64,000 nucleotides of DNA. Origin: Rhodospirillaceae bacterium. Lineage in GTDB: Bacteria > Pseudomonadota > Gammaproteobacteria > Steroidobacterales > Rariloculaceae. Both the position numbers and the translations under genes were made by a program. Below are positions 1-64,000 of the stretch, piece by piece. How positions within the stretch are numbered: the first letter of the stretch is position 1; each line of letters begins with the position of its first letter. The stretch spans positions 7,729-71,728 of the forward strand of contig JAHEKF010000007.1 in the NCBI GenBank assembly GCA_024638465.1, read 5' to 3'. The notes under the pieces were generated by a model. It searched no databases, was not told where the DNA came from, and was given only the letters and a program-made list of their open reading frames with translations.

Positions 1-31
1 GCACGCCGAGAGCGCGGATCGAATTCTGGCC

Positions 32-1033
32 GTGCAGCTCGGTGAACTGCCGAATATCGAACGTCCCGAACCACGCGTGCTACCCGAAGTCGGGCCCGGT
101 ATCGGTTTTCCGGTCGCGCGCGCACCCTGGCGGAGCTTTCGAACCGCTATGGGCGCCGTCAATGCGAACCTGACAGGTGGTGCCGGTGCTCGCGAGGGCA
201 TCGACTATCGCGGTGGTCACGGCATTCTCGTGTTCGATCGCGACGGTAATCTCGTCGAAGAGTGGACCCAGTGGGACTCGCTGCTCGTTCGACCGCATTC
301 GATTTACGTCAGTCCTTATGACGCCGAGAAACGTGTCTGGGTCGTCGACGATGGCGCGCATGCAATCTTTATATTCTCGAACGATGGCAAGGAGCTTCTC
401 CAGACCATCGGTATTCCGGGCGAGGGTGGAATAGACGAAACCCATCTATTCTGGCCCTGTTATATAGATTGGGCGCCTGACGGCAGCTTCTACGTCGCCG
501 ACGGTGGCGACTTTTATAATCCCGATCGTCCGCTTGGCGCGCGTGTGGTGAAGTTCGATGCGGACGGAAACTACCTGTTCGAGTGGGGTCAGGAAGGTGT
601 CCCGCCCAGCGAGACCAGACCCGGTTATTTCAACAATCTGCACGGTATTGCAGTCGACCCGGAGTCCGGCCGGGTGTTCGCGAACGATCGGCAGAATCAT
701 CGCATCCAGGTGTTTTCCGCGGATGGCGAGTATCTCGACGAATGGTCAGTCGGTGCGCCGCCGGCCGATTTGCATATGTTTATCGTTTCGAATGGCGCGC
801 TGTGGGCCGCCGATCGCGGCACGAACAAGATCCTGAAATATGATTTTGCGGGCAATCTGCTTTACGCCTGGGGCGTCAGCGGTGATTTTCCCGGCGGCAT
901 GTGGGGCGTTCACGGAATGAGCTTCGATGACGAAGGTAATTTCTACGTCGCTGAAGTCGATAACGGTCGTATTCAGAAGTTCAGGCCGCGCGCGGGTGCC
1001 AATCCCGCTTACCTGGTAGCACTGCCGCGGTAA
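32..1033 (+). CDS. NHL-repeat beta-propeller protein; the 5' end may lie upstream of the window
   Basis: 333-aa ORF with recurring blade motifs (FYVADGGD, HRIQVFSADGEYL, FYVAEVDNGRIQKF). The frame stays open back to base 2, so the start is uncertain. Confidence 0.65.
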   Translation: MQLGELPNIERPEPRVLPEVGPGIGFPVARAPWRSFRTAMGAVNANLTGGAGAREGIDYRGGHGILVFDRDGNLVEEWTQWDSLLVRPHSIYVSPYDAEKRVWVVDDGAHAIFIFSNDGKELLQTIGIPGEGGIDETHLFWPCYIDWAPDGSFYVADGGDFYNPDRPLGARVVKFDADGNYLFEWGQEGVPPSETRPGYFNNLHGIAVDPESGRVFANDRQNHRIQVFSADGEYLDEWSVGAPPADLHMFIVSNGALWAADRGTNKILKYDFAGNLLYAWGVSGDFPGGMWGVHGMSFDDEGNFYVAEVDNGRIQKFRPRAGANPAYLVALPR

Positions 1034-1046
1034 ACAGGAGTCCGAT

Positions 1047-1421
1047 ATGAAATGCCCGAAGTGTTCATCCGAGATGCAGGAAGTAATGCATGATGGGGTC
1101 TACATTGATCGCTGCATCGGCTGCAAGGGTCTTTGGTTCAACATGCTCGAACATGAGCACCTTGCCGCTATCGAAGGTTCCGAGTCTCTCGACTTCGGCA
1201 GCGCCGAGGTCGGTAAGCGCTTTGACGCGATGGAAGACGTCAAGTGCCCCAATTGCAGCTGCGAGATGCTGAAAATGGTCGACGCCCGGCAGCCGCATAT
1301 CTGGTACGAAGGTTGCCCGAGTTGCTACGGCGTCTACTTCGATGCCGGCGAGTTTCGGGACTACAAAGAGAAGACTGTGATGGATTTCTTCCGCGATCTG
1401 TTCGCTAAGGAAAGGCTCTGA
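1047..1421 (+). CDS. Small zinc-ribbon protein with two CxxC...CxxC units (TFIIB-type zinc-finger-like)
   Basis: MKCPKCS...CIGCKG and KCPNCS...CPSCYG pairs. Starts 14 nt after the upstream gene. Confidence 0.6.
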   Translation: MKCPKCSSEMQEVMHDGVYIDRCIGCKGLWFNMLEHEHLAAIEGSESLDFGSAEVGKRFDAMEDVKCPNCSCEMLKMVDARQPHIWYEGCPSCYGVYFDAGEFRDYKEKTVMDFFRDLFAKERL

Positions 1422-1461
1422 TCTCAGCCACTCTGTCGCGAGTTCGCTTCGGGGCCACGAC

Positions 1462-2040
1462 TTAATCTGCCTCGTATCTGCCGATGACGTCGCCGTCGGT
1501 CGTCACGCCGAGACCGTTAAGATGTCGGTTGACGTAGTTAAAATACCCGCACACCTGATTCGTCTCGAGTATTTCGCCATCTGTAGCGCCGGCTTCCCGC
1601 AACGCCACGACATCGGTCCGCTCGAGATTCGCCACATCCAGCGTGAGCTTCTCGACGTATTTAAGGAGTGCGAGATGTTTACCCGAAAATTCGCGTTCGG
1701 GTGCCCTGTCCTTCAGTGCGTTCAGTCGCGCGTCGCCAAGTTCGCCGCCACCGAGCAATACGCGTGCGTTGTGCTCGTGGTGCGCCAGGCTGTACTCGCA
1801 GCCATTGAGATAGCTCGTGTATACGCCGATCGCTTCGAGAAACGATGCCGGCAGGGTGTTGTCCTCGTGATGCAATACGGCTTTGTATAGTGCGATGTGA
1901 CCGAGCATGGTATGCGGTCGCAGCGAGTGCGCCTGCATGACGTTGTCGACGGTGCCATGGGGTGTTCCTGCGGCCTCGTATGCATCCGCCAGCGCTCCCG
2001 AAGCGCCGGCCGGCGAAATCATCTCGATCCAGGCGGTCAT
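1462..2040 (-). CDS. Carboxymuconolactone decarboxylase (AhpD-like) family, 'peroxidase-related enzyme' type
   Basis: 192 aa with an NGCEYSLAHH motif typical of the CMD/AhpD-like family. Its ATG overlaps the upstream gene's stop by 4 nt (ATGA). Confidence 0.8.
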   Translation of the reverse strand: MTAWIEMISPAGASGALADAYEAAGTPHGTVDNVMQAHSLRPHTMLGHIALYKAVLHHEDNTLPASFLEAIGVYTSYLNGCEYSLAHHEHNARVLLGGGELGDARLNALKDRAPEREFSGKHLALLKYVEKLTLDVANLERTDVVALREAGATDGEILETNQVCGYFNYVNRHLNGLGVTTDGDVIGRYEAD

Positions 2041-2735
2041 GGGGTTCTCGCTGATGGTGTTGACGACGGCGTCTCGCTGGCGCTGGAAAAAACTCGTTGT
2101 ACGATTGGTTCGAAGAACTCGATCGGTAGATTCTCGACGTTCGGATCGATGGCGACAATGTCATATTTCTCGACGAACGTTTCCGTCCATTCGAAGTACT
2201 CATGACCGCGCCATTGATCGCGCTCGCGAATGAAGTTCTGCTCGTTCCAATCGGGATACTCGTGCAGATGAATGCGCTGAAAGATCTCGTGATGTTCAAG
2301 CATCCAGATCTGTTTCTCTGAAACGACAGAGCGGAGCAGGTTGGCGGCGAACTGCCCATGCTCGTCAGGGCAAACGATGAACCCGACATCATGAAAAAGA
2401 CCCGTTACGATGGACTCGTCGTCGTAGCCGTCTCTGTGCAGTAAAGTTGCGGTCTGCAGACAATGTTCGTAGTTGTTGATCGCGTAACCGAAAGACGGCG
2501 CATTGCGTGAAGCTCTCAGCAGATCGAGTGCCTGGATGTGTCGTTGATCGCGCAAATAGTCATCGCGCTGCGAGTTCAGTAACGCCCAGTCGTCGCGACG
2601 AAAGTCATCCAAGTTGAATATTTCGACATAGCCCCAATCGCGGCGCAGCAGTGGACTTCGTCCGACCGGCTCGCCCGAACGGCCCGGAGGATCGCCTGTC
2701 TTACGCTTATCCTTCTCCGGATTCTCGGACACTCT
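2037..2735 (-). CDS. HD-domain protein resembling the MIOX/PhnZ-type HD (mixed-valent di-iron oxygenase) superfamily
   Basis: Landmarks: H in EHCLQTA, HD in LFHDVGF, H in DEHGQ, HH in LEHHE, and a C-terminal KYDIVAID similar to the KYDxxxK motif of MIOX. The ORF-track start at 2876 overlaps the upstream gene heavily. An in-frame GTG at 2735 is the nearest canonical start. Confidence 0.6.
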   Translation of the reverse strand, partial: RVSENPEKDKRKTGDPPGRSGEPVGRSPLLRRDWGYVEIFNLDDFRRDDWALLNSQRDDYLRDQRHIQALDLLRASRNAPSFGYAINNYEHCLQTATLLHRDGYDDESIVTGLFHDVGFIVCPDEHGQFAANLLRSVVSEKQIWMLEHHEIFQRIHLHEYPDWNEQNFIRERDQWRGHEYFEWTETFVEKYDIVAIDPNVENLPIEFFEPIVQRVFSSASETPSSTPSARTP

Positions 2736-3675
2736 GCATCTCCCGGTAGGCGAAAGCTTCGTCGAATCTTGCGGCGATGTAGTCGGCGCAGCGGACCGGC
2801 GCGAAGCGTGCTTCCTCGTTCGCTGTCGTCGCCGGCTCGAGCATCGCATCCCAATTCGGATCGATGAACGTCGCAAGCGAGTACCGGTCCCTGGTCGCGG
2901 AACTCACGACACGATGAGGTGTCGATTCGAAGTGGCCGTTGCTCCAGCGTGCGAGAAGGTCGCCGATATTGACCACATAGGTGCCTTCGATCGGTTTGAC
3001 GTCCGTCCACGTTCCTTCTCTGGTTCTTACCTGTAAGCCCCCGACGTCGTCCTGACAGAGCAACGTCAACATTCCGTAGTCGGTATGCACGCCGCTGCCG
3101 GGTTGCCGTCGCTCGTCGGCTTGCGGGGGATAATGGATCAAGGCTGCGCGGCTGATGGGCTTGTCGAAATGCCGAACGAAATAATCGGGCGCTATGCCGA
3201 GTCCGTCCGCAAGCGCTCGCAGCAACATCTCACCGCAAGCCTGTGTCGCGACGAAATATTCCATCAGCCGGCTTCGCATTGCCGGCAGAAACGACGGCCA
3301 GAGGTTCGGGGCGAGTAATCGTCCGCCGGCGCGGTAATCCGCATCGTCATTCTCGATGTCGAGCCCCCAGATGAAGCTCTCCTTGAGGTCAGTCTGCAGA
3401 TTTCCGTACATCTTCGCCTCGCCGATCTCGAGCCAGCCGCGATGATGCGCCGACACGGAAACTTCGCTTTTCTGCTGCCTGGAGCTGCCGAAGAATTCAC
3501 GTGCCAACGAATAGGTCTCGGCCAGCAGCGAAGCGGGAACGCCATGATCGGCTACATAGAAGAAGCCCACATTGCTCGCTGCATCGTAGAGCGCCGCGGT
3601 AGTGTGTGCGCGCGCGTTCACGTCTTCGCCGCCAAGCGGCGATACATCGATGACCGGGATATTGTTAGCTGTCAC
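2707..3675 (-). CDS. Fe(II)/2-oxoglutarate-dependent oxygenase (isopenicillin-N-synthase/ACC-oxidase-like)
   Basis: IPVIDVSPL N-terminal motif, HTDYGMLTLL (HxD), STPHRVV (distal His) and RYSLATF (RxS). GTG start at 3675 overlaps the nhaC stop by 11 nt. The longer track start is probably an extension. Confidence 0.8.
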   Translation of the reverse strand: MTANNIPVIDVSPLGGEDVNARAHTTAALYDAASNVGFFYVADHGVPASLLAETYSLAREFFGSSRQQKSEVSVSAHHRGWLEIGEAKMYGNLQTDLKESFIWGLDIENDDADYRAGGRLLAPNLWPSFLPAMRSRLMEYFVATQACGEMLLRALADGLGIAPDYFVRHFDKPISRAALIHYPPQADERRQPGSGVHTDYGMLTLLCQDDVGGLQVRTREGTWTDVKPIEGTYVVNIGDLLARWSNGHFESTPHRVVSSATRDRYSLATFIDPNWDAMLEPATTANEEARFAPVRCADYIAARFDEAFAYREMQSVRESGEG

Positions 3676-5053
3676 GAACGATCTGCCGAAAAATACCGAG
3701 ACCAAGATAGGCAAGAATAATCGAGAGTAGCGGGTTGATGTAGTTGAAGAATGCCCACGGAGCATACTCGAGCGTCGCCAATCCGAGCACGCCCGTGTAG
3801 AACGCGCCCGCCGTCGTCCACGGTATCAATGGCGTACTCAGCGTCGCGCCCTCCTCGAGACAGCGCGACAGCATGGTTTTTCTGAGGCCGTCCTCTTCGA
3901 AGGATTCCTTGAATATCTGTCCGCCGAAGATAATGGAGAGATAAGCCTCTCCCATGCTCATATTGGCGGCGATTCCGGAGCCGATCGTCGCAGTCATCAG
4001 CGTCGCCGTGTTCCGGATACGAGTGAGTAGCCCACTCAGCATCACACGCACGAAACCGCTTCGATCGAGCAATCCGCCGAGTGCGAGAGCGATGAGTGCC
4101 AGCGACAGCGTCCACATCATGCTTTGAATTCCGCCCCGATTGAGCAGGACGTCGACGAGTTCCGCCCCGGTTTCCGCGGAATAACCGTTTTGGAGGCTTG
4201 CGAGCACATCCGTGAATTGACGTCCCTGCAGAAGAATCGCACAGCCGATCGCGGTTGCTATGCCTGCCAGCATGCTCGGTTCGACCGAGACTCGAATCAT
4301 GCTGAGGCCGAGCAGAACGATTAGAGGTGCGAGCGTCCACGGACTGATCGCGAACTCAACGGCGAGGCGCTGCTTGAGTTCGACGACTTGCTGAGCCGAG
4401 ACGGTTTGATCGGCGTATTGCATCCCGATCGCGGCAAACAATAAAAGCGCGATGAAGTAAGTCGGTACCGTCGTGTACATCATCGCGCGTATGTGGGCAT
4501 AAACATCCGTATTCGCGCTCATCGCCGCCAGTATTGTCGTGTCCGATACTGGCGACATCTTGTCACCGAAACTGGCTCCGGAAACGATCATGCCCGCCAC
4601 CAGCGGCAACGGAATACCCAGCGCGCCGCCCAGACCCATTAGCACGACGCCGACTGTGCCGACCGTTCCCCAGGCCGTTCCCGTTACTACAGACATGAAA
4701 CTGCAGAATACGAGCCCGGCCGGCAGGAACACGGCCGGATGCAGAATATCGACGCCGTAGTAGACCAGGCTACCGACCGTACCGCTCTCCATTAGCGCGG
4801 CGATGAGGATGCCGATGAGGATAAAGATGAATATCGCGCCGAGTCCCTTCTCTATGCCGGACACCATTGCGGCGCGGATATCGACGAAGCGATAGCCGAG
4901 ATAGGCCGAGTTCGCTCCGACCCAGACAAGGCCGATGATGAGCAGGCTGTGCAGATTGACCTCGAACCAGAGTAGCCCGACGATCACGATGCAGACGACG
5001 CCACCGAAGCTAAGGATCGATTGGGCAAGACCTGGCTCGCGGGGATTGTTCAT
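3665..5053 (-). CDS. nhaC: NhaC-family Na+/H+ (or substrate/cation) antiporter
   Basis: 462-aa polytopic membrane protein whose overall sequence pattern is typical of NhaC. Confidence 0.8.
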   Translation of the reverse strand: MNNPREPGLAQSILSFGGVVCIVIVGLLWFEVNLHSLLIIGLVWVGANSAYLGYRFVDIRAAMVSGIEKGLGAIFIFILIGILIAALMESGTVGSLVYYGVDILHPAVFLPAGLVFCSFMSVVTGTAWGTVGTVGVVLMGLGGALGIPLPLVAGMIVSGASFGDKMSPVSDTTILAAMSANTDVYAHIRAMMYTTVPTYFIALLLFAAIGMQYADQTVSAQQVVELKQRLAVEFAISPWTLAPLIVLLGLSMIRVSVEPSMLAGIATAIGCAILLQGRQFTDVLASLQNGYSAETGAELVDVLLNRGGIQSMMWTLSLALIALALGGLLDRSGFVRVMLSGLLTRIRNTATLMTATIGSGIAANMSMGEAYLSIIFGGQIFKESFEEDGLRKTMLSRCLEEGATLSTPLIPWTTAGAFYTGVLGLATLEYAPWAFFNYINPLLSIILAYLGLGIFRQIVRDS

Positions 5054-5559
5054 TTGACGGCTCGCGATAGGCGCTCGCTGCGCCCGGGATTATCTGCCCG
5101 CCGGCATGTTCTTGTTCGTGTTCAATTTCCGGCGCTGCCGCTGGCATCCTACAGCAACAGGGCATCCCGGGGGAGGGTTACGGGTTGATGAAAACCGGCT
5201 CTCCGGGCCGCCTGATACGCTGACCTTGCCGCGCCGGCAGAGTAGAATCGGAGCCTGAATAACAATAAGGGGGACGCGCGTGAGATTCACGATCGCTCCG
5301 ATGGCCATTGCCTGGCTCGCCTCCGGGATCGAGCGCTGCGAAGCCGAAGATCTCGACCTAAGTGCGCCGTCGCTCGAGGGAAAGTAGATGGCGGATACTT
5401 CCGCGCTGATTCGTTATCCCCGTGACATCGACGGCTTCTTCACGGCGATGATGCATTCGCGAGACCTGCTCTATTCGCCGCATTTGCCGACGATGCGTTT
5501 CGACTGTGACCCCGACGTTACGAGGCGCTTCGTGCCTTAACACGAATCGGGAAGCCAAG

Positions 5560-6630
5560 ATGATCTTCCGTCAGTTGTTCGATAGCGAGTCCTGGACTTT
5601 CACTTATCTGTTGGCGGATCCGGATTCGAGAGAAGCGCTGCTAATCGACACGGTTTTCGAAAAACACTTGCGGGATCTCGCCCTGGTTCGCGAGCTCGAT
5701 CTCGAGCTGAAGTACACCCTCGACACGCATGTCCATGCCGATCACGTGACGGGTGCATGGCTGATGCGCGGTGCTACGGGCTGCCGAATTGCCGTCGCGG
5801 CGGCTTCCGGAGCCGAAGGCGCCGATGTGTACATCGAGGACGGCGACGAGATCGGTGTCGGAACGGTCAGAGTCAGGGCGCGAGCCACCCCGGGCCATAC
5901 CGATGGCTGCATGACCTATGTGCTTGCCGACGAGTCGATGGCTTTCACCGGCGACGCATTATTGATTCGCGGTGCCGGCCGCACGGATTTCCAGGCCGGT
6001 GATGCGCGTCGTCTGTTCCATTCCGTCCGCGACAGAATTCTGAGTCTTCCGGATGACTGCGTACTTTATCCAGCGCACGACTACAGCGGCCGGACCTCGA
6101 CGACGGTTGCTGAGGAGCGTGCTCACAACCCGCGCCTGGGTGACGGCAAGCGCGAGGAAGATTTTGTTGGCTATATGGAGAATCTCGGTCTGCCGCATCC
6201 GAAAAAGATGCAGGCGGCGGTTCCGGCGAATCTTCAATGCGGCCGGCCCGGTGAGGGGGACGAAACTCCGGCCTTACCAGACTGGGGTCCGGTTATTCGA
6301 ACGTTCGCCGGCGTACTCGAAGTTGATCCCGAGTGGGTCCACAGTCATCGTGAAGACGTGGTGGTAATCGACGTCCGCGAGCAGGAAGAGATCGACGCGA
6401 CGCCACTCGGCTGCATCAGCGGCTCGCTCATGATTCCGCTGAGTAAACTTCGTGATCGAATGGACGAAGTGCCGAAGGACGGACCCGTCGTCACTATATG
6501 CCCCGCAGGTGCGCGGTCGGCGCAGGCGGCATTGATACTGGAGCAAGCAGGTTACCCGAAAGTCGCGAACCTACCCGGCGGTCTGTTCCGCTGGCAGGCG
6601 CTCGGCTTTCCGGTTGTACAGCCGGGGTGA
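5560..6630 (+). CDS. Persulfide (sulfur) dioxygenase, ETHE1-type MBL fold, fused to a C-terminal rhodanese domain
   Basis: HVHADHVTG (HxHxDH), TPGHTDGC, RTDFQ.GD, YPAHDY, then a rhodanese domain with the active-site loop CPAGARS. ATG at 5560 is preceded by GGGAAG. Confidence 0.85.
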   Translation: MIFRQLFDSESWTFTYLLADPDSREALLIDTVFEKHLRDLALVRELDLELKYTLDTHVHADHVTGAWLMRGATGCRIAVAAASGAEGADVYIEDGDEIGVGTVRVRARATPGHTDGCMTYVLADESMAFTGDALLIRGAGRTDFQAGDARRLFHSVRDRILSLPDDCVLYPAHDYSGRTSTTVAEERAHNPRLGDGKREEDFVGYMENLGLPHPKKMQAAVPANLQCGRPGEGDETPALPDWGPVIRTFAGVLEVDPEWVHSHREDVVVIDVREQEEIDATPLGCISGSLMIPLSKLRDRMDEVPKDGPVVTICPAGARSAQAALILEQAGYPKVANLPGGLFRWQALGFPVVQPG

Positions 6631-6644
6631 CTCGGGGAGAGCGA

Positions 6645-7565
6645 ATGAAAATTATTGAAGGCGTAGCAATCGTTATCGTTTCTTTAGCGATTGCGCGCGG
6701 TATTGCGGCCCAGCCAATAGAAGGCTCCGGCTTCGTCGTCGATTTCGACGCCGTTGAATTACGCATGACGCACGTTGCCGGCAACGTCTACGCATTGGCC
6801 GGTGCGGGCGGCACGATCGGGGTGTTTGTGAGCGACGATGCGGTGTTTCTCGTGGACGATCAGTTCGCCCCCCTGACCGAGCGGATTCGTGCCGAAATCG
6901 GGAAAGTTGGCGATGCGCCGGTGCGTTTTATCGTCAACACGCATTTCCACGAGGATCATACGAGCGGCAATGAAAACTTCAGCGAGGCCGGTACCGTTAT
7001 TGTCGCGCACGAGAACGTACGCAGAACGCTGGCGCAGCCGCACTATATTGAGATGATTCAAACGCGGTTCGCAGCTTTTGGCGCGAGCGCGCTGCCCATC
7101 GTGACATTTCAGGACTCGATGGCGTTCCATCTCGGCGGCGAGCGTATCGATGTCATTCATTCGCCGCCGGCGCATACCGACGGCGATTCCATGATCTTTT
7201 TCCGTGGGTCGAATGTCCTGCACATGGGCGACGTTTTCCGCTCGCGCGGCCAACCGATTTTTGACCGTAATAACGGCGGATCATACGAAGGCTTGATCGC
7301 TTCGGCCGATTTTGCGCTGAACCTGATCGGCGAGGACACGATGATTATTCCCGGACACGGTGTCGTCTCGACAAAAGCCGATCTGCGCCAGAGCCGGGAA
7401 ATTATGGCGACGATTCGCGATCGCATTCAGGCGGGTATCGACGCCGAGATGACTGTCGAGCAGGTTATCGCAACCGATCCAACCCGCGGTTTCGACTGGC
7501 GCGATGGGCGGCTGACGGTCGCCGACACCATTCGCTGGATCTACGCGGAACTCGCAGCAAAATAG
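6645..7565 (+). CDS. Secreted metallo-beta-lactamase-fold hydrolase
   Basis: Signal peptide MKIIEGVAIVIVSLAIARGIAAQ, then HFHEDHTSGN, AHTDGD and PGHG motifs. Confidence 0.8.
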   Translation: MKIIEGVAIVIVSLAIARGIAAQPIEGSGFVVDFDAVELRMTHVAGNVYALAGAGGTIGVFVSDDAVFLVDDQFAPLTERIRAEIGKVGDAPVRFIVNTHFHEDHTSGNENFSEAGTVIVAHENVRRTLAQPHYIEMIQTRFAAFGASALPIVTFQDSMAFHLGGERIDVIHSPPAHTDGDSMIFFRGSNVLHMGDVFRSRGQPIFDRNNGGSYEGLIASADFALNLIGEDTMIIPGHGVVSTKADLRQSREIMATIRDRIQAGIDAEMTVEQVIATDPTRGFDWRDGRLTVADTIRWIYAELAAK

Positions 7566-7583
7566 ACATTGCGGAGAACTACA

Positions 7584-8606
7584 GTGATAGAGCGCACGAT
7601 ACTCGTTTCTCTGATGATGATGCCGCTGACGTCAGCGGCGCAGGACAGCCCGTTCCTCGGGGAATGGCTGCTCCGTCTCGACCAGGACAATCGAATCGGT
7701 CGCTCGGCTTACGGCAGCCTCGTGTTCGAGCTCGGCACGGGCGGTCTGGAGGCTTATATCGATGGGGGATCGGTCAATGTCCTCGAAATCGACGGCACCC
7801 GGATCGTATTCGATTTCGACTGGTCGGATCTGCCCGATGCGCGGCATCTCAGTATCCTGGAAGGCGCACTCGCCAACGGCGTTATTACCGGCACGGCGAC
7901 AGAGAACGGTGAAGATCGGGGCGGTTGGCGCGCGATGCGCTCCGAGCGACGGGATACGGTCGGGTTAGCGCCGGAACCGGTCGATCTGACAGGTATCTGG
8001 AGTCGTCCCGCGATCCTGAGCAAGCATGAATTCGAGGTGACGGCAGCAGGGCGTGCAGCCGACGAACGCTATGATTCGACGATTGACGATCCCATCCTGC
8101 GTTGCGTTTCGGATGGCCTGATCCGAATGTCGCACGGGCCGTTCCATATCGAGGTTGTTTCGATGCCGAACAAAATCATCGTGCTGCACGAGGACTTGCA
8201 CGAGGTGCGGCGCATCTACACAGACGGGCGGGATTTTCCTGCGGATATCGAATATGCCAATCTCGCGATGGGCTTCTCGATCGGCCGCTGGGAAGGGTCG
8301 ACGCTCGTCGTCGAAAGTCGTGGCCTGAAACCGTCGGTCTGGGATGCCGCGGGTATGCCGATATCGTCCGACGCGGTTGTAACCGAGCGCTGGTATGTCG
8401 ACGACGCGGGGGAACTTCATGTCGAGTTTTCTCTCGATGATCCCGTCAACTATCATCGCCCGGTGGAGATGCACGGCGTCCGTTCGCCTCTGCCGCCCAG
8501 TACGTTAATTCCCGAATATTCCTGCGATCCACATGCGTTTTATCGTAGTCTGCAGCTGGAAGGCCGGCTCGACGAGTACTGGAGTCGCGGTGCCAACCGC
8601 TTATAG
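7584..8606 (+). CDS. Secreted protein: unique N-terminal region plus 'module C' of the repeated family
   Basis: Signal peptide ending SAAQD. Landmarks: LTGIW, LRCVSDG, MGFSIGRWEGSTLVVESRG, DDPVNYHRP, EYSCDP. GTG 7584 (GGAG 8 nt upstream) is preferred over TTG 7569. Confidence 0.6.
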   Translation: MIERTILVSLMMMPLTSAAQDSPFLGEWLLRLDQDNRIGRSAYGSLVFELGTGGLEAYIDGGSVNVLEIDGTRIVFDFDWSDLPDARHLSILEGALANGVITGTATENGEDRGGWRAMRSERRDTVGLAPEPVDLTGIWSRPAILSKHEFEVTAAGRAADERYDSTIDDPILRCVSDGLIRMSHGPFHIEVVSMPNKIIVLHEDLHEVRRIYTDGRDFPADIEYANLAMGFSIGRWEGSTLVVESRGLKPSVWDAAGMPISSDAVVTERWYVDDAGELHVEFSLDDPVNYHRPVEMHGVRSPLPPSTLIPEYSCDPHAFYRSLQLEGRLDEYWSRGANRL

Positions 8607-8621
8607 AGGAGGGGAAAAAAG

Positions 8622-8981
8622 ATGAAGAAATGGGTTTCCCTGGCCGTTGCGTCCGCAACCGCTCTGGTTGTCGCTCAATCGGCGACCGCGCATCATGCGC
8701 TCGCGGCCAATTACGACACGGACAACATCGGTACGATCGAAGGTGTCGTCGTGGAGGTCTTCTGGTCCAATCCGCACGTGCATTATTATATCGAGGTGGC
8801 GAACGCAGAAGGTGTCACGGAGCTATGGGATGTCGAAACATCGAATCTGGCTACCGTGATGCGATCGGGATGGACGAGAGAAACAGTTGAAGTCGGTGAT
8901 CGAATTCGCATCTCCGGGCAGCTCGGGCGTAACGGGATACATCGGCTGGCGCTCGACCGCGAGTCGCTCGAAGTGCTGTAG
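8622..8981 (+). CDS. Secreted 'module N' protein (I believe DUF6152-like), stand-alone
   Basis: AGGAGG ribosome-binding site. Signal peptide ...AQSATA|HHALA, then EGVVVEVFWSNPH, WDVE, GWTRE, GDRIRISG. Confidence 0.7.
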   Translation: MKKWVSLAVASATALVVAQSATAHHALAANYDTDNIGTIEGVVVEVFWSNPHVHYYIEVANAEGVTELWDVETSNLATVMRSGWTRETVEVGDRIRISGQLGRNGIHRLALDRESLEVL

Positions 8982-8996
8982 CCGGGGAGCTTGAAA

Positions 8997-9809
8997 ATGA
9001 ACGATTTCGGAAATAAGCGTGCAAGTGTCGCCGGCGCCGTAGTTGCGGTGATGCTGGCTTTTCATTGCTTGCCGTCGGTATCGCAGGAACAAGCGAGGCC
9101 CGACCTCAACGGTATCTGGAACGGTACGGTGACGTCGACTCAGCATCCGCTCTGGACCGTGGAGGAATTATTCCAGTGCAACTGTACGCCGGAGGCTTAC
9201 GAGTATCTCAATGAGCTGCTCTACAATCCGGCTTACGATCACATGTCTGCCGAAGACATTATCGACGAGGTTGCGCGCTTCAATAGCGAACAGATCGCCT
9301 CGCTCTTTACCGATGAGGCGCGCGCATACGCCGAGGCTTTCGATCATGCGAACGATCCCGCCATTCAATGCGAATATTTCGGTGCGTTTCGCACGATCAT
9401 GCATAACGATCCGATACTGATCGAGCAGACCGACGACCGAATCACGATCTATCCGGAGGACATGGCATCGGACCGTGTCATCTACATGGACGAGCGTCCT
9501 CATCCGGACGATATCCTGTCGCCGCTCGGGCACTCGATCGGTTGGTACGAGGGCAATACGCTCGTTATCGAGACCGTCGGTGTGAGCGCGGCGATCGCTG
9601 ACGACAACCTTTCCATTCACAACACCGACGGGGCGAGAAGCATCGAGCGGTACACGATCAGTGATGACGGTACCCATCTCGTCATGGATTTCACGATTTT
9701 CGATCCGAATACATTTATCGAACCGCTGACGCTGAGGCGTACGCGGATATTCACGCCCGACTGGACCATTGAAGATGCGCCCTGCGAGTCGATCTCCGGG
9801 CAACGTTAA
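8997..9809 (+). CDS. Secreted 'module C' protein, stand-alone
   Basis: Signal peptide, LNGIW, IQCEYFG, LGHSIGWYEGNTLVIETVG, FDPNTFIEP, APCES. ATG 8997 with GGGGAG upstream (TTG 8991 is an alternative). Confidence 0.6.
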   Translation: MNDFGNKRASVAGAVVAVMLAFHCLPSVSQEQARPDLNGIWNGTVTSTQHPLWTVEELFQCNCTPEAYEYLNELLYNPAYDHMSAEDIIDEVARFNSEQIASLFTDEARAYAEAFDHANDPAIQCEYFGAFRTIMHNDPILIEQTDDRITIYPEDMASDRVIYMDERPHPDDILSPLGHSIGWYEGNTLVIETVGVSAAIADDNLSIHNTDGARSIERYTISDDGTHLVMDFTIFDPNTFIEPLTLRRTRIFTPDWTIEDAPCESISGQR

Positions 9810-9822
9810 AGGAGGTAGAGCG

Positions 9823-10275
9823 ATGACCATCAGAACAGTCTTGTACTTCGCGATTCCGGCTCTCGCTGCGGGCGCGACGATCGCGCATCACAATCCCAAC
9901 GCGCATTACATCGTCGGCCAAAGCATCGAGATCGATGGTGTCGTAACGGAGTTTCGCGGCGTCAATCCGCACTCGCGAATCTATTTCGAGTCCACGAACG
10001 ACGCAGGGGAGACCGAGGAGTGGATGGCCGAAGGCGACAGCATTATTAATCTGCGACGCGCCGGCTGGGCCGATGACGAGATTCAGCCGGGTGACCGGAT
10101 CCATATTCAGGGCCGGCCGTCCCGGCACGGCCGCAACCTCGTCGAGTGGCAGATCATCACGCGCCTGGACGGTGCGGAACTCGGCGGCGGTAACGGCCAG
10201 CAGACCGAGCGCTATCGCTATATGGATGAGAGACTCGCCGAGTTTCGGCGCCAGCGCGACGCCGGCGGGCGATGA
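9823..10275 (+). CDS. Secreted 'module N' protein, stand-alone
   Basis: AAAGGAGG ribosome-binding site. ...AGATIA|HHNPN, DGVVTEFRGVNPH, WMAE, GWADD, GDRIHIQG. Confidence 0.7.
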   Translation: MTIRTVLYFAIPALAAGATIAHHNPNAHYIVGQSIEIDGVVTEFRGVNPHSRIYFESTNDAGETEEWMAEGDSIINLRRAGWADDEIQPGDRIHIQGRPSRHGRNLVEWQIITRLDGAELGGGNGQQTERYRYMDERLAEFRRQRDAGGR

Positions 10276-11367
10276 ATGCCGCTTCGCGAGTGCATTCCGG
10301 GCGACTTTCACAAGAGACTTCACGTGAGACTGCGTAATGTCGCTTTGGTCGCGTTGTTGCTGGCGTCGCCGGGTTTCGGTCACCATAGCGATGCGGGTCT
10401 CGATATGGACTCGACCGTGGTACTGGAGGGCACGGTTCTCGAATACAACTTCCGCAACCCGCACGTCTATATCATCGTCGCAGTGGCAGACGACACGGGC
10501 GACACGGTCGAGTGGGAGCTGCAAACGAGCTCAACGATAACGGTCATGCGAATGGGCTGGACACGCGACTCGCTCGCAGCCGGTGACGATGTGACATTCT
10601 CCGTGCATGCGGCATTCGATGGTCGACCCTATGGTCTGCTCAATACGATTCAAAAAGCCGATGGCGAAATTCTGGCGACCTCCTTTTACGACACTTCGGG
10701 CGAGCCGCGAATCGAGAGCCCCGTGGCGCTTCAGAGCGCAAGCTCTCTGGAGGGCAAGTGGATCGCGGACGGTGACAAACTCGTCGACTATCCGGGCGGT
10801 TTCGACGGATTTTTTCGCGCGCAGCTCACGCTCAACGACAAAGCGCTCGCGGCGCAGGCAGCCTACAACGAGCTCTCCAGCGAAAATCCGAATGCAACAT
10901 GCGTCGGCCGCCCGACGCCAGCGCTCATCGTCAATACGCTGCTTTACCCACTCGAGATCGAGTATCTCGATGATGGCGACATCGTTGCTATTCGCAGCGA
11001 ATTCTTCGACGAGGAGCGCTTCGTGTACATGGATGGTCGCGACCATCCGTCTGGCAGTGATCGATTCGATCTCGGCCATTCGATTGGTCGTTGGGAGGGT
11101 GATGTACTGGTCGTCGATACGCGAAATTTCGCGGATCACCGTTCACCGTATCAAACAGGTGTGCCTTCCGGGGGTGAGAAGCACGTGGTCGAACGCTTCG
11201 AGCTCAGCGACGACGGTACGCGAATATTCGTCGAGTTCATGCTGGAGGATCCTGAGTATCTTGTTGGTTCGATGACGCATCGTCGCGAGCTCATTTACGT
11301 TCCGGATCACGAGATGGTCGAGTTCGACTGCGATATAGAAGCGACGTCGCGCTTCGTTACGGAGTAG
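10276..11367 (+). CDS. Secreted fusion of module N and module C
   Basis: ...SPGFG|HHSDA, EGTVLEYNFRNPH, WELQ, GWTRD; then LEGKW, ATCVGRP, LGHSIGRWEGDVLVVDTRN, EDPEYL, EFDCD. The start abuts the previous stop (alternative GTG at 10324). Confidence 0.7.
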   Translation: MPLRECIPGDFHKRLHVRLRNVALVALLLASPGFGHHSDAGLDMDSTVVLEGTVLEYNFRNPHVYIIVAVADDTGDTVEWELQTSSTITVMRMGWTRDSLAAGDDVTFSVHAAFDGRPYGLLNTIQKADGEILATSFYDTSGEPRIESPVALQSASSLEGKWIADGDKLVDYPGGFDGFFRAQLTLNDKALAAQAAYNELSSENPNATCVGRPTPALIVNTLLYPLEIEYLDDGDIVAIRSEFFDEERFVYMDGRDHPSGSDRFDLGHSIGRWEGDVLVVDTRNFADHRSPYQTGVPSGGEKHVVERFELSDDGTRIFVEFMLEDPEYLVGSMTHRRELIYVPDHEMVEFDCDIEATSRFVTE

Positions 11368-11382
11368 TCGCCGGTCCGTCGA

Positions 11383-11391
11383 GGGGGGGGG
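11383..11391 (+). repeat. Homopolymeric G9 tract forming the ribosome-binding region 2 nt upstream of the ATG at 11394
   Basis: Read directly from the sequence: gag-ggggggggg-at-ATG. Confidence 0.9.
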
Positions 11392-11393
11392 AT

Positions 11394-12422
11394 ATGCAAC
11401 GCAGCCTGGGCCTTACGATCGTGCTTTCGTTGCCGGCAATGGCAACGGCGCATCATTCACGTTCTCATTATCCTGAAGTCATCGAGGAGGTCACTGGCGA
11501 ACTCGTCGCCGTCCATTGGGTCAATCCGCATGTCGGTTTCGAGATCGACGTTATCGACGACGCCGGCCAGACGGAGCGTTGGCGCATCGAAGGCATATCG
11601 AACCTCGGTAACATGCGACGCGGCGGCGTCGGCAGCGAGATCTTTAACATCGGTGAGCAGGTGACCTTTGCGGGGAGCGTATCTGTACGCCGTGAGCGCG
11701 ACATGCTCGCGTCGAACGTCTTGCTGGAGAACGGCACCGAGGTCGTCCTTGGGCAAAACGAACCATTGCGTTGGACCGCTGGTAACGTGGAGTTGAAGCC
11801 GCAACCAACGGGGACCAACTCTATGGTCGATGCGCTCGCCGAGAATCGCGGGCTGTGGCGCGTCTGGAGCAATGTTCCGGATGGCGTCGGGCAGCGTACG
11901 GATTTTCGCTTCTCGCAAGCGGCCATCGACGCGCGCGCGGAGTGGAACGAGATAGATAACTACGCCGAGCGCTGCGTTGATGAGGGAATGCCGCGCATCA
12001 TGCGCAATCCGCATCCGTTCGAGTTCATCGACAACGGCGATGAGATCGAAATCGTTTCCGAGCTCTACGATCTCACTCGCTTCGTACACATGGGTCAGGA
12101 TGAGCCGCCCGCCGGCACGGAACCGTCCCTGCTCGGCTATTCAGTTGGCCGCTGGGAAGATGAGACGCTCGTGGTTACGACATCGCTCATCAGCTGGCCC
12201 TACTTCGACAATATTGGTACGCCACAGTCGGACAACGCCTGGATGGTCGAGGAATTCACGGTCAGCGAAGATCAGGCGCGGCTGGACTACCGCTTCACGT
12301 TCAACGATCCGGTTTACTTCGCTGAGCCCGCCGTCTACGAAAGATACTGGCTTGCGCTTGGCGACGAGATCGAAGTCTACGACTGCCAGGTGTTCGGCGA
12401 GTCCGTCTCCGGGCTCGAATGA
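11394..12422 (+). CDS. Secreted fusion of module N and module C
   Basis: ...AMATA|HHSRS, GELVAVHWVNPH, WRIE; then RGLWRVW, ERCVDEG, LGYSVGRWEDETLVVTTS, NDPVYFAEP, VYDCQ. Confidence 0.7.
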   Translation: MQRSLGLTIVLSLPAMATAHHSRSHYPEVIEEVTGELVAVHWVNPHVGFEIDVIDDAGQTERWRIEGISNLGNMRRGGVGSEIFNIGEQVTFAGSVSVRRERDMLASNVLLENGTEVVLGQNEPLRWTAGNVELKPQPTGTNSMVDALAENRGLWRVWSNVPDGVGQRTDFRFSQAAIDARAEWNEIDNYAERCVDEGMPRIMRNPHPFEFIDNGDEIEIVSELYDLTRFVHMGQDEPPAGTEPSLLGYSVGRWEDETLVVTTSLISWPYFDNIGTPQSDNAWMVEEFTVSEDQARLDYRFTFNDPVYFAEPAVYERYWLALGDEIEVYDCQVFGESVSGLE

Positions 12423-12459
12423 GGCGCTTGCCCGTTCTTGCCAATGCCCGGATCGACGG

Positions 12460-13179
12460 TTGACGGCTGTCAGGGTCACGCCGCGTAGTCGCTGGCAGCG
12501 CTGGGTGCACACGCCCCGGGCGCTGCCGTTTCGAAGGATGCTCTACCAGATCCACTTGTGGGTCGGCATCGGAATCGGCCTCTACATCGTTTTTATCAGC
12601 GTAACCGGGAGCGCCGTCGTATTTCGACGCGAATTCGGACGTTGGTTCATCACGGAAGACAACAGCTTTCCCTGGCAGGTCCGGACCATGGAATGGTTCG
12701 TGGATCTTCATGACAATCTTCTTGCGGGCGCGCTCGGTCGTGACATCAATGGTGTCTTCGCGATCCTCTGCCTTGTGCTCGTGCTGACGGGCGCGATCAT
12801 CTGGTGGCCCGGACGAAAACGCTGGCGTCGCAGCATCGTGCCCTCCCGACCGTCGACGACGCACCGATTCTCCTGGCATCTGCACAGCGCGATCGGCTTG
12901 TGGGCTTACGTGCTTTTGTTCGGCTGGGCGTTTACCGGAATCTACTTCGCGTTCCCCGAGCCGTTCGAGTGGTTCTTCAATAACTTCGACTCGGACCCTA
13001 CCGACTTCGAGCGGCCGGGCGAGAGCGTGCTGCTTGCGCTCATCCGCTGGCACTTCGGTCGCTTCGGCGGACTCGAGATCCGGATACTGTGGGTAATACT
13101 CGGATTAATTCCGGCCGCACTGTTTATCACGGGCTTTATCGTGTGGTGGAAGCGCGTGGTTAGCGAGCACTGGCGGTAA
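12460..13179 (+). CDS. PepSY-associated TM-helix (PepSY_TM) membrane protein, short form
   Basis: RRMLYQIHLWVGIGIGLYIVFISVTGSAVVFRREF is the typical PepSY_TM opening. Four predicted TM segments carry His residues (HLW, DLHDN, WHLHSAIGLW, RWHFGRFGG). Possible starts are TTG 12460, GTG 12505 or ATG 12538. The track start at 11977 is an overlap artefact. Confidence 0.7.
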   Translation: MTAVRVTPRSRWQRWVHTPRALPFRRMLYQIHLWVGIGIGLYIVFISVTGSAVVFRREFGRWFITEDNSFPWQVRTMEWFVDLHDNLLAGALGRDINGVFAILCLVLVLTGAIIWWPGRKRWRRSIVPSRPSTTHRFSWHLHSAIGLWAYVLLFGWAFTGIYFAFPEPFEWFFNNFDSDPTDFERPGESVLLALIRWHFGRFGGLEIRILWVILGLIPAALFITGFIVWWKRVVSEHWR

Positions 13180-13216
13180 CCGGAACAGGCCGGTTCTGTC
13201 TCTCCGCCCGGAATCC

Positions 13217-13963
13217 ATGTATCGTGCCGCCGTGGATACAGTCTCGCTGCCTGATTGGCCTGCAAAGGCCGCCCTGTTTCTCGACGTCGACGGCACACTG
13301 CTCGAGTTTGCGGACAAACCGCACCTCGTCGAGCGCCCACCGCGTTTCCTCGCTTTGCTGGAGCGTCTCCACGGCGAAATTCCCGTCGCTTTCATCAGCG
13401 GCCGGTCGATCGACGATCTCGATCGAATTCTTGCGCCGCATCGTTTTCCGCTCGCCGGTATCCACGGTGCCGAGAGACGAAATCACGCGGGCGAGCGTTC
13501 GCTGGCGGAATCGAATCCCGACGCACTGAAGGACGCGCGAGCGGTCATCGACGCGTTTCATTCGAAGCACGACGGACTCGTTCTCGAAGACAAGGCAGTA
13601 GGGTTGGCGCTGCATTTCCGCCTCCGACCCGATCTCGAGGATGACGTTCACGCGCTGGAGCGGCGACTCGACGAGATGCTGCCCTCGGGCTACGGTGTCA
13701 TGCGCGGCAAGATGCTGATCGAGGTCTACACGAGCAGTGTCGACAAGGGCACCGCGATTCGCGAATTTATGGACGAGGAGCCGTTCGCAGGTGCTACGCC
13801 GGTCTTCATCGGTGACGATGTCACCGATGAAGCGGGGTTTGTCGTGGTTAACGAGTTGGGCGGGATCTCCATAAAGGTGAACGACGGTGATACCGTAGCG
13901 CAGTCGCGGCTGCCCGACGTCAGTGCGGTCATCGGATGGCTCGAGCAGGTGCTCCCCGGTTAA
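13217..13963 (+). CDS. otsB: Trehalose-6-phosphate phosphatase
   Basis: HAD motif FLDVDGTLLEF, SGR, and GDDVTDE near the C-terminus. It lies in a cluster with otsA. Confidence 0.85.
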   Translation: MYRAAVDTVSLPDWPAKAALFLDVDGTLLEFADKPHLVERPPRFLALLERLHGEIPVAFISGRSIDDLDRILAPHRFPLAGIHGAERRNHAGERSLAESNPDALKDARAVIDAFHSKHDGLVLEDKAVGLALHFRLRPDLEDDVHALERRLDEMLPSGYGVMRGKMLIEVYTSSVDKGTAIREFMDEEPFAGATPVFIGDDVTDEAGFVVVNELGGISIKVNDGDTVAQSRLPDVSAVIGWLEQVLPG

Positions 13964-13976
13964 TCAGGAACAGAAA

Positions 13977-15770
13977 GTGTCAAATCTCGAATTGGGTGTT
14001 ATAGGCAATTGCCAGATCGCGGTCCTCGTCGATCAGATGGGACGTTATGTCTGGGGTTCGTTCCCGCGTATGGACAGCGATCCGTTCTTTTGCACGCTAC
14101 TGGATCCGAAACAGCAGGACGGTCCTATCGGCTGCTTCGAGATCGAACTCCTGAATTTCGAATCCGCCGAACAGCGTTACGTCGAGAATACCGCAATACT
14201 CGAGACTATCTTGCGTGACGATCGCGGCGGTGTACTGAAGATCGTCGATTTCGCGCCGCGCTATAACCTGTTCGGGCGCAGCTTCCACCCGATCATGACG
14301 ATACGAAACATCATTCCGGCTGCGGGAAGTCCCGTGGTCCGCATCAAGCTGCGCCCGGCCGCGAATTATGGTTCCCGCCCCACGACCCAAACCTACGGCA
14401 GTAACCACGTTCGCTTCGAGAACGGCGATTACACACTGCGATTAACTACCAACGTACCAATCTCGACGGTCCTCGACGGCAGCTCGTTCATCGTCGAGCA
14501 TTCGATGGCGCTGATACTCGGTCCGGACGAGTCGGTGCCCGACGACCCCGTCAAAACCTGTCGCGAGATGTATGGCGAGACTAAGAATTACTGGCAAGGG
14601 TGGAGTCGCGCATTGTCGATTCCGTTCGAATGGCAGCGTGAAGTCATACGGGCGGCTATTACGCTAAAGCTCTGCACCTTCGAAGACACGGGGGCGGTCC
14701 TCGCAGCGCACACGACGTCGGTGCCCGAAGCGGCGAACAGCGGGCGCAACTGGGATTATCGATACTGCTGGCTTCGCGACAGCTATTACACGGTGCAGGC
14801 ACTGAACCGGCTCGGTGCTACGCGAACGATGAAAGAGTTCCTCCGCTACCTGTTCAATCTCATCGCCGAGTTCGACAATGACGAGGAGCAGTTGCAGCCC
14901 GTCTACGGGATCTCGGGCCTTGCCGAGCTGACCGAGTCCCAGGTAGACAGTCTTGCGGGATACCGCGGCATGGGTCCGGTTCGCATCGGCAACGATGCCT
15001 ATCGCCAGGTGCAGAACGACGTCTATGGTGCAGTCGTTCTCGCGTCGACGCAGAGCTTTTTCGACAAGCGCCTGGTGGAGTACGGCAGCGCAGAGGAATT
15101 TTCGCGACTGGAAAAACTCGGCGAGCAGGCAGCGCAACTTTATGACCAGCCTGATGCGGGTATCTGGGAGTTCCGAGGTCGCGAGGCAGTCCACACCTAT
15201 TCGAGCATCATGTGCTGGGCCGCCTGCGACCGGCTGGCACGAATTGCGACGGAGCTCGGGATTGACGCTCGTGCCGACCACTGGTCGGGTACCGCGAACC
15301 GTATTCGGGAAACGATAATAGAGAGAGCATGGAGCGAAGACCGCAAATGCTTCGTTTCGAGCTTCGGCGGCAACGATCTCGATGCGAGCCTGCTCATTAT
15401 GACTGACGTCGGTTTCATCGGTCCGCAGGATCCGCGTTTCCTCGCGACGCTCGACGCGATAGAAAAGGAGCTGAAACAGGGCCCTTATATGTTCCGCTAC
15501 AACAATGCGGACGATTTCGGATTGCCGGAGACCGCATTCAACGTCTGCACATTCTGGTACATCAACGCGCTGGCGGCTGTTGGACGGCGCGAAGAGGCAA
15601 GAGAGCTTTTCGAGAATATGCTCGCTCGACGCAATTCCCTCGGGCTTCTGTCGGAAGATCTCGATCCGAAGACTGGTGAACTCTGGGGCAATTTCCCACA
15701 AACCTACAGCATGGTGGGTATTATCATGGGCGCTATGCGTCTAAGTAGATCCTGGGAGGAGGCTTTGTGA
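13977..15770 (+). CDS. Glycoside hydrolase family 15 (glucoamylase/trehalase-like)
   Basis: LELGVIGNCQIAVLVD N-terminus, SVPEAANSGRNWDYRYCWLRD and FPQTYSMVG motifs typical of bacterial GH15. GTG 13977 chosen as the start. Confidence 0.85.
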   Translation: MSNLELGVIGNCQIAVLVDQMGRYVWGSFPRMDSDPFFCTLLDPKQQDGPIGCFEIELLNFESAEQRYVENTAILETILRDDRGGVLKIVDFAPRYNLFGRSFHPIMTIRNIIPAAGSPVVRIKLRPAANYGSRPTTQTYGSNHVRFENGDYTLRLTTNVPISTVLDGSSFIVEHSMALILGPDESVPDDPVKTCREMYGETKNYWQGWSRALSIPFEWQREVIRAAITLKLCTFEDTGAVLAAHTTSVPEAANSGRNWDYRYCWLRDSYYTVQALNRLGATRTMKEFLRYLFNLIAEFDNDEEQLQPVYGISGLAELTESQVDSLAGYRGMGPVRIGNDAYRQVQNDVYGAVVLASTQSFFDKRLVEYGSAEEFSRLEKLGEQAAQLYDQPDAGIWEFRGREAVHTYSSIMCWAACDRLARIATELGIDARADHWSGTANRIRETIIERAWSEDRKCFVSSFGGNDLDASLLIMTDVGFIGPQDPRFLATLDAIEKELKQGPYMFRYNNADDFGLPETAFNVCTFWYINALAAVGRREEARELFENMLARRNSLGLLSEDLDPKTGELWGNFPQTYSMVGIIMGAMRLSRSWEEAL

Positions 15771-17203
15771 GCCGAATTGTCGCGATATCGAACCGCGTCG
15801 CGATACCAACCAGTGGAAAGTCGGCCGGAGGATTGGCCGTGGGCGTGCTCGCTGCGCTCAAAGAACGCGGCGGCGTATGGTTCGGATGGAGCGGCAAGAC
15901 AACCGGAAGTGAGCCTCGAGACCCGGAAGTAAAGACGATCGATAACATCGACTTCGTCACGATAGATCTGAACCGTCAAGACTTCGCGGGCTACTACAAC
16001 GGCTTCAGTAACAACTCGCTATGGCCGTTGTTACATTTTATGGTGGGCTACTTTACGTTTAGCAGGTCGCACTATCAGGCCTACCGACGCGTTAACGAGT
16101 TCTTCGCGCGCAAGCTGATGTCGGTGATTCAGCCCGACGATCTGATCTGGGTGCACGACTATCACCTGTTTCCATTGGGTGCGGAGCTGCGGCGAGCCGG
16201 GGTGGATCAGCCGATCGGCTTCTTCTTGCACGTGCCCTTCCCTAGTTTCGATGTGTTGCGTGTCCTGCCTGGTTATCGAGCTGTATTGAGTGAGCTGGCA
16301 GCCTACGACGTGGTTGGCTTCCAGACCGCGCGGGATCTGTGGGCGTTCCATGACTGTGTGACTCAGCCGGAGATCGGCGGAGGAATCGCGAAGGATGGTC
16401 GAGTAACTGCATTCGGCAGGACGTTTCAGGCCAAGGTTTTTCCGATTGGTATCGACGTCGACGATTGCGCATCTGCGGCCGAGAAATTCTCTAACAACAC
16501 ACAACTGCACCAGCTCGCGAGCAGTCTCGAGGACAGGAAGCTGATTGTCGGAATCGATCGTCTGGATTACAGCAAGGGTCTGGCCTTACGATTCCGCGGA
16601 TTCGAATCGCTACTCGAAAACTATCCGTCCACGCGCGGCAAAGTCACCTATATGCAGATTGCCCCGCCAACGCGCGCGGGCGTTCGTACCTATGACGACA
16701 TACGAGAAGGCCTGGAAAGGACGGCCGGCAACATCAACGGGCGCTTCGCGGAGATGGATTGGGTCCCGATCCGCTATCTGAACCGAGGCTATCGGCGGGA
16801 ACTGGTCATGGCGATTCTGAGGCTGGCGTCTGTCGGGCTTGTGACACCGATTCGCGACGGCATGAACCTGGTGGCGAAAGAATTCGTCGCAAGCCAGGAT
16901 CCCGAAGATCCGGGGATGCTCGTATTGTCGACCCTGGCTGGTGCTGCGTACGAGCTTCAGGACGCCGTTCTCGTCAACCCGTACGATCGACAGAGTGTCG
17001 CTGACGGTCTGCAGATTGCCATCGAGATGCCGCTCGATGAACGGCAAGAGCGCCATCGTTCAATGATGGAGATATTGCGGCGTAACGACATTCATGCCTG
17101 GAGCCGGGGTTTTGTCGAGGCGCTTCAAACCGACCCTCTCACCGCGAGCGGCTCATTGGCCATTCCAAATCCTCATACGCTGGTATCCGGGATCGACGAC
17201 TAG
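15767..17203 (+). CDS. otsA: Alpha,alpha-trehalose-phosphate synthase (GT20)
   Basis: SNRV...GGLA, WFGWSG, LWPLLH, WVHDYHL, DRLDYSKG and DGMNLVAKEF motifs. The GTG start overlaps the GH15 stop (GTGA). Confidence 0.9.
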   Translation: MSRIVAISNRVAIPTSGKSAGGLAVGVLAALKERGGVWFGWSGKTTGSEPRDPEVKTIDNIDFVTIDLNRQDFAGYYNGFSNNSLWPLLHFMVGYFTFSRSHYQAYRRVNEFFARKLMSVIQPDDLIWVHDYHLFPLGAELRRAGVDQPIGFFLHVPFPSFDVLRVLPGYRAVLSELAAYDVVGFQTARDLWAFHDCVTQPEIGGGIAKDGRVTAFGRTFQAKVFPIGIDVDDCASAAEKFSNNTQLHQLASSLEDRKLIVGIDRLDYSKGLALRFRGFESLLENYPSTRGKVTYMQIAPPTRAGVRTYDDIREGLERTAGNINGRFAEMDWVPIRYLNRGYRRELVMAILRLASVGLVTPIRDGMNLVAKEFVASQDPEDPGMLVLSTLAGAAYELQDAVLVNPYDRQSVADGLQIAIEMPLDERQERHRSMMEILRRNDIHAWSRGFVEALQTDPLTASGSLAIPNPHTLVSGIDD

Positions 17204-17304
17204 CCGCTGCGGAAAGATTTTTTATCTTCCGCTGATAGACGAATCATCGTTACGCCGATATTCTGTCAACTAACTCGGATCTGAGGCGTTGTATGTCCTG
17301 AACG

Positions 17305-18012
17305 ATGGAGGGCATAGCCATGGATCCAAGGCAGAATTTGCTACCCCGCTTCTTTGCGATGATGCTGGCCGGCGCAACACTGAGTGCCTGTTCGACCACG
17401 GCGGAGCGCGATGCGGAGACCGCCGCCGCCACCACGACCGCCGCGCCGGTCGATTTAAGCGGCGAGTGGATCATCAATTACCCCTTGAGTGACGATCCGA
17501 GCGAAGTGCTCGGCGACGGGACGTCGGCTTCCGAATCGGGTTTCGGATTGCTCAAGAGTATCGGCTACAGCATTGGGGTTTACGGTATCTCAGTCGGCGA
17601 CATTGCCGACATGCTGCCCCGCCGGGAGAGGGAAGAGCCCGTCATACCGCACGAAATCACCGATGCCATGGATGAACTCAGCGTGGTTCAGGACGAGGCC
17701 ACGATCGAGATCACCTATGACCAGGTATCGACCGTGGTCTACAGGAATGGCGAAACGCCGAGTGACGCGGATTCTTACGAATCGGCCATCTGGCAGGAAG
17801 GCGCGTTCGTTGTGCGTCGCGAGCCCACGGACGGTCTCGCGATTGGCGAGACTTTTCTGCTCGCGCCTGACGGTAAGCAGTTGATCTGGATAGTAACTTT
17901 CGAGCTGCCGAACGGTGATGATCTCGAGATCACGCGAATCTACGACCGTCGTATCGAGCCACCGCCGAGTCCCGCGAACAGCGCCGGCTTCGTCGCCGCC
18001 AGGGGACCATAA
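17305..18012 (+). CDS. Hypothetical lipoprotein
   Basis: Lipobox LSAC after a hydrophobic stretch (FFAMMLAGATLSAC). I recognise no family. Confidence 0.5.
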   Translation: MEGIAMDPRQNLLPRFFAMMLAGATLSACSTTAERDAETAAATTTAAPVDLSGEWIINYPLSDDPSEVLGDGTSASESGFGLLKSIGYSIGVYGISVGDIADMLPRREREEPVIPHEITDAMDELSVVQDEATIEITYDQVSTVVYRNGETPSDADSYESAIWQEGAFVVRREPTDGLAIGETFLLAPDGKQLIWIVTFELPNGDDLEITRIYDRRIEPPPSPANSAGFVAARGP

Positions 18013-18217
18013 CCCGCTCGCGTCGTTACCCGGGTCGCCAGCAGCATACGCCTCCTGCGGCCAAGCCTCTTTTCGCGCCGATGGCGCCCGAACCCGGCGT
18101 TTTTGCGGCGCAACAAACTGTGACGGGAGACCGGTTTTTATCGCCTGACACTTGCTAACCTATTGATCGTTAAGCGTATTGGGTCTTGGGGAGTTCGCGC
18201 AGTCTTGCGATGAAGCG

Positions 18218-19954
18218 ATGAGGGTTCTCTTGATTGAGGACGACAATGACGACGCCACATTTCTGCAGGCGTCTTTACGTCGTCAAGGCGCGCAATCGGT
18301 CGATCTGGTCCGGGTCGAATCGATGGCGGATGCTATTGTCAATCTCCGTCAGAATCCGTTCGATATCGTTCTGCTTGACCTGAATCTCCCGGACTCAACG
18401 GGGCACGACTCCGTCCATCGCGTCCAGAGCACCGACCCGTCCGTTCCCATCATCGTGTTGAGCGGTGACGAGAACGAAGAATTCGCCATCGAGATCCTGA
18501 ACCGGGGCGTGCAGGACTATCTCGTTAAGTGGGAAGGGGACGGGCGCACGATTCTACGTTCCATCCGTTACGCAGTAGAGCGAAAACGAGGCGAAGAACG
18601 CCTCAGCTTCCTTGCCCAATACGATTCGTTGACCGAAATACCGAATCGGCGGCACTTCACCGACCAACTCGAGCGCGCCACCACGCGGGCACGTCGCAGC
18701 AACAAGAGAATCGGTGTTCTTTTCCTCGACCTCGATCGTTTCAAGGCGGTCAACGATACGCTCGGGCACCAATCAGGCGACGAACTGCTCAGCATGGTCG
18801 TCGAGCGATTGAAGACCTGCGTGAGAAGCGGCGATTTGCTGGCCCGTCTCGGCGGCGACGAATTCGCGGTCATGCTGGAAGATGTCGATGGGCCACTCTC
18901 AATCGAAGCGGCGGCGAAAAACATCCTCACCGCTTTCGAGAAACCGTTCCAGGTCGGGCCGCGGCAAGTCTCGACGACCACGAGCATCGGGATCACCGTG
19001 TTTCCGAACGACACCGGCGATCCGATGGCGTTGCTGAACAACGCAGACCTGGCGATGTATCAGGCCAAGGAAGACGGCCGTAACAATTTCAAGTTCTTCG
19101 AGCAGCGTATGCATGAGGAGATCCTGGCATATCACCAGATCGAGACTGATCTCGGAAAAGCACTCGCGCGCGACGAATTTACTCTGGTCTATCAGCCGCA
19201 GATCGGGTTGGCGGACAACAAGATTCATGCTCTGGAAGCGTTGCTGCGCTGGAATCACCCTGAACGCGGTCTGGTCCTGCCCGGCGAGTTCATCTCCGTT
19301 GCCGAAGAGAGCGGGCATATCGTACCGATGGGTATGTGGGTGCTGGAGCGGGTCTGCAAGCAGCTCAAGGATTGGGAGCGTCGCGCAATGCCGCTGCTTC
19401 GAGTCGCCGTCAACGTCGCGCCGGCGAGTCTCGATCAGCCGGATTTCCATCGCAACGTCGAGGCGATAATCGGTCGCTACGGCGTCGATCCTCAGCTCAT
19501 TGATCTCGAACTCACCGAAGGTACCTTGATGCGCAATTCCGACGCGATTCAGGAAACGCTGCGCTATCTGAAAATGATCGGCGTACGGATTTCAGTCGAC
19601 GACTTCGGTACCGGACATTCCTGCCTTAATTATCTTCGCCAGTTTCCGATCGATGTTCTGAAGATCGATCGTAGTTTCGTCATGGATCTCGGGCGTAATG
19701 AGCACGGAACAGCGATCTGCGGGCTGGTCCTCTCAATCGCCCGCAGCCTGAGCCTCGAGGTTGTCGCCGAGGGTGTAGAGAACGAAACGCAACTCGCATT
19801 CCTGGCCAAGCACAACTGCGACTACGTGCAAGGTCAGCATTTCAGCATGCCGGTAAAACCCGAGGAGCTGCCCGACCTTTACCGCATTCGGGGCACGACC
19901 AATGACCGCGGACACCTTAGCGAGAGCGAAGTCGTTAAGGCCTTATCGATCTGA
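18218..19954 (+). CDS. Response-regulator receiver / GGDEF / EAL protein (c-di-GMP turnover)
   Basis: MRVLLIEDD...DIVLLDLNLPD receiver, RLGGDEFAVML (intact GGDEF), ALEALLRW (EAL), and DDFGTG...KIDRSF. Confidence 0.9.
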   Translation: MRVLLIEDDNDDATFLQASLRRQGAQSVDLVRVESMADAIVNLRQNPFDIVLLDLNLPDSTGHDSVHRVQSTDPSVPIIVLSGDENEEFAIEILNRGVQDYLVKWEGDGRTILRSIRYAVERKRGEERLSFLAQYDSLTEIPNRRHFTDQLERATTRARRSNKRIGVLFLDLDRFKAVNDTLGHQSGDELLSMVVERLKTCVRSGDLLARLGGDEFAVMLEDVDGPLSIEAAAKNILTAFEKPFQVGPRQVSTTTSIGITVFPNDTGDPMALLNNADLAMYQAKEDGRNNFKFFEQRMHEEILAYHQIETDLGKALARDEFTLVYQPQIGLADNKIHALEALLRWNHPERGLVLPGEFISVAEESGHIVPMGMWVLERVCKQLKDWERRAMPLLRVAVNVAPASLDQPDFHRNVEAIIGRYGVDPQLIDLELTEGTLMRNSDAIQETLRYLKMIGVRISVDDFGTGHSCLNYLRQFPIDVLKIDRSFVMDLGRNEHGTAICGLVLSIARSLSLEVVAEGVENETQLAFLAKHNCDYVQGQHFSMPVKPEELPDLYRIRGTTNDRGHLSESEVVKALSI

Positions 19955-20011
19955 TCGGCTGCCAGGTCGATGAACTATACGAAACGGTGACGAGGCCACG
20001 GAGGCGATATC

Positions 20012-20431
20012 ATGCCGACGAATCGGGAAGTAGGCATCCTGCTTGTCGAAAGCGACGAAAGCGACGTCAAAGCCGTGCAAAAGGCCTTCAGGAAACTCAA
20101 GCGAGTAAACCCGGTGACTGTCGCAAAGGATGGTATTGAGGGTTGGGCTGCGCTACAAGGCATGAAGCGGCCGTTCCTGATTCTTCTCGATGTCAGCCTG
20201 CCGCGAATGGATGGTCTCGAACTGCTGCGAATGATCCGCCATGACGAGAAACTCCACGATACGATCGTCTTCGTGCTCACAAACTCGACCAACGAAAAAG
20301 ACAAAATTGAAGCCTATAATCTCAACGTTGCCGGCTACATGCGGAAGTCGGAGACGGGAACGAGCTTCATTCGCGCGATCGAGATGGTCGAGCAGTACCG
20401 GAAAGTTATCGAATTTCCCGACGACAATTAG
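20012..20431 (+). CDS. Single-domain CheY-like response regulator
   Basis: 139 aa with ILLVESDE...ILLDVSLPRMDG...GYMRKS receiver motifs. Confidence 0.85.
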   Translation: MPTNREVGILLVESDESDVKAVQKAFRKLKRVNPVTVAKDGIEGWAALQGMKRPFLILLDVSLPRMDGLELLRMIRHDEKLHDTIVFVLTNSTNEKDKIEAYNLNVAGYMRKSETGTSFIRAIEMVEQYRKVIEFPDDN

Positions 20432-20511
20432 GCGTCGTTTTCTTTTCGGATCGGCATCTCGGATAATCGGTCACGTCTAATTCTCCGGGCGGCCAAAATG
20501 CCGCTTTATGC

Positions 20512-20646
20512 ATGTTTGGTTTGCCGCTAAGTACGACGCTGCTCGTATTCGGGTTCCCGGTTATCTGGATCGTATACACGATCGGCTTCCTCTATGTCTC
20601 GCGTGACTGGGTCGACAGCGACGACAGTCAGGACGGTAGCGCGTGA
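20512..20646 (+). CDS. Small (44 aa) hydrophobic protein preceding and overlapping the SSS transporter gene (DUF3311/YhdT-like position)
   Basis: My own translation: MFGLPLSTTLLVFGFPVIWIVYTIGFLYVSRDWVDSDDSQDGSA. It has one TM segment and an acidic tail. Its TGA overlaps the GTG start of the next gene (GTGA). It is below the ORF-track size cut-off. Confidence 0.5.
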   Translation: MFGLPLSTTLLVFGFPVIWIVYTIGFLYVSRDWVDSDDSQDGSA

Positions 20647-22121
20647 ATACGACCGCCGTTCTCTTTCTTGGCATCTATTTCTCGATTGTGCTCGGGATCG
20701 GCATCTGGTCGATGCGCATCGGCGCCGGCAAGGACCTCGAGGGGTATCTGCTCGGCGGTCGCCGCGTTGGCCCTCTGGTTACTGCGTTGACGTTGCAGAG
20801 CACGTCGATGAGCGGCTACATGTTTCTGGGCGCTGGAGCGCTCGGCTTCGCAGAGGGTTACTGGGCGCTTTGGTATGCAGCCGGTGACATCGGTGGCGGC
20901 GTATTGAATCTGTCCGTGATTGGGCGACGAATGCGCAAGTTTTCGCAGCTGCTGACTTCACTGACGTCAATCGAATACCTGGAGAAGCGCTACCCATCCG
21001 CGGCCGTTCGGGCAATCGCGGGCACGCTGACGGTGTTTCTTCTCGGCTGCTACGTCCTCGCTCAGTTCATCGCCGGCGGGAAAGGACTCGAGCTCGTTAC
21101 AGGCGTGCCCTACTGGCTCGCGCTGCTGATTGCGGTCAGCATTATCCTGCTCTACACGCTGCTGGGCGGTTATCTCGCCGTCGCCTATACGGATGCGCTA
21201 CAGAGTGTGGTGATGCTGATCGGGATTGGCTGGATTCTTATCGCGGCCCTGATCGAACTCGGTGGATTGACGGCGGCGAACGAATCGATTCGCAGCATCG
21301 ATTCCACGCTGTTGTCCGTCTGGGGCCGGGGGCTCGGCTATGAAGGTGAGTGGGGTATCGTGCTGGGCGCGGTGCTGATTTTCTCGGTCGGCTACATGGG
21401 CTGGCCGCATGTCGTCACGAGACATCTCGCGATGCGGCGTCCCGCGACGGCGCGACAGGCCGGCGCCTATGCGACGGGATGGAACCTGCTGTTCGTCTCG
21501 ACTCCTTATATTCTCGGAATTCTCGCGATCGTCATTCTCCCGGATCTGGACGATCCCGAGCTTGCGATCATGCGGCTGGCGGAGAATCTGCTGCCTGCCG
21601 CCGTGACGGGCGTTGTCATGGCTGCCATCATGGCTGCGATCATGTCGACTGCGGACTCGCTGCTCCTGCAGACCGGCACGGTCGCATCACGCGACCTCTA
21701 CCAGCGGTTCCTGAATCCCGGCGCAACCGAGCGGCAAATGGTGCGGGTGTCTCGCATCCTCGTGCTCGCAATTGGCGTCATCGGTTATTACATTGCACTT
21801 AGCGAGCCTCCGACTGTCTTTAGTATCGTGGTATTTGCAACTTCTGTTCTCGGTAGTGCGTTTCTGCCCGCCTATGTATGCGCCGTCTGGTGGCGAAAAG
21901 CGAACACGCCGGGGGCTCTCGGATCGATGATCGCGGGCGCGTCCATCGCGTTCGCCTGGGAGCCGCTCGCGCTCGTCGAGTCGACAGGATGGCACCCGAT
22001 GCTTGCAGGTGTATTCGGGTCTACTATCGTCATGATCGTCGTCAGCCTCGCTACCCAGGAGCGCTCGCCCGTGCCCGCCGAAATTCTTGCGGCGATGGAC
22101 GAAGCGGCACGCGTGCGATAG
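20643..22121 (+). CDS. Sodium:solute symporter (SSS/SSF) family transporter
   Basis: 492-aa polytopic protein with GYLLGGR...G, YTLLGG..AVAYTD and MSTADS motifs. Confidence 0.85.
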   Translation: MNTTAVLFLGIYFSIVLGIGIWSMRIGAGKDLEGYLLGGRRVGPLVTALTLQSTSMSGYMFLGAGALGFAEGYWALWYAAGDIGGGVLNLSVIGRRMRKFSQLLTSLTSIEYLEKRYPSAAVRAIAGTLTVFLLGCYVLAQFIAGGKGLELVTGVPYWLALLIAVSIILLYTLLGGYLAVAYTDALQSVVMLIGIGWILIAALIELGGLTAANESIRSIDSTLLSVWGRGLGYEGEWGIVLGAVLIFSVGYMGWPHVVTRHLAMRRPATARQAGAYATGWNLLFVSTPYILGILAIVILPDLDDPELAIMRLAENLLPAAVTGVVMAAIMAAIMSTADSLLLQTGTVASRDLYQRFLNPGATERQMVRVSRILVLAIGVIGYYIALSEPPTVFSIVVFATSVLGSAFLPAYVCAVWWRKANTPGALGSMIAGASIAFAWEPLALVESTGWHPMLAGVFGSTIVMIVVSLATQERSPVPAEILAAMDEAARVR

Positions 22122-22146
22122 CGAATGGTGAGCCTGCATAGTTCGG

Positions 22147-22240
22147 CGAGCGTCGTAGACGAGGAGCGTGCCATGGACGGCCTAAAGCGACGAGGACACG
22201 ATTCGAGCCGAGACACGGACGTCGAGGCGAGATTAAGCGG
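22147..22240 (+). repeat. Copy B of a ~94-nt intergenic repeat core (also at 33057-33150)
   Basis: Near-identical string cgagcgtcgtagacgaggagcgtgccatggacggc...cgacgaggacacgattcgag.cgagacacggacgtcgag.cgagattaag at both sites. Confidence 0.85.
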
Positions 22241-23495
22241 AGTCGAACTATGCAGGCTCGCTATTTGCGTCCTGATGATTACTGCGCCGTTAGCACATGC
22301 GCAGCCGTTTACGTTCGACAGCTCAATTCGTACGCGCTATGAGTCGAGACAGGATTTCGATTTCTCGGGCGGCGATCAGACGTACCTCTTGACCCAGGTA
22401 CGGCTCGACTTCGGCTATCGCCTGAGCGAGCAATCGAACGTCTTCGTCCAGCTGCAGGACGCGCGCGTTTTCGGCGAAAGCCGGACCGCTTCTCCGCCGG
22501 TCAACGACTCGGCCGTTCCCAACATCTTCGTCGACAAGCTCGATTTTCATCAGGCCTTCTTCGAGCATGACTTCGGTTCGGTGTCGTTGCGCGCCGGAAG
22601 GCAGAAGTTCGACCTGGCGGATTACCGGCTCGTAGGTGCCCGGGAGTGGGTCAATACGGCGCGTGTTTTCGATGGCATCCGGTTCACGATCGATGCCGGC
22701 GAGTCGCGCGAAATCGACGTGTTCTTCAGTCGTCCTGTAGCCGTCGATCCGGATAGTCTGAACGACCAGGCGAGGATCGGCGATCGCTACGCCGACAGCG
22801 ATTTTCATGGCGTTATGGTCGGCGAAGGCCGCGGGACAGATCGACAACTCGAATACTGGTATCTCTATCGCGGTAATGGCGATTTCGGCGACCGGGTAAG
22901 CACGATCGGTGCGCGAGCTGTCCGGCAACGAACGCCGTGGCGTTTCGAGCTACAGGGGTCGTTTCAGTTCGGCGACTTCGATGGACTCGATCACAGCGCA
23001 GCGATGCTGCATGCCAGCGTCACGCGTGAGCTCGCCACGGGAAACTGGATTGCTTCTTATAGCTACGGTAGCGGCGATGGCGACCCCAACGACGGCGATC
23101 ACGGGACATTCGACATTCTCTACCCCCGAATGCACCCGTTCTACGGTGATATGGATCTGTTCGCATTGCAGAATCTTCATGATATCGAGGTGGCCTACTC
23201 GCGGCCGCTCACCGACCGGTTCAGCGTGCGCGCTTCCGTCCATGGTTTCTGGCTCGACGAGGCGGAGAGCGACGCCTGGTACAACGCCGGTCGCGCGCCC
23301 ACAAGGCGCGCGGTCGGCAGTGCCGACAGCTACGTCGGCAGCGAACTCGATCTGACGGCGACGTTCGCGATGGTCCCGGGAAAACTCACGCTGGTTGCGG
23401 GCCTCAGCCGTTTCTTCGGCGGCGGTTACCTCAACGACACCGGCGCCGGCGGCGACGCGGACTTCTTTTTTCTGCAGCTCAGCTACAGCCCTTAG
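22173..23495 (+). CDS. Outer-membrane beta-barrel of the alginate-export (AlgE-like) porin family
   Basis: Signal peptide ...VLMITAPLAHA|QPF, then FDSSIRTRYESRQDFDF...YLLTQVRLDFGY...VFVQLQDARVFGE, which is typical of this family. The only in-frame ATG giving a usable signal peptide lies inside repeat copy B, so the start is uncertain. Confidence 0.65.
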   Translation: MDGLKRRGHDSSRDTDVEARLSGVELCRLAICVLMITAPLAHAQPFTFDSSIRTRYESRQDFDFSGGDQTYLLTQVRLDFGYRLSEQSNVFVQLQDARVFGESRTASPPVNDSAVPNIFVDKLDFHQAFFEHDFGSVSLRAGRQKFDLADYRLVGAREWVNTARVFDGIRFTIDAGESREIDVFFSRPVAVDPDSLNDQARIGDRYADSDFHGVMVGEGRGTDRQLEYWYLYRGNGDFGDRVSTIGARAVRQRTPWRFELQGSFQFGDFDGLDHSAAMLHASVTRELATGNWIASYSYGSGDGDPNDGDHGTFDILYPRMHPFYGDMDLFALQNLHDIEVAYSRPLTDRFSVRASVHGFWLDEAESDAWYNAGRAPTRRAVGSADSYVGSELDLTATFAMVPGKLTLVAGLSRFFGGGYLNDTGAGGDADFFFLQLSYSP

Positions 23496-23768
23496 CGCCG
23501 TTATCCGCACCGTGTCACAGATTAAACTTTCTTTAAGACGGAACGTTTCCATCTCAAGGTAATCTCTGATTAAATCTCGCCTCGGCGGCGAGCCCCGTCT
23601 GCGTGGGACGACAATGACGGCAAGGGCGCAATAGCCGCCCGCCGAGATCGGAGATACTCCGATCGGGAGCTCATTCAGGGCGAACCCGTCGTGTTCGACG
23701 GGCCGGCACGACCTCATACGGCCTCTGAAACCGGATGTAGCAATACTGTGGCTGAGCAGACAGATAAT

Positions 23769-25970
23769 GTGAAGAAACAGCTCTCCCGCGCCATCGGGCT
23801 TGGCGTCGCGTTGTGTTGTGGAATAGCAGCCGCTCAGTCGCCGCTGAGTCCTGATCTCGTCCAGCGAAAGATCAGCGAAATCGCCCGGACCTCGACACCA
23901 CCGGTGCTCGACGGCGTTCTCGACGACGCGGCCTGGGCTCAGGCGACGGTCATCGAGGACCTGCACCAGTACGATCCCGTCGATCACGGCGAGCCGACTG
24001 AAGAATCGACTTTCTATTTGCTCTTCGATGACGAGAACATCTATATCGGCGCCCGTCTTCTCGATAGCAATATCGAGCAAATCGATGCGCGGCAGCTGAT
24101 CCAGGATCAATCGGTCGGCGTCGACGACCGCATCGAGATCGTCATCGACCCGTTCAACAACATGCGCACCGGGTACAAGTTTCAGATCAATCCAAACGGA
24201 ATCCGCCGCGACGGAATTTACGAAGGTCCGACGAATGTCAATGAAGACTGGGACGGTATCTGGGCGGCCGAAGCGAAAATCGACGACGAGGGTTGGAGCG
24301 GTGAGATCGCGATACCGTTCAAGACCCTGAACTTCGATCCGGGTAATCCGGACTGGGGCTTCACGGTGGGCCGCGTTATTCCCCGGCGCAACGAGAAGAT
24401 CGCCTGGACCTCATTCAATCGCGACATCAACCCGAGTGCGGCAGGTATCCTGACCGGGTTCTGGGATTTGCAGCAGGGTCTCGGACTCGACGTCGTGCCC
24501 TCTTTGGTGGTTGGAAGCAACCGGGACCATGTGACATCCGTCGACGATTCGTTTTCGGAGCCCTCGCTCGATGCTCGCTATAACTTCACGCCATCGTTGA
24601 CGGGCGTACTGACGCTCAACACCGATTTCTCAGCGACGGAAGTCGACGATCGTCAGGTCAATCTGTCGCGTTTCTCGAACTTCTTTCCCGAAAAGCGTGT
24701 CTTTTTCCTACAGGATGCGGACATCTTCGGCTTCGGGCTCAAGGGAACGGATAACAATAACCGTAACGGTATGCCGTTCTTCTCGCGGCGTATCGGCCTC
24801 AGCGATCGCGGGCAGCCCGTCGATCTGGAGACTGGCGTCAAGGTCACTGGCAGGGCCGGGCGTTTCAATATCGGCGTATTGGGTGTTGCGCAGGGCGGTT
24901 TCGAAGGAAGGAACGGGCCTGTCGATCCGTCCGATCTCTTCGTCGGCCGAATCTCCGCTAACGTGCTCGCAGAATCCAGTGTCGGCATGATCGTGACCGA
25001 CGGCGATCCGCGCTCGAATGTGGGCAATTCGCTCGCCGGTGCGGATTTTCGTTATCGAAACTCGCGACTCCCGTCAGGCCGAATCATCGAAGGAGCGCTG
25101 TGGTTTCAGCAGTCCGACACGGAAGGCGTCGACAGTGACCAGTCCGCCTGGGGATTCCGCTTCGCGACGCCTTCGCAGGACGGTTTCTACGGGACCGCGG
25201 AATATGAGGTCTTCGAGGCCAACTTCAATCCTGCGCTGGGTTTCCTGAACCGCGAGAACGTCGAGCGAAAACGCATCTGGGGTGGTTACCGCTGGCGGCC
25301 GATGGGACATCCCTGGATGCGAACCTACCAGACGTTCGTGTCGTTTCAGGATTTCACGGACAATACGACCGGTGACGTGCAGACGCAGAACGTATTCATC
25401 AGGCCATTTCGCGTGCAGAATCATCGCGGCGACCAGTACGGATTCCTGTTCAGGCACGAACGCGAAGTATTAACTCAGCCGTTCGAGATTTCGGATGGGG
25501 TGGTGATCGCGCCCGGCGACTATTCGTTCAGCGGTTATCGCGCAGAGCTGGAGCTCTCGGGCGAACGCGTCTTCGCTCCGACCATCGAAATCACGAAAGG
25601 CGAGTTCTACGACGGTGACTGGGTTCAGATCGAGAGTTCGTTCGACTGGCGCCCGAGCAGTCGCTGGTTCCTGGGCCTCGGCTATCAATACACGGATGCG
25701 GAGTTGCCAGCGGGTGACTTCACGACGCGGTTGATTCAGTTTCGCGCGAACCTGGCGTTCAACGCGCGCTGGTCCTGGGTGAATCTGATCCAGTACGACA
25801 ATGTGTCGGGTACTGCGGGAATAAATAGCCGGCTTCGATGGAACCCCAGGGCCGGTGAGAACCTCTATATAGTGATGAACCATGAATCCGAGGCGATGGC
25901 CGCGTTTTCCGGACTGGATTCCCGCGCGTCCCAGTTCTCGGTCAAGTACAGTAAGACGTTCCGATTCTAG
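23769..25970 (+). CDS. Large secreted/outer-membrane protein, CBM9-like N-terminal domain plus DUF5916-like barrel
   Basis: Signal peptide VKKQLSRAIGLGVALCCGIAAAQS. LDGVLDDAAWAQA...YLLFDDENIYIGARL...DDRIEIVIDPFNN. Ends KYSKTFRF (aromatic C-terminus). GTG 23769 chosen as the start. Confidence 0.65.
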   Translation: MKKQLSRAIGLGVALCCGIAAAQSPLSPDLVQRKISEIARTSTPPVLDGVLDDAAWAQATVIEDLHQYDPVDHGEPTEESTFYLLFDDENIYIGARLLDSNIEQIDARQLIQDQSVGVDDRIEIVIDPFNNMRTGYKFQINPNGIRRDGIYEGPTNVNEDWDGIWAAEAKIDDEGWSGEIAIPFKTLNFDPGNPDWGFTVGRVIPRRNEKIAWTSFNRDINPSAAGILTGFWDLQQGLGLDVVPSLVVGSNRDHVTSVDDSFSEPSLDARYNFTPSLTGVLTLNTDFSATEVDDRQVNLSRFSNFFPEKRVFFLQDADIFGFGLKGTDNNNRNGMPFFSRRIGLSDRGQPVDLETGVKVTGRAGRFNIGVLGVAQGGFEGRNGPVDPSDLFVGRISANVLAESSVGMIVTDGDPRSNVGNSLAGADFRYRNSRLPSGRIIEGALWFQQSDTEGVDSDQSAWGFRFATPSQDGFYGTAEYEVFEANFNPALGFLNRENVERKRIWGGYRWRPMGHPWMRTYQTFVSFQDFTDNTTGDVQTQNVFIRPFRVQNHRGDQYGFLFRHEREVLTQPFEISDGVVIAPGDYSFSGYRAELELSGERVFAPTIEITKGEFYDGDWVQIESSFDWRPSSRWFLGLGYQYTDAELPAGDFTTRLIQFRANLAFNARWSWVNLIQYDNVSGTAGINSRLRWNPRAGENLYIVMNHESEAMAAFSGLDSRASQFSVKYSKTFRF

Positions 25971-26068
25971 AGGCGCCGCGCGCAAGAGCTTGCGCCGACT
26001 CGCCGCAGGCGTCAGGATGTTTCTCCAATGGCCCGGATCGACCCAAAACTACAGGGGATATTAGAAAG

Positions 26069-26641
26069 ATGAAAAAAGGATTAATCAGTCTGTTTTGCTC
26101 CTTCGTGCTGGCTTTGCCGGCCATCGCTGCGCTGCAGGAAGGCGACGCCGCTCCAGACTTCAATCTGCGAGCTTCCCTCGGAGGCGAGGAATTCGATTTC
26201 TCGCTGGCGGATGCGCGCGCGGAAGGTCCCGTCGTCGTCTACTTCTTTCCGTCCGCGTTCACTCGTGGCTGCAATATTCAGGCGCATGAGTTTGCCGAGA
26301 ATATGGAATCGTTCGAAGCCGCAGGCGCGAGCGTGATCGGCGTATCGCTCGATAGCATCGAGCGCCTCAATGCGTTCGCATCCGATCCGGCGTACTGTGC
26401 CGGCAAGCTGCCGGTTGCGTCGGATCAGGACGGCGCGATCGCGCGTTCGTTCGACCTCGATGTGCGCCCGGAGCGAGATGGCGCTGTCGATACCCGCGGC
26501 GTTGCGATCGATCATGGTTTCGCCGAGCGCGTGACTTTTATCGTTCTTCCGGACGGCACGATCGCCCGGACGATCGGCGAGCTGACCCCGGCGGAAAACG
26601 TGCTGGCCTCTCTGGATACCGTTCAGACGCTGACGCAATAG
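26069..26641 (+). CDS. Secreted peroxiredoxin (AhpC/TSA-Bcp-like redoxin)
   Basis: Signal peptide ...LALPAIAALQ. VVVYFFPSAFTRGCNIQAHEF contains the peroxidatic Cys context. Confidence 0.8.
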   Translation: MKKGLISLFCSFVLALPAIAALQEGDAAPDFNLRASLGGEEFDFSLADARAEGPVVVYFFPSAFTRGCNIQAHEFAENMESFEAAGASVIGVSLDSIERLNAFASDPAYCAGKLPVASDQDGAIARSFDLDVRPERDGAVDTRGVAIDHGFAERVTFIVLPDGTIARTIGELTPAENVLASLDTVQTLTQ

Positions 26642-26670
26642 CGCGCGACGAATTCCCCGCTTAAATCAAT

Positions 26671-26710
26671 CGGATCAGGCCCGCAGACGCGGTTCTGTCG
26701 GCCTGATCCG
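26671..26710 (+). terminator. Possible terminator hairpin after the peroxiredoxin gene
   Basis: An 11-bp perfect stem, cggatcaggcc / ggcctgatccg, around an 18-nt loop. A second GC hairpin lies at 26721-26739 (ccggccc gtttc gggccgg). There is no clear T-tract. Confidence 0.35.
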
Positions 26711-26864
26711 TGAGCGGTCTCCGGCCCGTTTCGGGCCGGGTTCGAAGCGGGATTGGCCCCGGTTTCTGCGTATACCCGCGCCAATCTTGCGGTGATTTAA
26801 TCTGCTTCGCGCGCGTTCGGCACGCGAAATTCCGTATGATCGCCGTGGCTAAACAGGGCTTGGA

Positions 26865-29135
26865 ATGAAAAGAGCAGGCATTATTGCGTTCGTCGCCGTC
26901 ACGTTCTGCGCGACCGTCAACGCGCAGTCATCCGGTGGTGTTTCTATACCGGTCGTCGACCGCCCGCCGGAACTGGCCGATTTCGAGAATATGGAGCCGT
27001 CGCCCGCGATCCGCGACAGCATGGCGTTAGTGTCCGATTTCGTGCAGCGACTCCCGGACGCGGGTGATGCTGCTTCTGAACGCACGGACGTGTATCTCGG
27101 TTACGACGAGCGCAATCTCTACGCGGTCTTTCTGGCGTTCGATTCCCAACCCGAGCTTATTCGCGCCAACCTGTCGCCGCGCGAGATCATCGAGAACGAC
27201 GACACCGTCGGATTATTGATCGACACTTTCAACGATCAGCGCACCGCCTACGCTTTCCGCTCGACGCCGCTGGGCGTTCAGTGGGATGCGCGCTGGAACG
27301 AAGTCGCGCGTACGCCCGCGTTCGATTCCGCGTACCAGGCCGTCTGGTACACCGATGGCGAAGTCACCGATGCCGGATATGTGGTGCTCATGACGATCCC
27401 GATGCGGACACTGCGATTTGCTGAAAGTGACGATCAGGTCTGGCGCGTCATGCTCGAGCGCAAGATCCCGCGGCGTAGTGAAGAGTCCTATTGGCCGGAG
27501 TTCTCGATAGCGATCGAAGGGCGACTGAATCAGGCGGCGCCGATGGTTGGCGTTCGGGACGTCTCGCCCGGCCGCAACATCCAAATCGTCCCGTTTATCT
27601 TCGCGCGGGACTTCGACGTTCTCGATCCTGAATTCACCGGCGGACCGGCATTCAACGACGACTCTGAAGACGATATTGGGCTGGACGCGAAGTTCGTGTT
27701 CCAGGACAGCATGGTGCTCGATCTGACGTTCAATCCGGACTTCAGCCAGGTCGAGTCGGACCAGCCCCAGGTGACGGTGAACGAGCGGTTCGAAGTCCGG
27801 TTCCCGGAGTTGCGTCCGTTCTTCATCGAGAACGCCGACTACTTTGCAACGGAATCTCAGCTCGTATTTACAAGGCGGATTGTCGACCCCGAAGCCGGTG
27901 CCCGCTTTACCGGCAGAATCGGCGACTGGGGAATCGGCACGATGCTGATGAACGACGAAGCTCCGGGTCAGAGGCTCGATCAGTCGGATCCGCTGTTCGG
28001 CGACGCGGCCGATATCTCCGTGTTTCGGGCGTTTCGCGACATCTCGGCGCAATCCCGTGTCGGCATGCTCTATACGGACCGGGAGTTCGGCAACGACAGT
28101 AATACGGTCCTCAGTCTCGATGGGCGATTCAAGCTCAATAACAACTGGACGACTCAGGTACAGCTCATCGATACCGAGAAGGTCACCCGGGATGGTCAGC
28201 AACTCGACGGTACCCAGCGCAATGTCCGTTTCGACCGCAGCGGCCGCCATGTCGCGGTCCACACCCACGTCATCGATACCAGCGAGGATTTCGTTGCGGA
28301 TTTAGGCTTCCAGAACCGGAATTACTTTCCGGACACGGACGGGTATCACAACCGCGTCGCCTTGACCTTCTATCCCGAGGATAGCCTGCTCAACAGCTGG
28401 GGCCCGGTCTTCTTCTTCAGCCACCTGGACGACCAATCGGGACTGCGGATCTACTCCAACTGGCAGTACGACCAGGTCTGGCGCTGGGACGGTTCGACGC
28501 AGCTTACGTTGCGTTATCAGGACGTGCGTGAGCGGCTACGGCCCAAGGATTTCGCAGCGCTGACCGGCAATCGCGACTATGCCTACGATTCCTTTACGGC
28601 ATCCTTCGAAACAGAGATGTTTTCGCAGCTGGGATTCAACGTCGAATTGGCGACGGGCGAAACCATTAATCTGGTACCTCCTGCCGGCATCGAACCCGAG
28701 CTGGCGAATTTCGAGCAGGGAGAGATCGGGGTCTTCTGGCGTCCTATCGATCGCCTGCGCTTCGACGGCACTTATCTGTTCCGCGAGTTGACGGATGCGG
28801 TTGGCGGCACGGGCAAGATTTTCGCGAACAAGATCACGCGGCTGAAAGTCAACTACCAGTTCACGAAGGAGCTTTCGCTTCGGTTTATCGCGCAGCACAA
28901 CGAGACCGACCCGGGTGTTTTGACGCGGCTGGATCTCGACGAAAACCTGAACTGGGACGCACTGGTTCGCTATGTTCTCAATCCCTGGTCATCGCTCTAC
29001 GTGGGCTATAACCGCAACTCGAGCAACTTCGACCTCATCGATACCGAGTTTGGCACGGAGCTGGTCACGACGACCGGCCTTCGACGCGACGGCGAACAGT
29101 TCTTCGTCAAGTTTTCCTATTTGTTCCAGCCGTAA
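26865..29135 (+). CDS. Second CBM9-like plus DUF5916-like outer-membrane protein (paralog of 23769-25970)
   Basis: Signal peptide MKRAGIIAFVAVTFCATVNAQS. YLGYDERNLYAVF...DDTVGLLIDTFND. Same length class (756 aa). Ends KFSYLFQP. Confidence 0.65.
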   Translation: MKRAGIIAFVAVTFCATVNAQSSGGVSIPVVDRPPELADFENMEPSPAIRDSMALVSDFVQRLPDAGDAASERTDVYLGYDERNLYAVFLAFDSQPELIRANLSPREIIENDDTVGLLIDTFNDQRTAYAFRSTPLGVQWDARWNEVARTPAFDSAYQAVWYTDGEVTDAGYVVLMTIPMRTLRFAESDDQVWRVMLERKIPRRSEESYWPEFSIAIEGRLNQAAPMVGVRDVSPGRNIQIVPFIFARDFDVLDPEFTGGPAFNDDSEDDIGLDAKFVFQDSMVLDLTFNPDFSQVESDQPQVTVNERFEVRFPELRPFFIENADYFATESQLVFTRRIVDPEAGARFTGRIGDWGIGTMLMNDEAPGQRLDQSDPLFGDAADISVFRAFRDISAQSRVGMLYTDREFGNDSNTVLSLDGRFKLNNNWTTQVQLIDTEKVTRDGQQLDGTQRNVRFDRSGRHVAVHTHVIDTSEDFVADLGFQNRNYFPDTDGYHNRVALTFYPEDSLLNSWGPVFFFSHLDDQSGLRIYSNWQYDQVWRWDGSTQLTLRYQDVRERLRPKDFAALTGNRDYAYDSFTASFETEMFSQLGFNVELATGETINLVPPAGIEPELANFEQGEIGVFWRPIDRLRFDGTYLFRELTDAVGGTGKIFANKITRLKVNYQFTKELSLRFIAQHNETDPGVLTRLDLDENLNWDALVRYVLNPWSSLYVGYNRNSSNFDLIDTEFGTELVTTTGLRRDGEQFFVKFSYLFQP

Positions 29136-29237
29136 ATCGATAACGGCGCGATTCGCGGCTGGTGGTAAATGGCCGGGCCCGGGGTATCCGTTTCACTTAA
29201 GCTCGCCTCGACATCCGTGTCTCGGCAGCAGCCGAGG

Positions 29238-30191
29238 TTACAGGCTATCGAGCCACTCGTCGTCGGAACCGTCGTGAATGTCGTCGAACAGGTAGGCGCC
29301 GAGGTAGCGTTCGCCCGTATCCGGCAGCATGACGAGCATGACCGAACCGGGCTCCGCGTTCTCTGCTGCGCGGAATGCAGCGGCGAGTGTCGCGCCGGCC
29401 GAGATGCCGACGAAAATGCCTTCCTCCGCAGCGAGCCGTCGTGCCATCGTTTTACCTTCTTCGTCGGAGACGAGCAGCAATTCGTCGTGAAGGTTCGGGT
29501 TAAGAACGTCAGGCACGAAGTCCGGCGTCCACCCCTGGATCTTGTGCGGAGTAAACTCGCCACCGCTCACGAGCGGTGCCGCTTCGGGTTCGGATGCGAT
29601 GATCTTCACATCGGGTCGTGCAAGCTTGAGGACTTCTCCGGCACCCGTTAGCGTGCCGCCCGTTCCCCAGCCCGTGACCCAATAGTCGAGTTGGCGTCCG
29701 GCGAAGTCGCTCAGGATCTCGGGTCCGGTCGTCTGTCGATGGTAAGCCGGGTTCGCCGGGTTCTCGAATTGTCGTGCGAGGAACCAGCCATGTTTCTTGG
29801 CCAGTTCCTCTGCCTTGCGGACCATGCCTGTGCCACGCTCGGCAGCGGGAGTAAGGATCACTTTACCGCCGAACGCACGCATGATCTTGCGACGTTCGAC
29901 CGAGAAGCTGTCGGCCATCGTCGCAACGAAGTTGTAACCGCGAGCTGCGGCGACCATCGCAAGTGCGATACCCGTATTGCCCGATGTCGCTTCGACGATC
30001 GTTTGGCCCGGCTTTAGCTTGCCGTGCCGTTCCGCGTCGTCGACGATCGCGAATGCAAGACGGTCTTTGACCGATCCTGCAGGATTGAAGGCCTCGATCT
30101 TGACGAAGATCTCGATGCCTTTGGGTTTAACGCGGTGAAGTTTGACGACGGGTGTTCTGCCAATCGTGTCAAGAATGCTTTCGTAGATCAT
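29238..30191 (-). CDS. cysK: Cysteine synthase A (O-acetylserine sulfhydrylase)
   Basis: IGRTPVVKL, NPAGSVKDR (PLP-binding Lys), TSGNTGIALA and GTGGT motifs. Confidence 0.9.
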   Translation of the reverse strand: MIYESILDTIGRTPVVKLHRVKPKGIEIFVKIEAFNPAGSVKDRLAFAIVDDAERHGKLKPGQTIVEATSGNTGIALAMVAAARGYNFVATMADSFSVERRKIMRAFGGKVILTPAAERGTGMVRKAEELAKKHGWFLARQFENPANPAYHRQTTGPEILSDFAGRQLDYWVTGWGTGGTLTGAGEVLKLARPDVKIIASEPEAAPLVSGGEFTPHKIQGWTPDFVPDVLNPNLHDELLLVSDEEGKTMARRLAAEEGIFVGISAGATLAAAFRAAENAEPGSVMLVMLPDTGERYLGAYLFDDIHDGSDDEWLDSL

Positions 30192-30231
30192 GATCCGCTC
30201 TCTTAATTATTGGTGTTGGGGCGGTAACCGG

Positions 30232-31668
30232 CTAGCTGACGCGAGCCACGCTCGATTTACTGCTGCCGTTATAGCGAACAAGAGTCTCCGGGGCAAACCA
30301 GGAATAACGCTCGGCCAGTGCTGTCGACTTGCCAACGAGCAGAAGAGCAGGCGGGCGCACGTTTTCGTGTCTTGCAGCGTCGGCGAGTTGGCCGAGTACC
30401 GTACTGACGACGCGCTGTTTCTCCGTCGTTCCTCTTTCGATTACCGCGACGGGGATTTCGGGGTTCGTGCCGCTCGCGATCAGCCGTTCGGCGATCGCGC
30501 CGAATTGCGCGACGCCCATGTAGAGCGCGAGCGTCTGGTCGTCGCGCAAGGGGCCTACCTCGAAGTCCGCCGAATCCTCTACGTGCCCGGTCGTAAGAAT
30601 CACGGACCGCGCGACACCGCGAAGCGTGAGCGGGATGCCCGCGTAAGCTGCGCAACCGGACACGGCGGACACGCCCGGAACGACCTGGAACGGCAGGCCT
30701 GCCGACACGAGCGCTTCGATCTCTTCTCCGGCGCGGCCGAAGATCATCGGATCGCCGCCTTTCAGACGGCAGACGCGTTTGCCATTGCCAACGCGTTGCA
30801 CCAGCAGGCGATTGATCTGTTCCTGGGTAATCGACGGCTGGCCCGGCTGCTTGCCGACCGAGATCAATTCGGCGTCACGGCGTGCGAAGTCGAGCACGTC
30901 GACGCCGACGAGCCGGTCGTAAAGAACGACGTCCGCCTGCGCCAGCAGCTGGCGTCCGCGCAGCGTAATAAGGTCGGCCGCACCGGGGCCGGCACCGACC
31001 AGATACGCTTCGCCCTGAGTTCGTTCGACGTCATTGTGCCAGTCGGCGAGCGCCTGCTCGATCGTTGCATCCGCTTGAGCGTCGCGCCCGGCGTAGACCT
31101 GTTCGGCGGCCGGGCCGTTCAGTGTGCGCTCCCAGAAACGCCGCCGTTCGTCCACGTTGGCGATGGTATCGCCGACGCGCTGCCGCCAGCGACCCGCCAG
31201 GTCCGTAAGCCTGCCGAGACGCCCCGGCAGCAGCGATTCGATCACGCCTTTGACCCAGCGCACGAGCACCGGCGAGCGACCGCCGCTCGAGATAGCGACC
31301 GTGACCGGAGCGCGCTCGACGATCGCGGGTGTGATGAACGTGCAGAGATCCACCTCGTCGACGACGTTGCAGAAAATCTGTCTCGATTCGGCCGCGGCCG
31401 CGACCCGGGCATTGAGCGCATGATCCGATGTCGCGGCAATCACCAGCCAGCGGTGTTCGACATCAGTGTCATCGAACCCGCGTCGTTCGAGTTCGAACGC
31501 ATTTCCCGCGGCCAGCTGCCCGAGTTCGCGGGTTAGTTCCGGCGCGACGACCGTTAGCCTGGCACCTGCGGCCAGGAGCTCCTTGACCTTGCGCTCGGCG
31601 ACGTTGCCGCCGCCCACGACGAGGCAGGCGCGGTGATTGAGGTCGACGAATATCGGCAGCTGGTCCAT
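30232..31668 (-). CDS. cysG: Siroheme synthase (precorrin-2 dehydrogenase/ferrochelatase plus uroporphyrinogen-III C-methyltransferase)
   Basis: MDQLPIFVDLNHRACLVVGGGNVAERK N-terminal domain. VGAGPG..DL.TLRG and RLKGGDP methyltransferase motifs. Confidence 0.9.
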   Translation of the reverse strand: MDQLPIFVDLNHRACLVVGGGNVAERKVKELLAAGARLTVVAPELTRELGQLAAGNAFELERRGFDDTDVEHRWLVIAATSDHALNARVAAAAESRQIFCNVVDEVDLCTFITPAIVERAPVTVAISSGGRSPVLVRWVKGVIESLLPGRLGRLTDLAGRWRQRVGDTIANVDERRRFWERTLNGPAAEQVYAGRDAQADATIEQALADWHNDVERTQGEAYLVGAGPGAADLITLRGRQLLAQADVVLYDRLVGVDVLDFARRDAELISVGKQPGQPSITQEQINRLLVQRVGNGKRVCRLKGGDPMIFGRAGEEIEALVSAGLPFQVVPGVSAVSGCAAYAGIPLTLRGVARSVILTTGHVEDSADFEVGPLRDDQTLALYMGVAQFGAIAERLIASGTNPEIPVAVIERGTTEKQRVVSTVLGQLADAARHENVRPPALLLVGKSTALAERYSWFAPETLVRYNGSSKSSVARVS

Positions 31669-31912
31669 GAGTTGCGCTTGAAGCTCGAGGCGCCGGGGGG
31701 AGCGCCACCATAGCGCCGTCCCCTGCGCGGGAACAAGACCGTCTGTTCACGGTCTTATGCCTCAATGCTATAAACCGCAAGGCCTTGAAAATGTGGCTTC
31801 TTTGCCGATTTGACAGCCCTTGTAACCGATGGTTATATGGTTTCGACAGTCGGCCGCACCTCTCGGGGAGCGGCGTTTTTGTCTGGTTTACAGGTACCTG
31901 AACGCGAAGTTT

Positions 31913-32923
31913 ATGACGCTGAAGCAACTGAAATATCTGATCGGAATCGTCGACAGCGGTCTCAACATCACCTCGGCCGCGGAGCGGCTCTACACGAGCC
32001 AGCCCGGTATCAGTAAGCAGCTCAAGCAGCTCGAAGCCGAGCTCGGCATGCAGCTCTTTACCCGCAAGGGCAAAAGCCTCTCGGCGATCACCCCGGCCGG
32101 CCGCGAGGTCATCGACCGGGCGCGCAAGATTCTTCGCGAGGTCGACAACATCTCGAGTCTCGCCAGCGATCTGACCGGCGAGCAGGAAGGGCGCCTCTCG
32201 ATTGCGACAACGCACACGCAGGCCCGTTACGTTCTGCCCGACGTCATTCGCGAGTTCAATGAGCGTTATCCGAAGGTCGATCTCGAGTTGCACCAGGGAA
32301 CATCGGAGCAAATCGCGGAGCTGGTGAATACGGATCAGGTCGATTTCGCGATCGCTACCGGATCGCAAAAGTTATTCTCGAATCTGACGCTGTTACCGAT
32401 CTATCACTGGGATCGCATCATGCTGGTGCCGAACGATCATCCGCTGGCACGCGAGAAGAATCCCGTAGATCTGAAAATGCTGTCGGCTTACCCGCTCGTA
32501 ACCTATGTCTTCAGCCTCACCGGTGAGTCCTCGTTCAAGCGCGCTTTTGCCGATGAGGGCCTCGAGCCACGCGTCGTGTTTACGGCACGTGACGCGGATA
32601 TCATCAAGACCTATGTACGCATGGGTATGGGTGTCGGCGTTATCGCCTCGATGGCTTATGAGTGCAAGGATCAGGAAGATCTGAAAGCCATCGACGCGAC
32701 AGGGCTGTTTCCGCGTGTCACGACCTGGCTCGGCTTCCCGAAAGACATGGTCTTGCGAAGCTTCATGATCGACTTCATCCACCTGCTGGCGCCGCATTAT
32801 TCGCGCCGTTTGATCAGCGACGTCGCGAACATGGATACGGACGAGCAGCTCGAGGAGCTGCTCAAGGACGTCAAGCTGCCGGTTCGTGGGGGCTGCGAAG
32901 AGGATGAGGCAGCCGCGGCGTAA
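31913..32923 (+). CDS. cysB: LysR-family regulator of the CysB/Cbl type
   Basis: MTLKQLKYLIGIVDSGLNITSAAERLYTSQPGISKQLKQLE closely follows the CysB HTH region. It is divergent from cysG-cysK. Confidence 0.8.
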   Translation: MTLKQLKYLIGIVDSGLNITSAAERLYTSQPGISKQLKQLEAELGMQLFTRKGKSLSAITPAGREVIDRARKILREVDNISSLASDLTGEQEGRLSIATTHTQARYVLPDVIREFNERYPKVDLELHQGTSEQIAELVNTDQVDFAIATGSQKLFSNLTLLPIYHWDRIMLVPNDHPLAREKNPVDLKMLSAYPLVTYVFSLTGESSFKRAFADEGLEPRVVFTARDADIIKTYVRMGMGVGVIASMAYECKDQEDLKAIDATGLFPRVTTWLGFPKDMVLRSFMIDFIHLLAPHYSRRLISDVANMDTDEQLEELLKDVKLPVRGGCEEDEAAAA

Positions 32924-32959
32924 CGTCCGAACCGGCGTGTGGTCGGCGGCCCGGAAAGC

Positions 32960-33215
32960 GCCGTCTCGAATGCCAGCTCAAACAACGCCCTGTCACGGTC
33001 AATCCGGTCGAGCCCGACGCCGCGGTGACCGACGAGGGAGGGTCCGGAGTGTCCGTCGAGCGTCGTAGACGAGGAGCGTGCCATGGACGGCAGTTGAGCG
33101 ACGAGGACACGATTCGAGGCGAGACACGGACGTCGAGCCGAGATTAAGTGAGACGGACACTCCGGACCCGACCATCAACTGATACGCCGACCGGCCCCTT
33201 GGGACTCCGCGTACC
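32960..33215 (+). repeat. Composite intergenic repeat (copy A): arm / 94-nt core / arm, filling the cysB-cysH convergent spacer
   Basis: The left arm (32986-33057) is the reverse complement of 45600-45668. The core (33057-33150) matches 22147-22240. ggtccggagtgtccgtc at 33041 and gacggacactccggacc at 33152 form an inverted repeat around the core. The ccggccccttgggactccgc box is also present at 45561. Confidence 0.85.
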
Positions 33216-33220
33216 GTCCG

Positions 33221-34000
33221 CTAGAGTTCCGACAGGTCGATCTCGTGTAGTCCGCATTCGCGCTTCAGCCCGTTGAAGCGCGTCAGCTCTTCGTCGCCGA
33301 CATCCTGCAACGGCCGCGTACTGTGGCGATCGCCGATCGATACATAGCCGTCCTTCCAAAGCGGGTGGTAGGGGAGGTCGTGCGCTCTGAGGTAGCGATG
33401 TACATCGCGATCGCTCCAGTCGGCGATGGCGTGCACCTTCCAGCGCTCGCCGGCACGGGCGAGATAAGGGATCTCGGCGCGCGATTCGGTCTGGTTGCGG
33501 CGTAATCCTGCGAACCAGGTTCCGGCGTCGAGCTCTCGCAGTGCGCGGCGCATCGGTTCGACCTTATTTTCTTCGTTGTAGGCGTCAATGCCATTGATGC
33601 CGTGCTGCCAGCGCTGCCCGAAGCGTGCTTCCTGCCACGCGGGTGAGATACGGCTGCGATAAACCTGAAGATTGAGCTGGAGCCGCTCGGTCAACTCGTC
33701 GACGAAGCGGTAGGTTTCGGTAAACAGATACCCGGTGTCGACGAGCACAACCGGAATGTTCGAGGCGACCTGAGTTACGAGGTGCAACGAGACGGCAGCT
33801 TGTGCGCCGAAACTCGAGCTCAACACATGATTACCCGGCAAATGCGCCAGCGACCACTCAACCCGCTCGTGCGGGGTAAGGTCCGCGAACACGCGATTGC
33901 AATGCGCCAGCGCCGCTTCCCGCGTCGTCGCCTCATCGCAGACGCTCGGTGCCTGGAGGCGGGTGTCGCGGTTGTCCTGGTTGTCGATAACGGCGTTCAT
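33221..34000 (-). CDS. cysH: Phosphoadenosine-phosphosulfate (PAPS/APS) reductase
   Basis: [12 protein letters not shown] and the C-terminal KRECGLHE motif. ATG at 34000 (MNAVIDN) chosen; the upstream track extension was ignored. Confidence 0.85.
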
Positions 34001-34232
34001 CGAGTGCGTGGTTCGTGTTCGGGATGCGATCCCTGCGCAGCGCGCTCCAGTCGGGAGGCATACCCTAGTGGACCGGACTGCCGCCGTGAACGGCCGAGTC
34101 GTCATAGCCGTATGCAGCGATGAAATAACTTAGAAGCTGACGGCAGACGCTAATGCCGCGACGAAATTACGTACGACCGTGAAGCTGTTGCCAGGTCCGT
34201 CGCGGTCTCGCGACCGGTTCCTTCGGACTCCG

Positions 34233-35597
34233 CTATAGCGACAGAATTTCGGCGCCGACGCGTTCGCCGGATTCCATCGCGCCTTCCATGCCGCGCGAGA
34301 CGCGGCCGAGGTGCTCGCCGCAGAAGCGGATCCTGGCGTGCGGATCGCCCATGACGGCCGCGAAGCGCGTGATCTGTCCGGGGCGGAAATAGGCCCAGCC
34401 GCCGCGCGCACAGGGGTCCGTGCCCCAGGACTGCATGCCGAGAAACTCGAGCTGGTCTTTGGCGGCCGGGCGCACGGCTTCGATCTCGGCGATGACGCGC
34501 TTGCCGGCGCCCGCCGCTCCCAGCGCGTCGAGCACAGCCGCATTGGGTCCCAGTGTCCAGGCCGTGAAACTGGTTACCTCATTCGGATCGTCGCCGTTGC
34601 GTGCAGCTGCGACCATGCCGGCGACACCGTCGGTAAAGAGACTCGGTGCATAGCCGTCGGCCTCCCAGAAGTTCGATTTATGACGAAAGTAGACCTGCGT
34701 CATCGGCTGTGCCGGCAACGATGAGACGGCTTCAGCCTGCAAGCCTTCGAGCGGCGGATCGATCGCGATGTCGCGAAGCACGCCGAAAGGCAATGAGCAG
34801 ACGACATGCTGAGCGCGATAGCGCGTTCCATCTTCACAGCGCAAGGTTGCGCCAGCCCCGTCATTCTCGATTGCAGTCACCTGTTTACCGAATTCGACCG
34901 GCTTTTCTAGCGCGTCGGCCATCGCCTGCGGGATGCGCGCAACGCCGTTACGTGCCGTATAACCGAGCACGCCTTCGGGCGCGAAGCGTCGTTGCGCGAC
35001 CGAGAATGCCGCGCGAAAGAACAGCAACAGCGCGGAGACATCGCGCGCATCTTCGCCGAAGCTCACGTTCATTCCGTATGCGAGCTTCACGCCGGCGTCG
35101 TCGAAACCGAGCTGCTCCAGCCAATCGCGTACCGATATGTCGTACTGCGCCGCGTCGGGCTCGAGCCATGCTCCCGGTTCGGACAGCGGGTTCTCGCGGA
35201 CCGTCAGCTGCCGGTGGTAGGCCCACGGCATGATCGGCTTATCGTCGTCGGGGAACCGATTGGCAGGATGATGGGGCCAATCCGCCTGGCGAATGATCTT
35301 GCCGTCGAGTACAAGTTCCTGTTCGCGGAAAAACTGCAACATGGGTGTTACGTCGATGAGTTCGACGCCATGGCGCTGCGCGGTGCCGATAATTCGCGTG
35401 TAGCCAGCGCCGATGTAGGTGCCTCCGGCTTCCTTGTTGCTACCGAGCTGCTGCATCGAGCGGACGCGGCCGCCGACGCGCTGCTGCGCTTCGATGACCT
35501 GCACGTCTGCGCCGCCGGCCTGCAGATCGAGCGCGGCCGCCAGTCCTGCAAGACCCGCGCCGATGACGACGACTTCGTGCTTGCGCACATCGGCCAT
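34233..35597 (-). CDS. FAD-dependent oxidoreductase of the amine-oxidase/protoporphyrinogen-oxidase superfamily, in the hemY position
   Basis: VVVIGAGLAGLAAA...VIEAQQRVGGR dinucleotide fold and a C-terminal FCGEH...GMEGAMESGERVGAEI. Its ATG directly abuts the ferrochelatase stop codon. Confidence 0.75.
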   Translation of the reverse strand: MADVRKHEVVVIGAGLAGLAAALDLQAGGADVQVIEAQQRVGGRVRSMQQLGSNKEAGGTYIGAGYTRIIGTAQRHGVELIDVTPMLQFFREQELVLDGKIIRQADWPHHPANRFPDDDKPIMPWAYHRQLTVRENPLSEPGAWLEPDAAQYDISVRDWLEQLGFDDAGVKLAYGMNVSFGEDARDVSALLLFFRAAFSVAQRRFAPEGVLGYTARNGVARIPQAMADALEKPVEFGKQVTAIENDGAGATLRCEDGTRYRAQHVVCSLPFGVLRDIAIDPPLEGLQAEAVSSLPAQPMTQVYFRHKSNFWEADGYAPSLFTDGVAGMVAAARNGDDPNEVTSFTAWTLGPNAAVLDALGAAGAGKRVIAEIEAVRPAAKDQLEFLGMQSWGTDPCARGGWAYFRPGQITRFAAVMGDPHARIRFCGEHLGRVSRGMEGAMESGERVGAEILSL

Positions 35598-36653
35598 TCA
35601 GGCGTCGTCCGATCCGCACAGTGCGGGCCTGGGCTCGCCGGGACGCCCGGACAGACAGCATCCGCGAGGGCAGACGTCATGGCTCGGACCGAGTCTCCCC
35701 AGTGAGCGTTTTTCAGTACCCGGCTGCAGACGCTCCTGGATGAGTTCACGCACCATGCCGATGTAGGCGGGATGCGTGCCGACTGTGTTCGCGCGAACCA
35801 ATGCCAGGCCAACTTCGTTGGCGGTTTCCTGCGCTTCGACGTCGAGGTCGAGCACGACCTCCATGTGATCGCACACAAAGCCGATCGGCACCATGACCAT
35901 TGACTTCGAACCGCCTTCGCTCATGCCCCTGATCACGTCATTGATGTCGGGTTCGAGCCACGGCACGCCGTAAGACGCATTGTTACTCTGGTAACAGAGC
36001 GACCAGCTGTCGCGGCCCACTTCCCCGGCAACAAGGCGGCAGGCCTCCGCGAGTTGCTCGACGTAGTTCGCGTTTTTGGCCATCGGCACCGGCAGGCTAT
36101 GCGCCGTGAACATCAGCGGTGCATCGGCGCGCAATTCCTCCGGCAAATCGGCAAGCGCATCGACGACGCGATCGGCCATTGCCGAGATGAAGCCCGGATG
36201 GTTATAGCCGAGTCTCAGTTTGTCGATTGCTGGCGGGTTGTCGAGATCGGCACAGGCGTCGTAAAGATCCTCGCGGTATTTCCGGCAGCCGCTGTAAGAA
36301 CTGAACGTACTGGTCACGTGCGCGAGCGCACGCGAGATGCCCGCGCGCTGCATTTCGGCCAGGGTGTCGGCCAGCATCGGATGCCAGTTACGGTTACCCC
36401 AGTAAATCGGCAGATCGATATCGTGGGCCACGAGTTCGGCCTCGAGTGCGTCGATAAACTTGCGCGTTTCGCCGTTGATCGGGCTTACACCACCGAAGCG
36501 CTGATAGCGGCGCGCGATACCTTGCTTCGCCTCGGGCTTTACCGGCAGTCCTTTTAGCACGTTGTCGAGAAACGGCATGACGTCGTCCGGGCCCTCCGGT
36601 CCGCCGAAGGAGACGATCAGTAATGCGTCGTAAGGTCGCGTGTCGTCGCTCAT
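35598..36653 (-). CDS. hemH: Ferrochelatase, actinobacterial-like type with a Cys-rich C-terminal extension
   Basis: LLIVSFGGPEGPDDVMPFLDNV, FGGVSPING, YWGNRNWHP, FTAHSLP, VPWLEPD, PIGFVCDHMEVVLDLD. Also SGCRKY plus the C-terminal VCPRGCC...LC. Confidence 0.9.
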   Translation of the reverse strand: MSDDTRPYDALLIVSFGGPEGPDDVMPFLDNVLKGLPVKPEAKQGIARRYQRFGGVSPINGETRKFIDALEAELVAHDIDLPIYWGNRNWHPMLADTLAEMQRAGISRALAHVTSTFSSYSGCRKYREDLYDACADLDNPPAIDKLRLGYNHPGFISAMADRVVDALADLPEELRADAPLMFTAHSLPVPMAKNANYVEQLAEACRLVAGEVGRDSWSLCYQSNNASYGVPWLEPDINDVIRGMSEGGSKSMVMVPIGFVCDHMEVVLDLDVEAQETANEVGLALVRANTVGTHPAYIGMVRELIQERLQPGTEKRSLGRLGPSHDVCPRGCCLSGRPGEPRPALCGSDDA

Positions 36654-37364
36654 CTACAGTGCGCTCTGCCAGGCGACCTTGCCGACGAAGAAGGGGCCCA
36701 GGCTGTCGAGATATTGCGAGGTCTGCTCCGTCTTGCGCATCTCCTGCACGACGGCCGACAACGGAAACAGATTCGGTCCGAGCAGGCCGATGATGAAGTC
36801 ATTGTCGTGCTTGTCGAGACCGTGGCATGCAAGTCGCACGTCGGCTGCGAGACCGGCGAAGCCATAGCGTTTCGCCAGCGTGCCATGCTCGCCGAGAATC
36901 TGCCGTTGCCTGGCTTCGGGCAGTGTTTGAAACGACTTCGCCCTCTGCAACGGATACCAGACCGCCCATGGGAAGTCGGGATTCAGGGTCTTGAAGCGCG
37001 GTTTCTCGAATAGCGTCTCCTCGAGATCGGGTTCGTAGCCGATCGAGTAGGTTCGTCCGAGCATGTCGAATTCCGGCTTGTGCGTGAACGCGGAAAACGG
37101 CTCGGCGTTGAACGCGTCGCGCAGACTGCCAACGAAATGATCGGGATCCTCGGCAAGTGCGATAACGCCGATACCACGCGGGTCGTTGGCATCGACGTAG
37201 AGCGCTCCTTCGATGCCGGCGCCCGCGAGCGCCTGTGCTGCCGCGGCAGGTTCGGTACAGCCTGTAAATGCGGTGAACTTCATGAACAGGCGTCGATCGA
37301 GGGACGTCTGTTTGCCGTCAGCGGTGCCTTTCTCGCTGAGGTCGAGTGCCGGTACGTCGTTCAT
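36654..37364 (-). CDS. Chlorite-dismutase-family protein, probably coproheme decarboxylase (HemQ/ChdC)
   Basis: WYPLQR...LPEARQRQILGEHGTLAKRY...MRKTEQTSQYLDSLGPFFVGK aligns with the C-terminal half of HemQ-type proteins as I recall them. It is wedged between hemE and hemH with spacers of 0-1 nt. Confidence 0.7.
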   Translation of the reverse strand: MNDVPALDLSEKGTADGKQTSLDRRLFMKFTAFTGCTEPAAAAQALAGAGIEGALYVDANDPRGIGVIALAEDPDHFVGSLRDAFNAEPFSAFTHKPEFDMLGRTYSIGYEPDLEETLFEKPRFKTLNPDFPWAVWYPLQRAKSFQTLPEARQRQILGEHGTLAKRYGFAGLAADVRLACHGLDKHDNDFIIGLLGPNLFPLSAVVQEMRKTEQTSQYLDSLGPFFVGKVAWQSAL

Positions 37365-37365
37365 C

Positions 37366-38415
37366 TCACGCTCCCGTCCGGGCGGGCCGGCCGCTTGCCT
37401 GATCGCCCTCGTTGTGAACCGCTTCGATCATCGCCTCGACGCTCTCGATGGGCGTCTGCGGAAGGATGCCGTGCCCGAGATTAACGATGTGGCCAACCGG
37501 ATCGACGGTGTCGAGCAGGTTTCGCGTAGCGGTCCGGGTCGTGTCGTAACCGCCAAGCAGGATCGCCGGATCGATATTGCCCTGGACGGCCTTGCGGTCC
37601 TGATACTCGTTCTGTATGTCGCCGAGATCTACGCGCCAGTCGCAGGCCAGCACTTCGGCGGGCAGCATCGCGTATGACTCGACGAGATGCGGCGCGTTCT
37701 GCACGAACAGGATTCGCGGCACGCCCGCGTTACCGAGTGCTTCGAGTATCGTCTCGAGGTGCGGTCGAATCATGCGATCCCAGTCGGGCAGCGACAGGAC
37801 GCCGGCCCAGGAGTCGAAAATCTGTACCGCGTCGGCTCCCGCACGCGCCTGATTGATGAGGTAGTGCACCATGAGGTCGGCGAGTTTCGCGAGCAGAGCA
37901 TCGAGTGCCTCGGGTTGCGTTGCGGCGAACGCACGCAACGTCGGAAAGTCCTTCTTGCCGCGGCCTTCGACGAGGTAGGCCGCCAGCGTCCACGGCGCGC
38001 CGCAGAAACCGAGTAGCGCCGTTTCGTCGGGTAGTTCCGCGCGAACCTGTTTCAGCGCCGTCATCACTTCCGGCGCTATCTCGTCGGGATGACAGGAACG
38101 CAGCGCATCGACCCCGGCCTGGTCACGGATCGGGTTCTCGACGACGGGGCCGGGATCGAAGTCGAACTCGACACCGATAGCAGGTAACGGACTCATGATG
38201 TCGGCGAATACGATCGCGGCATCGAGAGGAAATCGCTTGATCGGCATGAGTGTGACTTCTGTTGACAGGTCCGCGGAGCCTGCAAGTTCCTTGAACGCAT
38301 ATTTTTTTCGCAACTCGCGGTATTCGGGCAGGTATCTTCCGGCCTGGCGCATGATCCACAAAGGACGGCGCGGCGTCGGCTCGCGTGCGATGGTCTGTAG
38401 CAGTAAGCGGTTCAT
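37366..38415 (-). CDS. hemE: Uroporphyrinogen decarboxylase
   Basis: PLWIMRQAGRYLPEYR signature. The ATG overlaps the response-regulator stop (ATGA). Confidence 0.9.
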   Translation of the reverse strand: MNRLLLQTIAREPTPRRPLWIMRQAGRYLPEYRELRKKYAFKELAGSADLSTEVTLMPIKRFPLDAAIVFADIMSPLPAIGVEFDFDPGPVVENPIRDQAGVDALRSCHPDEIAPEVMTALKQVRAELPDETALLGFCGAPWTLAAYLVEGRGKKDFPTLRAFAATQPEALDALLAKLADLMVHYLINQARAGADAVQIFDSWAGVLSLPDWDRMIRPHLETILEALGNAGVPRILFVQNAPHLVESYAMLPAEVLACDWRVDLGDIQNEYQDRKAVQGNIDPAILLGGYDTTRTATRNLLDTVDPVGHIVNLGHGILPQTPIESVEAMIEAVHNEGDQASGRPARTGA

Positions 38416-39122
38416 TCGGAAGGCGTCTCCGGTTTTCTCGTAAATCGGTACCCCACGCCGCGTACGGTGTGGAAGTGTTCAGGCGCTTCGGGATTGCGTT
38501 CGAAGCGGCGGCGCAGGCGCACGATGAAGTTGTCGATCGTCCGTGTGGAAGGAAACACCTCGTAGCCCCAGACTTTGTCGAGAATGTCTTCGCGCGGCAC
38601 GATCGTGCCTTGTTCCTCGGCCAGGACCTTGAGGATCATCGCTTCCTTATGTGTCAGCGCGTGGTCGACTCCGTCCCAGGCTGTCGCGTGATAGGTCTGG
38701 AAGTCGATTTCGTTGCCCGCAAATTTCAGGTTCTCTGCCGCCTCGCTGTACCAGACGCTGCGGCGCAGAATCGCGGCAACACGCAGAAGCAGTTCCTTGA
38801 GATGAAATGGCTTCGCCAGGTAGTCGTCGCCGCCGGCCTCGAGCCCGCGGATACGATCCTCGGGGCCGCCTTTGACCGTCAGGAACAGCACCGGCGTCTG
38901 CAGCCCGGCCTTGCGGATCTCTTCGCAGACCTCCAGCCCATCGAGCTTGGGCATCATGACATCGAGCAAAATCAGATCGAACGCGCGGTCGCGCGCCAGC
39001 GCAAGACCTTGCTCGCCATCGTGCGCGATCTCGGTGTCGTAGCCCTCGGCCTGCAGGTTTTCGCGAATGCCTGCGGCGAGATGCTCCTCGTCGTCGACGA
39101 CGAGTATCCGTGGCGTTGCCAA
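38412..39122 (-). CDS. OmpR/PhoB-type response regulator
   Basis: ILVVDDE...LILLDVMMPKLDG...DDYLAKPF receiver and a winged-helix C-terminus (RGVGYRF). The TTG start immediately follows the kinase TAG stop. Confidence 0.9.
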   Translation of the reverse strand: MATPRILVVDDEEHLAAGIRENLQAEGYDTEIAHDGEQGLALARDRAFDLILLDVMMPKLDGLEVCEEIRKAGLQTPVLFLTVKGGPEDRIRGLEAGGDDYLAKPFHLKELLLRVAAILRRSVWYSEAAENLKFAGNEIDFQTYHATAWDGVDHALTHKEAMILKVLAEEQGTIVPREDILDKVWGYEVFPSTRTIDNFIVRLRRRFERNPEAPEHFHTVRGVGYRFTRKPETPSE

Positions 39123-40202
39123 CTACGCCCCTCCCGGCCAGGACACCGTGACGGTCGCGCCGCGCCCGGGACCATCACTGCTTGCGGTGATCGTCGCATT
39201 GGACAGCTCGACGAGACGGCGCACGATGTACAACCCCAGGCCCGTACCGGGTGTCGACCGTCTGAGCTCGTCCCCGAGCCGGTAGAATTTTTCGAAGATG
39301 ATCGCGGCGTCTTCGGGCGGAAAGCCGAGACCATCGTCGTGGACCGCGAACTCGACGCGATCGCCCAACGCGCGAGCTTCGAGCCGGACGCTTTTTCCAT
39401 CGCCGGCGATACAGGCTTTGACGGCGTTGTCGAGCAGATTTCTCAATACCGTTTCGATCGTCGTGCGGTCGGCTTTTACGCTCAGGTTTTCCGGCACGTT
39501 CAGACTGATTTCGATATCGTAATGTGCGGCACGATCTTCGAGTTCCTTTACGCATGCTGTGGCGAGCGTCGCGAGATCAAGCGTTTCGGGCTCGAGCTCC
39601 ATGCGCCCTTCCTCGAGACGTGTCGTGTCGAGCAGGTTGTCTACCATCCGCAACAGCCGTTCACCGTCGTCGAGGATCCGCTGCCCGAGTCTCTGCGTAT
39701 CGGGATCGTTGTCGCGAACGAGCAGCGTCTCCGCGGCGAGACGGATGCTCGCGAGCGGACTCTTGAATTCGTGCGATACGGCGGCCAGGAAGTTTTGCTG
39801 ACGCGCGCGAAGATCCGCGTCGTGACGGATCGTACGCGTCAGAATCGTCATACCGACGAGCAGTACAACAAGAAAGAAGCCTCCCTCCCAGACGAGCCGG
39901 TTGATCCGGGAAGACGTCTGATCGTCGAGAACGGCCAGTACCGCATCGTTTACAAAGGCGGTCCCGAGCTCGGGCGAGATGTCGAGATGCGGCAGAAGGC
40001 CTTCGAGAGCATCCGGGTTATCGGAGTAGAACGCAGTAACAGCCGCTGCGTCGGCGTTATAGAGCGAGAGGAGCTGATCCTGTGTCGAACGTGTGAACGT
40101 AACGCTCTCGGAGATCCACCAAGCCACCTGTGCGAGTGACAGAATCAGTAGCGCGAGAAACCCGAGCTGCAACGCCTTGGTCGGGTCACGTCTGAGAACC
40201 AT
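39123..40202 (-). CDS. Sensor histidine kinase (two TM segments, HisKA, HATPase_c)
   Basis: H-box AVSHEFKSPLASI, N-box LRNLLDNAVKA, and G-boxes HDDGLGF / GTGLGL. ATG at 40202 (MVLRRDPTK) overlaps the hemL 3' end by 17 nt. Confidence 0.85.
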   Translation of the reverse strand: MVLRRDPTKALQLGFLALLILSLAQVAWWISESVTFTRSTQDQLLSLYNADAAAVTAFYSDNPDALEGLLPHLDISPELGTAFVNDAVLAVLDDQTSSRINRLVWEGGFFLVVLLVGMTILTRTIRHDADLRARQQNFLAAVSHEFKSPLASIRLAAETLLVRDNDPDTQRLGQRILDDGERLLRMVDNLLDTTRLEEGRMELEPETLDLATLATACVKELEDRAAHYDIEISLNVPENLSVKADRTTIETVLRNLLDNAVKACIAGDGKSVRLEARALGDRVEFAVHDDGLGFPPEDAAIIFEKFYRLGDELRRSTPGTGLGLYIVRRLVELSNATITASSDGPGRGATVTVSWPGGA

Positions 40203-41511
40203 GAGCCTCTCCCGTTTGACTGGCGATATCGTTGAGCACGTGCCCGAGTGTAGCGGCGAATTGGTCCAGGCTTTCGCGGCTGTGGGCCAGAGAGATGAAA
40301 CCGACTTCATAAGCCGACGGTGCAAGCGCGATGCCGCGCGCCAACAGGGCATGAAAGATACCGGCATAGGTGTCGCCGGTTTCGGCAGCTATTGCTTCGG
40401 CCGTGCGCGGCGCCGTCAGGGTGTGGAGTGCGATCCAGAATATCGAGCCGACTCGCGCGAGCACGGCGTCAACGGGCGCCGCCTCGAGAACCGGGTTCAG
40501 CAGTATCTCCAGGTACTGTCCGCGTGCCTCGAGCTGTTGCCAGCCTTCCTCCTCCTCGAGGACCTTGAGCGTCGTCAGACCGGCGGTCATCGCGACCGGG
40601 TTACCGGAAAGCGTGCCGGCCTGATAGACGCCGCCCTGCGGCGCGAGCTTGCGCATGATGTCTTTTGACGACGCGAACGCACCCACGGGCATGCCGCCGC
40701 CAATGACTTTGCCGAACGTCGCGATGTCCGGCGTAATGCCGTAATGGGCCGCTGCGCCACCGGCACCCAGACGGAACCCCGTGATCACTTCATCGAAAAT
40801 CAGGAGTGCGCCATGCTTCGAGCAAAGCTCGCGCAGGAGCTCGAGATAGTCGGGCCGCTGAATCAGCAGGCCGTTGTTAGCGGGAACCGGTTCTATGATG
40901 ACGGCTGCGATACGCGCGCCTTCCGTGCGAAACAGGTCATCGATCGCCTCGTCGTCGTCCAGCGGCAACACGCGTGTCAGATTGGTGAAATTCTCCGGCA
41001 CGCCGTCGGACGACGGTCGACCGAAAGTCGCGAGTCCCGACCCTGCGGCGACGAGTAGCGAGTCCGAGTGGCCGTGATAACAGCCGGAGAACTTGACGAT
41101 GAGATCGCGTCCCGTAGCGCCGCGCGCGAGCCGGATCGCGCTCATGACGGCTTCCGTGCCGGACGAGACGAAGCGCACCTGCTCGATGCCGGGGTAAGCT
41201 GCGACGACGCGTTCGGCGAGCTCGATCTCCGCGCGGCACGGGGCACCGAAAGAAGTGCCGCGTTTCACGGCTGCACTCACTGCCTTCACGACTTCCGGAT
41301 GAGCGTGGCCGAGAATCAGCGGTCCCCAGGAGCCGACGAAGTCGAGGTAGGTGCGGCCGTCCTCGTCGGTCACTTCCGCGCCGTTGGCCGAACGAATTAC
41401 GCGCGGCGTGCCGCCGACCGCACCGAACGCGCGCACCGGCGAGCTGACGCCACCCGGCAGAAGCGTCTGTGCTTTCGCGAACCAGTCTTCCGAACCTTTG
41501 GTCACAGCCAT
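40186..41511 (-). CDS. hemL: Glutamate-1-semialdehyde 2,1-aminomutase
   Basis: [27 protein letters not shown] and FDEVITGFR; the PLP-binding Lys lies in FGKVIGGG. Confidence 0.9.
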
Positions 41512-42506
41512 TTCCCTTGCAGCGCGTCACGCGCGTGATAGGTAATGATCTGGTCGGCGCCGGCGCGTGCGATCGCGTAGAGATTCTCGCGAACGACTCG
41601 CGCCTCGTCGATCCAGCCGTTCGCAGCTGCGGCCTTGACCATCGCGTACTCGCCGGAGACGTTGTATGCCGACAGCGGCAACGTCGTCTCTGCTCTTACG
41701 GCCTGGATAACATCGAGGTACGCAAGTGCGGGTTTGACCATCAGCATGTCTGCGCCTTCATCCTCGTCCAGCTCGGCTTCGCGAATCGCCTCGAGAACGT
41801 TACGCGCGTCCATCTGGTAGCTCTGCCGATCGCCTTGTTGCGGCGCCGAGTCGGCCGCATCGCGAAATGGCCCGTAGTACGCCGACGCGTACTTCACGGC
41901 ATAGGCGAGCAATGCGACATTGTCGAAACTTGCATCGTCCAGTCCGTCGCGGATAGCGGCGATGCGGCCGTCCATCATGTCGGACGGTGCGACGACGTCG
42001 GCGCCGGCTTCGGCGTGACTCAGCGCCGTTCTGACGATCGGCTCGAGCGACGGATCGTTGACGACTCGCCCGTCCTCGACGAGGCCGCAATGGCCGTGGT
42101 CGGTATAGGCACAGAGGCAGACGTCCGTCACGACGATGAGGTCGTCACCGAATTCCTGCTTCAGGCGCCGCACGGCTTTTTGAACTGCGCCTTGCTCGTC
42201 CCAGGCCAGCTCGCCGTCGGCTGTCTTCGTCGCATCGTCCTCCGGGTGGCCGAACAGCAGCGCCGCGCGGATTCCGAGCTCTAGATCGGCCCCGACTTCC
42301 GCCACGAGATTGTCGCGTCCCAGCTGAGCGAGGCCCGGCAACGATGGAATGGGCTCCGCCGCTTTTTCGGCCGGAAGCACGAAGCGCGGCACGACAAACT
42401 GCGACGCGGCGATATGCGTTTCCGCGACGAGATCGCGCATGGTCTGAGTCTGGCGCAGACGCCGCGGCCGCATACGCCCCGGTGTCGTCACTTTCAATTC
42501 GCGCAT
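41502..42506 (-). CDS. hemB: Porphobilinogen synthase (5-aminolevulinate dehydratase)
   Basis: [43 protein letters not shown]. Confidence 0.9.
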
Positions 42507-43228
42507 TGCATCGCCTCCATGAGTCCATCCAGACCGGGACGCTGCGCCTGTCCCGTCACTTCGAGTCCGGCGGCGCGCGCCGCCGCATTCGTGGCCGGAC
42601 CGATCGTAAAGATCGCCGCCGGCTTGTCCAGTTCGACCTGATTCGTCAGACCTTCGACGGCTGACGGGCTGGCAAGAAAGATCGTGTCCGCACCGAGGGC
42701 AGTGAGCGTGAATTTGGGCTCGACGGTCGCGGCCGGGATCGTGCGATAGACATCGAGCCGGACACAGTCAGCGCCGGCGGCATTCAGCGAGTCCTCGATT
42801 GTCGTGCCCGCATTCTCCGCGACCGCCAGCACGACATGTTTGCCGCCCGCGTCCAGTCGAACCTCGAGTGCCTGTGCGAGCGATGCCGCCGTGCCCGCTT
42901 CGCTGACGAGGTCGGCGCGACCGAAAGCGATGACGGCGGCATCGGCGGTCGCGGGACCGACGACTGCGATCCGGGTCTTCGCAGCTATCTCCGCAGAACT
43001 CAGCTCGGCAAACGCTGCAACGCCGCGTTTCGATGTGAACACGAGCCAGTCGGCATCAGGCAGCAGTTCCGCGATACGGTTGCGAAGCGCATCGGAGTCG
43101 ACCGGCACGCATCGAATACATGGCAGAACGACCGCACGGGCACCGGCCGCTTCAAGCCGGCTGGCCCACTGCGCGCTGTCATCGTCGCTGCGGGTGACGA
43201 GCACTATCTTTCCGCTTGCGGAAGTCAT
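42494..43228 (-). CDS. hemD: Uroporphyrinogen-III synthase
   Basis: 245 aa starting from [13 protein letters not shown], with the length and pattern of the HEM4 family. ATG 43228 overlaps the hemC stop (ATGA). The track extension to 43498 was rejected. Confidence 0.75.
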
Positions 43229-44139
43229 GACTCGGCGAGCGCTTCCCACGCGATATCGACCACCGCATGCGGATTCTTGTCGTGGGCTCTGGTGCCGATG
43301 AGTCGGCCGTCGCGTTCCAGCATCGCGACGAGCTGCAGCATGCCGTCGGGCGCCTCCGTGCAGTAGGCACCGAAGGCGACATCGCATCCTCCCTCGACGC
43401 GCATCAGCAATGCGCGTTCGACGGCAACACAGGTCTCCGTCGGGCCGTGGGCAATGATGCTCAGGGTGTCGACGATATGCCCATCCGCCGCGCGGCACTG
43501 CAGCGCAATTGCGCCTTGTGCCGGAGCAGGAATGAAGACTTCGGGGTCGAGTCGTACGACGATGTGGTCGCCAAGCCCGAGATCGGGGCGGTCGTCGAGC
43601 ATGGAGTCCCGCAGGCGATTGAGCCCCGCGGCGGCCAGTATCACGCCGTCGTAGCCATCGCCGACCTTACCGACACGTGTCGGCACGTTGCCGCGGAGTG
43701 GTTGAACGTCGACGTCGGCGCGCAGGTGTTTGAGCCAGGCCTGGCGGCGCGCGGACGAGGTACCGACTTTGGCGCCGTCCGCGATCGGCAGCGGGCCGGA
43801 CGCTTCGCTATGCGAGTCGCGCTGCATGACCAGCACATCGGCGGCGTCCTCGCGCCGCGTTATCGAGGCTAGCGTGAGCGCTTCCGGCGACTGGGTCGGC
43901 AGGTCCTTGAACGAGTGCACGGCGATGTCGGCAGTATCGTCCAACAGTGCCTGCTCGATCTCGCGAACGAACACTCCCGTCGCTCCGATAGCGCCGAACG
44001 TCGGTGCGTCGGATTTATCGCCGCTGGTTGTGACAATGACGAGTTCGGTCTCGTGGCCAAGTTCAGTGAGCTCGTTCGCAACGAACGTGGCCTGAGTTCT
44101 CGCGAGATGCGAACCGCGAGTGGCGATACGCAGTTTCAT
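43225..44139 (-). CDS. hemC: Hydroxymethylbilane synthase (porphobilinogen deaminase)
   Basis: LRIATRGS.LA..Q, VHS.KDLP and RGNV.TR motifs. Confidence 0.9.
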   Translation of the reverse strand: MKLRIATRGSHLARTQATFVANELTELGHETELVIVTTSGDKSDAPTFGAIGATGVFVREIEQALLDDTADIAVHSFKDLPTQSPEALTLASITRREDAADVLVMQRDSHSEASGPLPIADGAKVGTSSARRQAWLKHLRADVDVQPLRGNVPTRVGKVGDGYDGVILAAAGLNRLRDSMLDDRPDLGLGDHIVVRLDPEVFIPAPAQGAIALQCRAADGHIVDTLSIIAHGPTETCVAVERALLMRVEGGCDVAFGAYCTEAPDGMLQLVAMLERDGRLIGTRAHDKNPHAVVDIAWEALAES

Positions 44140-45470
44140 GAGCCCGATGCCCGTTTCGGTAGCGACGCTTCATTGAGCGCCTGGCGCAGCTCATCCGCGA
44201 ACTCGGGTTCGAGACCGTCGAGAAAAGCATCGAGCGATCCGTCGGGCCCGTGGTGCAGCAGTCCGCGAAGTCCGAGGCAGGGAATATGCGCGAAACGACG
44301 CGCGAGTACTTCACTCCATTGCTCGATCGCCACGCGCTCGTCATCGCCGAGCCCTTTGAGATCTTTCTTCAACAGACGCCTGACGCCCTCCTGCGCCGTG
44401 TTGCGATAACGCTGTTGCAGCGCGCCGAACAGCGGACCATAAAGTCGCTCGGCGAAGCGGTCGTGAAGGCGCAACAGCGCGTCGTCCACGAGTTCGCGGG
44501 CCTGCGCAGCCTCGACGAGGCGGGCCGCGCGGTTGCGCTCAGCTTCGAGAGTGATCTGATCCATGCCGATGCGCAGCATATCGAGACGCGCGCAGGCGTC
44601 GGCATCTATGTCGGCCGGGATCGCCATGTCGATGAGCAATGGCGGCAGTTGCGACAGCGTGCGCGCCGCGAGCCGTTCGAGAACCGGCGCATCGATGACC
44701 GGGCCCCTGGAACCCGTCGACGACAACAACGCCTCGATGGCGGGCGGGTCGGCAATAAAGTCGTCAAGGGACATATGCCCGGCGCCGTATTCGCTGGCGC
44801 GTCCGGCGGCTTTTGCGGCCGTGCGATTGACGAACAATAGCTCGAAACCGGCTTTGGCGAGCGACTGCGCGGCTCGCTCGGTCATCGGTGACACGCCGAT
44901 CAGCGCGACTCGCCCCGGTGTGCGCGCCAGTCGGCTGCGAATGTGCGCTACGGCGACTTCGGCCAGCGATACACGTCCGGTAGCGAGCCCGGTCTCGCCG
45001 CGAACGACTGCGGCGATCTTCAGGGCTTCCTCGAACAACAGGTCGAGGTGCGGACCGCTCAGTCCTGCCGAGCGGGCGCGCTCATGACACTGCCGAACCT
45101 GGCCCGTGATCTCGACTTCACCCACCGCGGCGGAGTCGAGTCCGGCGGCAACGAGAAACAGGTGTTCGCAGGCGCCCTCGCCCTGCCAGGCGCGCAGCGC
45201 TCGCTCGGCTTCACCGTTGGCCGCGGGCGCGCCGGTCAACAGCTCGTAGACGAGCGGGCGCAGATCGCGAGCCGGTGTCATCGCCGTGCGCGTGAAAATG
45301 AGCTCGACGCGGTTGCAGGTGGCGAGGTAGGCGAGTTCGGCGAGGCCGGCGCGCGATGCGAAGTCGCCGAGCTTCCCGGCCAGGCCATCTTCGGGCAGCG
45401 CGAAGCGTTCCAGTCCTTCGCTGCCGCTCTGGCGCCAGGAGATTCCGACGACGTTGAGGTCTTCGAGCAT
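44136..45470 (-). CDS. hemA: Glutamyl-tRNA reductase
   Basis: LATCNRVELI, GE.EI.GQV and IGVSPM (NADPH fold) motifs. It is the first gene of the cluster. Confidence 0.9.
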   Translation of the reverse strand: MLEDLNVVGISWRQSGSEGLERFALPEDGLAGKLGDFASRAGLAELAYLATCNRVELIFTRTAMTPARDLRPLVYELLTGAPAANGEAERALRAWQGEGACEHLFLVAAGLDSAAVGEVEITGQVRQCHERARSAGLSGPHLDLLFEEALKIAAVVRGETGLATGRVSLAEVAVAHIRSRLARTPGRVALIGVSPMTERAAQSLAKAGFELLFVNRTAAKAAGRASEYGAGHMSLDDFIADPPAIEALLSSTGSRGPVIDAPVLERLAARTLSQLPPLLIDMAIPADIDADACARLDMLRIGMDQITLEAERNRAARLVEAAQARELVDDALLRLHDRFAERLYGPLFGALQQRYRNTAQEGVRRLLKKDLKGLGDDERVAIEQWSEVLARRFAHIPCLGLRGLLHHGPDGSLDAFLDGLEPEFADELRQALNEASLPKRASGS

Positions 45471-45560
45471 CCGCCAAGGGTAAGACTCCCGCCGCGGCGA
45501 TTGTCACGGCCGTGTCATCGCAACGTCCCCGTGACCGAAGCTGTGACGCGTAGCGCGCGG

Positions 45561-45675
45561 CCGGTCCCTTGGGACTCGGCTGATATCTTTCCGGACGGAC
45601 TCTCCGGGCCCGACCTCACCCGTCACCGCGCCGTCGGGCTCGACCGGATTGACCGTGACAGGGCGCTGTTCGAAT
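45561..45675 (+). repeat. Copy C of the intergenic repeat arms (no core), immediately upstream of hemA
   Basis: ccggtcccttgggactcggc box, ggacggactctccgggcccgacc, then cgtcaccgcgccgtcgggctcgaccggattgaccgtgacagggcg, which is the reverse complement of 32986-33030. Confidence 0.85.
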
Positions 45676-45686
45676 CCGACGCTCGG

Positions 45687-46748
45687 CTAACCGTTGGGAT
45701 ACGCGGCGTCGTACGCCCGTGTGACGATGCGCTCCATCTCGGCGCGATGAGACGCGATGGAGCGCGCGAGTTCGATCTGGCTGCGCGTCCGCGCTTCGTT
45801 GTGCTCGCTCGCGCTCGCAAAACGCGCCTGGTCCCAGCCGAAGTAGTTCTCGTTGAGCGCGTCTGCGCAGAAGCGCGCCGCGAGTTCGACCGTGATCGTG
45901 TAGGTTGCGCCCGGAATCCCGCGCCGCTCGGCTTCCGTCAGGAAGTCGCTCGTCTCGCGCGCGTAGCCCGCGATCGCTGCCTCGAAGAACGGCAGCGAGA
46001 ACTCGGCGCCCGGCTCGTCTTCCGGACGGGGATTGCACCACGAGCGAAACGCGTCCCCGAGCTCGAGTACGACCGGCATGCGGCTAATGGTGTCGAGGTC
46101 GATAAGGCAGATCGCGGCGTCGGTCTCCGGATCGAACAGGAGGTTCGAGATCTTCGGGTCACCGTGGACGACGCGGTCGGGTTGGTCGCCCGGCTCCGCG
46201 ATGTCATTAGCCAGCGTAAGTACCTGCGCCGCGAGTGGCTCGATCACGGAGTAGCGCTGATGGTCTTTTTTCCCGAGCAATGCCTCGAGCAGATTCTTCA
46301 GGTGTTTCGCGGTGTCATGCACGCCGAGCCGCGCCGTCGAGAACTCGTGGTCGATGCCGCTGACGACGCGATGAAATCTTCCGAGTAGCGCGCCCGCTTC
46401 TTCGGCTTGCTTCGCATTCTCCAGGGCGTCATAGCTCGCACCCTGAATGTAGCTCAGTTGCCGCCAGACGAAACCGTCGTCGTCTTCGATGGTCGTCGCG
46501 CCGGTCGCGGCCGGTATGAGCACGGGAGTCACGATGCCGGCCGCTTCCAGATACTTCGTGACCGCGTCGATATCGTCGTTTACCGCGCGTGCGAACAGTG
46601 GATTGACGCGCTGTAGTACACGCGCTTTACCGGGTGCGGGAACAGCGATCCAGGTCGTGTTGATCAGTCCGGAGGGTATTAGCTCGAGAGAAGCCGATTC
46701 CAGACCGAGTGCCTTGAGTACCTGAGCGCTGGGATTCGGGGCGGCCAT
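45687..46748 (-). CDS. Aminoglycoside-phosphotransferase-fold (APH/homoserine-kinase-II-like) kinase
   Basis: VVHGDPKISNLLF (HxDxxxxN catalytic loop) and LIDLD. ATG at 46748 chosen (MAAPNPSAQ). Confidence 0.7.
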   Translation of the reverse strand: MAAPNPSAQVLKALGLESASLELIPSGLINTTWIAVPAPGKARVLQRVNPLFARAVNDDIDAVTKYLEAAGIVTPVLIPAATGATTIEDDDGFVWRQLSYIQGASYDALENAKQAEEAGALLGRFHRVVSGIDHEFSTARLGVHDTAKHLKNLLEALLGKKDHQRYSVIEPLAAQVLTLANDIAEPGDQPDRVVHGDPKISNLLFDPETDAAICLIDLDTISRMPVVLELGDAFRSWCNPRPEDEPGAEFSLPFFEAAIAGYARETSDFLTEAERRGIPGATYTITVELAARFCADALNENYFGWDQARFASASEHNEARTRSQIELARSIASHRAEMERIVTRAYDAAYPNG

Positions 46749-46774
46749 TGCCGCCGCAGTATAGCCTCTTGCCG

Positions 46775-47509
46775 TTAGTCGAAGCGGCTCAGGATTTCGC
46801 GTGTGGCGCTGGAACAGGCGCCATCGGAGATTACGCCGGCTCGCTGCAATCGATAGTGCTCGTGCATTTCTTTGCGCAGGTAGATTGGCCAGTCGTCCGT
46901 GTTCTGCGCTTGCGCTGCGGTTATCGCCTGACAGAGTTCGTCGGCGATCGTGCGGCAGGTCCTGAACGTTACGACCGATCCCCTGAGACGCAGGACTTCG
47001 CACTTGCCGGTTGCCGAGAAAAAGTGGGTTTGTTCGTAGGTGAGATAGAGGAACAGCATGAAAGAAACTATCGAGCCGCTGCCGAGCACGATCGACACCG
47101 AGCGAAACAACTGATCGTAAGGCAGTACGAAGCTGGTGATCGCCGCTATCGCGGTTGCAAGCAGCAGGCCTGCTGCTGCCTTTAACGAGCGTCTCGCAAC
47201 GATTCGCGTGACCTTCGACGCCGGCTTCAGGTATCGCAGCGCGAGATAGGTATCCTGGACCAGGTGCTTGTTCTTCCAGGCACGGACTTTAAGGAAGCCC
47301 TCTTCGTAGAGTTCGAAGAGGTAGCGCGTTCCGTGCGACCAGTCCGACATCTGATACGTCGCCCGAACCGTATTGAGTTCGACGGCGCCAGTAAATTCTG
47401 CGTTCTGGATTTCGGTCGGGTCACTCGAAGTGATCGAGATGTGCTCGGAATCCGCTTCCAGGTCATGGATCGAGCGTGCGAAGTCTTCCGCGACAGTCTG
47501 GTCGGACAT
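46775..47509 (-). CDS. Hypothetical membrane protein (two central TM segments)
   Basis: A 244-aa ORF with a clean frame, 26 nt upstream of the kinase gene. I recognise no family. Confidence 0.45.
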   Translation of the reverse strand: MSDQTVAEDFARSIHDLEADSEHISITSSDPTEIQNAEFTGAVELNTVRATYQMSDWSHGTRYLFELYEEGFLKVRAWKNKHLVQDTYLALRYLKPASKVTRIVARRSLKAAAGLLLATAIAAITSFVLPYDQLFRSVSIVLGSGSIVSFMLFLYLTYEQTHFFSATGKCEVLRLRGSVVTFRTCRTIADELCQAITAAQAQNTDDWPIYLRKEMHEHYRLQRAGVISDGACSSATREILSRFD

Positions 47510-47647
47510 ATAGGCGTTTCGGCTTTTCTATTCGGCTTTTGAATAGGAGTCTATCGGGAGCACGGCCAGCGAGGCGTGAGGACAATCACAGTCCACCGGT
47601 TGACGGTTGCCGCCGGGCCAGCTTATGTAAAGCGACTGCCGGGAGTT

Positions 47648-49147
47648 TTAGAGCGGGAGGCCCAGCGGAATCTCGTTGCCGTTGACGAAAAGCCGCCCAC
47701 CGCTGAAGTCGAGTTCGCTGTGATAGCCGTCGTCAGTCGAGACCAGTAGCCCCTGCGACACGAGGCCGAGAAGTGTCACGATGGCCTGATTCGCCGCCAG
47801 GACCTGCAGTTCGGCCTCGGCGATGATCGCTCCGTTCGCGGTGGCATTCGAGCGAATCTGATTTTGCGCGACCTGCTCGGCGATCTCGGTCGCCATCGCT
47901 TCGGACAGATCTGTGTACGCTGCAACAGAAATCGCGTCGACTATGGCGCGAATATCCAGCATGTTGAACTGGTCACGCTGTGCCAGATTGCTGCCGTCAA
48001 TATTGATTGTCACGTTGGCGACGAACGGATCGCCGTTCCAGACGAGGTCGGCGGGACCGATTACGATCTCCGGTGAGGTCGACAGCGTGAGATAGAGCAT
48101 GTCCTGAACGCCCGGAATCAGCGGCGGCGCCGAGCGTGGATCTGCGGCGACCAATTGGCTGTATTCGTAATACGCCGCCAGCGCTTCGAGTGAGAAATCG
48201 CGAATCGCGAGATCGAGACGCGCGTCGGTGAGAGCGAGCTGCTGACCGACTTCCGCCAGTCCCTGACTCGTTAACGATTCGAGGTAATAGCTTCCCTCGA
48301 GCGTCACCAGTTGGTTGTCGTCGTCAGTTTCTGAATCGAATGCGACGCCGGCTTCCGTCATCACGATACTCAGCGGACCGCCGGCCCCGTAAGCCTGGAT
48401 GTTGATAGCACCTAGCGTGGCGTCGACGTCTCCGAACCACAGACGTGATCCATAACGTTGCACGTCGGTAGCGAATGTGAAGCGTTCGAGATTGAGCGAG
48501 CCCTGAAAGCCGGCGTCGACGCGCAGGAACTCCATGTCACCGACCGCTGCGACAGCGAACTCGGAGAGATCGAAGTCGCCCTCGACATCGATGCCGGAGA
48601 ACTGAAGCTGCCCAAGCGGGGATCCGATCTCGATTTGGGGAACGTCAGCGATAAAACTCGTGTCGCCGCTGACGCTCGTAACAGTTCGTGCTTCGAAGAG
48701 ATAGGGAATACCGAGCGATTCGAGCAACTCGTTCATTCCGGCGGTCTCGGGATCCGGTCGAATGACGGTGCCGGCGATACCCAGGCGGAGGCCATTGTCT
48801 GTCAGGACCGGCCCGTGAGCGATCTGGACGGAGAGCGGTAGCGACTGGCTTAGCAGACTCTGCATCATCAGGCTCGCGACTGCGGCGTTGGGGTCGTCGT
48901 CCGCGCTCGCGACGGCGAAGAGTTGCTGCAGATAGTCGTCCGTGAGGTTGGCTTCGAGTCGGGCCGAACTGCCGAACCAGCCGCCATCGTATTGGACGAC
49001 GTCGACCGTATATGGAGAGCCCGGTAAGGTCTCGAGCGCATCGGCATGCATTCGCAAGCTGCGTTCGGTCAGCGCGCCGATGACCGGTGGAACGCCGATG
49101 CACAGAACGGCAACGACAACGATAACGACGGCGATTGTCTTGTTCAT
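47648..49147 (-). CDS. YdgA-like (DUF945) membrane-anchored periplasmic protein
   Basis: MNKTIAVVIVVVAVLCIGVPPVIGALTE N-terminal anchor, with the length and composition of the family. Confidence 0.6.
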   Translation of the reverse strand: MNKTIAVVIVVVAVLCIGVPPVIGALTERSLRMHADALETLPGSPYTVDVVQYDGGWFGSSARLEANLTDDYLQQLFAVASADDDPNAAVASLMMQSLLSQSLPLSVQIAHGPVLTDNGLRLGIAGTVIRPDPETAGMNELLESLGIPYLFEARTVTSVSGDTSFIADVPQIEIGSPLGQLQFSGIDVEGDFDLSEFAVAAVGDMEFLRVDAGFQGSLNLERFTFATDVQRYGSRLWFGDVDATLGAINIQAYGAGGPLSIVMTEAGVAFDSETDDDNQLVTLEGSYYLESLTSQGLAEVGQQLALTDARLDLAIRDFSLEALAAYYEYSQLVAADPRSAPPLIPGVQDMLYLTLSTSPEIVIGPADLVWNGDPFVANVTINIDGSNLAQRDQFNMLDIRAIVDAISVAAYTDLSEAMATEIAEQVAQNQIRSNATANGAIIAEAELQVLAANQAIVTLLGLVSQGLLVSTDDGYHSELDFSGGRLFVNGNEIPLGLPL

Positions 49148-49172
49148 GGCTGTTTCCGGGGGCAGTCCGCTG

Positions 49173-49682
49173 CTAATAGAGTAACGGCGGTTGCGTACGG
49201 GCACGTTGGCCGTTGACGATGATCACGAGCGAAGTCGCATAGTTCTCGCCGCGAACCGGTGGCGCCACCGAGTAGAGCCAGAGTCGCCCCAGGCCCGGTT
49301 GATCGGCGCGCAACGTGTGGCCGTCCTCGTTGAAGAGTTCGAAATCGATGAGATCGTCGGGCGCTTCCAGCGTCACGATCAGGGGAGCGTTCTCGACATA
49401 GGTGTTATCGCGCCCCCATGCGTGCACGACGATATCGCGCAGGCTGAACGTCTCGCCGATGCCGAGCACAATTTCGGCAGGCTCCACTTCGACTCGATTG
49501 ACGCGCAGCCCGAGCGTGCCGCCGAGTGCGGGTCCGGTGCCGTCATAGGGCTCGATCGCGAAAGTGGTGTCGCCTTCGGAATAGGAGTAGCCCTGACCGA
49601 AAGTCGTCGATATGATAGCCGCCGCCGCGGGTGCTGCGGCGAGCGCCGCGATGGTCAGTAACAGGTATTTCGGCGCGTTCAT
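49173..49682 (-). CDS. Hypothetical secreted protein
   Basis: Signal peptide MNAPKYLLLTIAALAAAPAAAA followed by a beta-rich sequence. Confidence 0.5.
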   Translation of the reverse strand: MNAPKYLLLTIAALAAAPAAAAIISTTFGQGYSYSEGDTTFAIEPYDGTGPALGGTLGLRVNRVEVEPAEIVLGIGETFSLRDIVVHAWGRDNTYVENAPLIVTLEAPDDLIDFELFNEDGHTLRADQPGLGRLWLYSVAPPVRGENYATSLVIIVNGQRARTQPPLLY

Positions 49683-49831
49683 CCAGGCATTAGATCCGTG
49701 AAAATACTGGGGAATTCCATTTCCAGACCAAAGTCTAGACGATCAGGCCGGATTTCACGACGATAACCACTGGAAATCCCTGTCAGGCGACCCCATTCAG
49801 GGCGCCTGAACACGATATTGAGGAGAATGAC

Positions 49832-50161
49832 ATGGCAGATAGCGGCACGCTGGCAGCAACCGATGACAACTTCGATCAGGAGGTTCTGCAAGCTGAGCTG
49901 CCGGTACTCGTTGATTTCTGGGCCGAGTGGTGCGGACCCTGCAAGATGGTCGGGCCGCTCGTCGATAGCCTGGCGGAAGAGTACGAAGGCAAACTCAAGG
50001 TCATGAAGCTGGACGTCGATGCGAATCCCGGCGTGGCGCAGAAGTTCGCCATCCGCAGTATTCCGACGCTCATGATCTTCAAAGGCGGCGAACTGGCGGA
50101 TACGGCAGTCGGTGTCCGGCCCAAGCCAGCGCTGCAGCAATTCGTCGAAGCCCATATTTAA
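49832..50161 (+). CDS. trxA: Thioredoxin
   Basis: 109 aa with VDFWAEWCGPCK. Confidence 0.9.
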   Translation: MADSGTLAATDDNFDQEVLQAELPVLVDFWAEWCGPCKMVGPLVDSLAEEYEGKLKVMKLDVDANPGVAQKFAIRSIPTLMIFKGGELADTAVGVRPKPALQQFVEAHI

Positions 50162-50177
50162 CGCGGGTTTCAGCGGT

Positions 50178-50203
50178 CAACGCACCTTCTGCCTGGTGCG
50201 TTG
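50178..50203 (+). terminator. Rho-independent-type terminator hairpin after trxA
   Basis: A 9-bp stem, caacgcacc / ggtgcgttg, with an 8-nt loop, followed by tctaagttat. Confidence 0.6.
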
Positions 50204-50250
50204 TCTAAGTTATACAGTGCGCGACTGCTTGCGCGGTGAGGTGGTGCATC

Positions 50251-50748
50251 ATGGCTAACATTGCAACGGTACTCGGGAGTTTCATCGCCCTGGCGGGCTT
50301 AATGAGCTCAGGTCTGGCCACGGCCCAGAATGGCGAAATCGACGTCGATGACGCTGCCGCTGCAATCGACGATATCGATCGCGAGCCGGAGCGCTGTATT
50401 CGCGTTGGTGGCATCGACGAGACCCATATCGTTGACGATCAAACGATCCTCTTCTATATGCGCCAGGATGTGGTTTACCAGAATGTATTGCGTCGAGAGT
50501 GCCCGGGACTCAAGCGCGAAGACCGGTTTTCTTACGAGACCCTCGGCGGCAATCTGTGTCTTACGGATGCCGTTACTGTCCTGCGGACTTTCGCCGGCGG
50601 TCTGGAACCCGGACGGACCTGTGGTCTGGGTCCGTTCGTCAGAATCAGCGAGGAGGAAGCCGACCTCCTGCGTTACGGCGAGCGACCGCTGGTAAGCGAC
50701 GAGCCCGTAGAGGTACCTCAGGACGAAGAGGTACCTCAGGACGAATAG
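50251..50748 (+). CDS. Hypothetical secreted protein with a C-terminal tandem EVPQDE repeat
   Basis: Signal peptide ...SSGLATAQ with conserved-looking Cys residues (ERCIRV, RECPGL, NLCLTD, RTCGLG). An 18-nt unit is repeated twice at 50710-50745. GTG 50236 is an alternative start. Confidence 0.5.
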   Translation: MANIATVLGSFIALAGLMSSGLATAQNGEIDVDDAAAAIDDIDREPERCIRVGGIDETHIVDDQTILFYMRQDVVYQNVLRRECPGLKREDRFSYETLGGNLCLTDAVTVLRTFAGGLEPGRTCGLGPFVRISEEEADLLRYGERPLVSDEPVEVPQDEEVPQDE

Positions 50749-50866
50749 GACACCGACCAGACAACCCGGTAGGAAGAGAGCGCCACGGAGTTTGGCGCTT
50801 GATGATTCGGAGTTACGGATCGAGAGCACGGACAGCTCTTACGACGTCTGGCTGCAGGGATTGCGG

Positions 50867-51451
50867 TTAGGCGTCGGCCTTTCCCTCATCGGGAAACTCT
50901 CCCTCCGTCGCTACCAGCATGCGGTTTGCGGTTTCGCCTTCCGAGAACAGAATCTGTCGCATCGCTCCGGCGACGTGAATCAGGAATACGACGAACAGCA
51001 CTTTCGCGAACGCGACGTGGGCCGCGTTGAAGAACGCCGCCGCGTTTTCGTTTGCAGTGAACGGGCCCGCGATTTCGCCGAAGTCGAAGAGCGCGATCGC
51101 ATCGCCGGCCAGCCAGACCTGCATGGGTCCGGTGAAGAGCATCACGAGAATCGAGAACAGCAAAACGAAGTGAACGACGCGCGCAGTCCTGAGCAGCGCG
51201 TCCTTCTGCCCGGCGGAGCGAGCGGGAAAGCCGATCTGCAGCCGGCGAAACACGCGGTAGAGCAGCAGCAGATAGACGGCAACCGCGACGGAGGTATGCA
51301 CTTTAAGCAGCATCGCCGCTTCCTCCGGCAGCGTGTCTTCGGCCGTCATCTGATTGCCGACGAACCAGAGCATGACGACGGCGATCGCCGCCGCCCAGTG
51401 GAGCGCGATCGAAAGCCAGCCGTAACCGGCACGGGCGTCGTGTATTTGCAC
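50867..51451 (-). CDS. Cytochrome b561 family membrane di-haem protein
   Basis: GYGWLSIALHW...KVHTSVAVAVYLLL...VHFVLL...AHVAFAKVLFVVFLIHVAGA: four TM segments with the conserved His pattern. Confidence 0.8.
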   Translation of the reverse strand: MQIHDARAGYGWLSIALHWAAAIAVVMLWFVGNQMTAEDTLPEEAAMLLKVHTSVAVAVYLLLLYRVFRRLQIGFPARSAGQKDALLRTARVVHFVLLFSILVMLFTGPMQVWLAGDAIALFDFGEIAGPFTANENAAAFFNAAHVAFAKVLFVVFLIHVAGAMRQILFSEGETANRMLVATEGEFPDEGKADA

Positions 51452-51663
51452 AGGTCAGGCCGCCGTGTCGCCAAAACTCGATTCGCGTCCAATTATCCGC
51501 GCGGTCTCAGGCAGCAACAACCAGCATTTCGCTCCTTCAGAAAAGTTCAGGCGCGGATGCTAAATCCCGGTTATTTCGTACGTGTTTCTCGTGATATCGT
51601 CAACCGAAACGGAACGGAGCCGTTGGATCCGAGAGGCAGGGACGGGACAGCGAGGAGGTTGCA

Positions 51664-52071
51664 ATGGATCGAAGAATTCTACTCGTAGCGATAGCGGCTC
51701 TGGCCGGTGCCACCGTAACCGCGCAGGCACACCACTCCTGGGGCGCAGTCTACGATGGCGGTCGCGAAGTCACTGAACTTGCCGCTAAAGTCGTAAGCCA
51801 GCACTCACGCCGCCCGCATGACAACGTCGCGATCATGATCACGAACGAAGCTGGCGAGACGGAAGCGTGGACGATGCAATGGCGTGGACCGCGCGGGCGC
51901 GACCGGGATCAGGAAGCGACGCAATACGACTTCAATGTCGGCGACGAAGTGCTGATCACGGGTCGTATGGCACGCAATGAAGACGACAAGCTCATACAGA
52001 TGACGACACTCGTGCGTCCGTCGGACGGCTGGACCATTACCGCGCGACAGGGTCGCGGCCGGCGGCGCTAG
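51664..52071 (+). CDS. Secreted 'module N'-like protein, divergent stand-alone copy
   Basis: AGGAGG ribosome-binding site. ...TVTAQA|HHSWG, RRPH, WTMQW, GDEVLITG. Confidence 0.6.
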   Translation: MDRRILLVAIAALAGATVTAQAHHSWGAVYDGGREVTELAAKVVSQHSRRPHDNVAIMITNEAGETEAWTMQWRGPRGRDRDQEATQYDFNVGDEVLITGRMARNEDDKLIQMTTLVRPSDGWTITARQGRGRRR

Positions 52072-52145
52072 TTCGAATCAGCGGCGGCAGCAGCGAGCTC
52101 AGCACGCACGCGGCCAGGCTTCGCCACGGGACCGGCCCTGTTTAT

Positions 52146-52625
52146 CTAGATCTCGCCCGCGAGCGCCTGACCCTGTAATGAGTCGGGCGGGTATTCGGAC
52201 AGCTCGATGCGCACACCTTGCGGATCGAAGATGTTCGACAGGATCGAGTTCGTTCTGCCGCGACGCGCTTCAGTCGGGCTTGCGCCGCGTTCCTCGTACA
52301 TGGCTCTGACCGCGTCCATCCCTTCCACCTGAACGCCGAAGTGGCTCAGCCCCGGTGGCGTGTTGTCGTTCGCCCGCGTCAGTTCCACGAAGGTATTTTC
52401 GCTGACGCGAAGATATACCAGGCCGGGTTCGCCGGCGTCGTTCGTCACGCGGAAAGCCTCCTCGTAGCCCATCGTCTCCGTATAAAAGGCCAGCGATTCG
52501 TCCATGTCGGCAACAGCCACGCCAACGTGATTGAGCTGAATGACTCCGGGATTCATCTGGGCAACGGCCGCCTGGATAATGAGCGCCACTGCAGCGCCGC
52601 CAGCAAAAAGAGTTAAACCGCGCAT
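52146..52625 (-). CDS. Secreted VOC-family (glyoxalase/bleomycin-resistance/dioxygenase fold) protein
   Basis: LNHVGVAVADMDESLAFY...HFGVQVEGMD after a signal peptide. ATG 52625 chosen as the start. Confidence 0.75.
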   Translation of the reverse strand: MRGLTLFAGGAAVALIIQAAVAQMNPGVIQLNHVGVAVADMDESLAFYTETMGYEEAFRVTNDAGEPGLVYLRVSENTFVELTRANDNTPPGLSHFGVQVEGMDAVRAMYEERGASPTEARRGRTNSILSNIFDPQGVRIELSEYPPDSLQGQALAGEI

Positions 52626-52787
52626 TTGCGTACCTCCATTGATCGTTGTTATTTCAATGCGGGAGTCATCGAACATACGCGCTTCTCGAAGCCCACCGCA
52701 AGCGCGGCTTCAAAATCGCGGTAGTCCGAGGGATACTGCGCCTGTCTTTCGGCCAATCAGAACAATACGCAGGACGGGGAGTCGACC

Positions 52788-53813
52788 ATGTTGGCAAACA
52801 ATACACTTCGGAGATTGAGTTTTGCGGCGCTGGGTGCGCTGTTTCTATCGGGTATCCAGACCGCTGCGGCGCAAACGCGCGAGAGTGGGCCCTGGTGGCC
52901 CGGACCGCACGGCCCCGGCGACGAAGCGGGTGCATCGAACTACGTCACGCCGCTGAAAATCCTGACGGCGCTGCAGATCCCGGAGACCGGAAAAGTCTAC
53001 GAACTCGGCCATGTCTATGAGCAGGGCATTCCGCTTTACGGCGAGCGACCCTGGTACATGAGCATCACACCGCCACCGAGGCCGACGAGCGGCGAGGGCG
53101 GGATCGCGCTGAGCGAGTACTTCACCGGTTACATCGGGCAGTTCGGCACGCAGTTCGATGGGCTCGGGCATCAGGCCGGCCATGTCGAGATGGAAGACGG
53201 TTCGTTCGAGACCGTTTTCTACAACGGCTTCACCGCCGACGATCTGCTCGGACAGAATCGTGGTCTCAATGGGCTCGAGGCGCTCGGGATGGAGACGATG
53301 AAGCCGTTCATCACGCGTGGCGTCCTGATCGACGTCGCGGGCTACAAGGGCGGTACGTTGCCGGCGGCTTACGAAGTCACGATGGACGATGTGCGCGGCG
53401 CGCTCGCGCGGCAGGGAATGAGCGAGGACGATGTCGGCCAGGGCGACGCGGTCATGTTCAACTATGGCTGGGCCGTGAACTGGGGCAACCCGTCGAAGTA
53501 CAACGACAACCGCATCGGCGTGGGCGAGAACGAGGGTTCACCGGGAATCTATACGGAAGTGACAGCCTGGCTGGTCGAGAAAAAGATCGGTGTCGTGGGC
53601 GCGGACAGTTGCTGCGTCGAAGTCCGGCCGCGACCGGACATGGTCGGCAACGTACACCGGCAACTGTTCCTCGGCGAGGGCATTCCGATGGTCGAGAACA
53701 TGAATCTGCTCGAGCTGGCCGAGGACGGGGCCTACGAGGTGCTGTTCATCACGCTGCCGGAGCGGCTCAAGGGCGCGACCGGCTCGATGTTGCGACCGAT
53801 CGCGATCCGCTAG
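52788..53813 (+). CDS. Secreted cyclase-family protein (kynurenine-formamidase-like)
   Basis: Signal peptide. GTQFDGLGH (the HxGTHxDxPxH-like region is degenerate). Length and pattern fit the putative-cyclase family. Confidence 0.65.
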   Translation: MLANNTLRRLSFAALGALFLSGIQTAAAQTRESGPWWPGPHGPGDEAGASNYVTPLKILTALQIPETGKVYELGHVYEQGIPLYGERPWYMSITPPPRPTSGEGGIALSEYFTGYIGQFGTQFDGLGHQAGHVEMEDGSFETVFYNGFTADDLLGQNRGLNGLEALGMETMKPFITRGVLIDVAGYKGGTLPAAYEVTMDDVRGALARQGMSEDDVGQGDAVMFNYGWAVNWGNPSKYNDNRIGVGENEGSPGIYTEVTAWLVEKKIGVVGADSCCVEVRPRPDMVGNVHRQLFLGEGIPMVENMNLLELAEDGAYEVLFITLPERLKGATGSMLRPIAIR

Positions 53814-53852
53814 CGTCCCGGGACGGACGAGGTCCCCGGACCCGAGTCCGTA

Positions 53853-54575
53853 TTAATCGTCTACGTGCCCGGCTTCGTACGGGGCTTCGATGGGCATGAG
53901 GGCGGCTTTGATCGACGCACCCCAGATCTCGTTGCCGGAGCCGTTGAGGTGCAGCATGTCGCGAACATAGAGGCGCGGGTTCATGCTGCCGTCTTCGTTC
54001 AGTAACGGCGTCGCAACGTCGACGTAGTGCACCAGTGGATTCGCGTCTGCCAGTTGCCGATAGTGCTCATTCAATAGCTGCGCCCGCTCCCAGACGCTCT
54101 CGCGTATCGGGCTCGGTTTCACTGAGAGGACGTAGATCCGGGTCTCCGGCAGTTCGCGGTGGATTTGCTCGATGATGTCCTCGAGCTGATTCGTGATCAT
54201 CGCCAATGGAATCAGCGAGCCCGGGGAGGTGTCATTGTCGCCTTCGTAGATAACTACCGCGCGCGGCTTGTAAGCAAGGATGACGCGATCGACGTAGTGA
54301 ACGACGTCGTTCATGATGCTGCCGCCGAACCCGCGCGGTATAACGGTCAGTGGTGCGAGCGCTTCCACGGCCTGGTCGTTCCAGCGCGCGATACTCGAGC
54401 TGCCGGTCAGCACGATGGCGTTCTCCGGCGGCGGATTGCGTTCGTCGTCTCGTTCGAAGCGGCGAATGTCGCGCTCGAAGCGCTCGGGATCGGGTAGCTG
54501 AGAATAAGCCTCCGGTGGCAGCGCTACGGCCAGGAGAAAAGCGGTTCCCGCCATCAGTTTCAGCATCCTGGTCAT
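53853..54575 (-). CDS. Secreted SGNH/GDSL-family hydrolase
   Basis: VLTGSSSI (block I Ser), RGFGGS, YEGDND, and DMLHLN (DxxH). Confidence 0.7.
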   Translation of the reverse strand: MTRMLKLMAGTAFLLAVALPPEAYSQLPDPERFERDIRRFERDDERNPPPENAIVLTGSSSIARWNDQAVEALAPLTVIPRGFGGSIMNDVVHYVDRVILAYKPRAVVIYEGDNDTSPGSLIPLAMITNQLEDIIEQIHRELPETRIYVLSVKPSPIRESVWERAQLLNEHYRQLADANPLVHYVDVATPLLNEDGSMNPRLYVRDMLHLNGSGNEIWGASIKAALMPIEAPYEAGHVDD

Positions 54576-54608
54576 CTTTAGACCTCCCGATTCTTTCACA
54601 GTCTGATA

Positions 54609-55640
54609 TTACGCGATTCTCAGCGCCGCTCGTCCCGTCACCGCGCCGTTCTCGACGAGTTCGTGGAGTTCTTCGGCCTCTTCCATCGGACGAATCTCGG
54701 TCACGACGGGCCAGACCTCGCCTTTTCGCATGAGTTCGTAGGTCTCGCGAATGTCGGTCGGCGTGACGTAGCGACTGCCGAGAATGTCGAGTTCCTTGTT
54801 GAGGAGTTCCTTCGCGCTCACGCGGAACTCCTGGCCTGCGCCGCCGAGCGTTACGAGCCGCCCCGCTTTTGCCAGCGCTCGCGCGCCCGCCTCGAGCGTG
54901 CTCGTCACGGAGACATAGTCGACGGCGACGTCTATGCCATTGCCACCGGTCAGCTCCATGAGCGCAGCGATGACGTCGACGTCAGATGCGTCGACGACCT
55001 CGTCCGCACCCGCTTCGCGGCAGGCCTCGAACTTCGATGCCTTCGTGTCGATGGCGATCACGCGTGCGCCCGCCCAATTAGCCATCATGAGCTGATGGAT
55101 ACCGAGTCCGCCGCCTGCGCCGAACACGGCGACTGTCTCGCCGTGCCGGACGCGCGCCCGGCGAAGCACTTTAAAAGGCGTCGCGAGTGCGTCCATGGCG
55201 ACGCCGACGTGCGCTGGCTGGTTCTGCCAGTCGAGCCCTTCGGGCAGGACGATGAAATTTTTTTCCGGCAGTTTGATGTACTCGGCATAGCCGCCGTCGA
55301 TCTCGCGGCCGACATAACCGCCGAAGTTGTCGCATAGCGGTTGCAGGTCGCGCTTGCACATGCGGCAGTGACCGCAGTTCAGATAGAAGTAAGACGTGAC
55401 GATGTCGCCGACCCGGAGCGAAGTGACGCCTTCGCCAATCTCGACGATCTCGGCGCAGATCTCGTGACCGATGATGCGTGGGAAAACCGCGGGGACGCGG
55501 CCGGCCTTGAAGTGCTGGATCGTCAGCCCGGCGCCGCAGGCAAAGACTTTGGCGACCGCCTCGCCCGGGCCTGCGACCGGATCCGGCACCTCGGTCAGGT
55601 CGAAAGGCGTGTTGGCCTCGTGGAGAACTAGCGCTTTCAT
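54609..55640 (-). CDS. Zinc-dependent alcohol dehydrogenase (MDR) family
   Basis: MKALVLHE..., GHEICAEIVEIGEGV, CGHCRMCKRDLQPLC, VFGAGGGLG. The track extension to 56144 overlaps the next gene and was rejected. Confidence 0.85.
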   Translation of the reverse strand: MKALVLHEANTPFDLTEVPDPVAGPGEAVAKVFACGAGLTIQHFKAGRVPAVFPRIIGHEICAEIVEIGEGVTSLRVGDIVTSYFYLNCGHCRMCKRDLQPLCDNFGGYVGREIDGGYAEYIKLPEKNFIVLPEGLDWQNQPAHVGVAMDALATPFKVLRRARVRHGETVAVFGAGGGLGIHQLMMANWAGARVIAIDTKASKFEACREAGADEVVDASDVDVIAALMELTGGNGIDVAVDYVSVTSTLEAGARALAKAGRLVTLGGAGQEFRVSAKELLNKELDILGSRYVTPTDIRETYELMRKGEVWPVVTEIRPMEEAEELHELVENGAVTGRAALRIA

Positions 55641-55648
55641 GCTTCTCG

Positions 55649-56827
55649 CTAGAAGATCATCCTGGACGCTTTCAGCAGCAATGTTCGGTTGACGCCGTCG
55701 GAGTGCAGAAACGCTGCGATGTCGCGCAGCAGCTTCTCGATCCCCGTTTCTTTCATGTAGCCCGAGCCGCCGTGAAGCTCCGAGGCCCAGGTCACGATCT
55801 TCCACGCGGCCTGCGAGGCGAATACCTTGGGAAACGCGGACAGCGCAGGATCCCAGCCGAGGTCGCGGTTGTCTGCCATCCAGGTAGCCTTGCGAACATA
55901 GGTTCGCGCGACATCGAGCAGCATGTGCATCTCGGCGAGCTGCGCAGTGATGCCGTCGTGCTCTATCAGCGGTTTTCCGCCCTGGACGCGGTTGCGGCAC
56001 CATTCCAGCGACTGCTCGTAGGCCGCCGTCGCCGCGCCGAGCACGCTCGCTGCCGCGTAGGCGTTGGAAGCCGGGAAGAAATCGATCAGCACCTGAAAAC
56101 CGTTGCCTGCTTCGCCGACGACATCCTCGTCCGGGATGAAACAATCCCTGAACATCAGTTCGGAGTTATTGGCGAGCCGCTCGCCCATCTTGTCGTGCAC
56201 TCGACCGATGCTGAATCCTTCCGTATCCCGGTCCAGCAGAAAGCAGGTCGAGCCCTCGTACAGTGACCGGCCTTTTTCCGTTTGCGCAAAAATCAGATAG
56301 ACGTTGGCGCGGTTGCCATTGGAGATGAAGTGCTTCATGCCGTTGATGCGCCAGCCGCCGTCGACTTTCTCGGCCTTCGTATGGAACGGCACGTCCTGAC
56401 GGATGAAATAGTTCGAGCCGGTTTCAGGCTCGGTAATGCCGATCGCGAGCACTCCGCGCGGGTCATCGCGGAAGATGGGAATGAATCTGTCCTGCTGCTG
56501 CTTCGTCAGCGCAGACTGCAGGATTTGCGCGAGCTTTAACGTCTGCGCCATGACGACGGATACGCCAATGTCCGCTTTCCCGAGCTCTTCTATCACCATC
56601 GCTGTCGTGACGGAATCGGCGCCAATGCCGCCCCATTCTTCCGACAGTGTCATGGTGCGCAGGCCTACTTCGTCCGCTTTCTCGACGATCTCCCAGGAGA
56701 AGCCCGCTTCGGGATCGCTGTTGGCGTCGAGCTCGGCGGCTACGGGCGCGACCACTTCCGCATTGAAGCGGCGCACGGTATCGAGGACGGCTTCCTGCAG
56801 CTCGTCGATGACGAAAGGTTCGGACAT
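55649..56827 (-). CDS. Acyl-CoA dehydrogenase
   Basis: 392 aa with ITEPETGS, the length of the family, and LHGGSGYM...LRD near the C-terminus. Confidence 0.9.
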   Translation of the reverse strand: MSEPFVIDELQEAVLDTVRRFNAEVVAPVAAELDANSDPEAGFSWEIVEKADEVGLRTMTLSEEWGGIGADSVTTAMVIEELGKADIGVSVVMAQTLKLAQILQSALTKQQQDRFIPIFRDDPRGVLAIGITEPETGSNYFIRQDVPFHTKAEKVDGGWRINGMKHFISNGNRANVYLIFAQTEKGRSLYEGSTCFLLDRDTEGFSIGRVHDKMGERLANNSELMFRDCFIPDEDVVGEAGNGFQVLIDFFPASNAYAAASVLGAATAAYEQSLEWCRNRVQGGKPLIEHDGITAQLAEMHMLLDVARTYVRKATWMADNRDLGWDPALSAFPKVFASQAAWKIVTWASELHGGSGYMKETGIEKLLRDIAAFLHSDGVNRTLLLKASRMIF

Positions 56828-56914
56828 CTGATTATTCTGAATATTGTCGCGGCTCGAAAGGTAGCATATCGTCTATCCAGGCAGCGAAGGACATTTCTCG
56901 ACGGAGGATCTGCG

Positions 56915-57889
56915 ATGAATAAGGGCGCGTCTCTGATATTGGCGGCGATTTTTCTGGGCCAGCCGGTTTTTGCGCACCACAGCGACGCGATTTACGACCG
57001 CGATACGATTGTTGCGCTCGAAGGCGTCGTCACAAGCTATTCGTGGCGCAACCCTCACGTCCTCATGGGTATCGCGGTGACGGACGAGTCCGGTGAGCAA
57101 ACGGAGTGGCTCGTCGAAACGGGCGCAACACCGATCATGGGTCGCAGCGGCTGGTCGGAGGATCTACTGAGACCGGGCGACACGGTAACCGTGCGTATAC
57201 ATCCCGAACGTTCGGGCCGCCATCACGCCATTCTCAATACGCTGCAAACGGCGGACGGAAATCTTTACAGGCAGGTCGAAGAAGAAGCCGAGGAAACTGT
57301 TGCTGCGACAAGCATTGCGGGCGTCTGGCGAGGTGCGGCGGACCGCAACATTTTCAGTATCCAGAATCAGATTCAGCTGACGCCGGCCGCCGAGGCCGCG
57401 CGTGAAGCCTGGCTGGTTAACGGCGACGACCCCGGTCGCGAATGTGACTCGCCGACGCCACCGCTCAGTATCGGCAGCCTGCTGTATCTCGCGGAGATAG
57501 AGATACTCGAAGACCGCGTTATTCTCCGCAACGAGTTTCTCGATTCGTACCGGACCGTCTGGATCGACGGCCGCGAACATCCCGTCGCTGGCGAATTCAC
57601 GCACATGGGTCATTCGACAGGCCGCTGGGAAGGCGACACGCTCGTCGTCGACACGCGCTATCTGGAAGCCAACCCGAAAGGCAACGGCTGGCGCGGCGTG
57701 CCATCGAGCCGCGAGAAGCACGTTGTCGAACGCTATTCGCTCATCAACGACGGCCGTCGCATGCGCGTCGATGTCTTCGTCGAGGATCCTGTCTACATCG
57801 CCGAGCCGTTCGAAGGCATCGTCGAAATGATCTATACGCCACACCTCGAGCTGTACAGCTACAACTGCGTACCGGGAACGTTCGAGTGA
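56915..57889 (+). CDS. Secreted fusion of module N and module C
   Basis: GGAGGA ribosome-binding site. ...QPVFA|HHSDA, EGVVTSYSWRNPH, WLVE, GWSED; then IAGVW, RECDSP, MGHSTGRWEGDTLVVDTRY, EDPVYIAEP, SYNCV. The stop overlaps the next gene's start (GTGA). Confidence 0.7.
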   Translation: MNKGASLILAAIFLGQPVFAHHSDAIYDRDTIVALEGVVTSYSWRNPHVLMGIAVTDESGEQTEWLVETGATPIMGRSGWSEDLLRPGDTVTVRIHPERSGRHHAILNTLQTADGNLYRQVEEEAEETVAATSIAGVWRGAADRNIFSIQNQIQLTPAAEAAREAWLVNGDDPGRECDSPTPPLSIGSLLYLAEIEILEDRVILRNEFLDSYRTVWIDGREHPVAGEFTHMGHSTGRWEGDTLVVDTRYLEANPKGNGWRGVPSSREKHVVERYSLINDGRRMRVDVFVEDPVYIAEPFEGIVEMIYTPHLELYSYNCVPGTFE

Positions 57890-59148
57890 ACGACGACCCT
57901 GCGCTCGAAGCGGTCGCCGGCAACGGCCTGTTGCACCGGCGACTGTTCTTGCGCGGCAGTGTTGCGGCGGGACTGACGTTCATGACGGCGAAGACCGCGA
58001 CTGCGGCGCCGCCCGATGTGCCGGCTTCGATGCTCGTTCCCGGAGCGGGCATGAGCGGCTACGGTTTGCGATCGCCTCATGAGGATCACGTCCAGCGAGG
58101 CTTCGGCTCCCTGCCCGGCACCGTCGGCACCGGTGCATCGCGCACGCCGCTCGAACACCTGGAAGGCATCATTACGCCGGGTGCTCTGCACTTCGAGCGC
58201 CATCACAACGGTATTCCGGACATCGATCCTGCGGGGCACCGGCTGCTGATACACGGCCTCGTCGAGCGGCCGCTGATCTTCGATCTCGATTCGCTGTCGC
58301 GCTACCCGCTGGTGTCGAAGCTGCAGTTCATCGAGTGCAGCGGAAACAGTGGCGCCAACAACGCAGCGGAGCCGCCGAATGTTTCGGCCGGCACGATCCA
58401 CGGACTCGTTTCGAACAGCCAATGGACCGGCGTGCCGCTGTCGATTTTGCTCGACGAAGCGGGCGTGCAAAGCGAGGGGCGATGGATCCTCGCCGAAGGC
58501 AGCGATGCGGCCGGCATGAGCCGTAGTGTGCCGATGACGAAAGCGCTCGACGACGCGATAGTCGCCATCTACCAGAACGGCGAGCATCTGCGTCCCGGTA
58601 ACGGTTATCCAATGCGGCTGTTCCTGCCGGGCTGGGAAGGCAACATGAGCGTCAAGTGGCTGCGGCGCATCGAAGTCACGGCCGGACCGACCATGACCAA
58701 GGACGAGACCTCCAAGTACTCCGACCTCATGCCGGACGGCAGGTCACTGCTGTTCACGTTCCCGATGGAGGTCAAATCGGTCATCACATCGCCGTCCGGA
58801 ACGAACGCGATGCAGGGGCCGGGGCTCTATCAGATTTCGGGTATCGCCTGGTCGGGCGCGGGCCGTGTAGGCCGCGTCGAAATCTCCGCCGACGATGGCG
58901 AAAGCTGGGCCGAAGCCGCGCTCGACGATCCGGTGCTGCCGATGTCGCTGACGCGATTCCGGCTGCCATGGCGCTGGGACGGCGGGCCCGCGGTGTTGCA
59001 GAGCCGCGCCGTTGACGAGACGGGTGCGGCGCAGCCGACTCGTACCGCCATGCTTGCCGGGCGCGGCAGCGCTTACCGCTACCACTATCACGCGATCCAG
59101 AGCTGGGCCGTGACCGAATCCGGCGAGGTCAGCAATGTCTACTCCTGA
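57886..59148 (+). CDS. Molybdopterin sulfite dehydrogenase/oxidase-family catalytic subunit (SorA/SoxC-like), Tat-exported
   Basis: Twin-arginine motif HRRLFLRGS. HFERHHNGIP, FIECSGN (Mo-ligand Cys context), YQNGE.LRP.NGYP.RL..PGWEG, and a dimerisation domain. Confidence 0.85.
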   Translation: MNDDPALEAVAGNGLLHRRLFLRGSVAAGLTFMTAKTATAAPPDVPASMLVPGAGMSGYGLRSPHEDHVQRGFGSLPGTVGTGASRTPLEHLEGIITPGALHFERHHNGIPDIDPAGHRLLIHGLVERPLIFDLDSLSRYPLVSKLQFIECSGNSGANNAAEPPNVSAGTIHGLVSNSQWTGVPLSILLDEAGVQSEGRWILAEGSDAAGMSRSVPMTKALDDAIVAIYQNGEHLRPGNGYPMRLFLPGWEGNMSVKWLRRIEVTAGPTMTKDETSKYSDLMPDGRSLLFTFPMEVKSVITSPSGTNAMQGPGLYQISGIAWSGAGRVGRVEISADDGESWAEAALDDPVLPMSLTRFRLPWRWDGGPAVLQSRAVDETGAAQPTRTAMLAGRGSAYRYHYHAIQSWAVTESGEVSNVYS

Positions 59149-59659
59149 GCGAATCGCTTTGCTTTGCGGCTTGTTCGCGGCCGCCATGGCGATAGCGCAG
59201 GAAGGCCCTAATCTCGGCATCGAGGCGACGGCGGAACAGGTCGCCGGCTGGTCCATCAACATTCAGCCCGACGGCACCGGACTTCCGCCGGGATCCGGCA
59301 CCGCGGCCGACGGCGCAGCGGTCTACGCCGCTCAATGCGTGGCCTGCCACGGCCAGGAAGGCGTCGGCGGTCCCAACGACCGGCTCGTTGGCGGTCACGG
59401 TACGATCGCGAGCGACTCGCCGGTCAGGACAGTCGGCAGTTACTGGCCCTACGCGACGACGGTATTCGATTACGTTCGCCGTTCGATGCCGATACTCAGG
59501 CCGCAGTCGCTAAGTGATGATGAAGTCTACGCGGTCACAGCCTATCTGCTGGAACTCAATGGCATTATCGCTGAGGGCGACGTCATGAATGCGGCGACGC
59601 TGCCGCAAGTAGAAATGCCCAACGCCGGCAATTTCGAATGGGCCTATACAGAGGATTGA
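59135..59659 (+). CDS. Mono-haem cytochrome c subunit (SorB/SoxD-like)
   Basis: Signal peptide, CVACHG haem-binding site, and a distal SMP motif. Overlaps sorA-like by 14 nt. Confidence 0.8.
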   Translation: MSTPERIALLCGLFAAAMAIAQEGPNLGIEATAEQVAGWSINIQPDGTGLPPGSGTAADGAAVYAAQCVACHGQEGVGGPNDRLVGGHGTIASDSPVRTVGSYWPYATTVFDYVRRSMPILRPQSLSDDEVYAVTAYLLELNGIIAEGDVMNAATLPQVEMPNAGNFEWAYTED

Positions 59660-59671
59660 GGTCGAGCCACG

Positions 59672-60766
59672 ATGATTGATCGTCGCAGCAATACCTGGTC
59701 ACTGATCGCCGTCGCGCTCATGCTCTGTGGCGGCAAGCTCGCGAATGCGCACCATGGTTTCGCCTTCGAGTTCGATATCGAACGGCAGGGGACCGTGGCC
59801 GGTACCGTCACCGAAGTTCGTTATACGAACCCGCATGTGGTCTATATGCTCGATGTCGAGACCGAGGCTGGCACGACCGAAGAGTGGCTGATTCGCACCC
59901 ACAACGTGCGAGTGATGACCCGGCTGGGCTGGCAAGCCGGCACGATCCAGGTCGGCGACCGTATCGAAGTGTCGGGTAGTCTCGGGCGGGGTGGAACAAG
60001 AAGAGTTTCGATGGACACCGTGGTGCTGGCGGACGGCACGGTGCGCGTCCCACGCGGCGGCGAATACTCCGATGCCTATACGACGGACGAAGTCAATGCG
60101 AGCGCGAACACTGATTACGGTGTGATCCCCAACGACTACGAGTACGACATCAGCGGCGCCTGGACAAACCGCTACAGGTTTCAGCTTACGGTCGACGACT
60201 TCGAGCCGAAACCGACGCCGTTTACGGAGGCGGGCCGGACCCTGTACGAGGCGACCGAAAACTGGCAGGACCCGGCCAAGAGCTGCAAGGAGAGCGGCCT
60301 GCCGCGCTGGTTCGGCGCGCCCACCAACATGGAGATCGTCGATGCCGGCACACACTATCTGATGGCCACCTCGGGCGGGGTGCGTCGCGTCTGGATGAAC
60401 GGCAGGCAGCCGCCGCCCAACATGACGCCGAGTCCGATGGGCTTCTCGGTCGGGCGTTGGGACGACAACCAGCTCATCATCGAAACCACGCGCCTGATGG
60501 CCGGGTGGCTCGACGGCTCCGGTTTGCCGATGTCGGGTGAGGGCACGCGCATCGTCGAGTCGTGGGTCGTCGCCGACGACGGCCTGACGATCGACCGCCA
60601 GATGACCATTCACGATCCCTACTACACGGAGCCGCTCGTTCGAACACGCGGCTCATCGCGTGAGGACGGCCTCGAGCTTGCCGAGGGCAGCCAGGGCTGC
60701 GACCCGACGAGCTACCTGCAGGATCTCCACCGCGAAGGCCGTATCGAGACGCTTTGGGCGGATTAA
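59672..60766 (+). CDS. Secreted fusion of module N and module C
   Basis: ...KLANA|HHGFA, AGTVTEVRYTNPH, WLIR, GWQAG, GDRIEVSG; then ISGAW, KSCKESG, MGFSVGRWDDNQLIIETTR, HDPYYTEP, QGCDP. Confidence 0.7.
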   Translation: MIDRRSNTWSLIAVALMLCGGKLANAHHGFAFEFDIERQGTVAGTVTEVRYTNPHVVYMLDVETEAGTTEEWLIRTHNVRVMTRLGWQAGTIQVGDRIEVSGSLGRGGTRRVSMDTVVLADGTVRVPRGGEYSDAYTTDEVNASANTDYGVIPNDYEYDISGAWTNRYRFQLTVDDFEPKPTPFTEAGRTLYEATENWQDPAKSCKESGLPRWFGAPTNMEIVDAGTHYLMATSGGVRRVWMNGRQPPPNMTPSPMGFSVGRWDDNQLIIETTRLMAGWLDGSGLPMSGEGTRIVESWVVADDGLTIDRQMTIHDPYYTEPLVRTRGSSREDGLELAEGSQGCDPTSYLQDLHREGRIETLWAD

Positions 60767-60784
60767 GCGGGTGACGCGGTCGGT

Positions 60785-62113
60785 TTACCTGACCTTCAGC
60801 AGATAGGCGATGACGCCGGCAGCCACCATCGGCAACGCGAATATCATGAAGTTGCCTGCCATGCTGACGCTGCCCGCGATCAGCAGCCCGGCTATCGCGG
60901 GTCCGACGACCGCGCCGGTTCGGCCGAGCCCGATGCCCCAGCCGACTCCGGTACTGCGAATCGCCGTCGGATAGATTTTCGCGGCAACGCCGTAGAGTCC
61001 GACGAGACCGCCCTGTTGCGTTACCCCAATCAGGAAGATTAACGCCAGCAGCAATGTTCGCTCACCGGGGGCAAAGGCGAACACGATCATGCCGATTGCA
61101 GCCGCGAACATGAAAACGCTCACAACATTCGTCAGCCGAAAATTCGTTGCGAGGCCGCCGACGACGAAAAGACCGATCAAGCCGCCGAGATTAAAGAGCG
61201 TGAACGCGAGTTGGCCGGTCTCTTCCGAAAAACCGGAGTTGACCATGAGCGCCGGGATCCAGCTCATGAGGAAATAAAGTGCGCAGAAGCAAAGGAAAAA
61301 ACTTGCCCAGAGCTTCAGCGTCGAGCGCCTGTGCCGCGGCGCGAGCAATTCGCGCATGTTGCCGGCGACAGTCGTTCCGGCCTGTGGTTCTTCGGCCGCA
61401 GGGATGCCGCTGAGAGCCGGGCGGTCGAACCGCGCGAGAATCTTGTTTATGGTTTCGAGTGCGCCGGGCGGCCGCTTTTCGAGCAGAAACTTGAGTGACT
61501 CGGGAAGGAAGGCCAAGGCAAGCAATGCCATGACGAATGTTGCCGCGCCGCCGAAGAAGAACATCCCGCGCCAGCCGTAGTCCGGCATGATGTAGCCCGC
61601 AAGCATGCCCGTCAGCATTGCACCGAGCGGGTAGCCCGCCGTCACGGACGTTACGGCGAGCGCGCGGTACCGATCGGGACAATACTCCGCTGCGAGCGCC
61701 GCCTGGCTCGCGAGCAGCGCGCCTGCGCCGAGGCCGCTGACGAAGCGCAGCCCCAGGAACTGCGGCAGGGTCGAAGCATAGCCGGTGAGAAATACGGTGA
61801 AGGCGACGACGAACGCGCTGAGCACGATCGTCATCCGGCGGCCGATCAGGTCGGAGACGGACGCGAGGAACATCGCACCCATTACCATGCCCGCGAGCGC
61901 GAAGCTGAAGATGAGACCGATACGGTCCGCGGCCAGCCCGAGTTCACCGCCGATCGCGTTCGCCGTTATCGACATGGCCGTGACATCGAAGCCGTCGACC
62001 ATATTGAGACAGAGGCATAGCAGCACGATGAGTACACGCTGGAGGTCGATGCGGCCGCTGTCGACGATATCGCCGATCTGAGCGGCGGCCGTCGCTGTGC
62101 TGGATCCTGCCAT
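60785..62113 (-). CDS. MFS transporter (aromatic-acid/H+ symporter-like)
   Basis: 442 aa with 12 predicted TM segments and DLIGRR between TM2 and TM3. Confidence 0.85.
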   Translation of the reverse strand: MAGSSTATAAAQIGDIVDSGRIDLQRVLIVLLCLCLNMVDGFDVTAMSITANAIGGELGLAADRIGLIFSFALAGMVMGAMFLASVSDLIGRRMTIVLSAFVVAFTVFLTGYASTLPQFLGLRFVSGLGAGALLASQAALAAEYCPDRYRALAVTSVTAGYPLGAMLTGMLAGYIMPDYGWRGMFFFGGAATFVMALLALAFLPESLKFLLEKRPPGALETINKILARFDRPALSGIPAAEEPQAGTTVAGNMRELLAPRHRRSTLKLWASFFLCFCALYFLMSWIPALMVNSGFSEETGQLAFTLFNLGGLIGLFVVGGLATNFRLTNVVSVFMFAAAIGMIVFAFAPGERTLLLALIFLIGVTQQGGLVGLYGVAAKIYPTAIRSTGVGWGIGLGRTGAVVGPAIAGLLIAGSVSMAGNFMIFALPMVAAGVIAYLLKVR

Positions 62114-62350
62114 GGGCTAGTGTGTGCGCGCGCGAGTTGCCGCAGTTATTGTGGTCTGGCCAGTGTACGCGGCTTCCGCTACCAAGCCCACGCAGAGGAG
62201 GCAGTAGCGGCTTCAGCCCGGTTCCTGAGGGTCCGAGCCGCTTTATGACGGCTCTCGGAAGTTCCGTTTATTTAGTGAACATGACCGAAAAGTGGCCTCC
62301 GGACCGCGATATAATTAGCACATCAATCAAATCAACAGGGCATACGGACT

Positions 62351-63019
62351 ATGAATTCACCGATGCAATACCAAAGCACTCGTACCGAAACCGCGGGCCT
62401 CGCGACCAACAAGGTTCTTCGTAATACCTACCTGCTGTTGTCGATGACGCTGATCTTCAGCGCCATAACGGCTTACACCTCGATGACGATGAACCTGCCG
62501 TACCCGGGCATCGTCATCACGCTCGTCGGCTATTTCGGGCTGCTGTTCCTGACCTCGAAATTCAGCAACACGAATCTCGGAATTCTGTTCGTGTTCGCGT
62601 TGACGGGCTTCATGGGTTACACGCTCGGCCCGATACTCAACGTCTATCTCTCGCTGAGCAATGGCGCGGAGACCGTAATGATGGCCATGGGCGCGACCGG
62701 CGCGATCTTCATCGGGCTGTCGACCTACGTGAGATTCACGCGTAAGGACTTCAGCTTTATGGGCGGCTTCCTCATGGTCGGCATCATCGTCGGCTTTCTT
62801 GCCGCACTGGGCGCGATTTTCTTCGACCTCCCGAGCCTGTCACTGGCGGTGTCGGCGATGTTCGTGCTGCTCATGGCAGGGCTGATCCTGTTCGAGACGA
62901 GCAACATCATTCACGGCGGCGAGACCAACTACATCATGGCGACCGTCACGCTCTACGTTGCGCTCTTCAATCTGTTCACGAGCCTGCTGCATCTGCTCGG
63001 CGTGATGGGCGACGAGTAG
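62351..63019 (+). CDS. yccA: BAX-inhibitor-1/YccA family membrane protein
   Basis: KVLRNTYLLLSMTLIFSAITAY, seven TM segments, and a C-terminus typical of the family. Confidence 0.85.
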   Translation: MNSPMQYQSTRTETAGLATNKVLRNTYLLLSMTLIFSAITAYTSMTMNLPYPGIVITLVGYFGLLFLTSKFSNTNLGILFVFALTGFMGYTLGPILNVYLSLSNGAETVMMAMGATGAIFIGLSTYVRFTRKDFSFMGGFLMVGIIVGFLAALGAIFFDLPSLSLAVSAMFVLLMAGLILFETSNIIHGGETNYIMATVTLYVALFNLFTSLLHLLGVMGDE

Positions 63020-63025
63020 AAGCCG

Positions 63026-64000
63026 TTGGGGGCCAGGCGAATCAGGACCTGGTCCACGAAACCGGATGCCATCCGTCCCGGTCCGATTCTGGCCGGTGTC
63101 GCATGCGTCCTTGCCGGTTGCGACGCACCCGAGCCGGCGCAGCCCGCGGCCGCCGCCAGCGCCGCCGCGATCGCTAGCTGCCCGCCTGGACTGCAGGGCG
63201 ATCTGGTTCTGACGAACGGCCAGATCATCACCGTCGATCCGGGCGATGCGATTGTCACGAGCGTGCGAATCCGCGGCGATCGGATTGTCGGTGCAGGTAA
63301 CGACGTCGGCAGCCAGCTCTGCGATCGTGTCGTCGATCTCGACGGACGCACGGTCGTCCCCGGAATGCAGAACAACCACATGCACTACCTGCGCGCCGGT
63401 ATGCGCCCGGGTCACGGTATCTATGGAATTGAGACTGCGACCAGCATCGCCGAAGTACAGGCGCTGATCGCCGAGCGTGCAGCCGGGTTACCTCCCGCCG
63501 GCGACGACCTCGAAGGCACCGATTTCATCACCATTCTCAACGTCTGGAATCCGCGCCAGTTCGCCGAGAGCCGCGCGCCGACGCTGGCAGAACTCGACGA
63601 AGCTGCGCCGAATCACGCGGTCTTCATGATGGGTTACGCGTTCGGGCCGGCGGTAACGAACAGTATCGGCAAAGCGTTTTTCGAGGCAGCCGGCATCGTG
63701 GTCGGCGACGACGGCGTGCTCTCCGTGCAGCCGTTCGAGTTCGATTCGAACGCGCATCAGGCTTATTTCCGTCTGCTGGAAGATCACACAATTGAGGACC
63801 GCAAGCGTTCGCTGCGCGAGATCATGCGCTATTCGAACCGCGTCGGACTCACGACGGTGCTCGAGGGTGGCGGCGGTTTCCCGGGAACCGGCGCTTTCGA
63901 CGAATACCGCGATTACGACCCTGTTCTGTCGCTGTGGCGAGACGATGAGCTGACGGTCCGGCTCCGCGCGCATATCCAGGCCTGGGCGACGGCCGATACC
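63026..64000 (+). CDS. Amidohydrolase-family (Amidohydro_3-like) lipoprotein, 3' end beyond the window
   Basis: My own translation; it is not in the ORF track because the frame is open to the window end. Lipobox ILAGVACVLAGC, then DLVLTNGQIITVDPGD...VDLDGRTVVPGMQNNHMHY. The TTG 63026 start is tentative. Confidence 0.65.
   Translation, partial: MGARRIRTWSTKPDAIRPGPILAGVACVLAGCDAPEPAQPAAAASAAAIASCPPGLQGDLVLTNGQIITVDPGDAIVTSVRIRGDRIVGAGNDVGSQLCDRVVDLDGRTVVPGMQNNHMHYLRAGMRPGHGIYGIETATSIAEVQALIAERAAGLPPAGDDLEGTDFITILNVWNPRQFAESRAPTLAELDEAAPNHAVFMMGYAFGPAVTNSIGKAFFEAAGIVVGDDGVLSVQPFEFDSNAHQAYFRLLEDHTIEDRKRSLREIMRYSNRVGLTTVLEGGGGFPGTGAFDEYRDYDPVLSLWRDDELTVRLRAHIQAWATADT

Follow-up and report, generated by a model that had tools for sequence, protein, structure and literature searches.

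The array lies in the genome of an uncultured marine gammaproteobacterium, within a stretch of 64,000 nucleotides that was analysed as a whole (the window). Six open reading frames on the + strand (g1 to g6, 7569-12422) follow one another with intergenic gaps of 15, 15, 13, 0 and 26 nt and are assembled from two modules in the order C, N, C, N, N+C, N+C. The consecutive genes and their positions agree with the initial annotation, and the module order that it proposed is borne out by PF19649 matches for N and by BLASTP for C. All six proteins had also been said to carry signal peptides, and their N-termini do fit, as judged by a heuristic that combines hydrophobicity with the -3/-1 rule. The window carries three family genes beyond these six, and they are included among the features below.

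5560-6630, + strand: cytoplasmic fusion of an MBL domain (persulfide-dioxygenase/glyoxalase-II-like) and a rhodanese domain; PF00753 and PF00581; NF040641 (Blh-like) E = 1.5e-32, below cut-off
6645-7565, + strand: secreted MBL-fold protein, SoxH-like; PF00753 E = 3e-17; TIGR04559 E = 7e-28, below cut-off
7569-8606, + strand: g1, with a signal peptide, domain X (about 115 aa) and module C; start at TTG 7569 or GTG 7584
8622-8981, + strand: g2, N-only, DUF6152; PF19649 E = 1e-22; predicted cleavage between ATA and HH
8997-9809, + strand: g3, C-only, carrying a helical insert and a signal peptide of its own
9823-10275, + strand: g4, N-only, DUF6152; PF19649 E = 3e-20; C-terminal tail of about 45 aa; predicted cleavage between TIA and HH
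10276-11367, + strand: g5, fused N+C; PF19649 E = 1.5e-20; predicted cleavage between GFG and HH
11394-12422, + strand: g6, fused N+C of a separate orthogroup (HHSRSHYP...); PF19649 E = 1e-11
12460-13179, + strand: g7, PepSY_TM protein; PF03929 E = 6e-38; start uncertain, TTG 12460 or ATG 12538
51664-52071, + strand: orphan N-only paralogue (DUF6152) with no adjoining C gene; PF19649 E = 2.6e-9
56915-57889, + strand: N+C paralogue; PF19649 E = 7e-26; matches to local N and C HMMs
59672-60766, + strand: N+C paralogue; PF19649 E = 1.4e-21; matches to local HMMs

The more likely start of g5 is the GTG at 10324, rather than the ATG at 10276, as this would give a protein of 347 aa that matches the lengths of its homologues. 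An open reading frame at 50792-51688, upstream of the orphan N gene, is without homologues and probably not a real gene. The gene for the secreted MBL-fold protein ends 3 nt upstream of g1 and is probably cotranscribed with it, and the transcription unit of the array possibly begins with the MBL-rhodanese fusion gene.

The recurring modules are truly homologous, as had been claimed, through PF19649 in the case of N and pairwise BLASTP in the case of C. Copies of module C in g1, g3, g5 and g6 match one another with E = 4e-11 to 1e-17 (7e-14 to 2e-15 for g1 against the other three), and g5 and g6 match over their full lengths with E = 2e-27. The motifs originally listed for these modules do recur, but the exact strings are approximate: one reads GHSIGWYEGN in g3, and g1 and g3 have DPxxY or DPxxF in place of the "DPxY" motif. 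Similarly, g1 had been described as a plain C gene, and it does encode module C, but this follows the extra N-terminal domain X, which bears no resemblance to modules N and C (hhalign probability <2%). No part of g1 matches Pfam, and orthologues of the gene occur in loci L010 and L013. Neither domain X nor the mature His-His N-terminus described below had been recognized in the initial annotation.

Module N was correctly named as DUF6152, with PF19649 matching g2, g4, g5 and g6 above the gathering cut-off (E = 1e-22 to 1e-11), and likewise the three further family genes of the window. This family is unmentioned in the literature that was searched, so it has no function on record. An AF2 model of mature g2 (pLDDT 90) predicts a canonical OB-fold that Foldseek matches to PriB, SSB and LysRS with TM scores of 0.6-0.67; the matches are solely to nucleic-acid-binding OB-folds and include no metal-binding OB protein. 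At the N-terminus, HH comes directly after a canonical signal-peptidase site (A/V/L/S at -3 and A/G/S at -1) in 209 of 211 copies of module N. The mature protein is consequently predicted to begin with His1-His2. Both of these histidines, together with a Pro-His dipeptide, are 100% conserved among 205 sequences. In the AF2 models, the N-terminus lies at one end of a long strand and the N-P-H turn between β1 and β2 at the other. A site that uses both may therefore depend on a folded-back tail or on contact between chains. The mature His-His, the OB-fold assignment and the partnership of N with module C all appear to be unrecorded so far.

Module C has no match in Pfam or NCBIfam, and its superfamily comprises about 19,800 clusters at 50% identity. 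Most members of this superfamily lack N, and DUF6152 is present in 5 of 149 representatives. The module is about 200 aa long, opens with a calycin-type GxW motif, and has two Cys that are 97% conserved. R, S, E-R and D are invariant at certain positions, and its conserved positions are mainly structural (G, W, P and C). The AF2 model of g5 (pLDDT 82) pairs the OB barrel with a second, FABP/CRBP-like barrel. Module C is thus predicted to be a calycin/FABP-like β-barrel with a helical lid, and its best Foldseek matches are CRBP1, FABP and SAHS (E = 3e-4; TM to the target 0.6, with modest scores of 0.55-0.6 overall). This likeness to calycins was absent from the initial annotation. Searches of the PDB by sequence found no solved structure for family members, and no experiment is on record for any of them.

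It had been argued that the two modules function together, and comparison across genomes agrees. A survey of 87 non-redundant loci with the local N and C HMMs found co-occurrence and fusion, the 304 family ORFs being divided into 151 fused, 73 N-only and 80 C-only genes. For about two thirds of the solo genes, a solo gene of the other module lies no more than 250 nt away in the same orientation, and homologues of g5 that are fused N+C proteins of about 347 aa account for more than 2,100 matches. Split and fused forms make up separate clades, with best matches falling within type for 58 of 66 solo and 138 of 145 fused sequences. In the split form, the C gene comes first and the N gene second: the g1>g2 and g3>g4 pairs are conserved elsewhere, while the g2>g3 pair is not. 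The g3 orthogroup is C-only (147 members of 260-300 aa without a Pfam domain), and orthologues of g4 (145-151 aa) come after g3-like genes in other genomes. A DUF6152 gene follows the g3 orthologue in L004, L006 and L008, whose neighborhoods are otherwise unrelated. Counting only the retrieved loci, one MAG has at least 34 family genes and another at least 30.

The surroundings of these genes are rich in c-type cytochromes. In 26 of 87 loci, ORFs with CxxCH are found no farther than 1.5 kb from family genes, and the density of such ORFs at this range is 2.6 times that at 3 kb or more (33 versus 12 ORFs in similar amounts of sequence). One protein, P0369, fuses a cytochrome c to module C. In the window, a SorA-like Mo enzyme and a cytochrome c are encoded between two N+C genes: the one at 56915-57889 overlaps the start of the molybdoenzyme gene by 4 nt, and the one at 59672-60766 starts 12 nt past the cytochrome c gene at 59135-59659. 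A Mo enzyme and a cytochrome c are also near an N+C gene in L001, and a cupredoxin-like gene adjoins one in L010. The most frequent neighbors, however, are hydrolases rather than redox proteins (MBL, NHL propeller, amidase, amidohydrolase and cyclase), and the family of the MBL protein upstream of g1 is the most frequent cluster (15 of 87 loci). No enrichment of copper-homeostasis genes was found near family genes.

The initial annotation ended the array with a FoxB-like PepSY_TM protein, and g7 does match FoxB (7abw, E = 7e-9) as well as PF03929. A transmembrane scan finds four hydrophobic segments with His in or near them. Three of its histidines (H84, H142 and H198) are shared by all of 32 homologues in its subfamily, and a fourth (H32) reaches at least 90% conservation among them. 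All four align with His-containing segments of FoxB and are of the haem-ligand type. By sequence, g7 is a minimal FoxB-like protein without periplasmic domains that putatively binds haem. Such a cap is not general, for PepSY_TM occurs in only 5 of 88 family loci, each time directly after a g6 orthologue, and is thus not a family trait. Orthologues of g6 (at least 61% identity) are confined to loci with a g7 orthologue directly after them, and this order is found in all four independent loci that have downstream sequence, whereas more distant g7 homologues (53-68% identity) occur in unrelated contexts.

The module homology, predicted folds, split/fused linkage, sequence-derived mature His-His and synteny statistics lead us to propose, tentatively, that N and C form 1:1 periplasmic units in which an N-terminal-His metal site, probably for copper, accompanies a ligand barrel and is wired to redox partners. 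The six genes would then encode four Sec-exported units with one N OB-fold and one C barrel each, two of them split (g1+g2 and g3+g4) and two in a single chain (g5 and g6). Cleavage by signal peptidase would expose His1-His2, which could form the metal site together with the invariant Pro-His, and the chemistry of N-terminal His makes Cu(II)/Cu(I) the most likely occupant. Module C, which its Cys pair would close, may hold a small ligand or substrate beside this site. A constant metal site, a variable barrel and 30 or more copies per genome suggest that one chemistry serves for many substrates, in a periplasm that would be rich in secreted catabolic enzymes. Electrons might come from periplasmic c-type cytochromes or, for the g6 orthogroup, from g7 acting as a di-haem FoxB-type transmembrane carrier. 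Because g7 lacks substrate-binding domains of its own, it would serve a soluble client, much as MsrQ does for MsrP. Metal binding, metal identity, the N:C complex, ligand binding and electron transfer are all inferred here. This large and unstudied family may represent a new kind of periplasmic protein for handling metals and ligands.

A possible but doubtful alternative is that these proteins are metal-free, noncatalytic carriers whose barrel passes hydrophobic or amphiphilic organics imported by TonB-dependent receptors to secreted catabolic enzymes or inner-membrane transporters, with the OB domain used for docking or oligomerization and PepSY_TM incidental. The FABP/CRBP-like fold of module C, its mainly structural conservation and the high copy number are compatible with this role, as are the adjoining secreted hydrolases and the TonB-dependent receptor genes near family genes in 8 loci and also L097. 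However, it does not explain a completely conserved mature His-His and Pro-His, the enrichment of cytochromes c and their fusion to C, or the persistence of PepSY_TM after g6 orthologues down to 61% identity. It seems unlikely that the units are instead metallochaperones or scavengers with a ZinT-like logic, whose N-terminus would take Zn, Cu or Ni from metal-poor seawater for neighboring Sec-exported metalloenzymes (MBL, amidohydrolase, cyclase, Mo and Cu proteins) while g7 reduces the metal for release. ZinT/YodA combines a calycin fold, a periplasmic location and a His-rich N-terminus, the His-His of module N would be exposed only in the periplasm, and many neighbors do belong to metalloenzyme families. 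A copper reductase has also been proposed among PepSY_TM proteins (CrpH; PMC13038864). Against this, 30 or more paralogues per genome are far above known chaperone systems, metal transporter or regulator genes are not enriched near family genes in the 87 loci, and PDB searches show no sequence similarity to ZinT.

Iron and sulfur offer two further readings. In one, a siderocalin-like barrel binds a TonB-imported ferric chelate and g7 reduces the iron, as in FoxA/FoxB. This agrees with the reduction of ferrisiderophores by FoxB, FsrB, FpvG and HiuB, with the JGI label of g7 homologues ("iron-regulated membrane protein") and with the TonB-dependent receptor genes of the 8 loci. It is nonetheless improbable, since the array neither contains nor adjoins a gene for a TonB-dependent receptor, for siderophores or for ferrous-iron transport, no Fur-box-like sequence with up to 6 mismatches lies upstream of it (a point that also counts against metallochaperones), PepSY_TM is missing from 83 of 88 family loci, and the copy number does not fit. 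We consider it very improbable that the proteins are accessories of periplasmic sulfur oxidation that bind or present sulfite, thiosulfate, persulfide or organosulfur species. The array does follow the persulfide-dioxygenase-like/rhodanese fusion and the SoxH-like gene, the N+C genes farther along the window flank a SorAB-like sulfite dehydrogenase pair, and L001 has its Mo enzyme and cytochrome c. However, the fusion gene has counterparts in L010 and L012 and lies outside the conserved core, neither it nor the MBL gene is kept upstream of the array in L013, their matches are below curated cut-offs, Mo enzymes are not in recurrent neighbor clusters, and most loci are without sulfur genes.

The metal-and-barrel reading has partial parallels in known systems. 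The known histidine-brace classes are defined chemically by an N-terminal His that becomes free when the signal peptide is removed (PMC10952591). Like module N, the copper proteins of this type (LPMOs, CopC, PmoF1, X325/Bim1 and YcnI) are secreted and have a second invariant His elsewhere in the domain. They have immunoglobulin-like or cupredoxin-like sandwiches, however, whereas module N has a predicted OB-fold with no sequence or fold match to them, begins with two consecutive invariant His and is a putative copper binder. To our knowledge, the OB-fold is without precedent as a histidine-brace scaffold. Module C has the GxW start and, by prediction, the lidded barrel of calycins (FABP, CRBP, SAHS and lipocalins), but it has no detected sequence similarity to them, is larger, and has a Cys pair and R, S, E-R and D positions that are absent from calycins. 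YceI is another bacterial parallel, a periplasmic lipocalin-like protein whose gene lies next to that of YceJ, a di-haem cytochrome b561.

PepSY_TM proteins are haem-dependent, periplasm-facing metal reductases (PMC13038864; PMC11334425). The group includes FoxB, FsrB, FpvG, HiuB and CrpH, and g7 resembles it in its matches to PF03929 and FoxB, its four transmembrane segments and its four conserved His at the aligned FoxB positions. In characterized members, large periplasmic domains make up the substrate cavity (PMC13038864), whereas g7 has no such domains and its periplasmic loops are about 40 aa, compared to about 90 and 115 aa in FoxB, so any substrate would need another protein to present it. 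The cores of MsrQ and PepSY_TM are structurally alike (PMC11334425). MsrP is a molybdoenzyme, which g6 is not, and the g6-g7 partnership is drawn from synteny only, but the arrangement follows the logic of MsrQ-MsrP, in which a small haem-b membrane protein without a catalytic periplasmic domain is encoded next to its soluble client.

Six secreted-protein genes (g1 to g6), followed directly by a PepSY_TM gene (g7), are assembled from two modules. These are N, the DUF6152 module of about 100-120 aa whose mature form is predicted to start with His-His, and C, a predicted barrel module of about 200 aa.

g1, 7569/7584-8606, + strand: ORF with an extra domain X and module C
g2, 8622-8981, + strand: ORF, N only, PF19649 at 80.5 bits
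g3, 8997-9809, + strand: ORF, C only
g4, 9823-10275, + strand: ORF, N only, PF19649 at 72.5 bits
g5, 10276-11367, + strand: ORF, fused N+C, PF19649 at 73.5 bits
g6, 11394-12422, + strand: ORF, fused N+C, PF19649 at 45.1 bits
g7, ending at 13179, + strand: ORF, PF03929

The gaps between ORFs from g1 to g6 are 15, 15, 13, 0 and 26 nt, and all six proteins have signal-peptide-like starts according to a simple sequence heuristic. The Pfam search places PF19649 in g2, g4, g5 and g6 (E = 1e-22 to 1e-11, above the gathering score of 27 bits) and gives no match to this model in g1 or g3. Pairwise BLASTP (E = 4e-11 to 1e-17) shows that the C-terminal ~200 aa of g1, g5 and g6 share homology with one another and with most of g3. 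The Pfam result for N and the BLASTP result for C confirm the order C, N, C, N, N+C, N+C given in the initial annotation, whose sequence motifs are present but approximate. Two of its gene descriptions need amendment. The gene that it listed as a plain C gene, g1, does contain module C but also carries an N-terminal domain of ~115 aa unlike either module, and g5 probably starts at a GTG at 10324, not at 10276. The array is best read as four N:C units (g1+g2, g3+g4, g5 and g6), and the window holds three further family genes at 51664-52071, 56915-57889 and 59672-60766. A promoter and terminator scan of 5000-13400 returned counts no higher than those in shuffled sequence, so the limits of the operon are drawn from gene spacing.

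Domain X occupies 7569-7990, the N-terminal third of g1, and is found in g1 orthologues only (those of L010 and L013, two of the homologous loci fetched from other genomes). It has no detectable similarity to N, C or any Pfam family. Its interpretation as a degenerate N or C module was rejected at hhalign probabilities below 2%, and a phmmer self-match inside the L013 orthologue of g1 was not upheld at the profile level.

The same modules occur both split and fused in other genomes. Fused N+C ORFs number 151 in the scanned loci (median 349 aa), beside 73 that have N only (median 144 aa) and 80 that have C only (median 270 aa); the genome scan was seeded with an alignment of the g5 orthogroup (A1), and the resulting 80 loci are biased towards g5-type genes. 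For about two-thirds of the solo genes, a solo gene for the other module lies no more than 250 nt away on the same strand, either upstream or downstream, and many of the others are members of C-C-N triplets. When loci are compared, 58 of 66 solo and 138 of 145 fused N modules find their best match in a module of their own type, and C modules behave similarly. This pattern indicates that solo and fused modules are separate lineages and argues that the split genes are not assembly artefacts. In three neighbourhoods unrelated to one another, the gene after the g3 orthologue is g4-like (145-150 aa), and g1-like long C genes have a g2-like gene next downstream. Since these split pairs are C-first and the fusion is N-first, the fusion did not arise simply by reading through the genes as they are now ordered. 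The coexistence of split and fused forms amounts to a ready-made prediction of a protein complex between the two modules.

The family is large and almost undescribed. Proteins of the g5 type return more than 2,100 matches, all named hypothetical or "DUF6152 family", and the module C profile matches 19,780 clusters (50% identity) at E <= 1e-3 and 12,258 at E <= 1e-10. Among the 149 best representatives of the C-profile matches, no Pfam model covers C, DUF6152 is present in five, and some have two C modules. In one of them (P0369, 330 aa), the chain starts with a mono-haem cytochrome c domain (CQACH) and continues into C, a second Rosetta-stone hint that may point towards electron transfer. Nearly all genome matches come from MAGs of Gammaproteobacteria that live in the sea or in sediment (Candidatus Rariloculaceae, Arenicellaceae, UBA1148 and Steroidobacteraceae), with a few labelled Acidobacteria or Rhodospirillaceae. 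Counting the fetched loci alone, there are at least 34 family genes in the UBA1148 MAG and at least 30 in XB_MAG81. DUF6152 has no mention in the literature searched, and papers naming the candidate family Rariloculaceae carry no functional information.

Module N is predicted to be an OB-fold with an unusual start. The AlphaFold2 model of mature g2, computed alone, is a canonical OB-fold (pLDDT 90) that is closest in Foldseek to PriB, SSB and the LysRS anticodon-binding domain (TM 0.6-0.67), and the N domain of the g5 model also matches OB-folds in the PDB. No CusF-type or other metal-binding OB protein is among the best 50 Foldseek matches of the isolated N model. HMMs built from the window's modules were run on 93 related loci and the window, and near-duplicate loci were then removed. 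In this set, His-His stands right behind a canonical signal peptide in 209 of 211 N-module proteins (predicted cleavage with A, V, L or S at -3 and A, G or S at -1), and the two exceptions are truncated ORFs. With the dipeptide in this position, the mature proteins should begin His1-His2. Neither these residues nor the Pro-His of the N-P-H motif, which lies in the beta1-beta2 turn, vary in any of 205 sequences (100% conservation), and the Asn, one Trp and one Arg are ~95% conserved there. The AlphaFold2 models put the N-terminus and the N-P-H turn at opposite ends of the long first strand, and a metal site shared by the three histidines is therefore putative.

For module C, the AlphaFold2 model of g5 (40 homologues, pLDDT 82) consists of two beta-domains, and its C domain matches CRBP1, FABP and tardigrade SAHS in a Foldseek search of the PDB (E = 3e-4 to 3e-3, TM(target) 0.55-0.60). 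A lipocalin-type GxW opens the module. The Trp of this (L/I)xGxW element is present in 90% of 217 C modules and invariant in a diverse C-module alignment (A2), and the Cys pair is 97% conserved. Sequence and profile searches with module C and g1 found no relative in Pfam, NCBIfam or the PDB. Module C would thus be calycin-like by predicted fold alone.

The FoxB-like nature that the initial annotation gave to g7 holds. The protein matches PF03929 at 131.7 bits (E = 6e-38, above the gathering score of 28.8 bits) and FoxB (7abw) at E = 7e-9 over three TM-proximal stretches by phmmer, and it has a His in each of the four aligned FoxB segments that contain one. Across 32 homologues, H84, H142 and H198 never vary, and conservation of H32 is at least 90%. 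Two His pairs ligate two haems in FoxB (PMC11334425; PMC13038864); the four histidines of g7 appear to correspond to these pairs, and haem binding is predicted. The PepSY_TM "cap" of the array is likewise real and conserved, and it is specific to the g6 orthogroup, not general to the family. PepSY_TM occurs in 5 of 88 loci, each time directly behind a g6 orthologue (61-86% identity), and one locus (L014) carries g5-g6-g7 only. Three more distant g7 homologues (53-68% identity) have other surroundings, for example an amidase or DUF6351 protein gene, and on both counts PepSY_TM was rejected as a general partner of the family. In L094 (6437-8714) the short g7-like gene directly follows a secreted amidase gene, in L095 (3705-6807) a DUF6351 gene, and a minimal PepSY_TM may be a tail gene that serves various proteins of the periplasm. 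A C-type gene with a frameshift (1643-2489) lies 3.6 kb from the PepSY_TM gene of L095, which is too weak to count as a partnership.

The whole g1-g7 array is kept at 67-81% identity in three loci (L010, L012 and L013). Two genes upstream are tightly spaced with it; both are present in L010 and L012 and absent in L013.

5560-6630: cytoplasmic fusion of an MBL-fold (persulfide-dioxygenase-like) protein and a rhodanese
6645-7565: secreted SoxH-like MBL protein

A trehalose cluster at 13217-17203, directly downstream of the array and also kept there in L010 and L012, encodes a trehalose-phosphatase (otsB-like), a GH15 glycoside hydrolase and a GT20 trehalose-phosphate synthase (otsA-like). The window's first ORF (32-1033) is a homologue of an NHL-repeat gene in L010, the closest relative. 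In that locus (3341-5035), a cupredoxin-like gene (weak PF00127 match) and an OsmC gene lie just upstream of another N+C gene and the NHL-repeat gene. Elsewhere in the window, two paralogous DUF5916 proteins of ~757 aa, one also CBM9-like, are encoded at 23691-29135 beside genes for an alginate-export-family outer-membrane protein and a sodium:solute symporter.

Across 87 loci, the recurrent neighbours of family genes are mostly secreted proteins.

SoxH-like MBL, more frequent beside N/C genes than any other family: 15 of 87 loci
NHL propeller: 12 of 87
Uncharacterised secreted 226-aa protein with no Pfam match (for example L028, 6567-7247): 12 of 87
Di-haem cytochrome c: 11 of 87
Amidase: 9 of 87
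TonB-dependent receptor: 8 of 87
RidA-like protein: 7 of 87
DUF3500 protein: 6 of 87
PQQ dehydrogenase-cytochrome c: 6 of 87
Cyclase: 6 of 87
Amidohydrolase: 6 of 87
RraA-like protein, not secreted: 6 of 87

ORFs with a CxxCH motif occur within 1.5 kb of family genes in 26 of the 87 loci, and their density there is 2.6 times that at 3 kb or more (33 versus 12 ORFs in similar amounts of sequence). In two loci, the first 23 nt of a g3-like C gene lie within a DUF3500 gene, so that DUF3500, C and N form a trio (L004, 7965-9837; L006, 8049-9837). The other family genes of the window have the following surroundings.

51664-52071: orphan N-only gene, PF19649 at 37.5 bits, with no C gene beside it
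56915-57889: N+C paralogue, PF19649 at 90.7 bits, overlapping the molybdoenzyme gene by 4 nt
57886-59148: SorA-like molybdopterin oxidoreductase, overlapping the cytochrome c gene
59135-59659: cytochrome c, overlapping the molybdoenzyme gene
59672-60766: N+C paralogue, PF19649 at 76.8 bits, 12 nt after the cytochrome c gene

The four genes from 56915 to 60766 have the look of a single operon, in which the family would be coupled to a redox pair of the sulfite-dehydrogenase-like kind. An ORF at 50792-51688 that overlaps the orphan N gene from upstream was considered as its hidden C partner and rejected, since it lacks homologues and is probably spurious. Downstream of the orphan, at 52788-53813, lies a gene for a secreted cyclase-family protein.

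We tentatively favour, at somewhat less than even confidence, a reading in which periplasmic N/C units carry an N-terminal-His metal site, probably for copper, together with a ligand barrel and a connection to redox partners. Each unit would be a periplasmic two-module protein. Its OB module would form the metal site from the unmasked His1-His2 and the invariant Pro-His, with copper as the chemically most plausible metal, and its calycin barrel would hold a small ligand. The site is invariant, the barrel varies, and the family has expanded to dozens of copies in the company of secreted catabolic enzymes, all of which suggests a single chemistry that is put to use on many substrates. A redox chemistry is suggested by the enrichment of cytochrome c genes, the fusion of a cytochrome c with C and the pairing of g6 with g7. 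Lacking a substrate cavity, g7 would work on a soluble client protein.

Other functions would fit parts of the same picture. The units could be metal-free carriers of lipid or organic ligands, which we consider a credible but rather unlikely account, or ZinT-like metallochaperones for neighbouring metalloenzymes, which is distinctly unlikely. Ferrisiderophore handling with the FoxB-like reductase seems highly improbable, as no Fur-box-like site with six or fewer mismatches lies upstream of the operon and iron regulation is consequently unsupported. A role as accessories of sulfur oxidation is the faintest prospect of all. The favoured N-terminal-His copper reading can also be carried further, to a form that we regard as unlikely. 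DUF6152 would then be an unrecognised histidine-brace-like copper centre on an OB-fold and, paired 1:1 with a new calycin-type substrate barrel, would make up a large group of oxidative enzymes in the periplasm. Either c-type cytochromes or a minimal FoxB-type haem reductase would power them, and uncultured marine Gammaproteobacteria would have multiplied them to dozens of copies for use against diverse, possibly recalcitrant, organic substrates.

The invariant mature His-His is the most telling feature of DUF6152 and has apparently gone unnoted, and the module C superfamily of ~19,800 clusters (50% identity) has no Pfam model, solved structure or literature. If the N-terminal His site binds copper, then no centre of this kind would have been seen before on an OB scaffold. 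Copper binding would also imply new periplasmic oxidative chemistry in abundant uncultured heterotrophs of ocean and sediment, with a bearing on the degradation of dissolved organic matter. If the g6-g7 pairing is functional, then PepSY_TM reductases can serve soluble protein clients besides metal chelates.

N is a DUF6152 member and g7 a PepSY_TM member, and periplasmic N-terminal-His proteins, calycin binders and haem transmembrane reductases with soluble clients are kinds already known. An N-terminal His whose amine is freed by signal-peptide removal defines the histidine brace of LPMOs, CopC, PmoF and related copper proteins (PMC10952591). The exposed N-terminal His is predicted for N as well, and the second His that completes the T-shaped 3N copper site in those proteins has a candidate in the fully conserved N-P-H His. 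N nevertheless falls outside the histidine-brace families (LPMO AA9-17, CopC, PmoF and YcnI), with Pfam returning DUF6152 only and Foldseek OB-folds only. By sequence and fold it would belong to none of them, though it may work like one. Module C shares the N-terminal G-x-W signature of the calycin superfamily and has no detectable sequence homology to any known calycin family. In characterised PepSY_TM reductases, a substrate cavity is built by large domains on the periplasmic side (PMC13038864), as in FoxB residues 40-128 and 224-338. The corresponding parts of g7 are residues 63-76 and 168-197, with periplasmic loops of only ~40 aa, so that g7 is a member of the family that lacks this feature. 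The proposed pairing of g7 with a soluble client would follow the same logic as MsrQ-MsrP.

Follow-up and report, generated by a model that had tools for sequence, protein, structure and literature searches.

DUF6152 proteins of an uncultured sediment bacterium: a candidate N-terminal-histidine metal site on a predicted OB-fold with a barrel partner

Why would a single stretch of bacterial DNA hold seven paralogous genes for exported proteins, each of which is predicted to start, once its leader has been removed, with two adjacent histidines? A first-pass annotation of this DNA had viewed the two residues, together with a third invariant His further downstream, as a candidate histidine-brace-like metal site. 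In the histidine brace, copper is chelated by the amino group and the π-nitrogen of the N-terminal His, plus the τ-nitrogen of a second His (PMC10952591). LPMOs, the pMMO brace site and copper trafficking in bacteria all depend on N-terminal-His centres of this and related kinds, and deliberate searches for further classes are under way (PMC12537917). The seven proteins belong to the family DUF6152 (PF19649), for which no mention was found in the literature searched; the same is true for Rariloculus.

DUF6152 copies and their predicted mature N-terminus

An HMM search of all six reading frames revealed exactly seven copies of the DUF6152 domain, here referred to as the N-module, in the window, i.e. 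the entire stretch of 64,000 nucleotides that was analysed and that originates from a sediment metagenome. All seven genes are located on the + strand, and all seven copies match PF19649 above its gathering threshold of 27 bits (37.5-90.7 bits, E-values from 2.6e-9 to 6.8e-26). A Pfam scan of the seven copies returned only PF19649 plus weak matches from the OB clan, and no NCBIfam model was found to match the seven proteins. Four of the N-modules are followed within the same protein by a second domain, the C-module, for which a separate HMM was used. The genes are listed below, with a slash marking the predicted cleavage site.

8622..8981, + strand: stand-alone N-module (DUF6152), 119 aa; PF19649 E 1e-22; GGAGG-type RBS 5' of the gene; leader 8622-8690, HH codons 8691-8696 (SATA/HHALA), NPH 8769-8777 with its His at mature position 29, invariant Trp at aa 69
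9823..10275, + strand: stand-alone N-module, 150 aa; PF19649 E 3e-20; RBS aaggagg upstream; leader 9823-9885, HH 9886-9891 (ATIA/HHNPN), NPH 9964-9972, third His at mature position 29
10276..11367, + strand: fusion of N-module and C-module, 363 aa; matches to PF19649 and the C-module HMM; HH 10381-10386 (GFG/HHSDA), NPH 10456-10464, third His at mature position 28, C-module from ~10660
11394..12422, + strand: fusion of N-module and C-module, 342 aa; matches to PF19649 and the C-module HMM; HH 11451-11456 (ATA/HHSRS), NPH 11523-11531, third His at mature position 27, C-module from ~11760
51664..52071, + strand: stand-alone N-module of a divergent subfamily, 135 aa; PF19649 E 2.6e-9; HH 51730-51735 (AQA/HHSWG), RPH 51811-51819, third His at mature position 30, Arg/Gly-rich C-terminal tail
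56915..57889, + strand: fusion of N-module and C-module, 324 aa; PF19649 E 7e-26, AF2 model; HH 56975-56980 (VFA/HHSDA), NPH 57050-57058, third His at mature position 28, C-module from ~57281
59672..60766, + strand: fusion of N-module and C-module, 364 aa; matches to PF19649 and the C-module HMM; HH 59750-59755 (ANA/HHGFA), NPH 59828-59836, third His at mature position 29, C-module from ~60071

GGAGG-like RBSs are located in front of most of the module genes, the exception being the 10276 gene. The start codon of this gene is uncertain: it would specify a leader of 35 residues, lacks an RBS, and is an ATG that abuts the preceding stop codon.

The first-pass annotation had placed HH directly after the predicted cleavage site in every copy, and a third invariant His at mature positions 27-30. 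Both statements were confirmed. The junctions agree letter for letter in 7/7 copies, and the third His is part of an NPH motif in six copies and of an RPH motif in the 51664 copy. The paralogues are only 28-42% identical to the first copy (8622), and the columns that are invariant across the seven-copy alignment are limited to H24, H25, P51, H52, G64, W69, R81 and G92. Within the divergent subfamily represented by the 51664 copy, HH and PH are invariant in 16 members.

Cleavage was judged by the (-3,-1) rule and not by SignalP. The HH junction conforms to this rule in 99% of 340 non-redundant sequences, as compared to 7-51% at upstream offsets. In a set of 334 sequences, position -1 is occupied by A (235), G (80), S (18) or T (1). 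The counts at position -3 are A (204), V (68), T (24), L (13), S (11), G (10), I (3) and P (1). The leaders of this set have a hydrophobic core above the Kyte-Doolittle threshold in 99.7% and a net positive n-region in 90% of the cases, and their length is usually 19-24 residues with a median of 22. A second rule-compatible site, five residues further downstream (after HHSxA), is present in 86% of the 340 sequences. From these features, cleavage directly before HH is predicted as the canonical reading. Tat export was considered on the basis of an RR pair in two of the leaders and was dismissed, as the subfamily alignment shows no conservation of this pair.

With a profile built from the seven copies, the number of representative clusters (50% identity) retrieved was 15,622 at E≤1e-3 and 8,390 at E≤1e-10, and the Pfam DUF6152 annotation is also found on homologues. 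Among the best 150 of the 15,622 representatives, about 144 combine a hydrophobic leader, a small residue, HH and PH, with the PH His at mature positions 27-29. Two more of these 150 have kept His1 and lost His2 (A/HN and A/HQ), and two have mis-called starts with the same leader-HH layout. It should be noted that a profile containing HH biases such a list of representatives. We therefore built an HH-free HMM restricted to the barrel core, starting at mature residue 7, which was applied to stop-to-stop ORFs from 87 sources (~970 kb). Indeed, 190 of the 203 distinct domains found in this way carry HH and PH in register. The 13 exceptions are locus-end truncations, pseudogene-like sequences, internal second domains, or members of one subfamily that is devoid of the Pro and retains the His (WA/HHGW...GAAHD). 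Closer examination of 57 fusion proteins, which were retrieved largely via their C-terminal halves and share 21-88% identity, revealed that only H21, H22, P47, H48, W65, G79 and G88 are invariant, and these columns include His1, His2 and the His of NPH. The strict conservation of the +1 position, to which the first-pass annotation had drawn attention, is thereby extended from the window to the family: His1 is near-universal, with a conservation of ~97-100% in the samples examined, and is kept even where His2 has been lost. The residue pattern of DUF6152 is the result of conservation and not of chance.

Two database entries were set aside. P0067, a protein of 4832 aa with 30 partial matches, lacks HH and matches only profile positions 80-119, and was regarded as a spurious repeat. 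One homologue carries the JGI label 'predicted extracellular nuclease', which was regarded as an artefact of the OB-fold, a nuclease domain being absent from this protein.

The C-module partner and the gene neighbourhoods

In the window, the C-module is fused behind an N-module in four cases and encoded by a stand-alone gene in two. The stand-alone C genes and two further genes discussed below are as follows.

7569..8606, + strand: stand-alone C-module, 345 aa, with its own leader; aligns with the C-terminal halves of the fusions and matches the C-module HMM
8991..9809, + strand: stand-alone C-module, 272 aa, with its own leader; matches the C-module HMM
12538..13179, + strand: PepSY_TM membrane protein; PF03929 E 8e-37
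50867..51451, - strand: cytochrome b561; PF01292 E 3e-17; divergent from the 51664 gene

The 7569 and 8991 genes are located immediately upstream of the 8622 and 9823 genes, respectively. They belong to an apparent operon at 5506-13179, which encodes, in this order, an MBL-rhodanese, a periplasmic MBL, C, N, C, N, two N-C fusions and finally the PepSY_TM protein. The gaps between the C/N-module genes of this operon are 0-26 bp. The invariant residues of the C-module include a Cys pair, E, R, GxSxG, E, D and DP. This module had no Pfam match, even at E<5, and no sequence match in the PDB, and hhalign detected no relation to the YceI domain. In the AF2 model of the full-length 56915 fusion (pLDDT 91.8, pTM 0.84), which consists of two domains, the C-module resembles calycin barrels of the FABP/CRABP/SAHS type according to Foldseek (target-normalised TM ~0.6, with a weak E-value of ~2e-3).

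Across 84 non-redundant sources we counted 121 stand-alone N-modules, 113 stand-alone C-modules and 80 fusions. A C gene is found on the same strand within 600 bp of 78 of the 121 stand-alone N genes, and the split neighbouring pairs occur in both orders (C before N in 46, N before C in 34). In contrast, the fusions always have the N-module first (80/80 ORFs and 141/141 database proteins, counts that are not phylogenetically independent). The fact that fusions are exclusively N-first, although the split genes are found in either order, points to a constraint for a free N-terminus and argues that the N-module would require its N-terminus to be unblocked.

Proteins with two N-modules in tandem bear on the same point. 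Their internal second domains have lost HH, PH or both, and the full HH+PH set is found only in the domain that bears the N-terminus. The degeneration of the internal domains suggests that the barrel can fold without the HH and PH residues. Four tandem proteins have kept the internal HH, with NPH replaced by NPR, KPR, GGR or nothing. An HH that is retained internally, where it has no free amine, counts mildly against an absolute need for the amine.

The N/C superfamily accounts for 260 of the 937 ORFs of at least 100 aa (28%) in the related loci, with up to 9 N-module matches in 12 kb. Upon clustering of these 937 ORFs, none of the neighbour families outside the N/C superfamily was present in more than 11 of 82 related loci. 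In a set of 96 sources, the recurrent, inconsistent neighbours were MBL hydrolases (19), PQQ dehydrogenases (15), sulfatases (13) and cupins (7). Copper-, nickel- or zinc-homeostasis families were not encountered among the neighbour families identified around DUF6152 genes. A sulfite-oxidase-like molybdoenzyme and a cytochrome c are encoded between the 56915 and 59672 copies. As neighbours, PepSY_TM, sulfite-dehydrogenase and cytochrome c proteins are not general across the related loci, PepSY_TM-type ORFs being a neighbour family that is represented in only 5 of them. We infer that the PepSY_TM protein may possibly serve as a membrane redox partner. The divergent arrangement with cytochrome b561 recurs in loci of homologues that are 60-64% identical to the 51664 protein, and this link of the 51664 subfamily is confined to close relatives. 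In addition, one relative is a DUF6152-YceI fusion (YceI E 3e-39); the ORF upstream of this fusion is not a cytochrome b561. The YceI fusion and the b561 neighbour may be taken as hints of a chemistry that involves hydrophobic ligands or redox reactions.

The related loci are mostly from MAGs labelled Candidatus Rariloculaceae or Gammaproteobacteria. Other labels are Rhodospirillaceae, Acidobacteriota (Vicinamibacterales, Bryobacteraceae, Terriglobia) and Dehalococcoidia/Chloroflexota. The distant representatives P0076, P0087, P0119, P0140 and P0077 are all located on contigs of less than 2 kb.

Predicted fold and possible roles of the N-terminal histidines

The AF2 model of the 8622 protein (mean pLDDT 90.8) shows a barrel of five strands in which a short helix separates strands 3 and 4. 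Foldseek matched the N-module to generic OB-folds, namely SSB, the anticodon-binding domain of LysRS and PriB (E ~3e-4, TM ~0.5), and the PDB contained no sequence homologue of the N-module. The DUF6152 domain is, therefore, confidently predicted to adopt an OB-fold. AF2 places the NPH motif in the turn that leads from strand 1 to strand 2. The models included the leader, and the local pLDDT around HH is ~70-80.

We complemented these models with a direct-coupling analysis of 496 unique mature domains (effective number 277), in which invariant columns score only as artefacts. The analysis recovered the strand ladders of an OB-fold (strands 1-2, 2-3, 1-4 and 4-5). Among the couplings of the N-terminal arm, Y8-E49 had rank 4 of 4278 by pseudolikelihood and rank 2 by mean-field, and N7-H31 had rank 7 by mean-field; both exceeded every column shuffle. 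H31 lies two residues past the His of NPH, on the same strand face, and the AF2 model of the 56915 fusion contains a beta-bridge at the very same Tyr (Y8). The couplings of Y8 and N7 and this bridge suggest that the N-terminal arm is anchored beside the start of strand 2, at a point six or seven residues after His1. It is plausible that His1 and His2 are near the His of NPH.

The explanation that we consider best, with a probability of roughly 0.5, is that DUF6152 provides an N-terminal-His metal site on an OB-fold, in a barrel-paired protein that binds or transforms a ligand. Signal peptidase I would remove the Sec leader and expose His1-His2. The amino terminus and the imidazole of His1 would then form the metal site, together with His2 and/or the His of NPH and with the invariant Trp nearby. 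In a brace, a second His completes a T-shaped N3 site, for which His2 and the His of NPH, both invariant, would be the candidates. The designation 'N-terminal-His metal site' is well motivated, and a copper histidine brace is only one of its possible geometries: copper in a brace-like geometry would be the leading candidate, and nickel or zinc in a facial N3 geometry is conceivable as well. The domain would work with the disulfide-containing, calycin-like beta-barrel that is fused to it or encoded beside it and that probably holds a small hydrophobic molecule. The N+C pair may thus act outside the cytoplasm as a metal-dependent protein by which small hydrophobic ligands are bound or chemically converted. 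The strong local clustering of paralogues would be in line with diversified specificities.

It seems decidedly unlikely to us that the N+C pair is a new class of extracytoplasmic OB-fold copper oxidoreductase of the histidine-brace type, functionally analogous to LPMOs or pMMO and using O2 or H2O2. Such an enzyme would oxidise small hydrophobic molecules held by the barrel, such as lipids, isoprenoids, sterol or alkyl sulfates or hydrocarbons, and would receive its electrons from membrane proteins of the kind of cytochrome b561 or PepSY_TM. Its diversification would have given rise to the multi-copy gene clusters of Rariloculaceae-like bacteria from sediments and the sea.

Somewhat unlikely, with more in its favour, is a role in metal capture or trafficking like that of CopC, YcnI, DUF4198 or the 'anglerases', or else a Zn, Ni or Fe site composed of three imidazoles without the amine. 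Most of the characterised bacterial N-terminal-His proteins are indeed metal binders or transporters with little catalysis (PMC10952591; PMC12537917), and DUF4198 prefers nickel in a facial N3 site (PMC12537917). Yet, metal transporter, regulator and homeostasis families are absent from the neighbour families identified, the presence of several genes per locus in a superfamily that makes up 28% of the ORFs in the related loci would be unusual for a chaperone, and the pairing with a ligand-type barrel would be left unexplained. A site of imidazoles only is compatible with the internal HH of some second domains, and three invariant His would suffice to bind Zn or Ni; however, such a site would require neither the strict +1 position nor the N-first order of the fusions. 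We regard it as unlikely that the site is metal-free and that the amino terminus, the three His and the Trp bind an organic ligand or anion, or act on it by acid-base catalysis, the ligand being for example a sulfate ester, a quinone, a lipid head group or a tetrapyrrole held together with the barrel partner. The sulfatases (13) and MBL-fold hydrolases (19) near DUF6152 genes in the 96 sources and the resemblance of the partner to calycin-type barrels are consistent with this idea, and the replacement of the NPH His by Arg in tandem second domains that keep HH would fit anion binding or a mimic of the metal. On the other hand, invariant multi-His clusters that start at +1 are metal sites in every solved case cited (PMC10952591; PMC12537917), and the neighbour families are all too inconsistent to point to a ligand.

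Two further explanations were considered. The mature protein could start elsewhere, for example after HHSxA, in which case HH would serve export, processing or internal structure. To our knowledge, it would be without precedent that two residues of a leader are invariant although they are discarded. In 86% of the sequences, the position after HHSxA conforms to the (-3,-1) rule, but cleavage there would imply an unusually long polar c-region, whereas the HH junction fits the rule in 99% with a leader of the usual 19-24 residues, and the N-first rule of the fusions points to the N-terminus itself. This renders a shifted cleavage site very improbable. The lowest probability of all is given to the view that the conserved residues are purely structural and cap the barrel or anchor the arm without any ligand. 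The invariant columns do contain Pro, Gly and Trp, which typically have a structural role, and the N-terminal arm packs on the barrel. However, three solvent-type His are rarely invariant for reasons of packing alone, and since internal second domains seem to fold without them, the His would not be needed for the fold.

Should the preferred explanation of a barrel-paired N-terminal-His metal site be true, DUF6152 would be the first OB-fold family with such a site; in the literature searched, no paper combines a histidine brace with this fold. DUF6152 would add a family of more than 15,000 clusters (at 50% identity) to the N-terminal-His metal centres, together with a partner, a ligand-type barrel domain, that is devoid of a Pfam model. 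It would also provide a lead on the role of heavily expanded gene clusters in uncultured Rariloculaceae-like bacteria. With its 95 residues, the domain is an experimentally accessible target.

Comparison with known OB-fold, lipocalin and N-terminal-histidine proteins

Small periplasmic OB-fold proteins with a bound metal or cofactor are represented by CusF, a Cu(I)/Ag(I) chaperone with His-Met-Met ligands and a capping Trp, and by CcmE, a haem chaperone. DUF6152 is predicted to share this size, location and fold, and CusF likewise uses a His and a Trp. Unlike CusF, DUF6152 has no invariant Met, and its candidate site would be built from the N-terminus. Neither CusF nor CcmE gave a Pfam or PDB sequence match or was among the top 50 Foldseek matches of the N-module.

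With respect to the partner, a parallel is offered by the YceI-family lipocalin BcnA and the cytochrome b561 LcoA, a pair that detoxifies lipid-peroxyl radicals in the periplasm (PMC9113575). The C-module has no detectable relation to YceI, and the known system lacks a DUF6152 domain. The parallel is one of context: DUF6152 is fused to YceI in one relative, encoded beside a cytochrome b561 in one subfamily, and fused to or paired with another calycin-like barrel.

In all classes of histidine-brace proteins, the removal of a leader unmasks the amine (PMC10952591). Like the copper histidine-brace proteins (LPMOs of families AA9-17, CopC, the PmoB site of pMMO, X325/Bim1, PmoF, and YcnI and Ang-1 with their 'mono-His brace'), the DUF6152 proteins are predicted to be secreted or periplasmic and to be cleaved before a near-invariant His1, and they have a distant conserved His and a conserved aromatic residue that is possibly near the metal. 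In contrast to the Ig/FnIII/cupredoxin-like beta-sandwich of the brace families, the scaffold is an OB-barrel. Furthermore, comparison of DUF6152 with Pfam and with PDB sequences gave no match to LPMO, CopC, YcnI or PmoB, and a His at residue 2 is absent from the brace families as described in the papers cited here. Since neither the scaffold nor homology links DUF6152 to a known brace family, it cannot be classified as a member of one. The brace-like site suggested in the first-pass annotation is, therefore, retained in part: the signature of a leader, His1 and a distal His is shared, whereas the OB-fold and the lack of copper genes among the neighbours found do not fit. At the sequence level, the residues that follow His1 offer another possibility. 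The 334 sequences have S (229), A (80), G (17), N (7) or V (1) at mature position 3, which means that the N-terminus is not an ATCUN motif (NH2-X-X-His), and the presence of His2 makes a Cu(II)/Ni(II) site of the Xaa-His type also possible.

Irrespective of the fold, an N-terminal His after a leader has repeatedly turned out to be a metal site (PMC10952591; PMC12537917). A leader-His search published in 2025 under the name of 'signal strapping' validated DUF4198, DUF6702, Ang-1 and Ang-2, of which DUF4198 binds Ni in a facial N3 site, and Ang-1 and Ang-2 bind Cu in a mono-His brace (PMC12537917). The first-pass annotation of the window followed the same reasoning. Among the recently solved N-terminal-His proteins, Ni was bound as readily as Cu (PMC12537917). 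DUF6152 is absent from this study and its supplements (PMC12537917). It resembles the four validated families in being a bacterial family of uncharacterised function with a leader followed by His1, and differs from them in its fold, in the lack of a Pfam match to them, and in having a barrel partner. Reported conservation of His1 is 79% in DUF4198, 65% in DUF6702 and 100% in Ang-1 as well as in Ang-2 (PMC12537917). With ~97-100% for DUF6152, compared to 65-79% for DUF6702 and DUF4198, the signature of the family described here is cleaner than that of several validated families.

Gene clusters with N- and C-modules

The genes at 5506-13179 appear to form a nine-gene operon, in the order MBL-rhodanese, periplasmic MBL, C, N, C, N, NC, NC and PepSY_TM, where N is the DUF6152 module predicted to mature at His-His, C is its partner barrel module, and NC is a fusion with the N-module first. 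The C- and N-module genes are spaced by only 0-26 bp, and the true start of the PepSY_TM gene lies at about 12538. At 10275/10276 a TGA stop codon directly abuts an ATG start codon, and no RBS was found for the gene starting at 10276. Together, these two features suggest that this gene may depend on translational coupling, or that its start codon may be located elsewhere.

The C-module is present in the window in six copies:

7569-8606, stand-alone gene
8991-9809, stand-alone gene
10276-11367, C-terminal half of fusion
11394-12422, C-terminal half of fusion
56915-57889, C-terminal half of fusion
59672-60766, C-terminal half of fusion

Within fusions this module spans about 200-235 aa, while the stand-alone genes are longer. 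No Pfam model matched it, even at E<5, and no relative was found in the PDB by sequence; the predicted fold is that of a calycin/FABP-like barrel. Invariant in the C-module are a Cys pair, E, R, GxSxG, E, D and DP, and DUF6152 is its constant companion, either in the same chain or encoded by the adjacent gene.

Elsewhere in the window, a trehalose cluster with overlapping gene ends and a large paralogue pair with DUF5916 were identified:

13217-13963, trehalose-phosphatase
13923-15770, GH15 glycoside hydrolase
15767-17203, GT20 trehalose-6-phosphate synthase
23691-25970, DUF5916 paralogue, 759 aa
26865-29135, DUF5916 paralogue, 756 aa

One of the two DUF5916 paralogues also has a CBM9-like domain, and a sodium:solute symporter and an alginate-export-type porin are encoded upstream of the pair.

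Family expansion and unusual architectures

N-module paralogues are strongly expanded locally (L001, L018, L019, L020, L060 and other related loci), with up to 9 matches per 12 kb. The N/C superfamily accounts for 260 of the 937 ORFs (28%) of the related loci, and one Rariloculaceae chromosome, OZ241971.1, has 20 N-module matches over five loci. Throughout the family, mature position 3 is small (S/A/G/N), and in 86% of sequences the HHSxA segment provides another peptidase site that fits the (-3,-1) rule, 5 residues further along the chain.

Among the representative proteins from the profile search, P0068, P0070, P0071, P0072, P0089, P0090 and P0137 are tandem DUF6152-DUF6152 proteins with a degenerate internal copy. 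Three of them, P0089, P0090 and P0070, retain HH in that copy but have Arg in place of the NPH His (NPR, GGR, KPR), a substitution that could be metal-mimicking or anion-binding. In P0077 (L099:724-1680), which lies on a contig too small to reveal its gene neighbourhood, DUF6152 shares one chain with a lipocalin domain of the YceI-like type (PF04264, E 3e-39), a second barrel partner that is unrelated in sequence to the C-module. The top match, P0067 (4832 aa), lacks HH, and its 30 partial matches are confined to profile positions 80-119; it is probably a spurious repeat match and not a member of the family.

Cytochrome b561 and molybdoenzyme neighbourhoods

Window region 50236-52071 encodes thioredoxin, DUF6491, a divergent cytochrome b561 and DUF6152, an order kept in related genomes (L090-L092, L096, L097). 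In the 51664 subfamily an insertion and the C-terminal tail are both rich in Arg and Gly (GRGRRGRGR-like), an odd feature in an exported protein.

Between the fusion genes 56915-57889 and 59672-60766 are located:

57886-59148, sulfite-oxidase-like molybdoenzyme
59135-59659, cytochrome c

No such pair flanked by N+C fusions was found among the other loci. The molybdoenzyme and cytochrome c of the window resemble a SorAB-type pair.

Follow-up and report, generated by a model that had tools for sequence, protein, structure and literature searches.

A probable coproporphyrin-dependent haem b operon with a monoamine-oxidase-type flavoprotein in an uncultured gammaproteobacterium

An eleven-gene cluster on the minus strand of a 64-kb stretch of gammaproteobacterial DNA (the window; the cluster occupies positions 34233–45470) probably constitutes a self-contained, self-regulated operon for haem b synthesis of the coproporphyrin-dependent (CPD) type, in which a monoamine oxidase (MAO)-type enzyme takes the CgoX step. 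If so, the ‘Gram-positive’ coproporphyrin route would operate in a gammaproteobacterium, with HemY replaced by a MAO-like flavoprotein. Homology shows the trunk of the pathway to be present as far as coproporphyrinogen III: HemA and HemL would convert Glu-tRNA to 5-aminolevulinate, HemB, HemC and HemD would take this to uroporphyrinogen III, and HemE would yield coproporphyrinogen III. For the terminal steps and their regulation, we infer the functions set out below from family membership, conserved residues and gene context.

Gene order, genomic setting and distribution

All eleven ORFs of the original prediction were reproduced at the same coordinates, in the minus-strand order hemA–hemC–hemD–hemB–hemL–histidine kinase–response regulator–hemE–Cld-like gene–hemH–flavoprotein gene. 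Pfam and NCBIfam support all eleven assignments, the weak matches being the Cld-family protein and the flavoprotein. The first gene, hemA (gtrR, glutamyl-tRNA reductase; 44136–45470), is divergent, matching PF05201 with 103 bits and TIGR01035 with 190 bits, below the cut-off of 209, and its product is 26% identical to Escherichia coli HemA. The remaining trunk genes, also on the minus strand, are hemC (hydroxymethylbilane synthase; 43225–44139; TIGR00212, 263 bits), which has an ATGA overlap with hemA; hemD (uroporphyrinogen-III synthase, 244 aa, N-terminus MTSASG; 42494–43228; PF02602, 147 bits), which has an ATGA overlap with hemC; hemB (porphobilinogen synthase; 41502–42506; NF006762, 462 bits), with a Cys-rich motif that we take to be of the Zn type; hemL (glutamate-1-semialdehyde 2,1-aminomutase; 40186–41511; NF000818, 580 bits); and hemE (uroporphyrinogen decarboxylase; 37366–38415; TIGR01464, 378 bits). 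A longer GTG-start hemD ORF, reaching 43498, was rejected as an artefact; its PF02602 match begins only at residue 110. From hemA to the flavoprotein gene, the computed junctions are −4, −4, −13, −10, −17, 0, −4, +1, 0 and 0 nt, identical to those first reported. Neighbouring genes thus overlap or abut (−17 to +1 nt), in agreement with the translational coupling originally proposed, and the overlapping stop and start codons would couple translation across all eleven genes.

The surroundings are proteobacterial, as had been claimed. The window encodes CysB (428 bits on NF009326), DUF945/YihF-like and SrkA-like proteins and an alginate-export porin, and the closest homologues lie in metagenome-assembled genomes (MAGs) named Gammaproteobacteria or Ca. 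Rariloculaceae. The cluster is chromosomal, and its host is an uncultured gammaproteobacterium from sediment. The identical eleven-gene order recurs in independent genomes of this uncultured lineage (Ca. Rariloculaceae and relatives) at 50–85% protein identity, so the arrangement is not due to chance. Closed genomes bearing the cluster include OZ244860.1, OZ241971.1 and OY969712.1. MAGs titled Alphaproteobacteria carry a Shemin version, ALAS plus hemCDB–hemE–Cld–hemH–FAD gene, in which 5-aminolevulinate synthase (TIGR01821, 647 bits) stands in place of hemA and hemL. The cluster is common within one lineage in metagenomes and no isolated case, but it stands out as unusual against what has been published on Proteobacteria, which are reported as near-exclusive users of the protoporphyrin pathway (PMC10740692, PMC5095920). 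CPD synthesis in diderms has been reported earlier for Acidobacteria, Planctomycetes and Deinococcus (PMC5095920, PMC10991733).

Several members of the lineage share the genes that flank the cluster in the window, and in several MAGs the cluster has the SrkA-like kinase gene on one side and cysH on the other. This conserved position, at 50–85% identity, indicates that the cluster has long been vertically resident, and it counts against the reading of the cluster as a second, conditional and horizontally acquired tetrapyrrole pathway, which would supplement a native route to haem or have a modified tetrapyrrole, not bulk haem b, as its product. Such a reading could draw on the cluster's own two-component system and candidate operator, on its GC content (0.635, against 0.59–0.61 in the flanks), on the occurrence of similar terminal modules in MAGs titled Alpha- and Gammaproteobacteria, and on the trunk enzymes, which are as distant from those of E. 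coli (26–47% identity) as from those of loci titled Caldilineales/Anaerolineae or Gaiellaceae/Actinomycetota (29–56%). Nevertheless, no mobility genes were found among the window ORFs near the cluster, there are no tailoring enzymes, and the gene set is exactly that needed for haem b; we regard a second pathway as highly improbable.

Compared with the CPD genes of Firmicutes and Actinobacteria (the hemAXCDBL and hemEHY operons plus hemQ of Bacillus subtilis; CgoX–CpfC–ChdC), the window has the same trunk genes in a near-identical order, hemA–C–D–B–L, and a like terminal module made up of hemE, a ferrochelatase that most resembles solved CpfC, a Cld-family protein that keeps the Tyr and His of ChdC, and an FAD oxidase at the HemY position. 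It differs in that the genes are merged into one translationally coupled unit without hemX, hemL and hemE are separated by a two-component system, the Cld-family protein falls short of the curated HemQ cut-offs, the oxidase is MAO-type rather than HemY, and the host is gammaproteobacterial.

Ferrochelatase and Cld-family protein

The ferrochelatase gene (35598–36653, minus strand) had been described as actinobacterial in type, and this description holds. The best PDB match of its product is the actinobacterial coproporphyrin III ferrochelatase 28wn (231 bits), an enzyme with a C-terminal [2Fe-2S] cluster (PMC7340540, PMC8529089), whereas E. coli HemH gives 30 bits and 21% identity over 140 residues only. 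The internal Cys of YSGC(R)xY (YSGCRKY in the window), a C-terminal Cys cluster and a proximal Phe are common to both enzymes; the Phe is provided by the window sequence SFGGPEG and occupies the same position in actinobacterial CpfC (PMC10427985). The window enzyme differs in being proteobacterial and in the C-x3-CC-x(12–13)-C spacing of its tail (x13 in the window), which may provide a set of cluster ligands. This Cys-rich tail is kept in the proteobacterial orthologues and is a candidate [2Fe-2S] site. The enzyme would insert Fe2+ into coproporphyrin III to give coproheme.

The Cld-family gene (36654–37364, minus strand; PF06778, 45 bits) had been called HemQ/ChdC-like. Its product falls far below the cut-offs of the curated HemQ families (32 bits against 235 for HemQ_actino and 26 against 253 for a second model), and in that sense it is not a HemQ. 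The original prediction had named a place outside the HemQ/ChdC clade as evidence against its reading, and the curated models do put the protein outside. It belongs instead to a large, separate clade of 5,429 clusters at 90% identity, and matches at least 593 stretches across the species-representative genomes of GTDB. The clade alignment has Y137, R141, H160, D175, R177 and R210 invariant, and the clade profile matches ChdC/HemQ-like structures at E = 1.5e-9 to 2e-5 and chlorite dismutases at 0.025–0.75. Alignment to known ChdCs covers only the C-terminal half of the protein; against Listeria ChdC it equates Y137 with Y147, H160 with H174 and R141 with K151. We take the Listeria residues to follow the numbering of the characterized enzymes, with the Tyr catalytic and the His proximal. 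Where Cld has its distal Arg and ChdC a Gln, the protein has an Asp, with an Arg two residues on, and the chemistry at this position is uncertain.

Members of the clade also occur within canonical CPD clusters. In MAGs titled Gaiellaceae/Actinomycetota or Caldilineales/Promineifilaceae/Anaerolineae (for instance loci L068 and L066), the order is hemA–C–D–B–Cld–hemE–hemH–hemY–hemL, with the Cld gene embedded as hemB–Cld–hemE–hemH–hemY. These clusters share with the window the Cld-family clade (55–57% identity) and the trunk genes and their order, but their ferrochelatase is short, has no Cys tail and is 31% identical to that of the window, their HemY is canonical (270–297 bits), and they lack both the two-component system and the GTGACA repeat described below.

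A ChdC-like function thus survives the failed family membership, because the clade keeps the Tyr and His, lies near ChdC structures and sits in canonical clusters. The protein appears to be a coproheme decarboxylase of a non-canonical clade. It would form haem b by H2O2-dependent decarboxylation of propionates 2 and 4 to vinyls, a reaction in which Tyr137, the proximal His160 and perhaps also the invariant residues Asp175 and Arg177 would take part.

Its position outside the curated HemQ families, and the almost exclusive use of the protoporphyrin route by Proteobacteria (PMC10740692, PMC5095920), would both fit a classical pathway, in which genes elsewhere supply HemF or HemN and a protoporphyrinogen oxidase, or the MAO-type protein itself fills the latter role, and the Cld-family protein is a haem-binding accessory such as a chaperone, peroxidase or storage protein. 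We consider this unlikely. The ferrochelatase is far closer to the solved coproporphyrin enzyme than to E. coli HemH, the Cld-family clade keeps the catalytic Tyr and proximal His without exception, and the clade replaces HemQ inside canonical hemE–hemH–hemY clusters. Furthermore, no homologues of HemF, HemN or HemG (tblastn) or of HemJ (Pfam scan) were found among the window ORFs scanned, and E. coli HemF, HemN and HemG queries found no match in 81 related loci. Of the original interpretation, the gene list, the translational coupling, the type of the ferrochelatase and the coproporphyrin route as a whole are supported, although membership in HemQ and, as described next, orthology with HemY do not hold.

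A MAO-type flavoprotein at the HemY position

The last gene of the cluster (34233–35597, minus strand) encodes an FAD flavoprotein that belongs structurally with the monoamine and putrescine oxidases (PF01593, 180 bits; MAO-B, E = 1.5e-28). The original prediction had described it as a flavoprotein of the amine-oxidase/protox superfamily at the HemY position. We reject orthology with HemY/CgoX: against canonical HemY, BLASTP returns E = 0.03 over 84 residues only, and the match to the protoporphyrinogen oxidase model TIGR00562 (42 bits, cut-off 97.85) is confined to the N-terminal dinucleotide-binding part. In a Foldseek search with the AlphaFold2 model (pLDDT 92), all of the top 50 matches were amine or amino-acid oxidases or their close relatives (MAO, putrescine oxidase, cyclohexylamine oxidase and L-amino-acid oxidase; TM 0.74–0.80), and none carried a PPO annotation. 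Sequence and predicted fold therefore agree in making the protein monoamine/putrescine-oxidase in type, not HemY. Its alignment with flavin amine oxidases (human MAO-A/B, Rhodococcus putrescine oxidase, cyclohexylamine oxidase) covers the full length, but it is only 20–25% identical to them, lacks the C-terminal membrane anchor and is always encoded inside a haem operon. Moreover, MAO-B Lys296, Cys397 and Tyr435 are, by alignment, Gln301, Gly and Gly436 in the window protein.

Eight of the nine CPD steps can be assigned to eight genes of the cluster, and two more genes form the two-component system. The sole unfilled step, coproporphyrinogen oxidation, thus meets the sole unassigned enzyme, a member of PF01593 as protoporphyrinogen oxidases are; the same match of one step to one FAD gene holds in the version titled Alphaproteobacteria. 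In all 19 proteobacterial loci with sufficient sequence, which represent three cluster architectures, the FAD gene is the one directly after hemH. Canonical HemY (TIGR00562, 270–297 bits) takes the place after hemH in 11 loci, namely L078 and ten with the titles Actinomycetota/Gaiellaceae or Caldilineales/Promineifilaceae, and never occurred together with the MAO-type gene in the loci examined. We infer that the flavoprotein is a non-orthologous replacement of HemY/CgoX that would oxidize coproporphyrinogen III to coproporphyrin III, probably using O2 and releasing H2O2 like the oxidases of its family. A precedent exists in CgoN (YtpQ) of Bacillaceae, an oxygen-independent, non-orthologous FAD enzyme for the CgoX step that was also first spotted by gene context (PMC10965808). 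The YtpQ family is unrelated, in contrast to the MAO-type fold and probable O2 dependence of the window protein.

Might the flavoprotein instead be a true amine or small-molecule oxidase within a CPD cluster, co-expressed to supply H2O2 to the ChdC-like enzyme or for an unrelated reason, while coproporphyrinogen is oxidized non-enzymatically or by an enzyme encoded elsewhere? The end-to-end alignment with MAO-B, putrescine oxidase and L-amino-acid oxidase, the best superposition of the model on these enzymes and the H2O2 requirement of ChdC (PMC10427985) all speak for this. So does the catabolic-looking setting of its nearest cultured relatives (36–38% identity), which are encoded on Novosphingobium megaplasmids: one has a TonB-dependent receptor gene beside it, another an aldehyde dehydrogenase gene nearby, and neither has hem genes alongside. 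The aromatic-cage Tyr of MAO is missing from these relatives too, so its loss is not specific to the haem-linked subfamily. We nevertheless judge an amine oxidase possible rather than likely, given the strict placement after hemH in three architectures, the mutual exclusion with canonical HemY there and the replacement of the three MAO-B residues. Such a reading would also leave one step of an otherwise complete operon without a gene, and the cluster contains no gene that supplies amines or removes aldehydes.

Two-component system and candidate operator

The embedded histidine kinase and OmpR-family regulator would control the operon in the CPD reading that we prefer, with haem or porphyrin, iron, and oxygen or redox state as candidate signals. 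The kinase gene (39123–40202, minus strand; PF00512, 61 bits; PF02518, 92 bits) overlaps hemL by 17 nt. Its product has two hydrophobic, predicted transmembrane segments (judged by eye from the sequence) separated by a loop of ∼95 aa and followed by HisKA and HATPase domains; Pfam detected no HAMP domain. The OmpR/PhoB-family response regulator gene (38412–39122, minus strand; PF00072, 106 bits; PF00486, 80 bits) has a TTG start with GGAGG 7 nt upstream and an ATGA overlap with hemE.

Upstream of hemA, at the −35 position of its putative promoter, the minus strand carries a tandem direct repeat, ATGACAcggccGTGACA (45502–45518), of the form RTGACA-N5-RTGACA with an 11-bp period, here GTGACA-N5-GTGACA, which is the single match in the window. 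One exact match occurs in each of nine related loci, always just upstream of hemA, in intergenic DNA that is otherwise unalignable among loci, and locus L016 has a copy with one mismatch. The repeat is absent from the other 76 loci, including clusters without the two-component system, whereas all loci that have this system also have the repeat upstream of hemA. This co-occurrence makes the repeat a candidate operator of the cluster-encoded regulator, which, when phosphorylated, may bind it in a geometry like that of a PhoB box. As in PhoB/OmpR activation from the tandem repeats of Pho boxes, an OmpR-family regulator would be paired with two hexamers of 11-bp period that replace the −35 element. 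A −10-like hexamer, TACCCT (45477–45482, minus strand), can be read between the repeat and hemA, 19 nt downstream of the former and 6 nt from the ATG of the latter; the window and four related loci (L001, L004, L007 and L008) all have either TACCCT or TAACCT there. Generic promoter and terminator scans returned nothing above chance and did not call TACCCT. If it serves as the −10 element, the hemA mRNA would be leaderless or nearly so.

HrrA and ChrA of Corynebacterium are NarL-type regulators encoded outside the haem operon, whereas the regulator of the window belongs to the OmpR family and its gene lies within the operon. [quoted passage not shown]

Gene content, setting and distribution of the haem gene cluster

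The original prediction had placed eleven minus-strand genes at 34233–45470, and the coordinates, products and junctions it gave all proved exact. Pfam and NCBIfam models named hemA, hemC, hemD, hemB, hemL, hemE and the ferrochelatase gene, hemA being divergent (190 bits to TIGR01035 against a cut-off of 209). The two genes between hemL and hemE encode, according to Pfam, a HisKA/HATPase kinase and an OmpR-family regulator made up of a receiver and a winged helix. A gene for a Cld-family protein (36654–37364) separates hemE from the ferrochelatase gene, hemH (35598–36653), and a gene for a flavoprotein (FAD gene, 34233–35597) ends the series. In gene order the junctions measure −4, −4, −13, −10, −17, 0, −4, +1, 0 and 0 nt, negative values being overlaps; a long GTG ORF at hemD and a long ATG ORF at the kinase gene are artefacts, and the real starts yield these overlaps. 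We conclude that the cluster is very probably a haem operon of the coproporphyrin-dependent (CPD) type, named for a route in which the terminal enzymes are CgoX (HemY), CpfC (ferrochelatase) and ChdC (HemQ); the full model of the cluster is less secure, and we regard it as reasonably probable. The original observation was confirmed and its interpretation found to be largely right, the corrections being a distinct ChdC-like clade and an oxidase of the monoamine oxidase (MAO) type.

On one side the cluster is flanked by cysH (33221–34105), which lies on the same strand as the FAD gene and 127 nt after it, followed by cysB (31829–32923, plus strand), the sirohaem synthase gene cysG (30232–31668) and a gene for a cysK-like PLP enzyme (29238–30191). 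This cysteine/sirohaem group (29238–34105) abuts the haem operon, so that both branches that consume uroporphyrinogen III stand side by side. No convincing terminator was found between the FAD gene and cysH, the 127-nt spacer folding like shuffled sequence (z = −0.2), and generic sigma-70 and terminator scans of 33000–47600 gave counts no higher than chance. On the opposite side, at 45687–49204, a SrkA-like kinase (APH family) is encoded near a DUF945 (YihF-like) protein; the pair resembles srkA-dsbA-yihF of E. coli, a set that lies between hemG and hemN there. None of hemF, hemN, hemG or hemJ was present among the window ORFs scanned, and Rfam and tRNA scans of the whole window gave no match.

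A scan with the Cld-family alignment, covering one genome per GTDB species, returned at least 600 matching stretches, with 593 confirmed relatives among those listed, and the window's 11 proteins were compared by tblastn with 81 loci from other genomes, for which taxon names are those of the record titles. The full 11-gene order recurred at 50–85% identity in group (a), L001–L014, from uncultured Gammaproteobacteria, Ca. Rariloculaceae and some MAGs titled Rhodospirillaceae. Group (b) comprises L015 and L016 (titled Pseudomonadales) and L062 (Gammaproteobacteria); L016 and L062 carry hemA-kinase-regulator-hemE-Cld-hemH-FAD, and the genes detected in L015 were hemE-Cld-hemH-FAD only. Loci of group (c) (L017, L019, L023, L024 and L030, titled Alphaproteobacteria) have the order hemC-D-B-hemE-Cld-hemH-FAD. 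The 14 loci of group (d), titled Caldilineales, Promineifilaceae, Anaerolineae, Gaiellaceae or Actinomycetota, are arranged hemA-C-D-B-Cld-hemE-hemH-X-hemL, where X is a canonical HemY (TIGR00562, 270–297 bits in L066 and L068). In the remaining loci, group (e), from Acidobacteriota, Dadabacteria, Desulfobacterota and others, the Cld gene has no hem neighbours.

Two loci bear on how freely the parts combine. In L017, a closed MAG, a 5-aminolevulinate synthase gene (TIGR01821, 647 bits; 4182–5393, minus strand) adjoins hemC in divergent orientation, hemC-D-B and the hemE-Cld-hemH-FAD module occupy 5956–13178, and hemA and hemL are absent. This is a Shemin version of the cluster, whose make-up, judged from its gene content, follows the host's 5-aminolevulinate route. 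L078 (10001–13062; MAG OFTM122, labelled Gammaproteobacteria) has a gene of the Cld clade next to genes for a short ferrochelatase and for a canonical HemY, the latter sharing 43% identity with the L066 HemY. MAGs labelled Gammaproteobacteria therefore provide examples of this clade with each of the two oxidase types.

A mobile island was rejected as the origin of the cluster. Mobility genes are absent, related MAGs preserve the flanks (SrkA-like gene and cysH both kept in L005, L011, L012 and L014, and cysH in L006 and L013), and the GC excess is slight (0.635 in the cluster against 0.59–0.61 in the flanks). Judged by the first two of these features, the cluster has probably long been part of the chromosome and is not a recently acquired island. 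The trunk enzymes are 26% (HemA), 42% (HemC), 46% (HemB), 47% (HemL) and 38% (HemE) identical to those of E. coli, and are as distant from these as from their group (d) counterparts; such distances would fit either an ancient foreign origin or a host that branches deeply. The window sequence stems from a sediment metagenome, and the runs found to contain it were all of DNA.

The probable terminal enzymes

The Cld-family protein scored 45.2 bits against PF06778 (cut-off 25), the match being limited to residues 124–229, and only its C-terminal half could be aligned with solved structures. Both curated HemQ equivalogs rejected it (NF042928, actinobacterial, 32.2 versus 235; NF008913, 26.5 versus 253), and the clade member of L068 matched no NCBIfam model at E ≤ 1e-5. 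The clade to which it belongs is large, with 5,429 clusters at 90% identity and 598 at 50% identity (E ≤ 1e-3). When searched against the PDB, the clade profile found ChdC/HemQ-like chains at E = 1.5e-9 to 2e-5 (Thermus 1vdh, the Corynebacterium, Geobacillus and Listeria ChdC, and Thermoplasma Ta0507), as compared with E = 0.025–0.75 for Nitrospira chlorite dismutase. A functional chlorite dismutase was accordingly rejected as the best reading, the profile favouring the ChdC/HemQ-like structures.

Individual residues align with those of ChdC. Tyr137 (in WYPL) falls on the catalytic Tyr of the Listeria and Corynebacterium enzymes (Y147 and Y135, respectively), and His160 (in GEHG) on the proximal His (Listeria H174). 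Arg141 aligns with Listeria K151, and Arg210 is part of an EMR motif; all four residues are invariant across A2, the clade alignment. Where chlorite dismutases carry their distal catalytic Arg, 13 residues past the proximal His, and Listeria ChdC has Gln187, an invariant Asp175 stands in the clade, in an alignment too remote to make the register certain, and an invariant Arg177 follows two residues beyond. That these two might form a DyP-like Asp/Arg pair is speculative.

The strongest functional evidence is genomic context. Loci titled Gaiellaceae/Actinomycetota and Caldilineales/Anaerolineae have hemB-Cld-hemE-hemH-hemY, and those of Proteobacteria have hemE-Cld-hemH-FAD. Within the otherwise canonical hemE-hemH-hemY clusters of group (d) it is this clade that takes the HemQ role; the gene stands alone in many Acidobacteriota and Dadabacteria loci. 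The description of the gene as HemQ/ChdC-like in the original prediction is thus upheld by residues, profile and context, with the qualification that the protein lies outside the curated HemQ models, in a clade of its own. Fusions of the domain elsewhere (P0244, P0247, P0272, P0251 and P0362 of a 50%-clustered library) join it to aldo/keto reductase, PCP_red, Clp_N and radical SAM partners; no haem enzyme is included, and Rosetta-stone support is therefore absent for the Cld-family domain. A PLSDB search with the Cld-family protein gave no plasmid match.

The ferrochelatase (PF00762, 257 bits) has as its best solved relative PDB entry 28wn, ‘Coproporphyrin III ferrochelatase’, at 231 bits, compared with 117–144 bits for the Bacillus and Listeria CpfC, ∼100 for human PpfC and 30 bits over 140 residues for E. 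coli HemH. Its SFGGPEG motif, which lines up with the SFGGPEG of 28wn, sets a Phe against B. subtilis position 13, the proximal position; this residue is Tyr in Firmicutes CpfC, Phe in Actinobacteria and Met in human PpfC (PMC10427985). The actinobacterial type assigned to it earlier is borne out. An internal YSGCRKY motif and a C-terminal HDxCPxxCCLSGRPG...LCG tail are kept in nearly all proteobacterial orthologues. The Cys of YSGCRxY is shared with 28wn. The short ferrochelatases of group (d) do not have the C-terminal Cys tail. Actinobacterial CpfC carries a [2Fe-2S] site (PMC7340540, PMC8529089), and we infer a similar candidate site here.

The flavoprotein matched PF01593 over residues 16–452 (180 bits). 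With the HemY model TIGR00562 it reached 42.3 bits against a cut-off of 97.85, over residues 6–77 only, the N-terminal dinucleotide-binding part, and BLASTP against the canonical HemY of L068 gave E = 0.03 over 84 residues. Its alignments to MAO-B (E = 1.5e-28), to putrescine oxidase, to cyclohexylamine oxidase and to L-amino-acid oxidase, by contrast, cover the whole protein. An AlphaFold2 model had a pLDDT of 92 when built with a 42-sequence alignment (32, and unusable, when built with none), and its best 50 PDB matches were all amine or amino-acid oxidases or close relatives (TM 0.74–0.80), with no PPO/CgoX annotation among them. An amine-oxidase/protox-superfamily flavoprotein had been predicted at the HemY position; membership of PF01593 stands, and by sequence and fold the protein is MAO-type, not HemY.

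In amine oxidases of this kind, K296 of MAO-B bridges a water to flavin N5, and Y398 and Y435 form an aromatic cage. In an alignment at ∼24% identity, the flavoprotein has an invariant Gln301 in place of K296, an invariant Gly436 for Y435, Gly for C397 and Trp401 or Gly for Y398, and the catalytic hallmarks of an amine oxidase thus appear to be missing. The only PLSDB relatives, on Novosphingobium megaplasmids, are also the nearest from cultured organisms (36–38% identity). Both copies (L087, 7671–9263, a long ORF starting ∼85 aa upstream of the domain match; L088, 8001–9353) have contexts free of hem genes; a TonB-dependent receptor gene adjoins one and an aldehyde dehydrogenase gene is near the other. 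Because Gly436 and Trp401 also occur in these relatives, a lost aromatic cage no longer counts as a mark peculiar to the haem-linked subfamily; the haem-linked proteins (at least 57% identity) are a subfamily of a broader amine-oxidase-like family.

The case for a role in haem synthesis comes from gene context. In architectures (a), (b) and (c), the FAD gene lies directly 3′ of hemH in all 19 proteobacterial loci that extend far enough, and in the loci compared it never occurs together with a canonical HemY; ten group (d) loci and L078 have canonical HemY after hemH instead. The C5 and Shemin clusters each encode every CPD step but coproporphyrinogen oxidation, and each contains one unassigned enzyme, an FAD oxidase of PF01593, a family that also covers protoporphyrinogen oxidases. 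Since the sole unfilled step and the sole unassigned enzyme coincide in this way, we propose the flavoprotein as a non-orthologous CgoX; that it is the coproporphyrinogen oxidase we put at an even chance or slightly better. CgoN/YtpQ provides a precedent for such a replacement (PMC10965808).

A candidate operator upstream of hemA

A tandem direct repeat, ATGACAcggccGTGACA (RTGACA-N5-RTGACA, 11-bp period), occupies the −35 position upstream of hemA (45502–45518, minus strand). When the hemA upstream DNA of the window and of ten orthologous clusters was aligned, this repeat was the one conserved block in DNA that could not otherwise be aligned. It has a single match in the 64 kb of the window and occurs once each, just upstream of hemA, in L001, L004, L005, L007, L008, L011, L012, L014 and L062; the copy in L016 has one mismatch. 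All 11 clusters (the window and 10 loci) in which the two-component system is accompanied by a hemA upstream region thus contain the repeat, and it is absent from the other 76 loci, clusters without the two-component system included.

Operators of the PhoB/OmpR family show this geometry, in which two hexamers spaced by one helical turn stand in for the −35 element. We infer that the cluster's own OmpR-family regulator would control the operon from this candidate operator. A TACCCT hexamer lies 19 nt past the repeat and the hemA ATG 6 nt further, and the hemA mRNA may be leaderless or near-leaderless. In the kinase, a loop of ∼95 residues is enclosed by two hydrophobic segments, and no further sensor domain is recognisable. 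In Corynebacterium, gtrR and the terminal CPD genes are under haem-responsive two-component control (PMC10991733); the regulators there, however, are of another family and encoded outside the operon, whereas here an OmpR-family regulator is encoded inside the cluster.

Implications and other features of the window

The CPD route has been described from Firmicutes and Actinobacteria, and ChdC has been reported also from Acidobacteria, Planctomycetes and Deinococcus, while Proteobacteria are said to use the protoporphyrin route and to lack HemQ for the most part (PMC5095920, PMC10740692, PMC10991733, PMC10427985). Our literature search found no account of a MAO-type oxidase in a haem cluster, nor of this operon, and the CPD/ChdC literature on (Gamma)proteobacteria yielded no such cluster; the Cld clade is possibly mentioned in PMC5312243 (a 2017 MMBR review) and PMC5993186 (a ChdC phylogeny). 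The candidate operator and the wider distribution of the cluster are additions to the original prediction.

Put together, the observations allow a joint reading that we hold tentatively, at somewhat less than an even chance. The MAO-type flavoprotein would be a third, hitherto unrecognised coproporphyrinogen III oxidase family, after HemY/CgoX and YtpQ/CgoN, recruited from amine oxidases and displacing HemY in the proteobacterial coproporphyrin pathway. Apart from that pathway, these uncultured Gamma- and Alphaproteobacteria would have no route to haem, and they would run it from a single operon that the dedicated two-component system would switch via a PhoB-box-like operator. In many diderm phyla the Cld clade, whose members number in the thousands and at present carry no annotation beyond ‘chlorite dismutase family protein’, would supply the main coproheme decarboxylase, which may activate H2O2 through a DyP-like Asp/Arg pair.

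The split between protoporphyrin and coproporphyrin routes is used in reconstructing the evolution of haem synthesis, and it is also the basis for calling CgoX, CpfC and ChdC Gram-positive-specific drug targets. A complete and conserved CPD-type operon in Proteobacteria implies that the terminal module is portable, since it is joined to hemA/hemL in some clusters and to ALAS in others, the two routes to 5-aminolevulinate, and is accompanied by different oxidases. Were the MAO-type protein the oxidase, a textbook pathway would gain a new enzyme family. The labels ‘chlorite dismutase family’ and ‘flavin monoamine oxidase family’ are attached to thousands of environmental genes; in sediment MAGs they could be taken to indicate (per)chlorate or amine metabolism, a reading that the finding would correct. 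With its built-in two-component system and clean candidate operator, the cluster also makes a directly testable model of sensing-controlled haem synthesis in a diderm.

Other features of the window were noted. Five ORFs with a DUF6152 domain occur in the 64 kb (9769–10275, 10276–11367, 51664–52071, 56915–57889 and 59672–60766), two of which bracket a sulfite-oxidase-like molybdoenzyme (57886–59148) and a cytochrome c (59135–59659); DUF6152 genes are also found near the haem cluster in L001. Two paralogous proteins of ∼757 aa with DUF5916, one of them also with a CBM9 domain, are encoded at 23691–25970 and 26865–29135, with an AhpC/TSA peroxiredoxin-like gene (26069–26641) between them. A row of trehalose genes (13217–17203) comprises trehalose-phosphatase (13217–13963), a GH15 glycoside hydrolase (13923–15770) and a GT20 trehalose-6-phosphate synthase (15767–17203).
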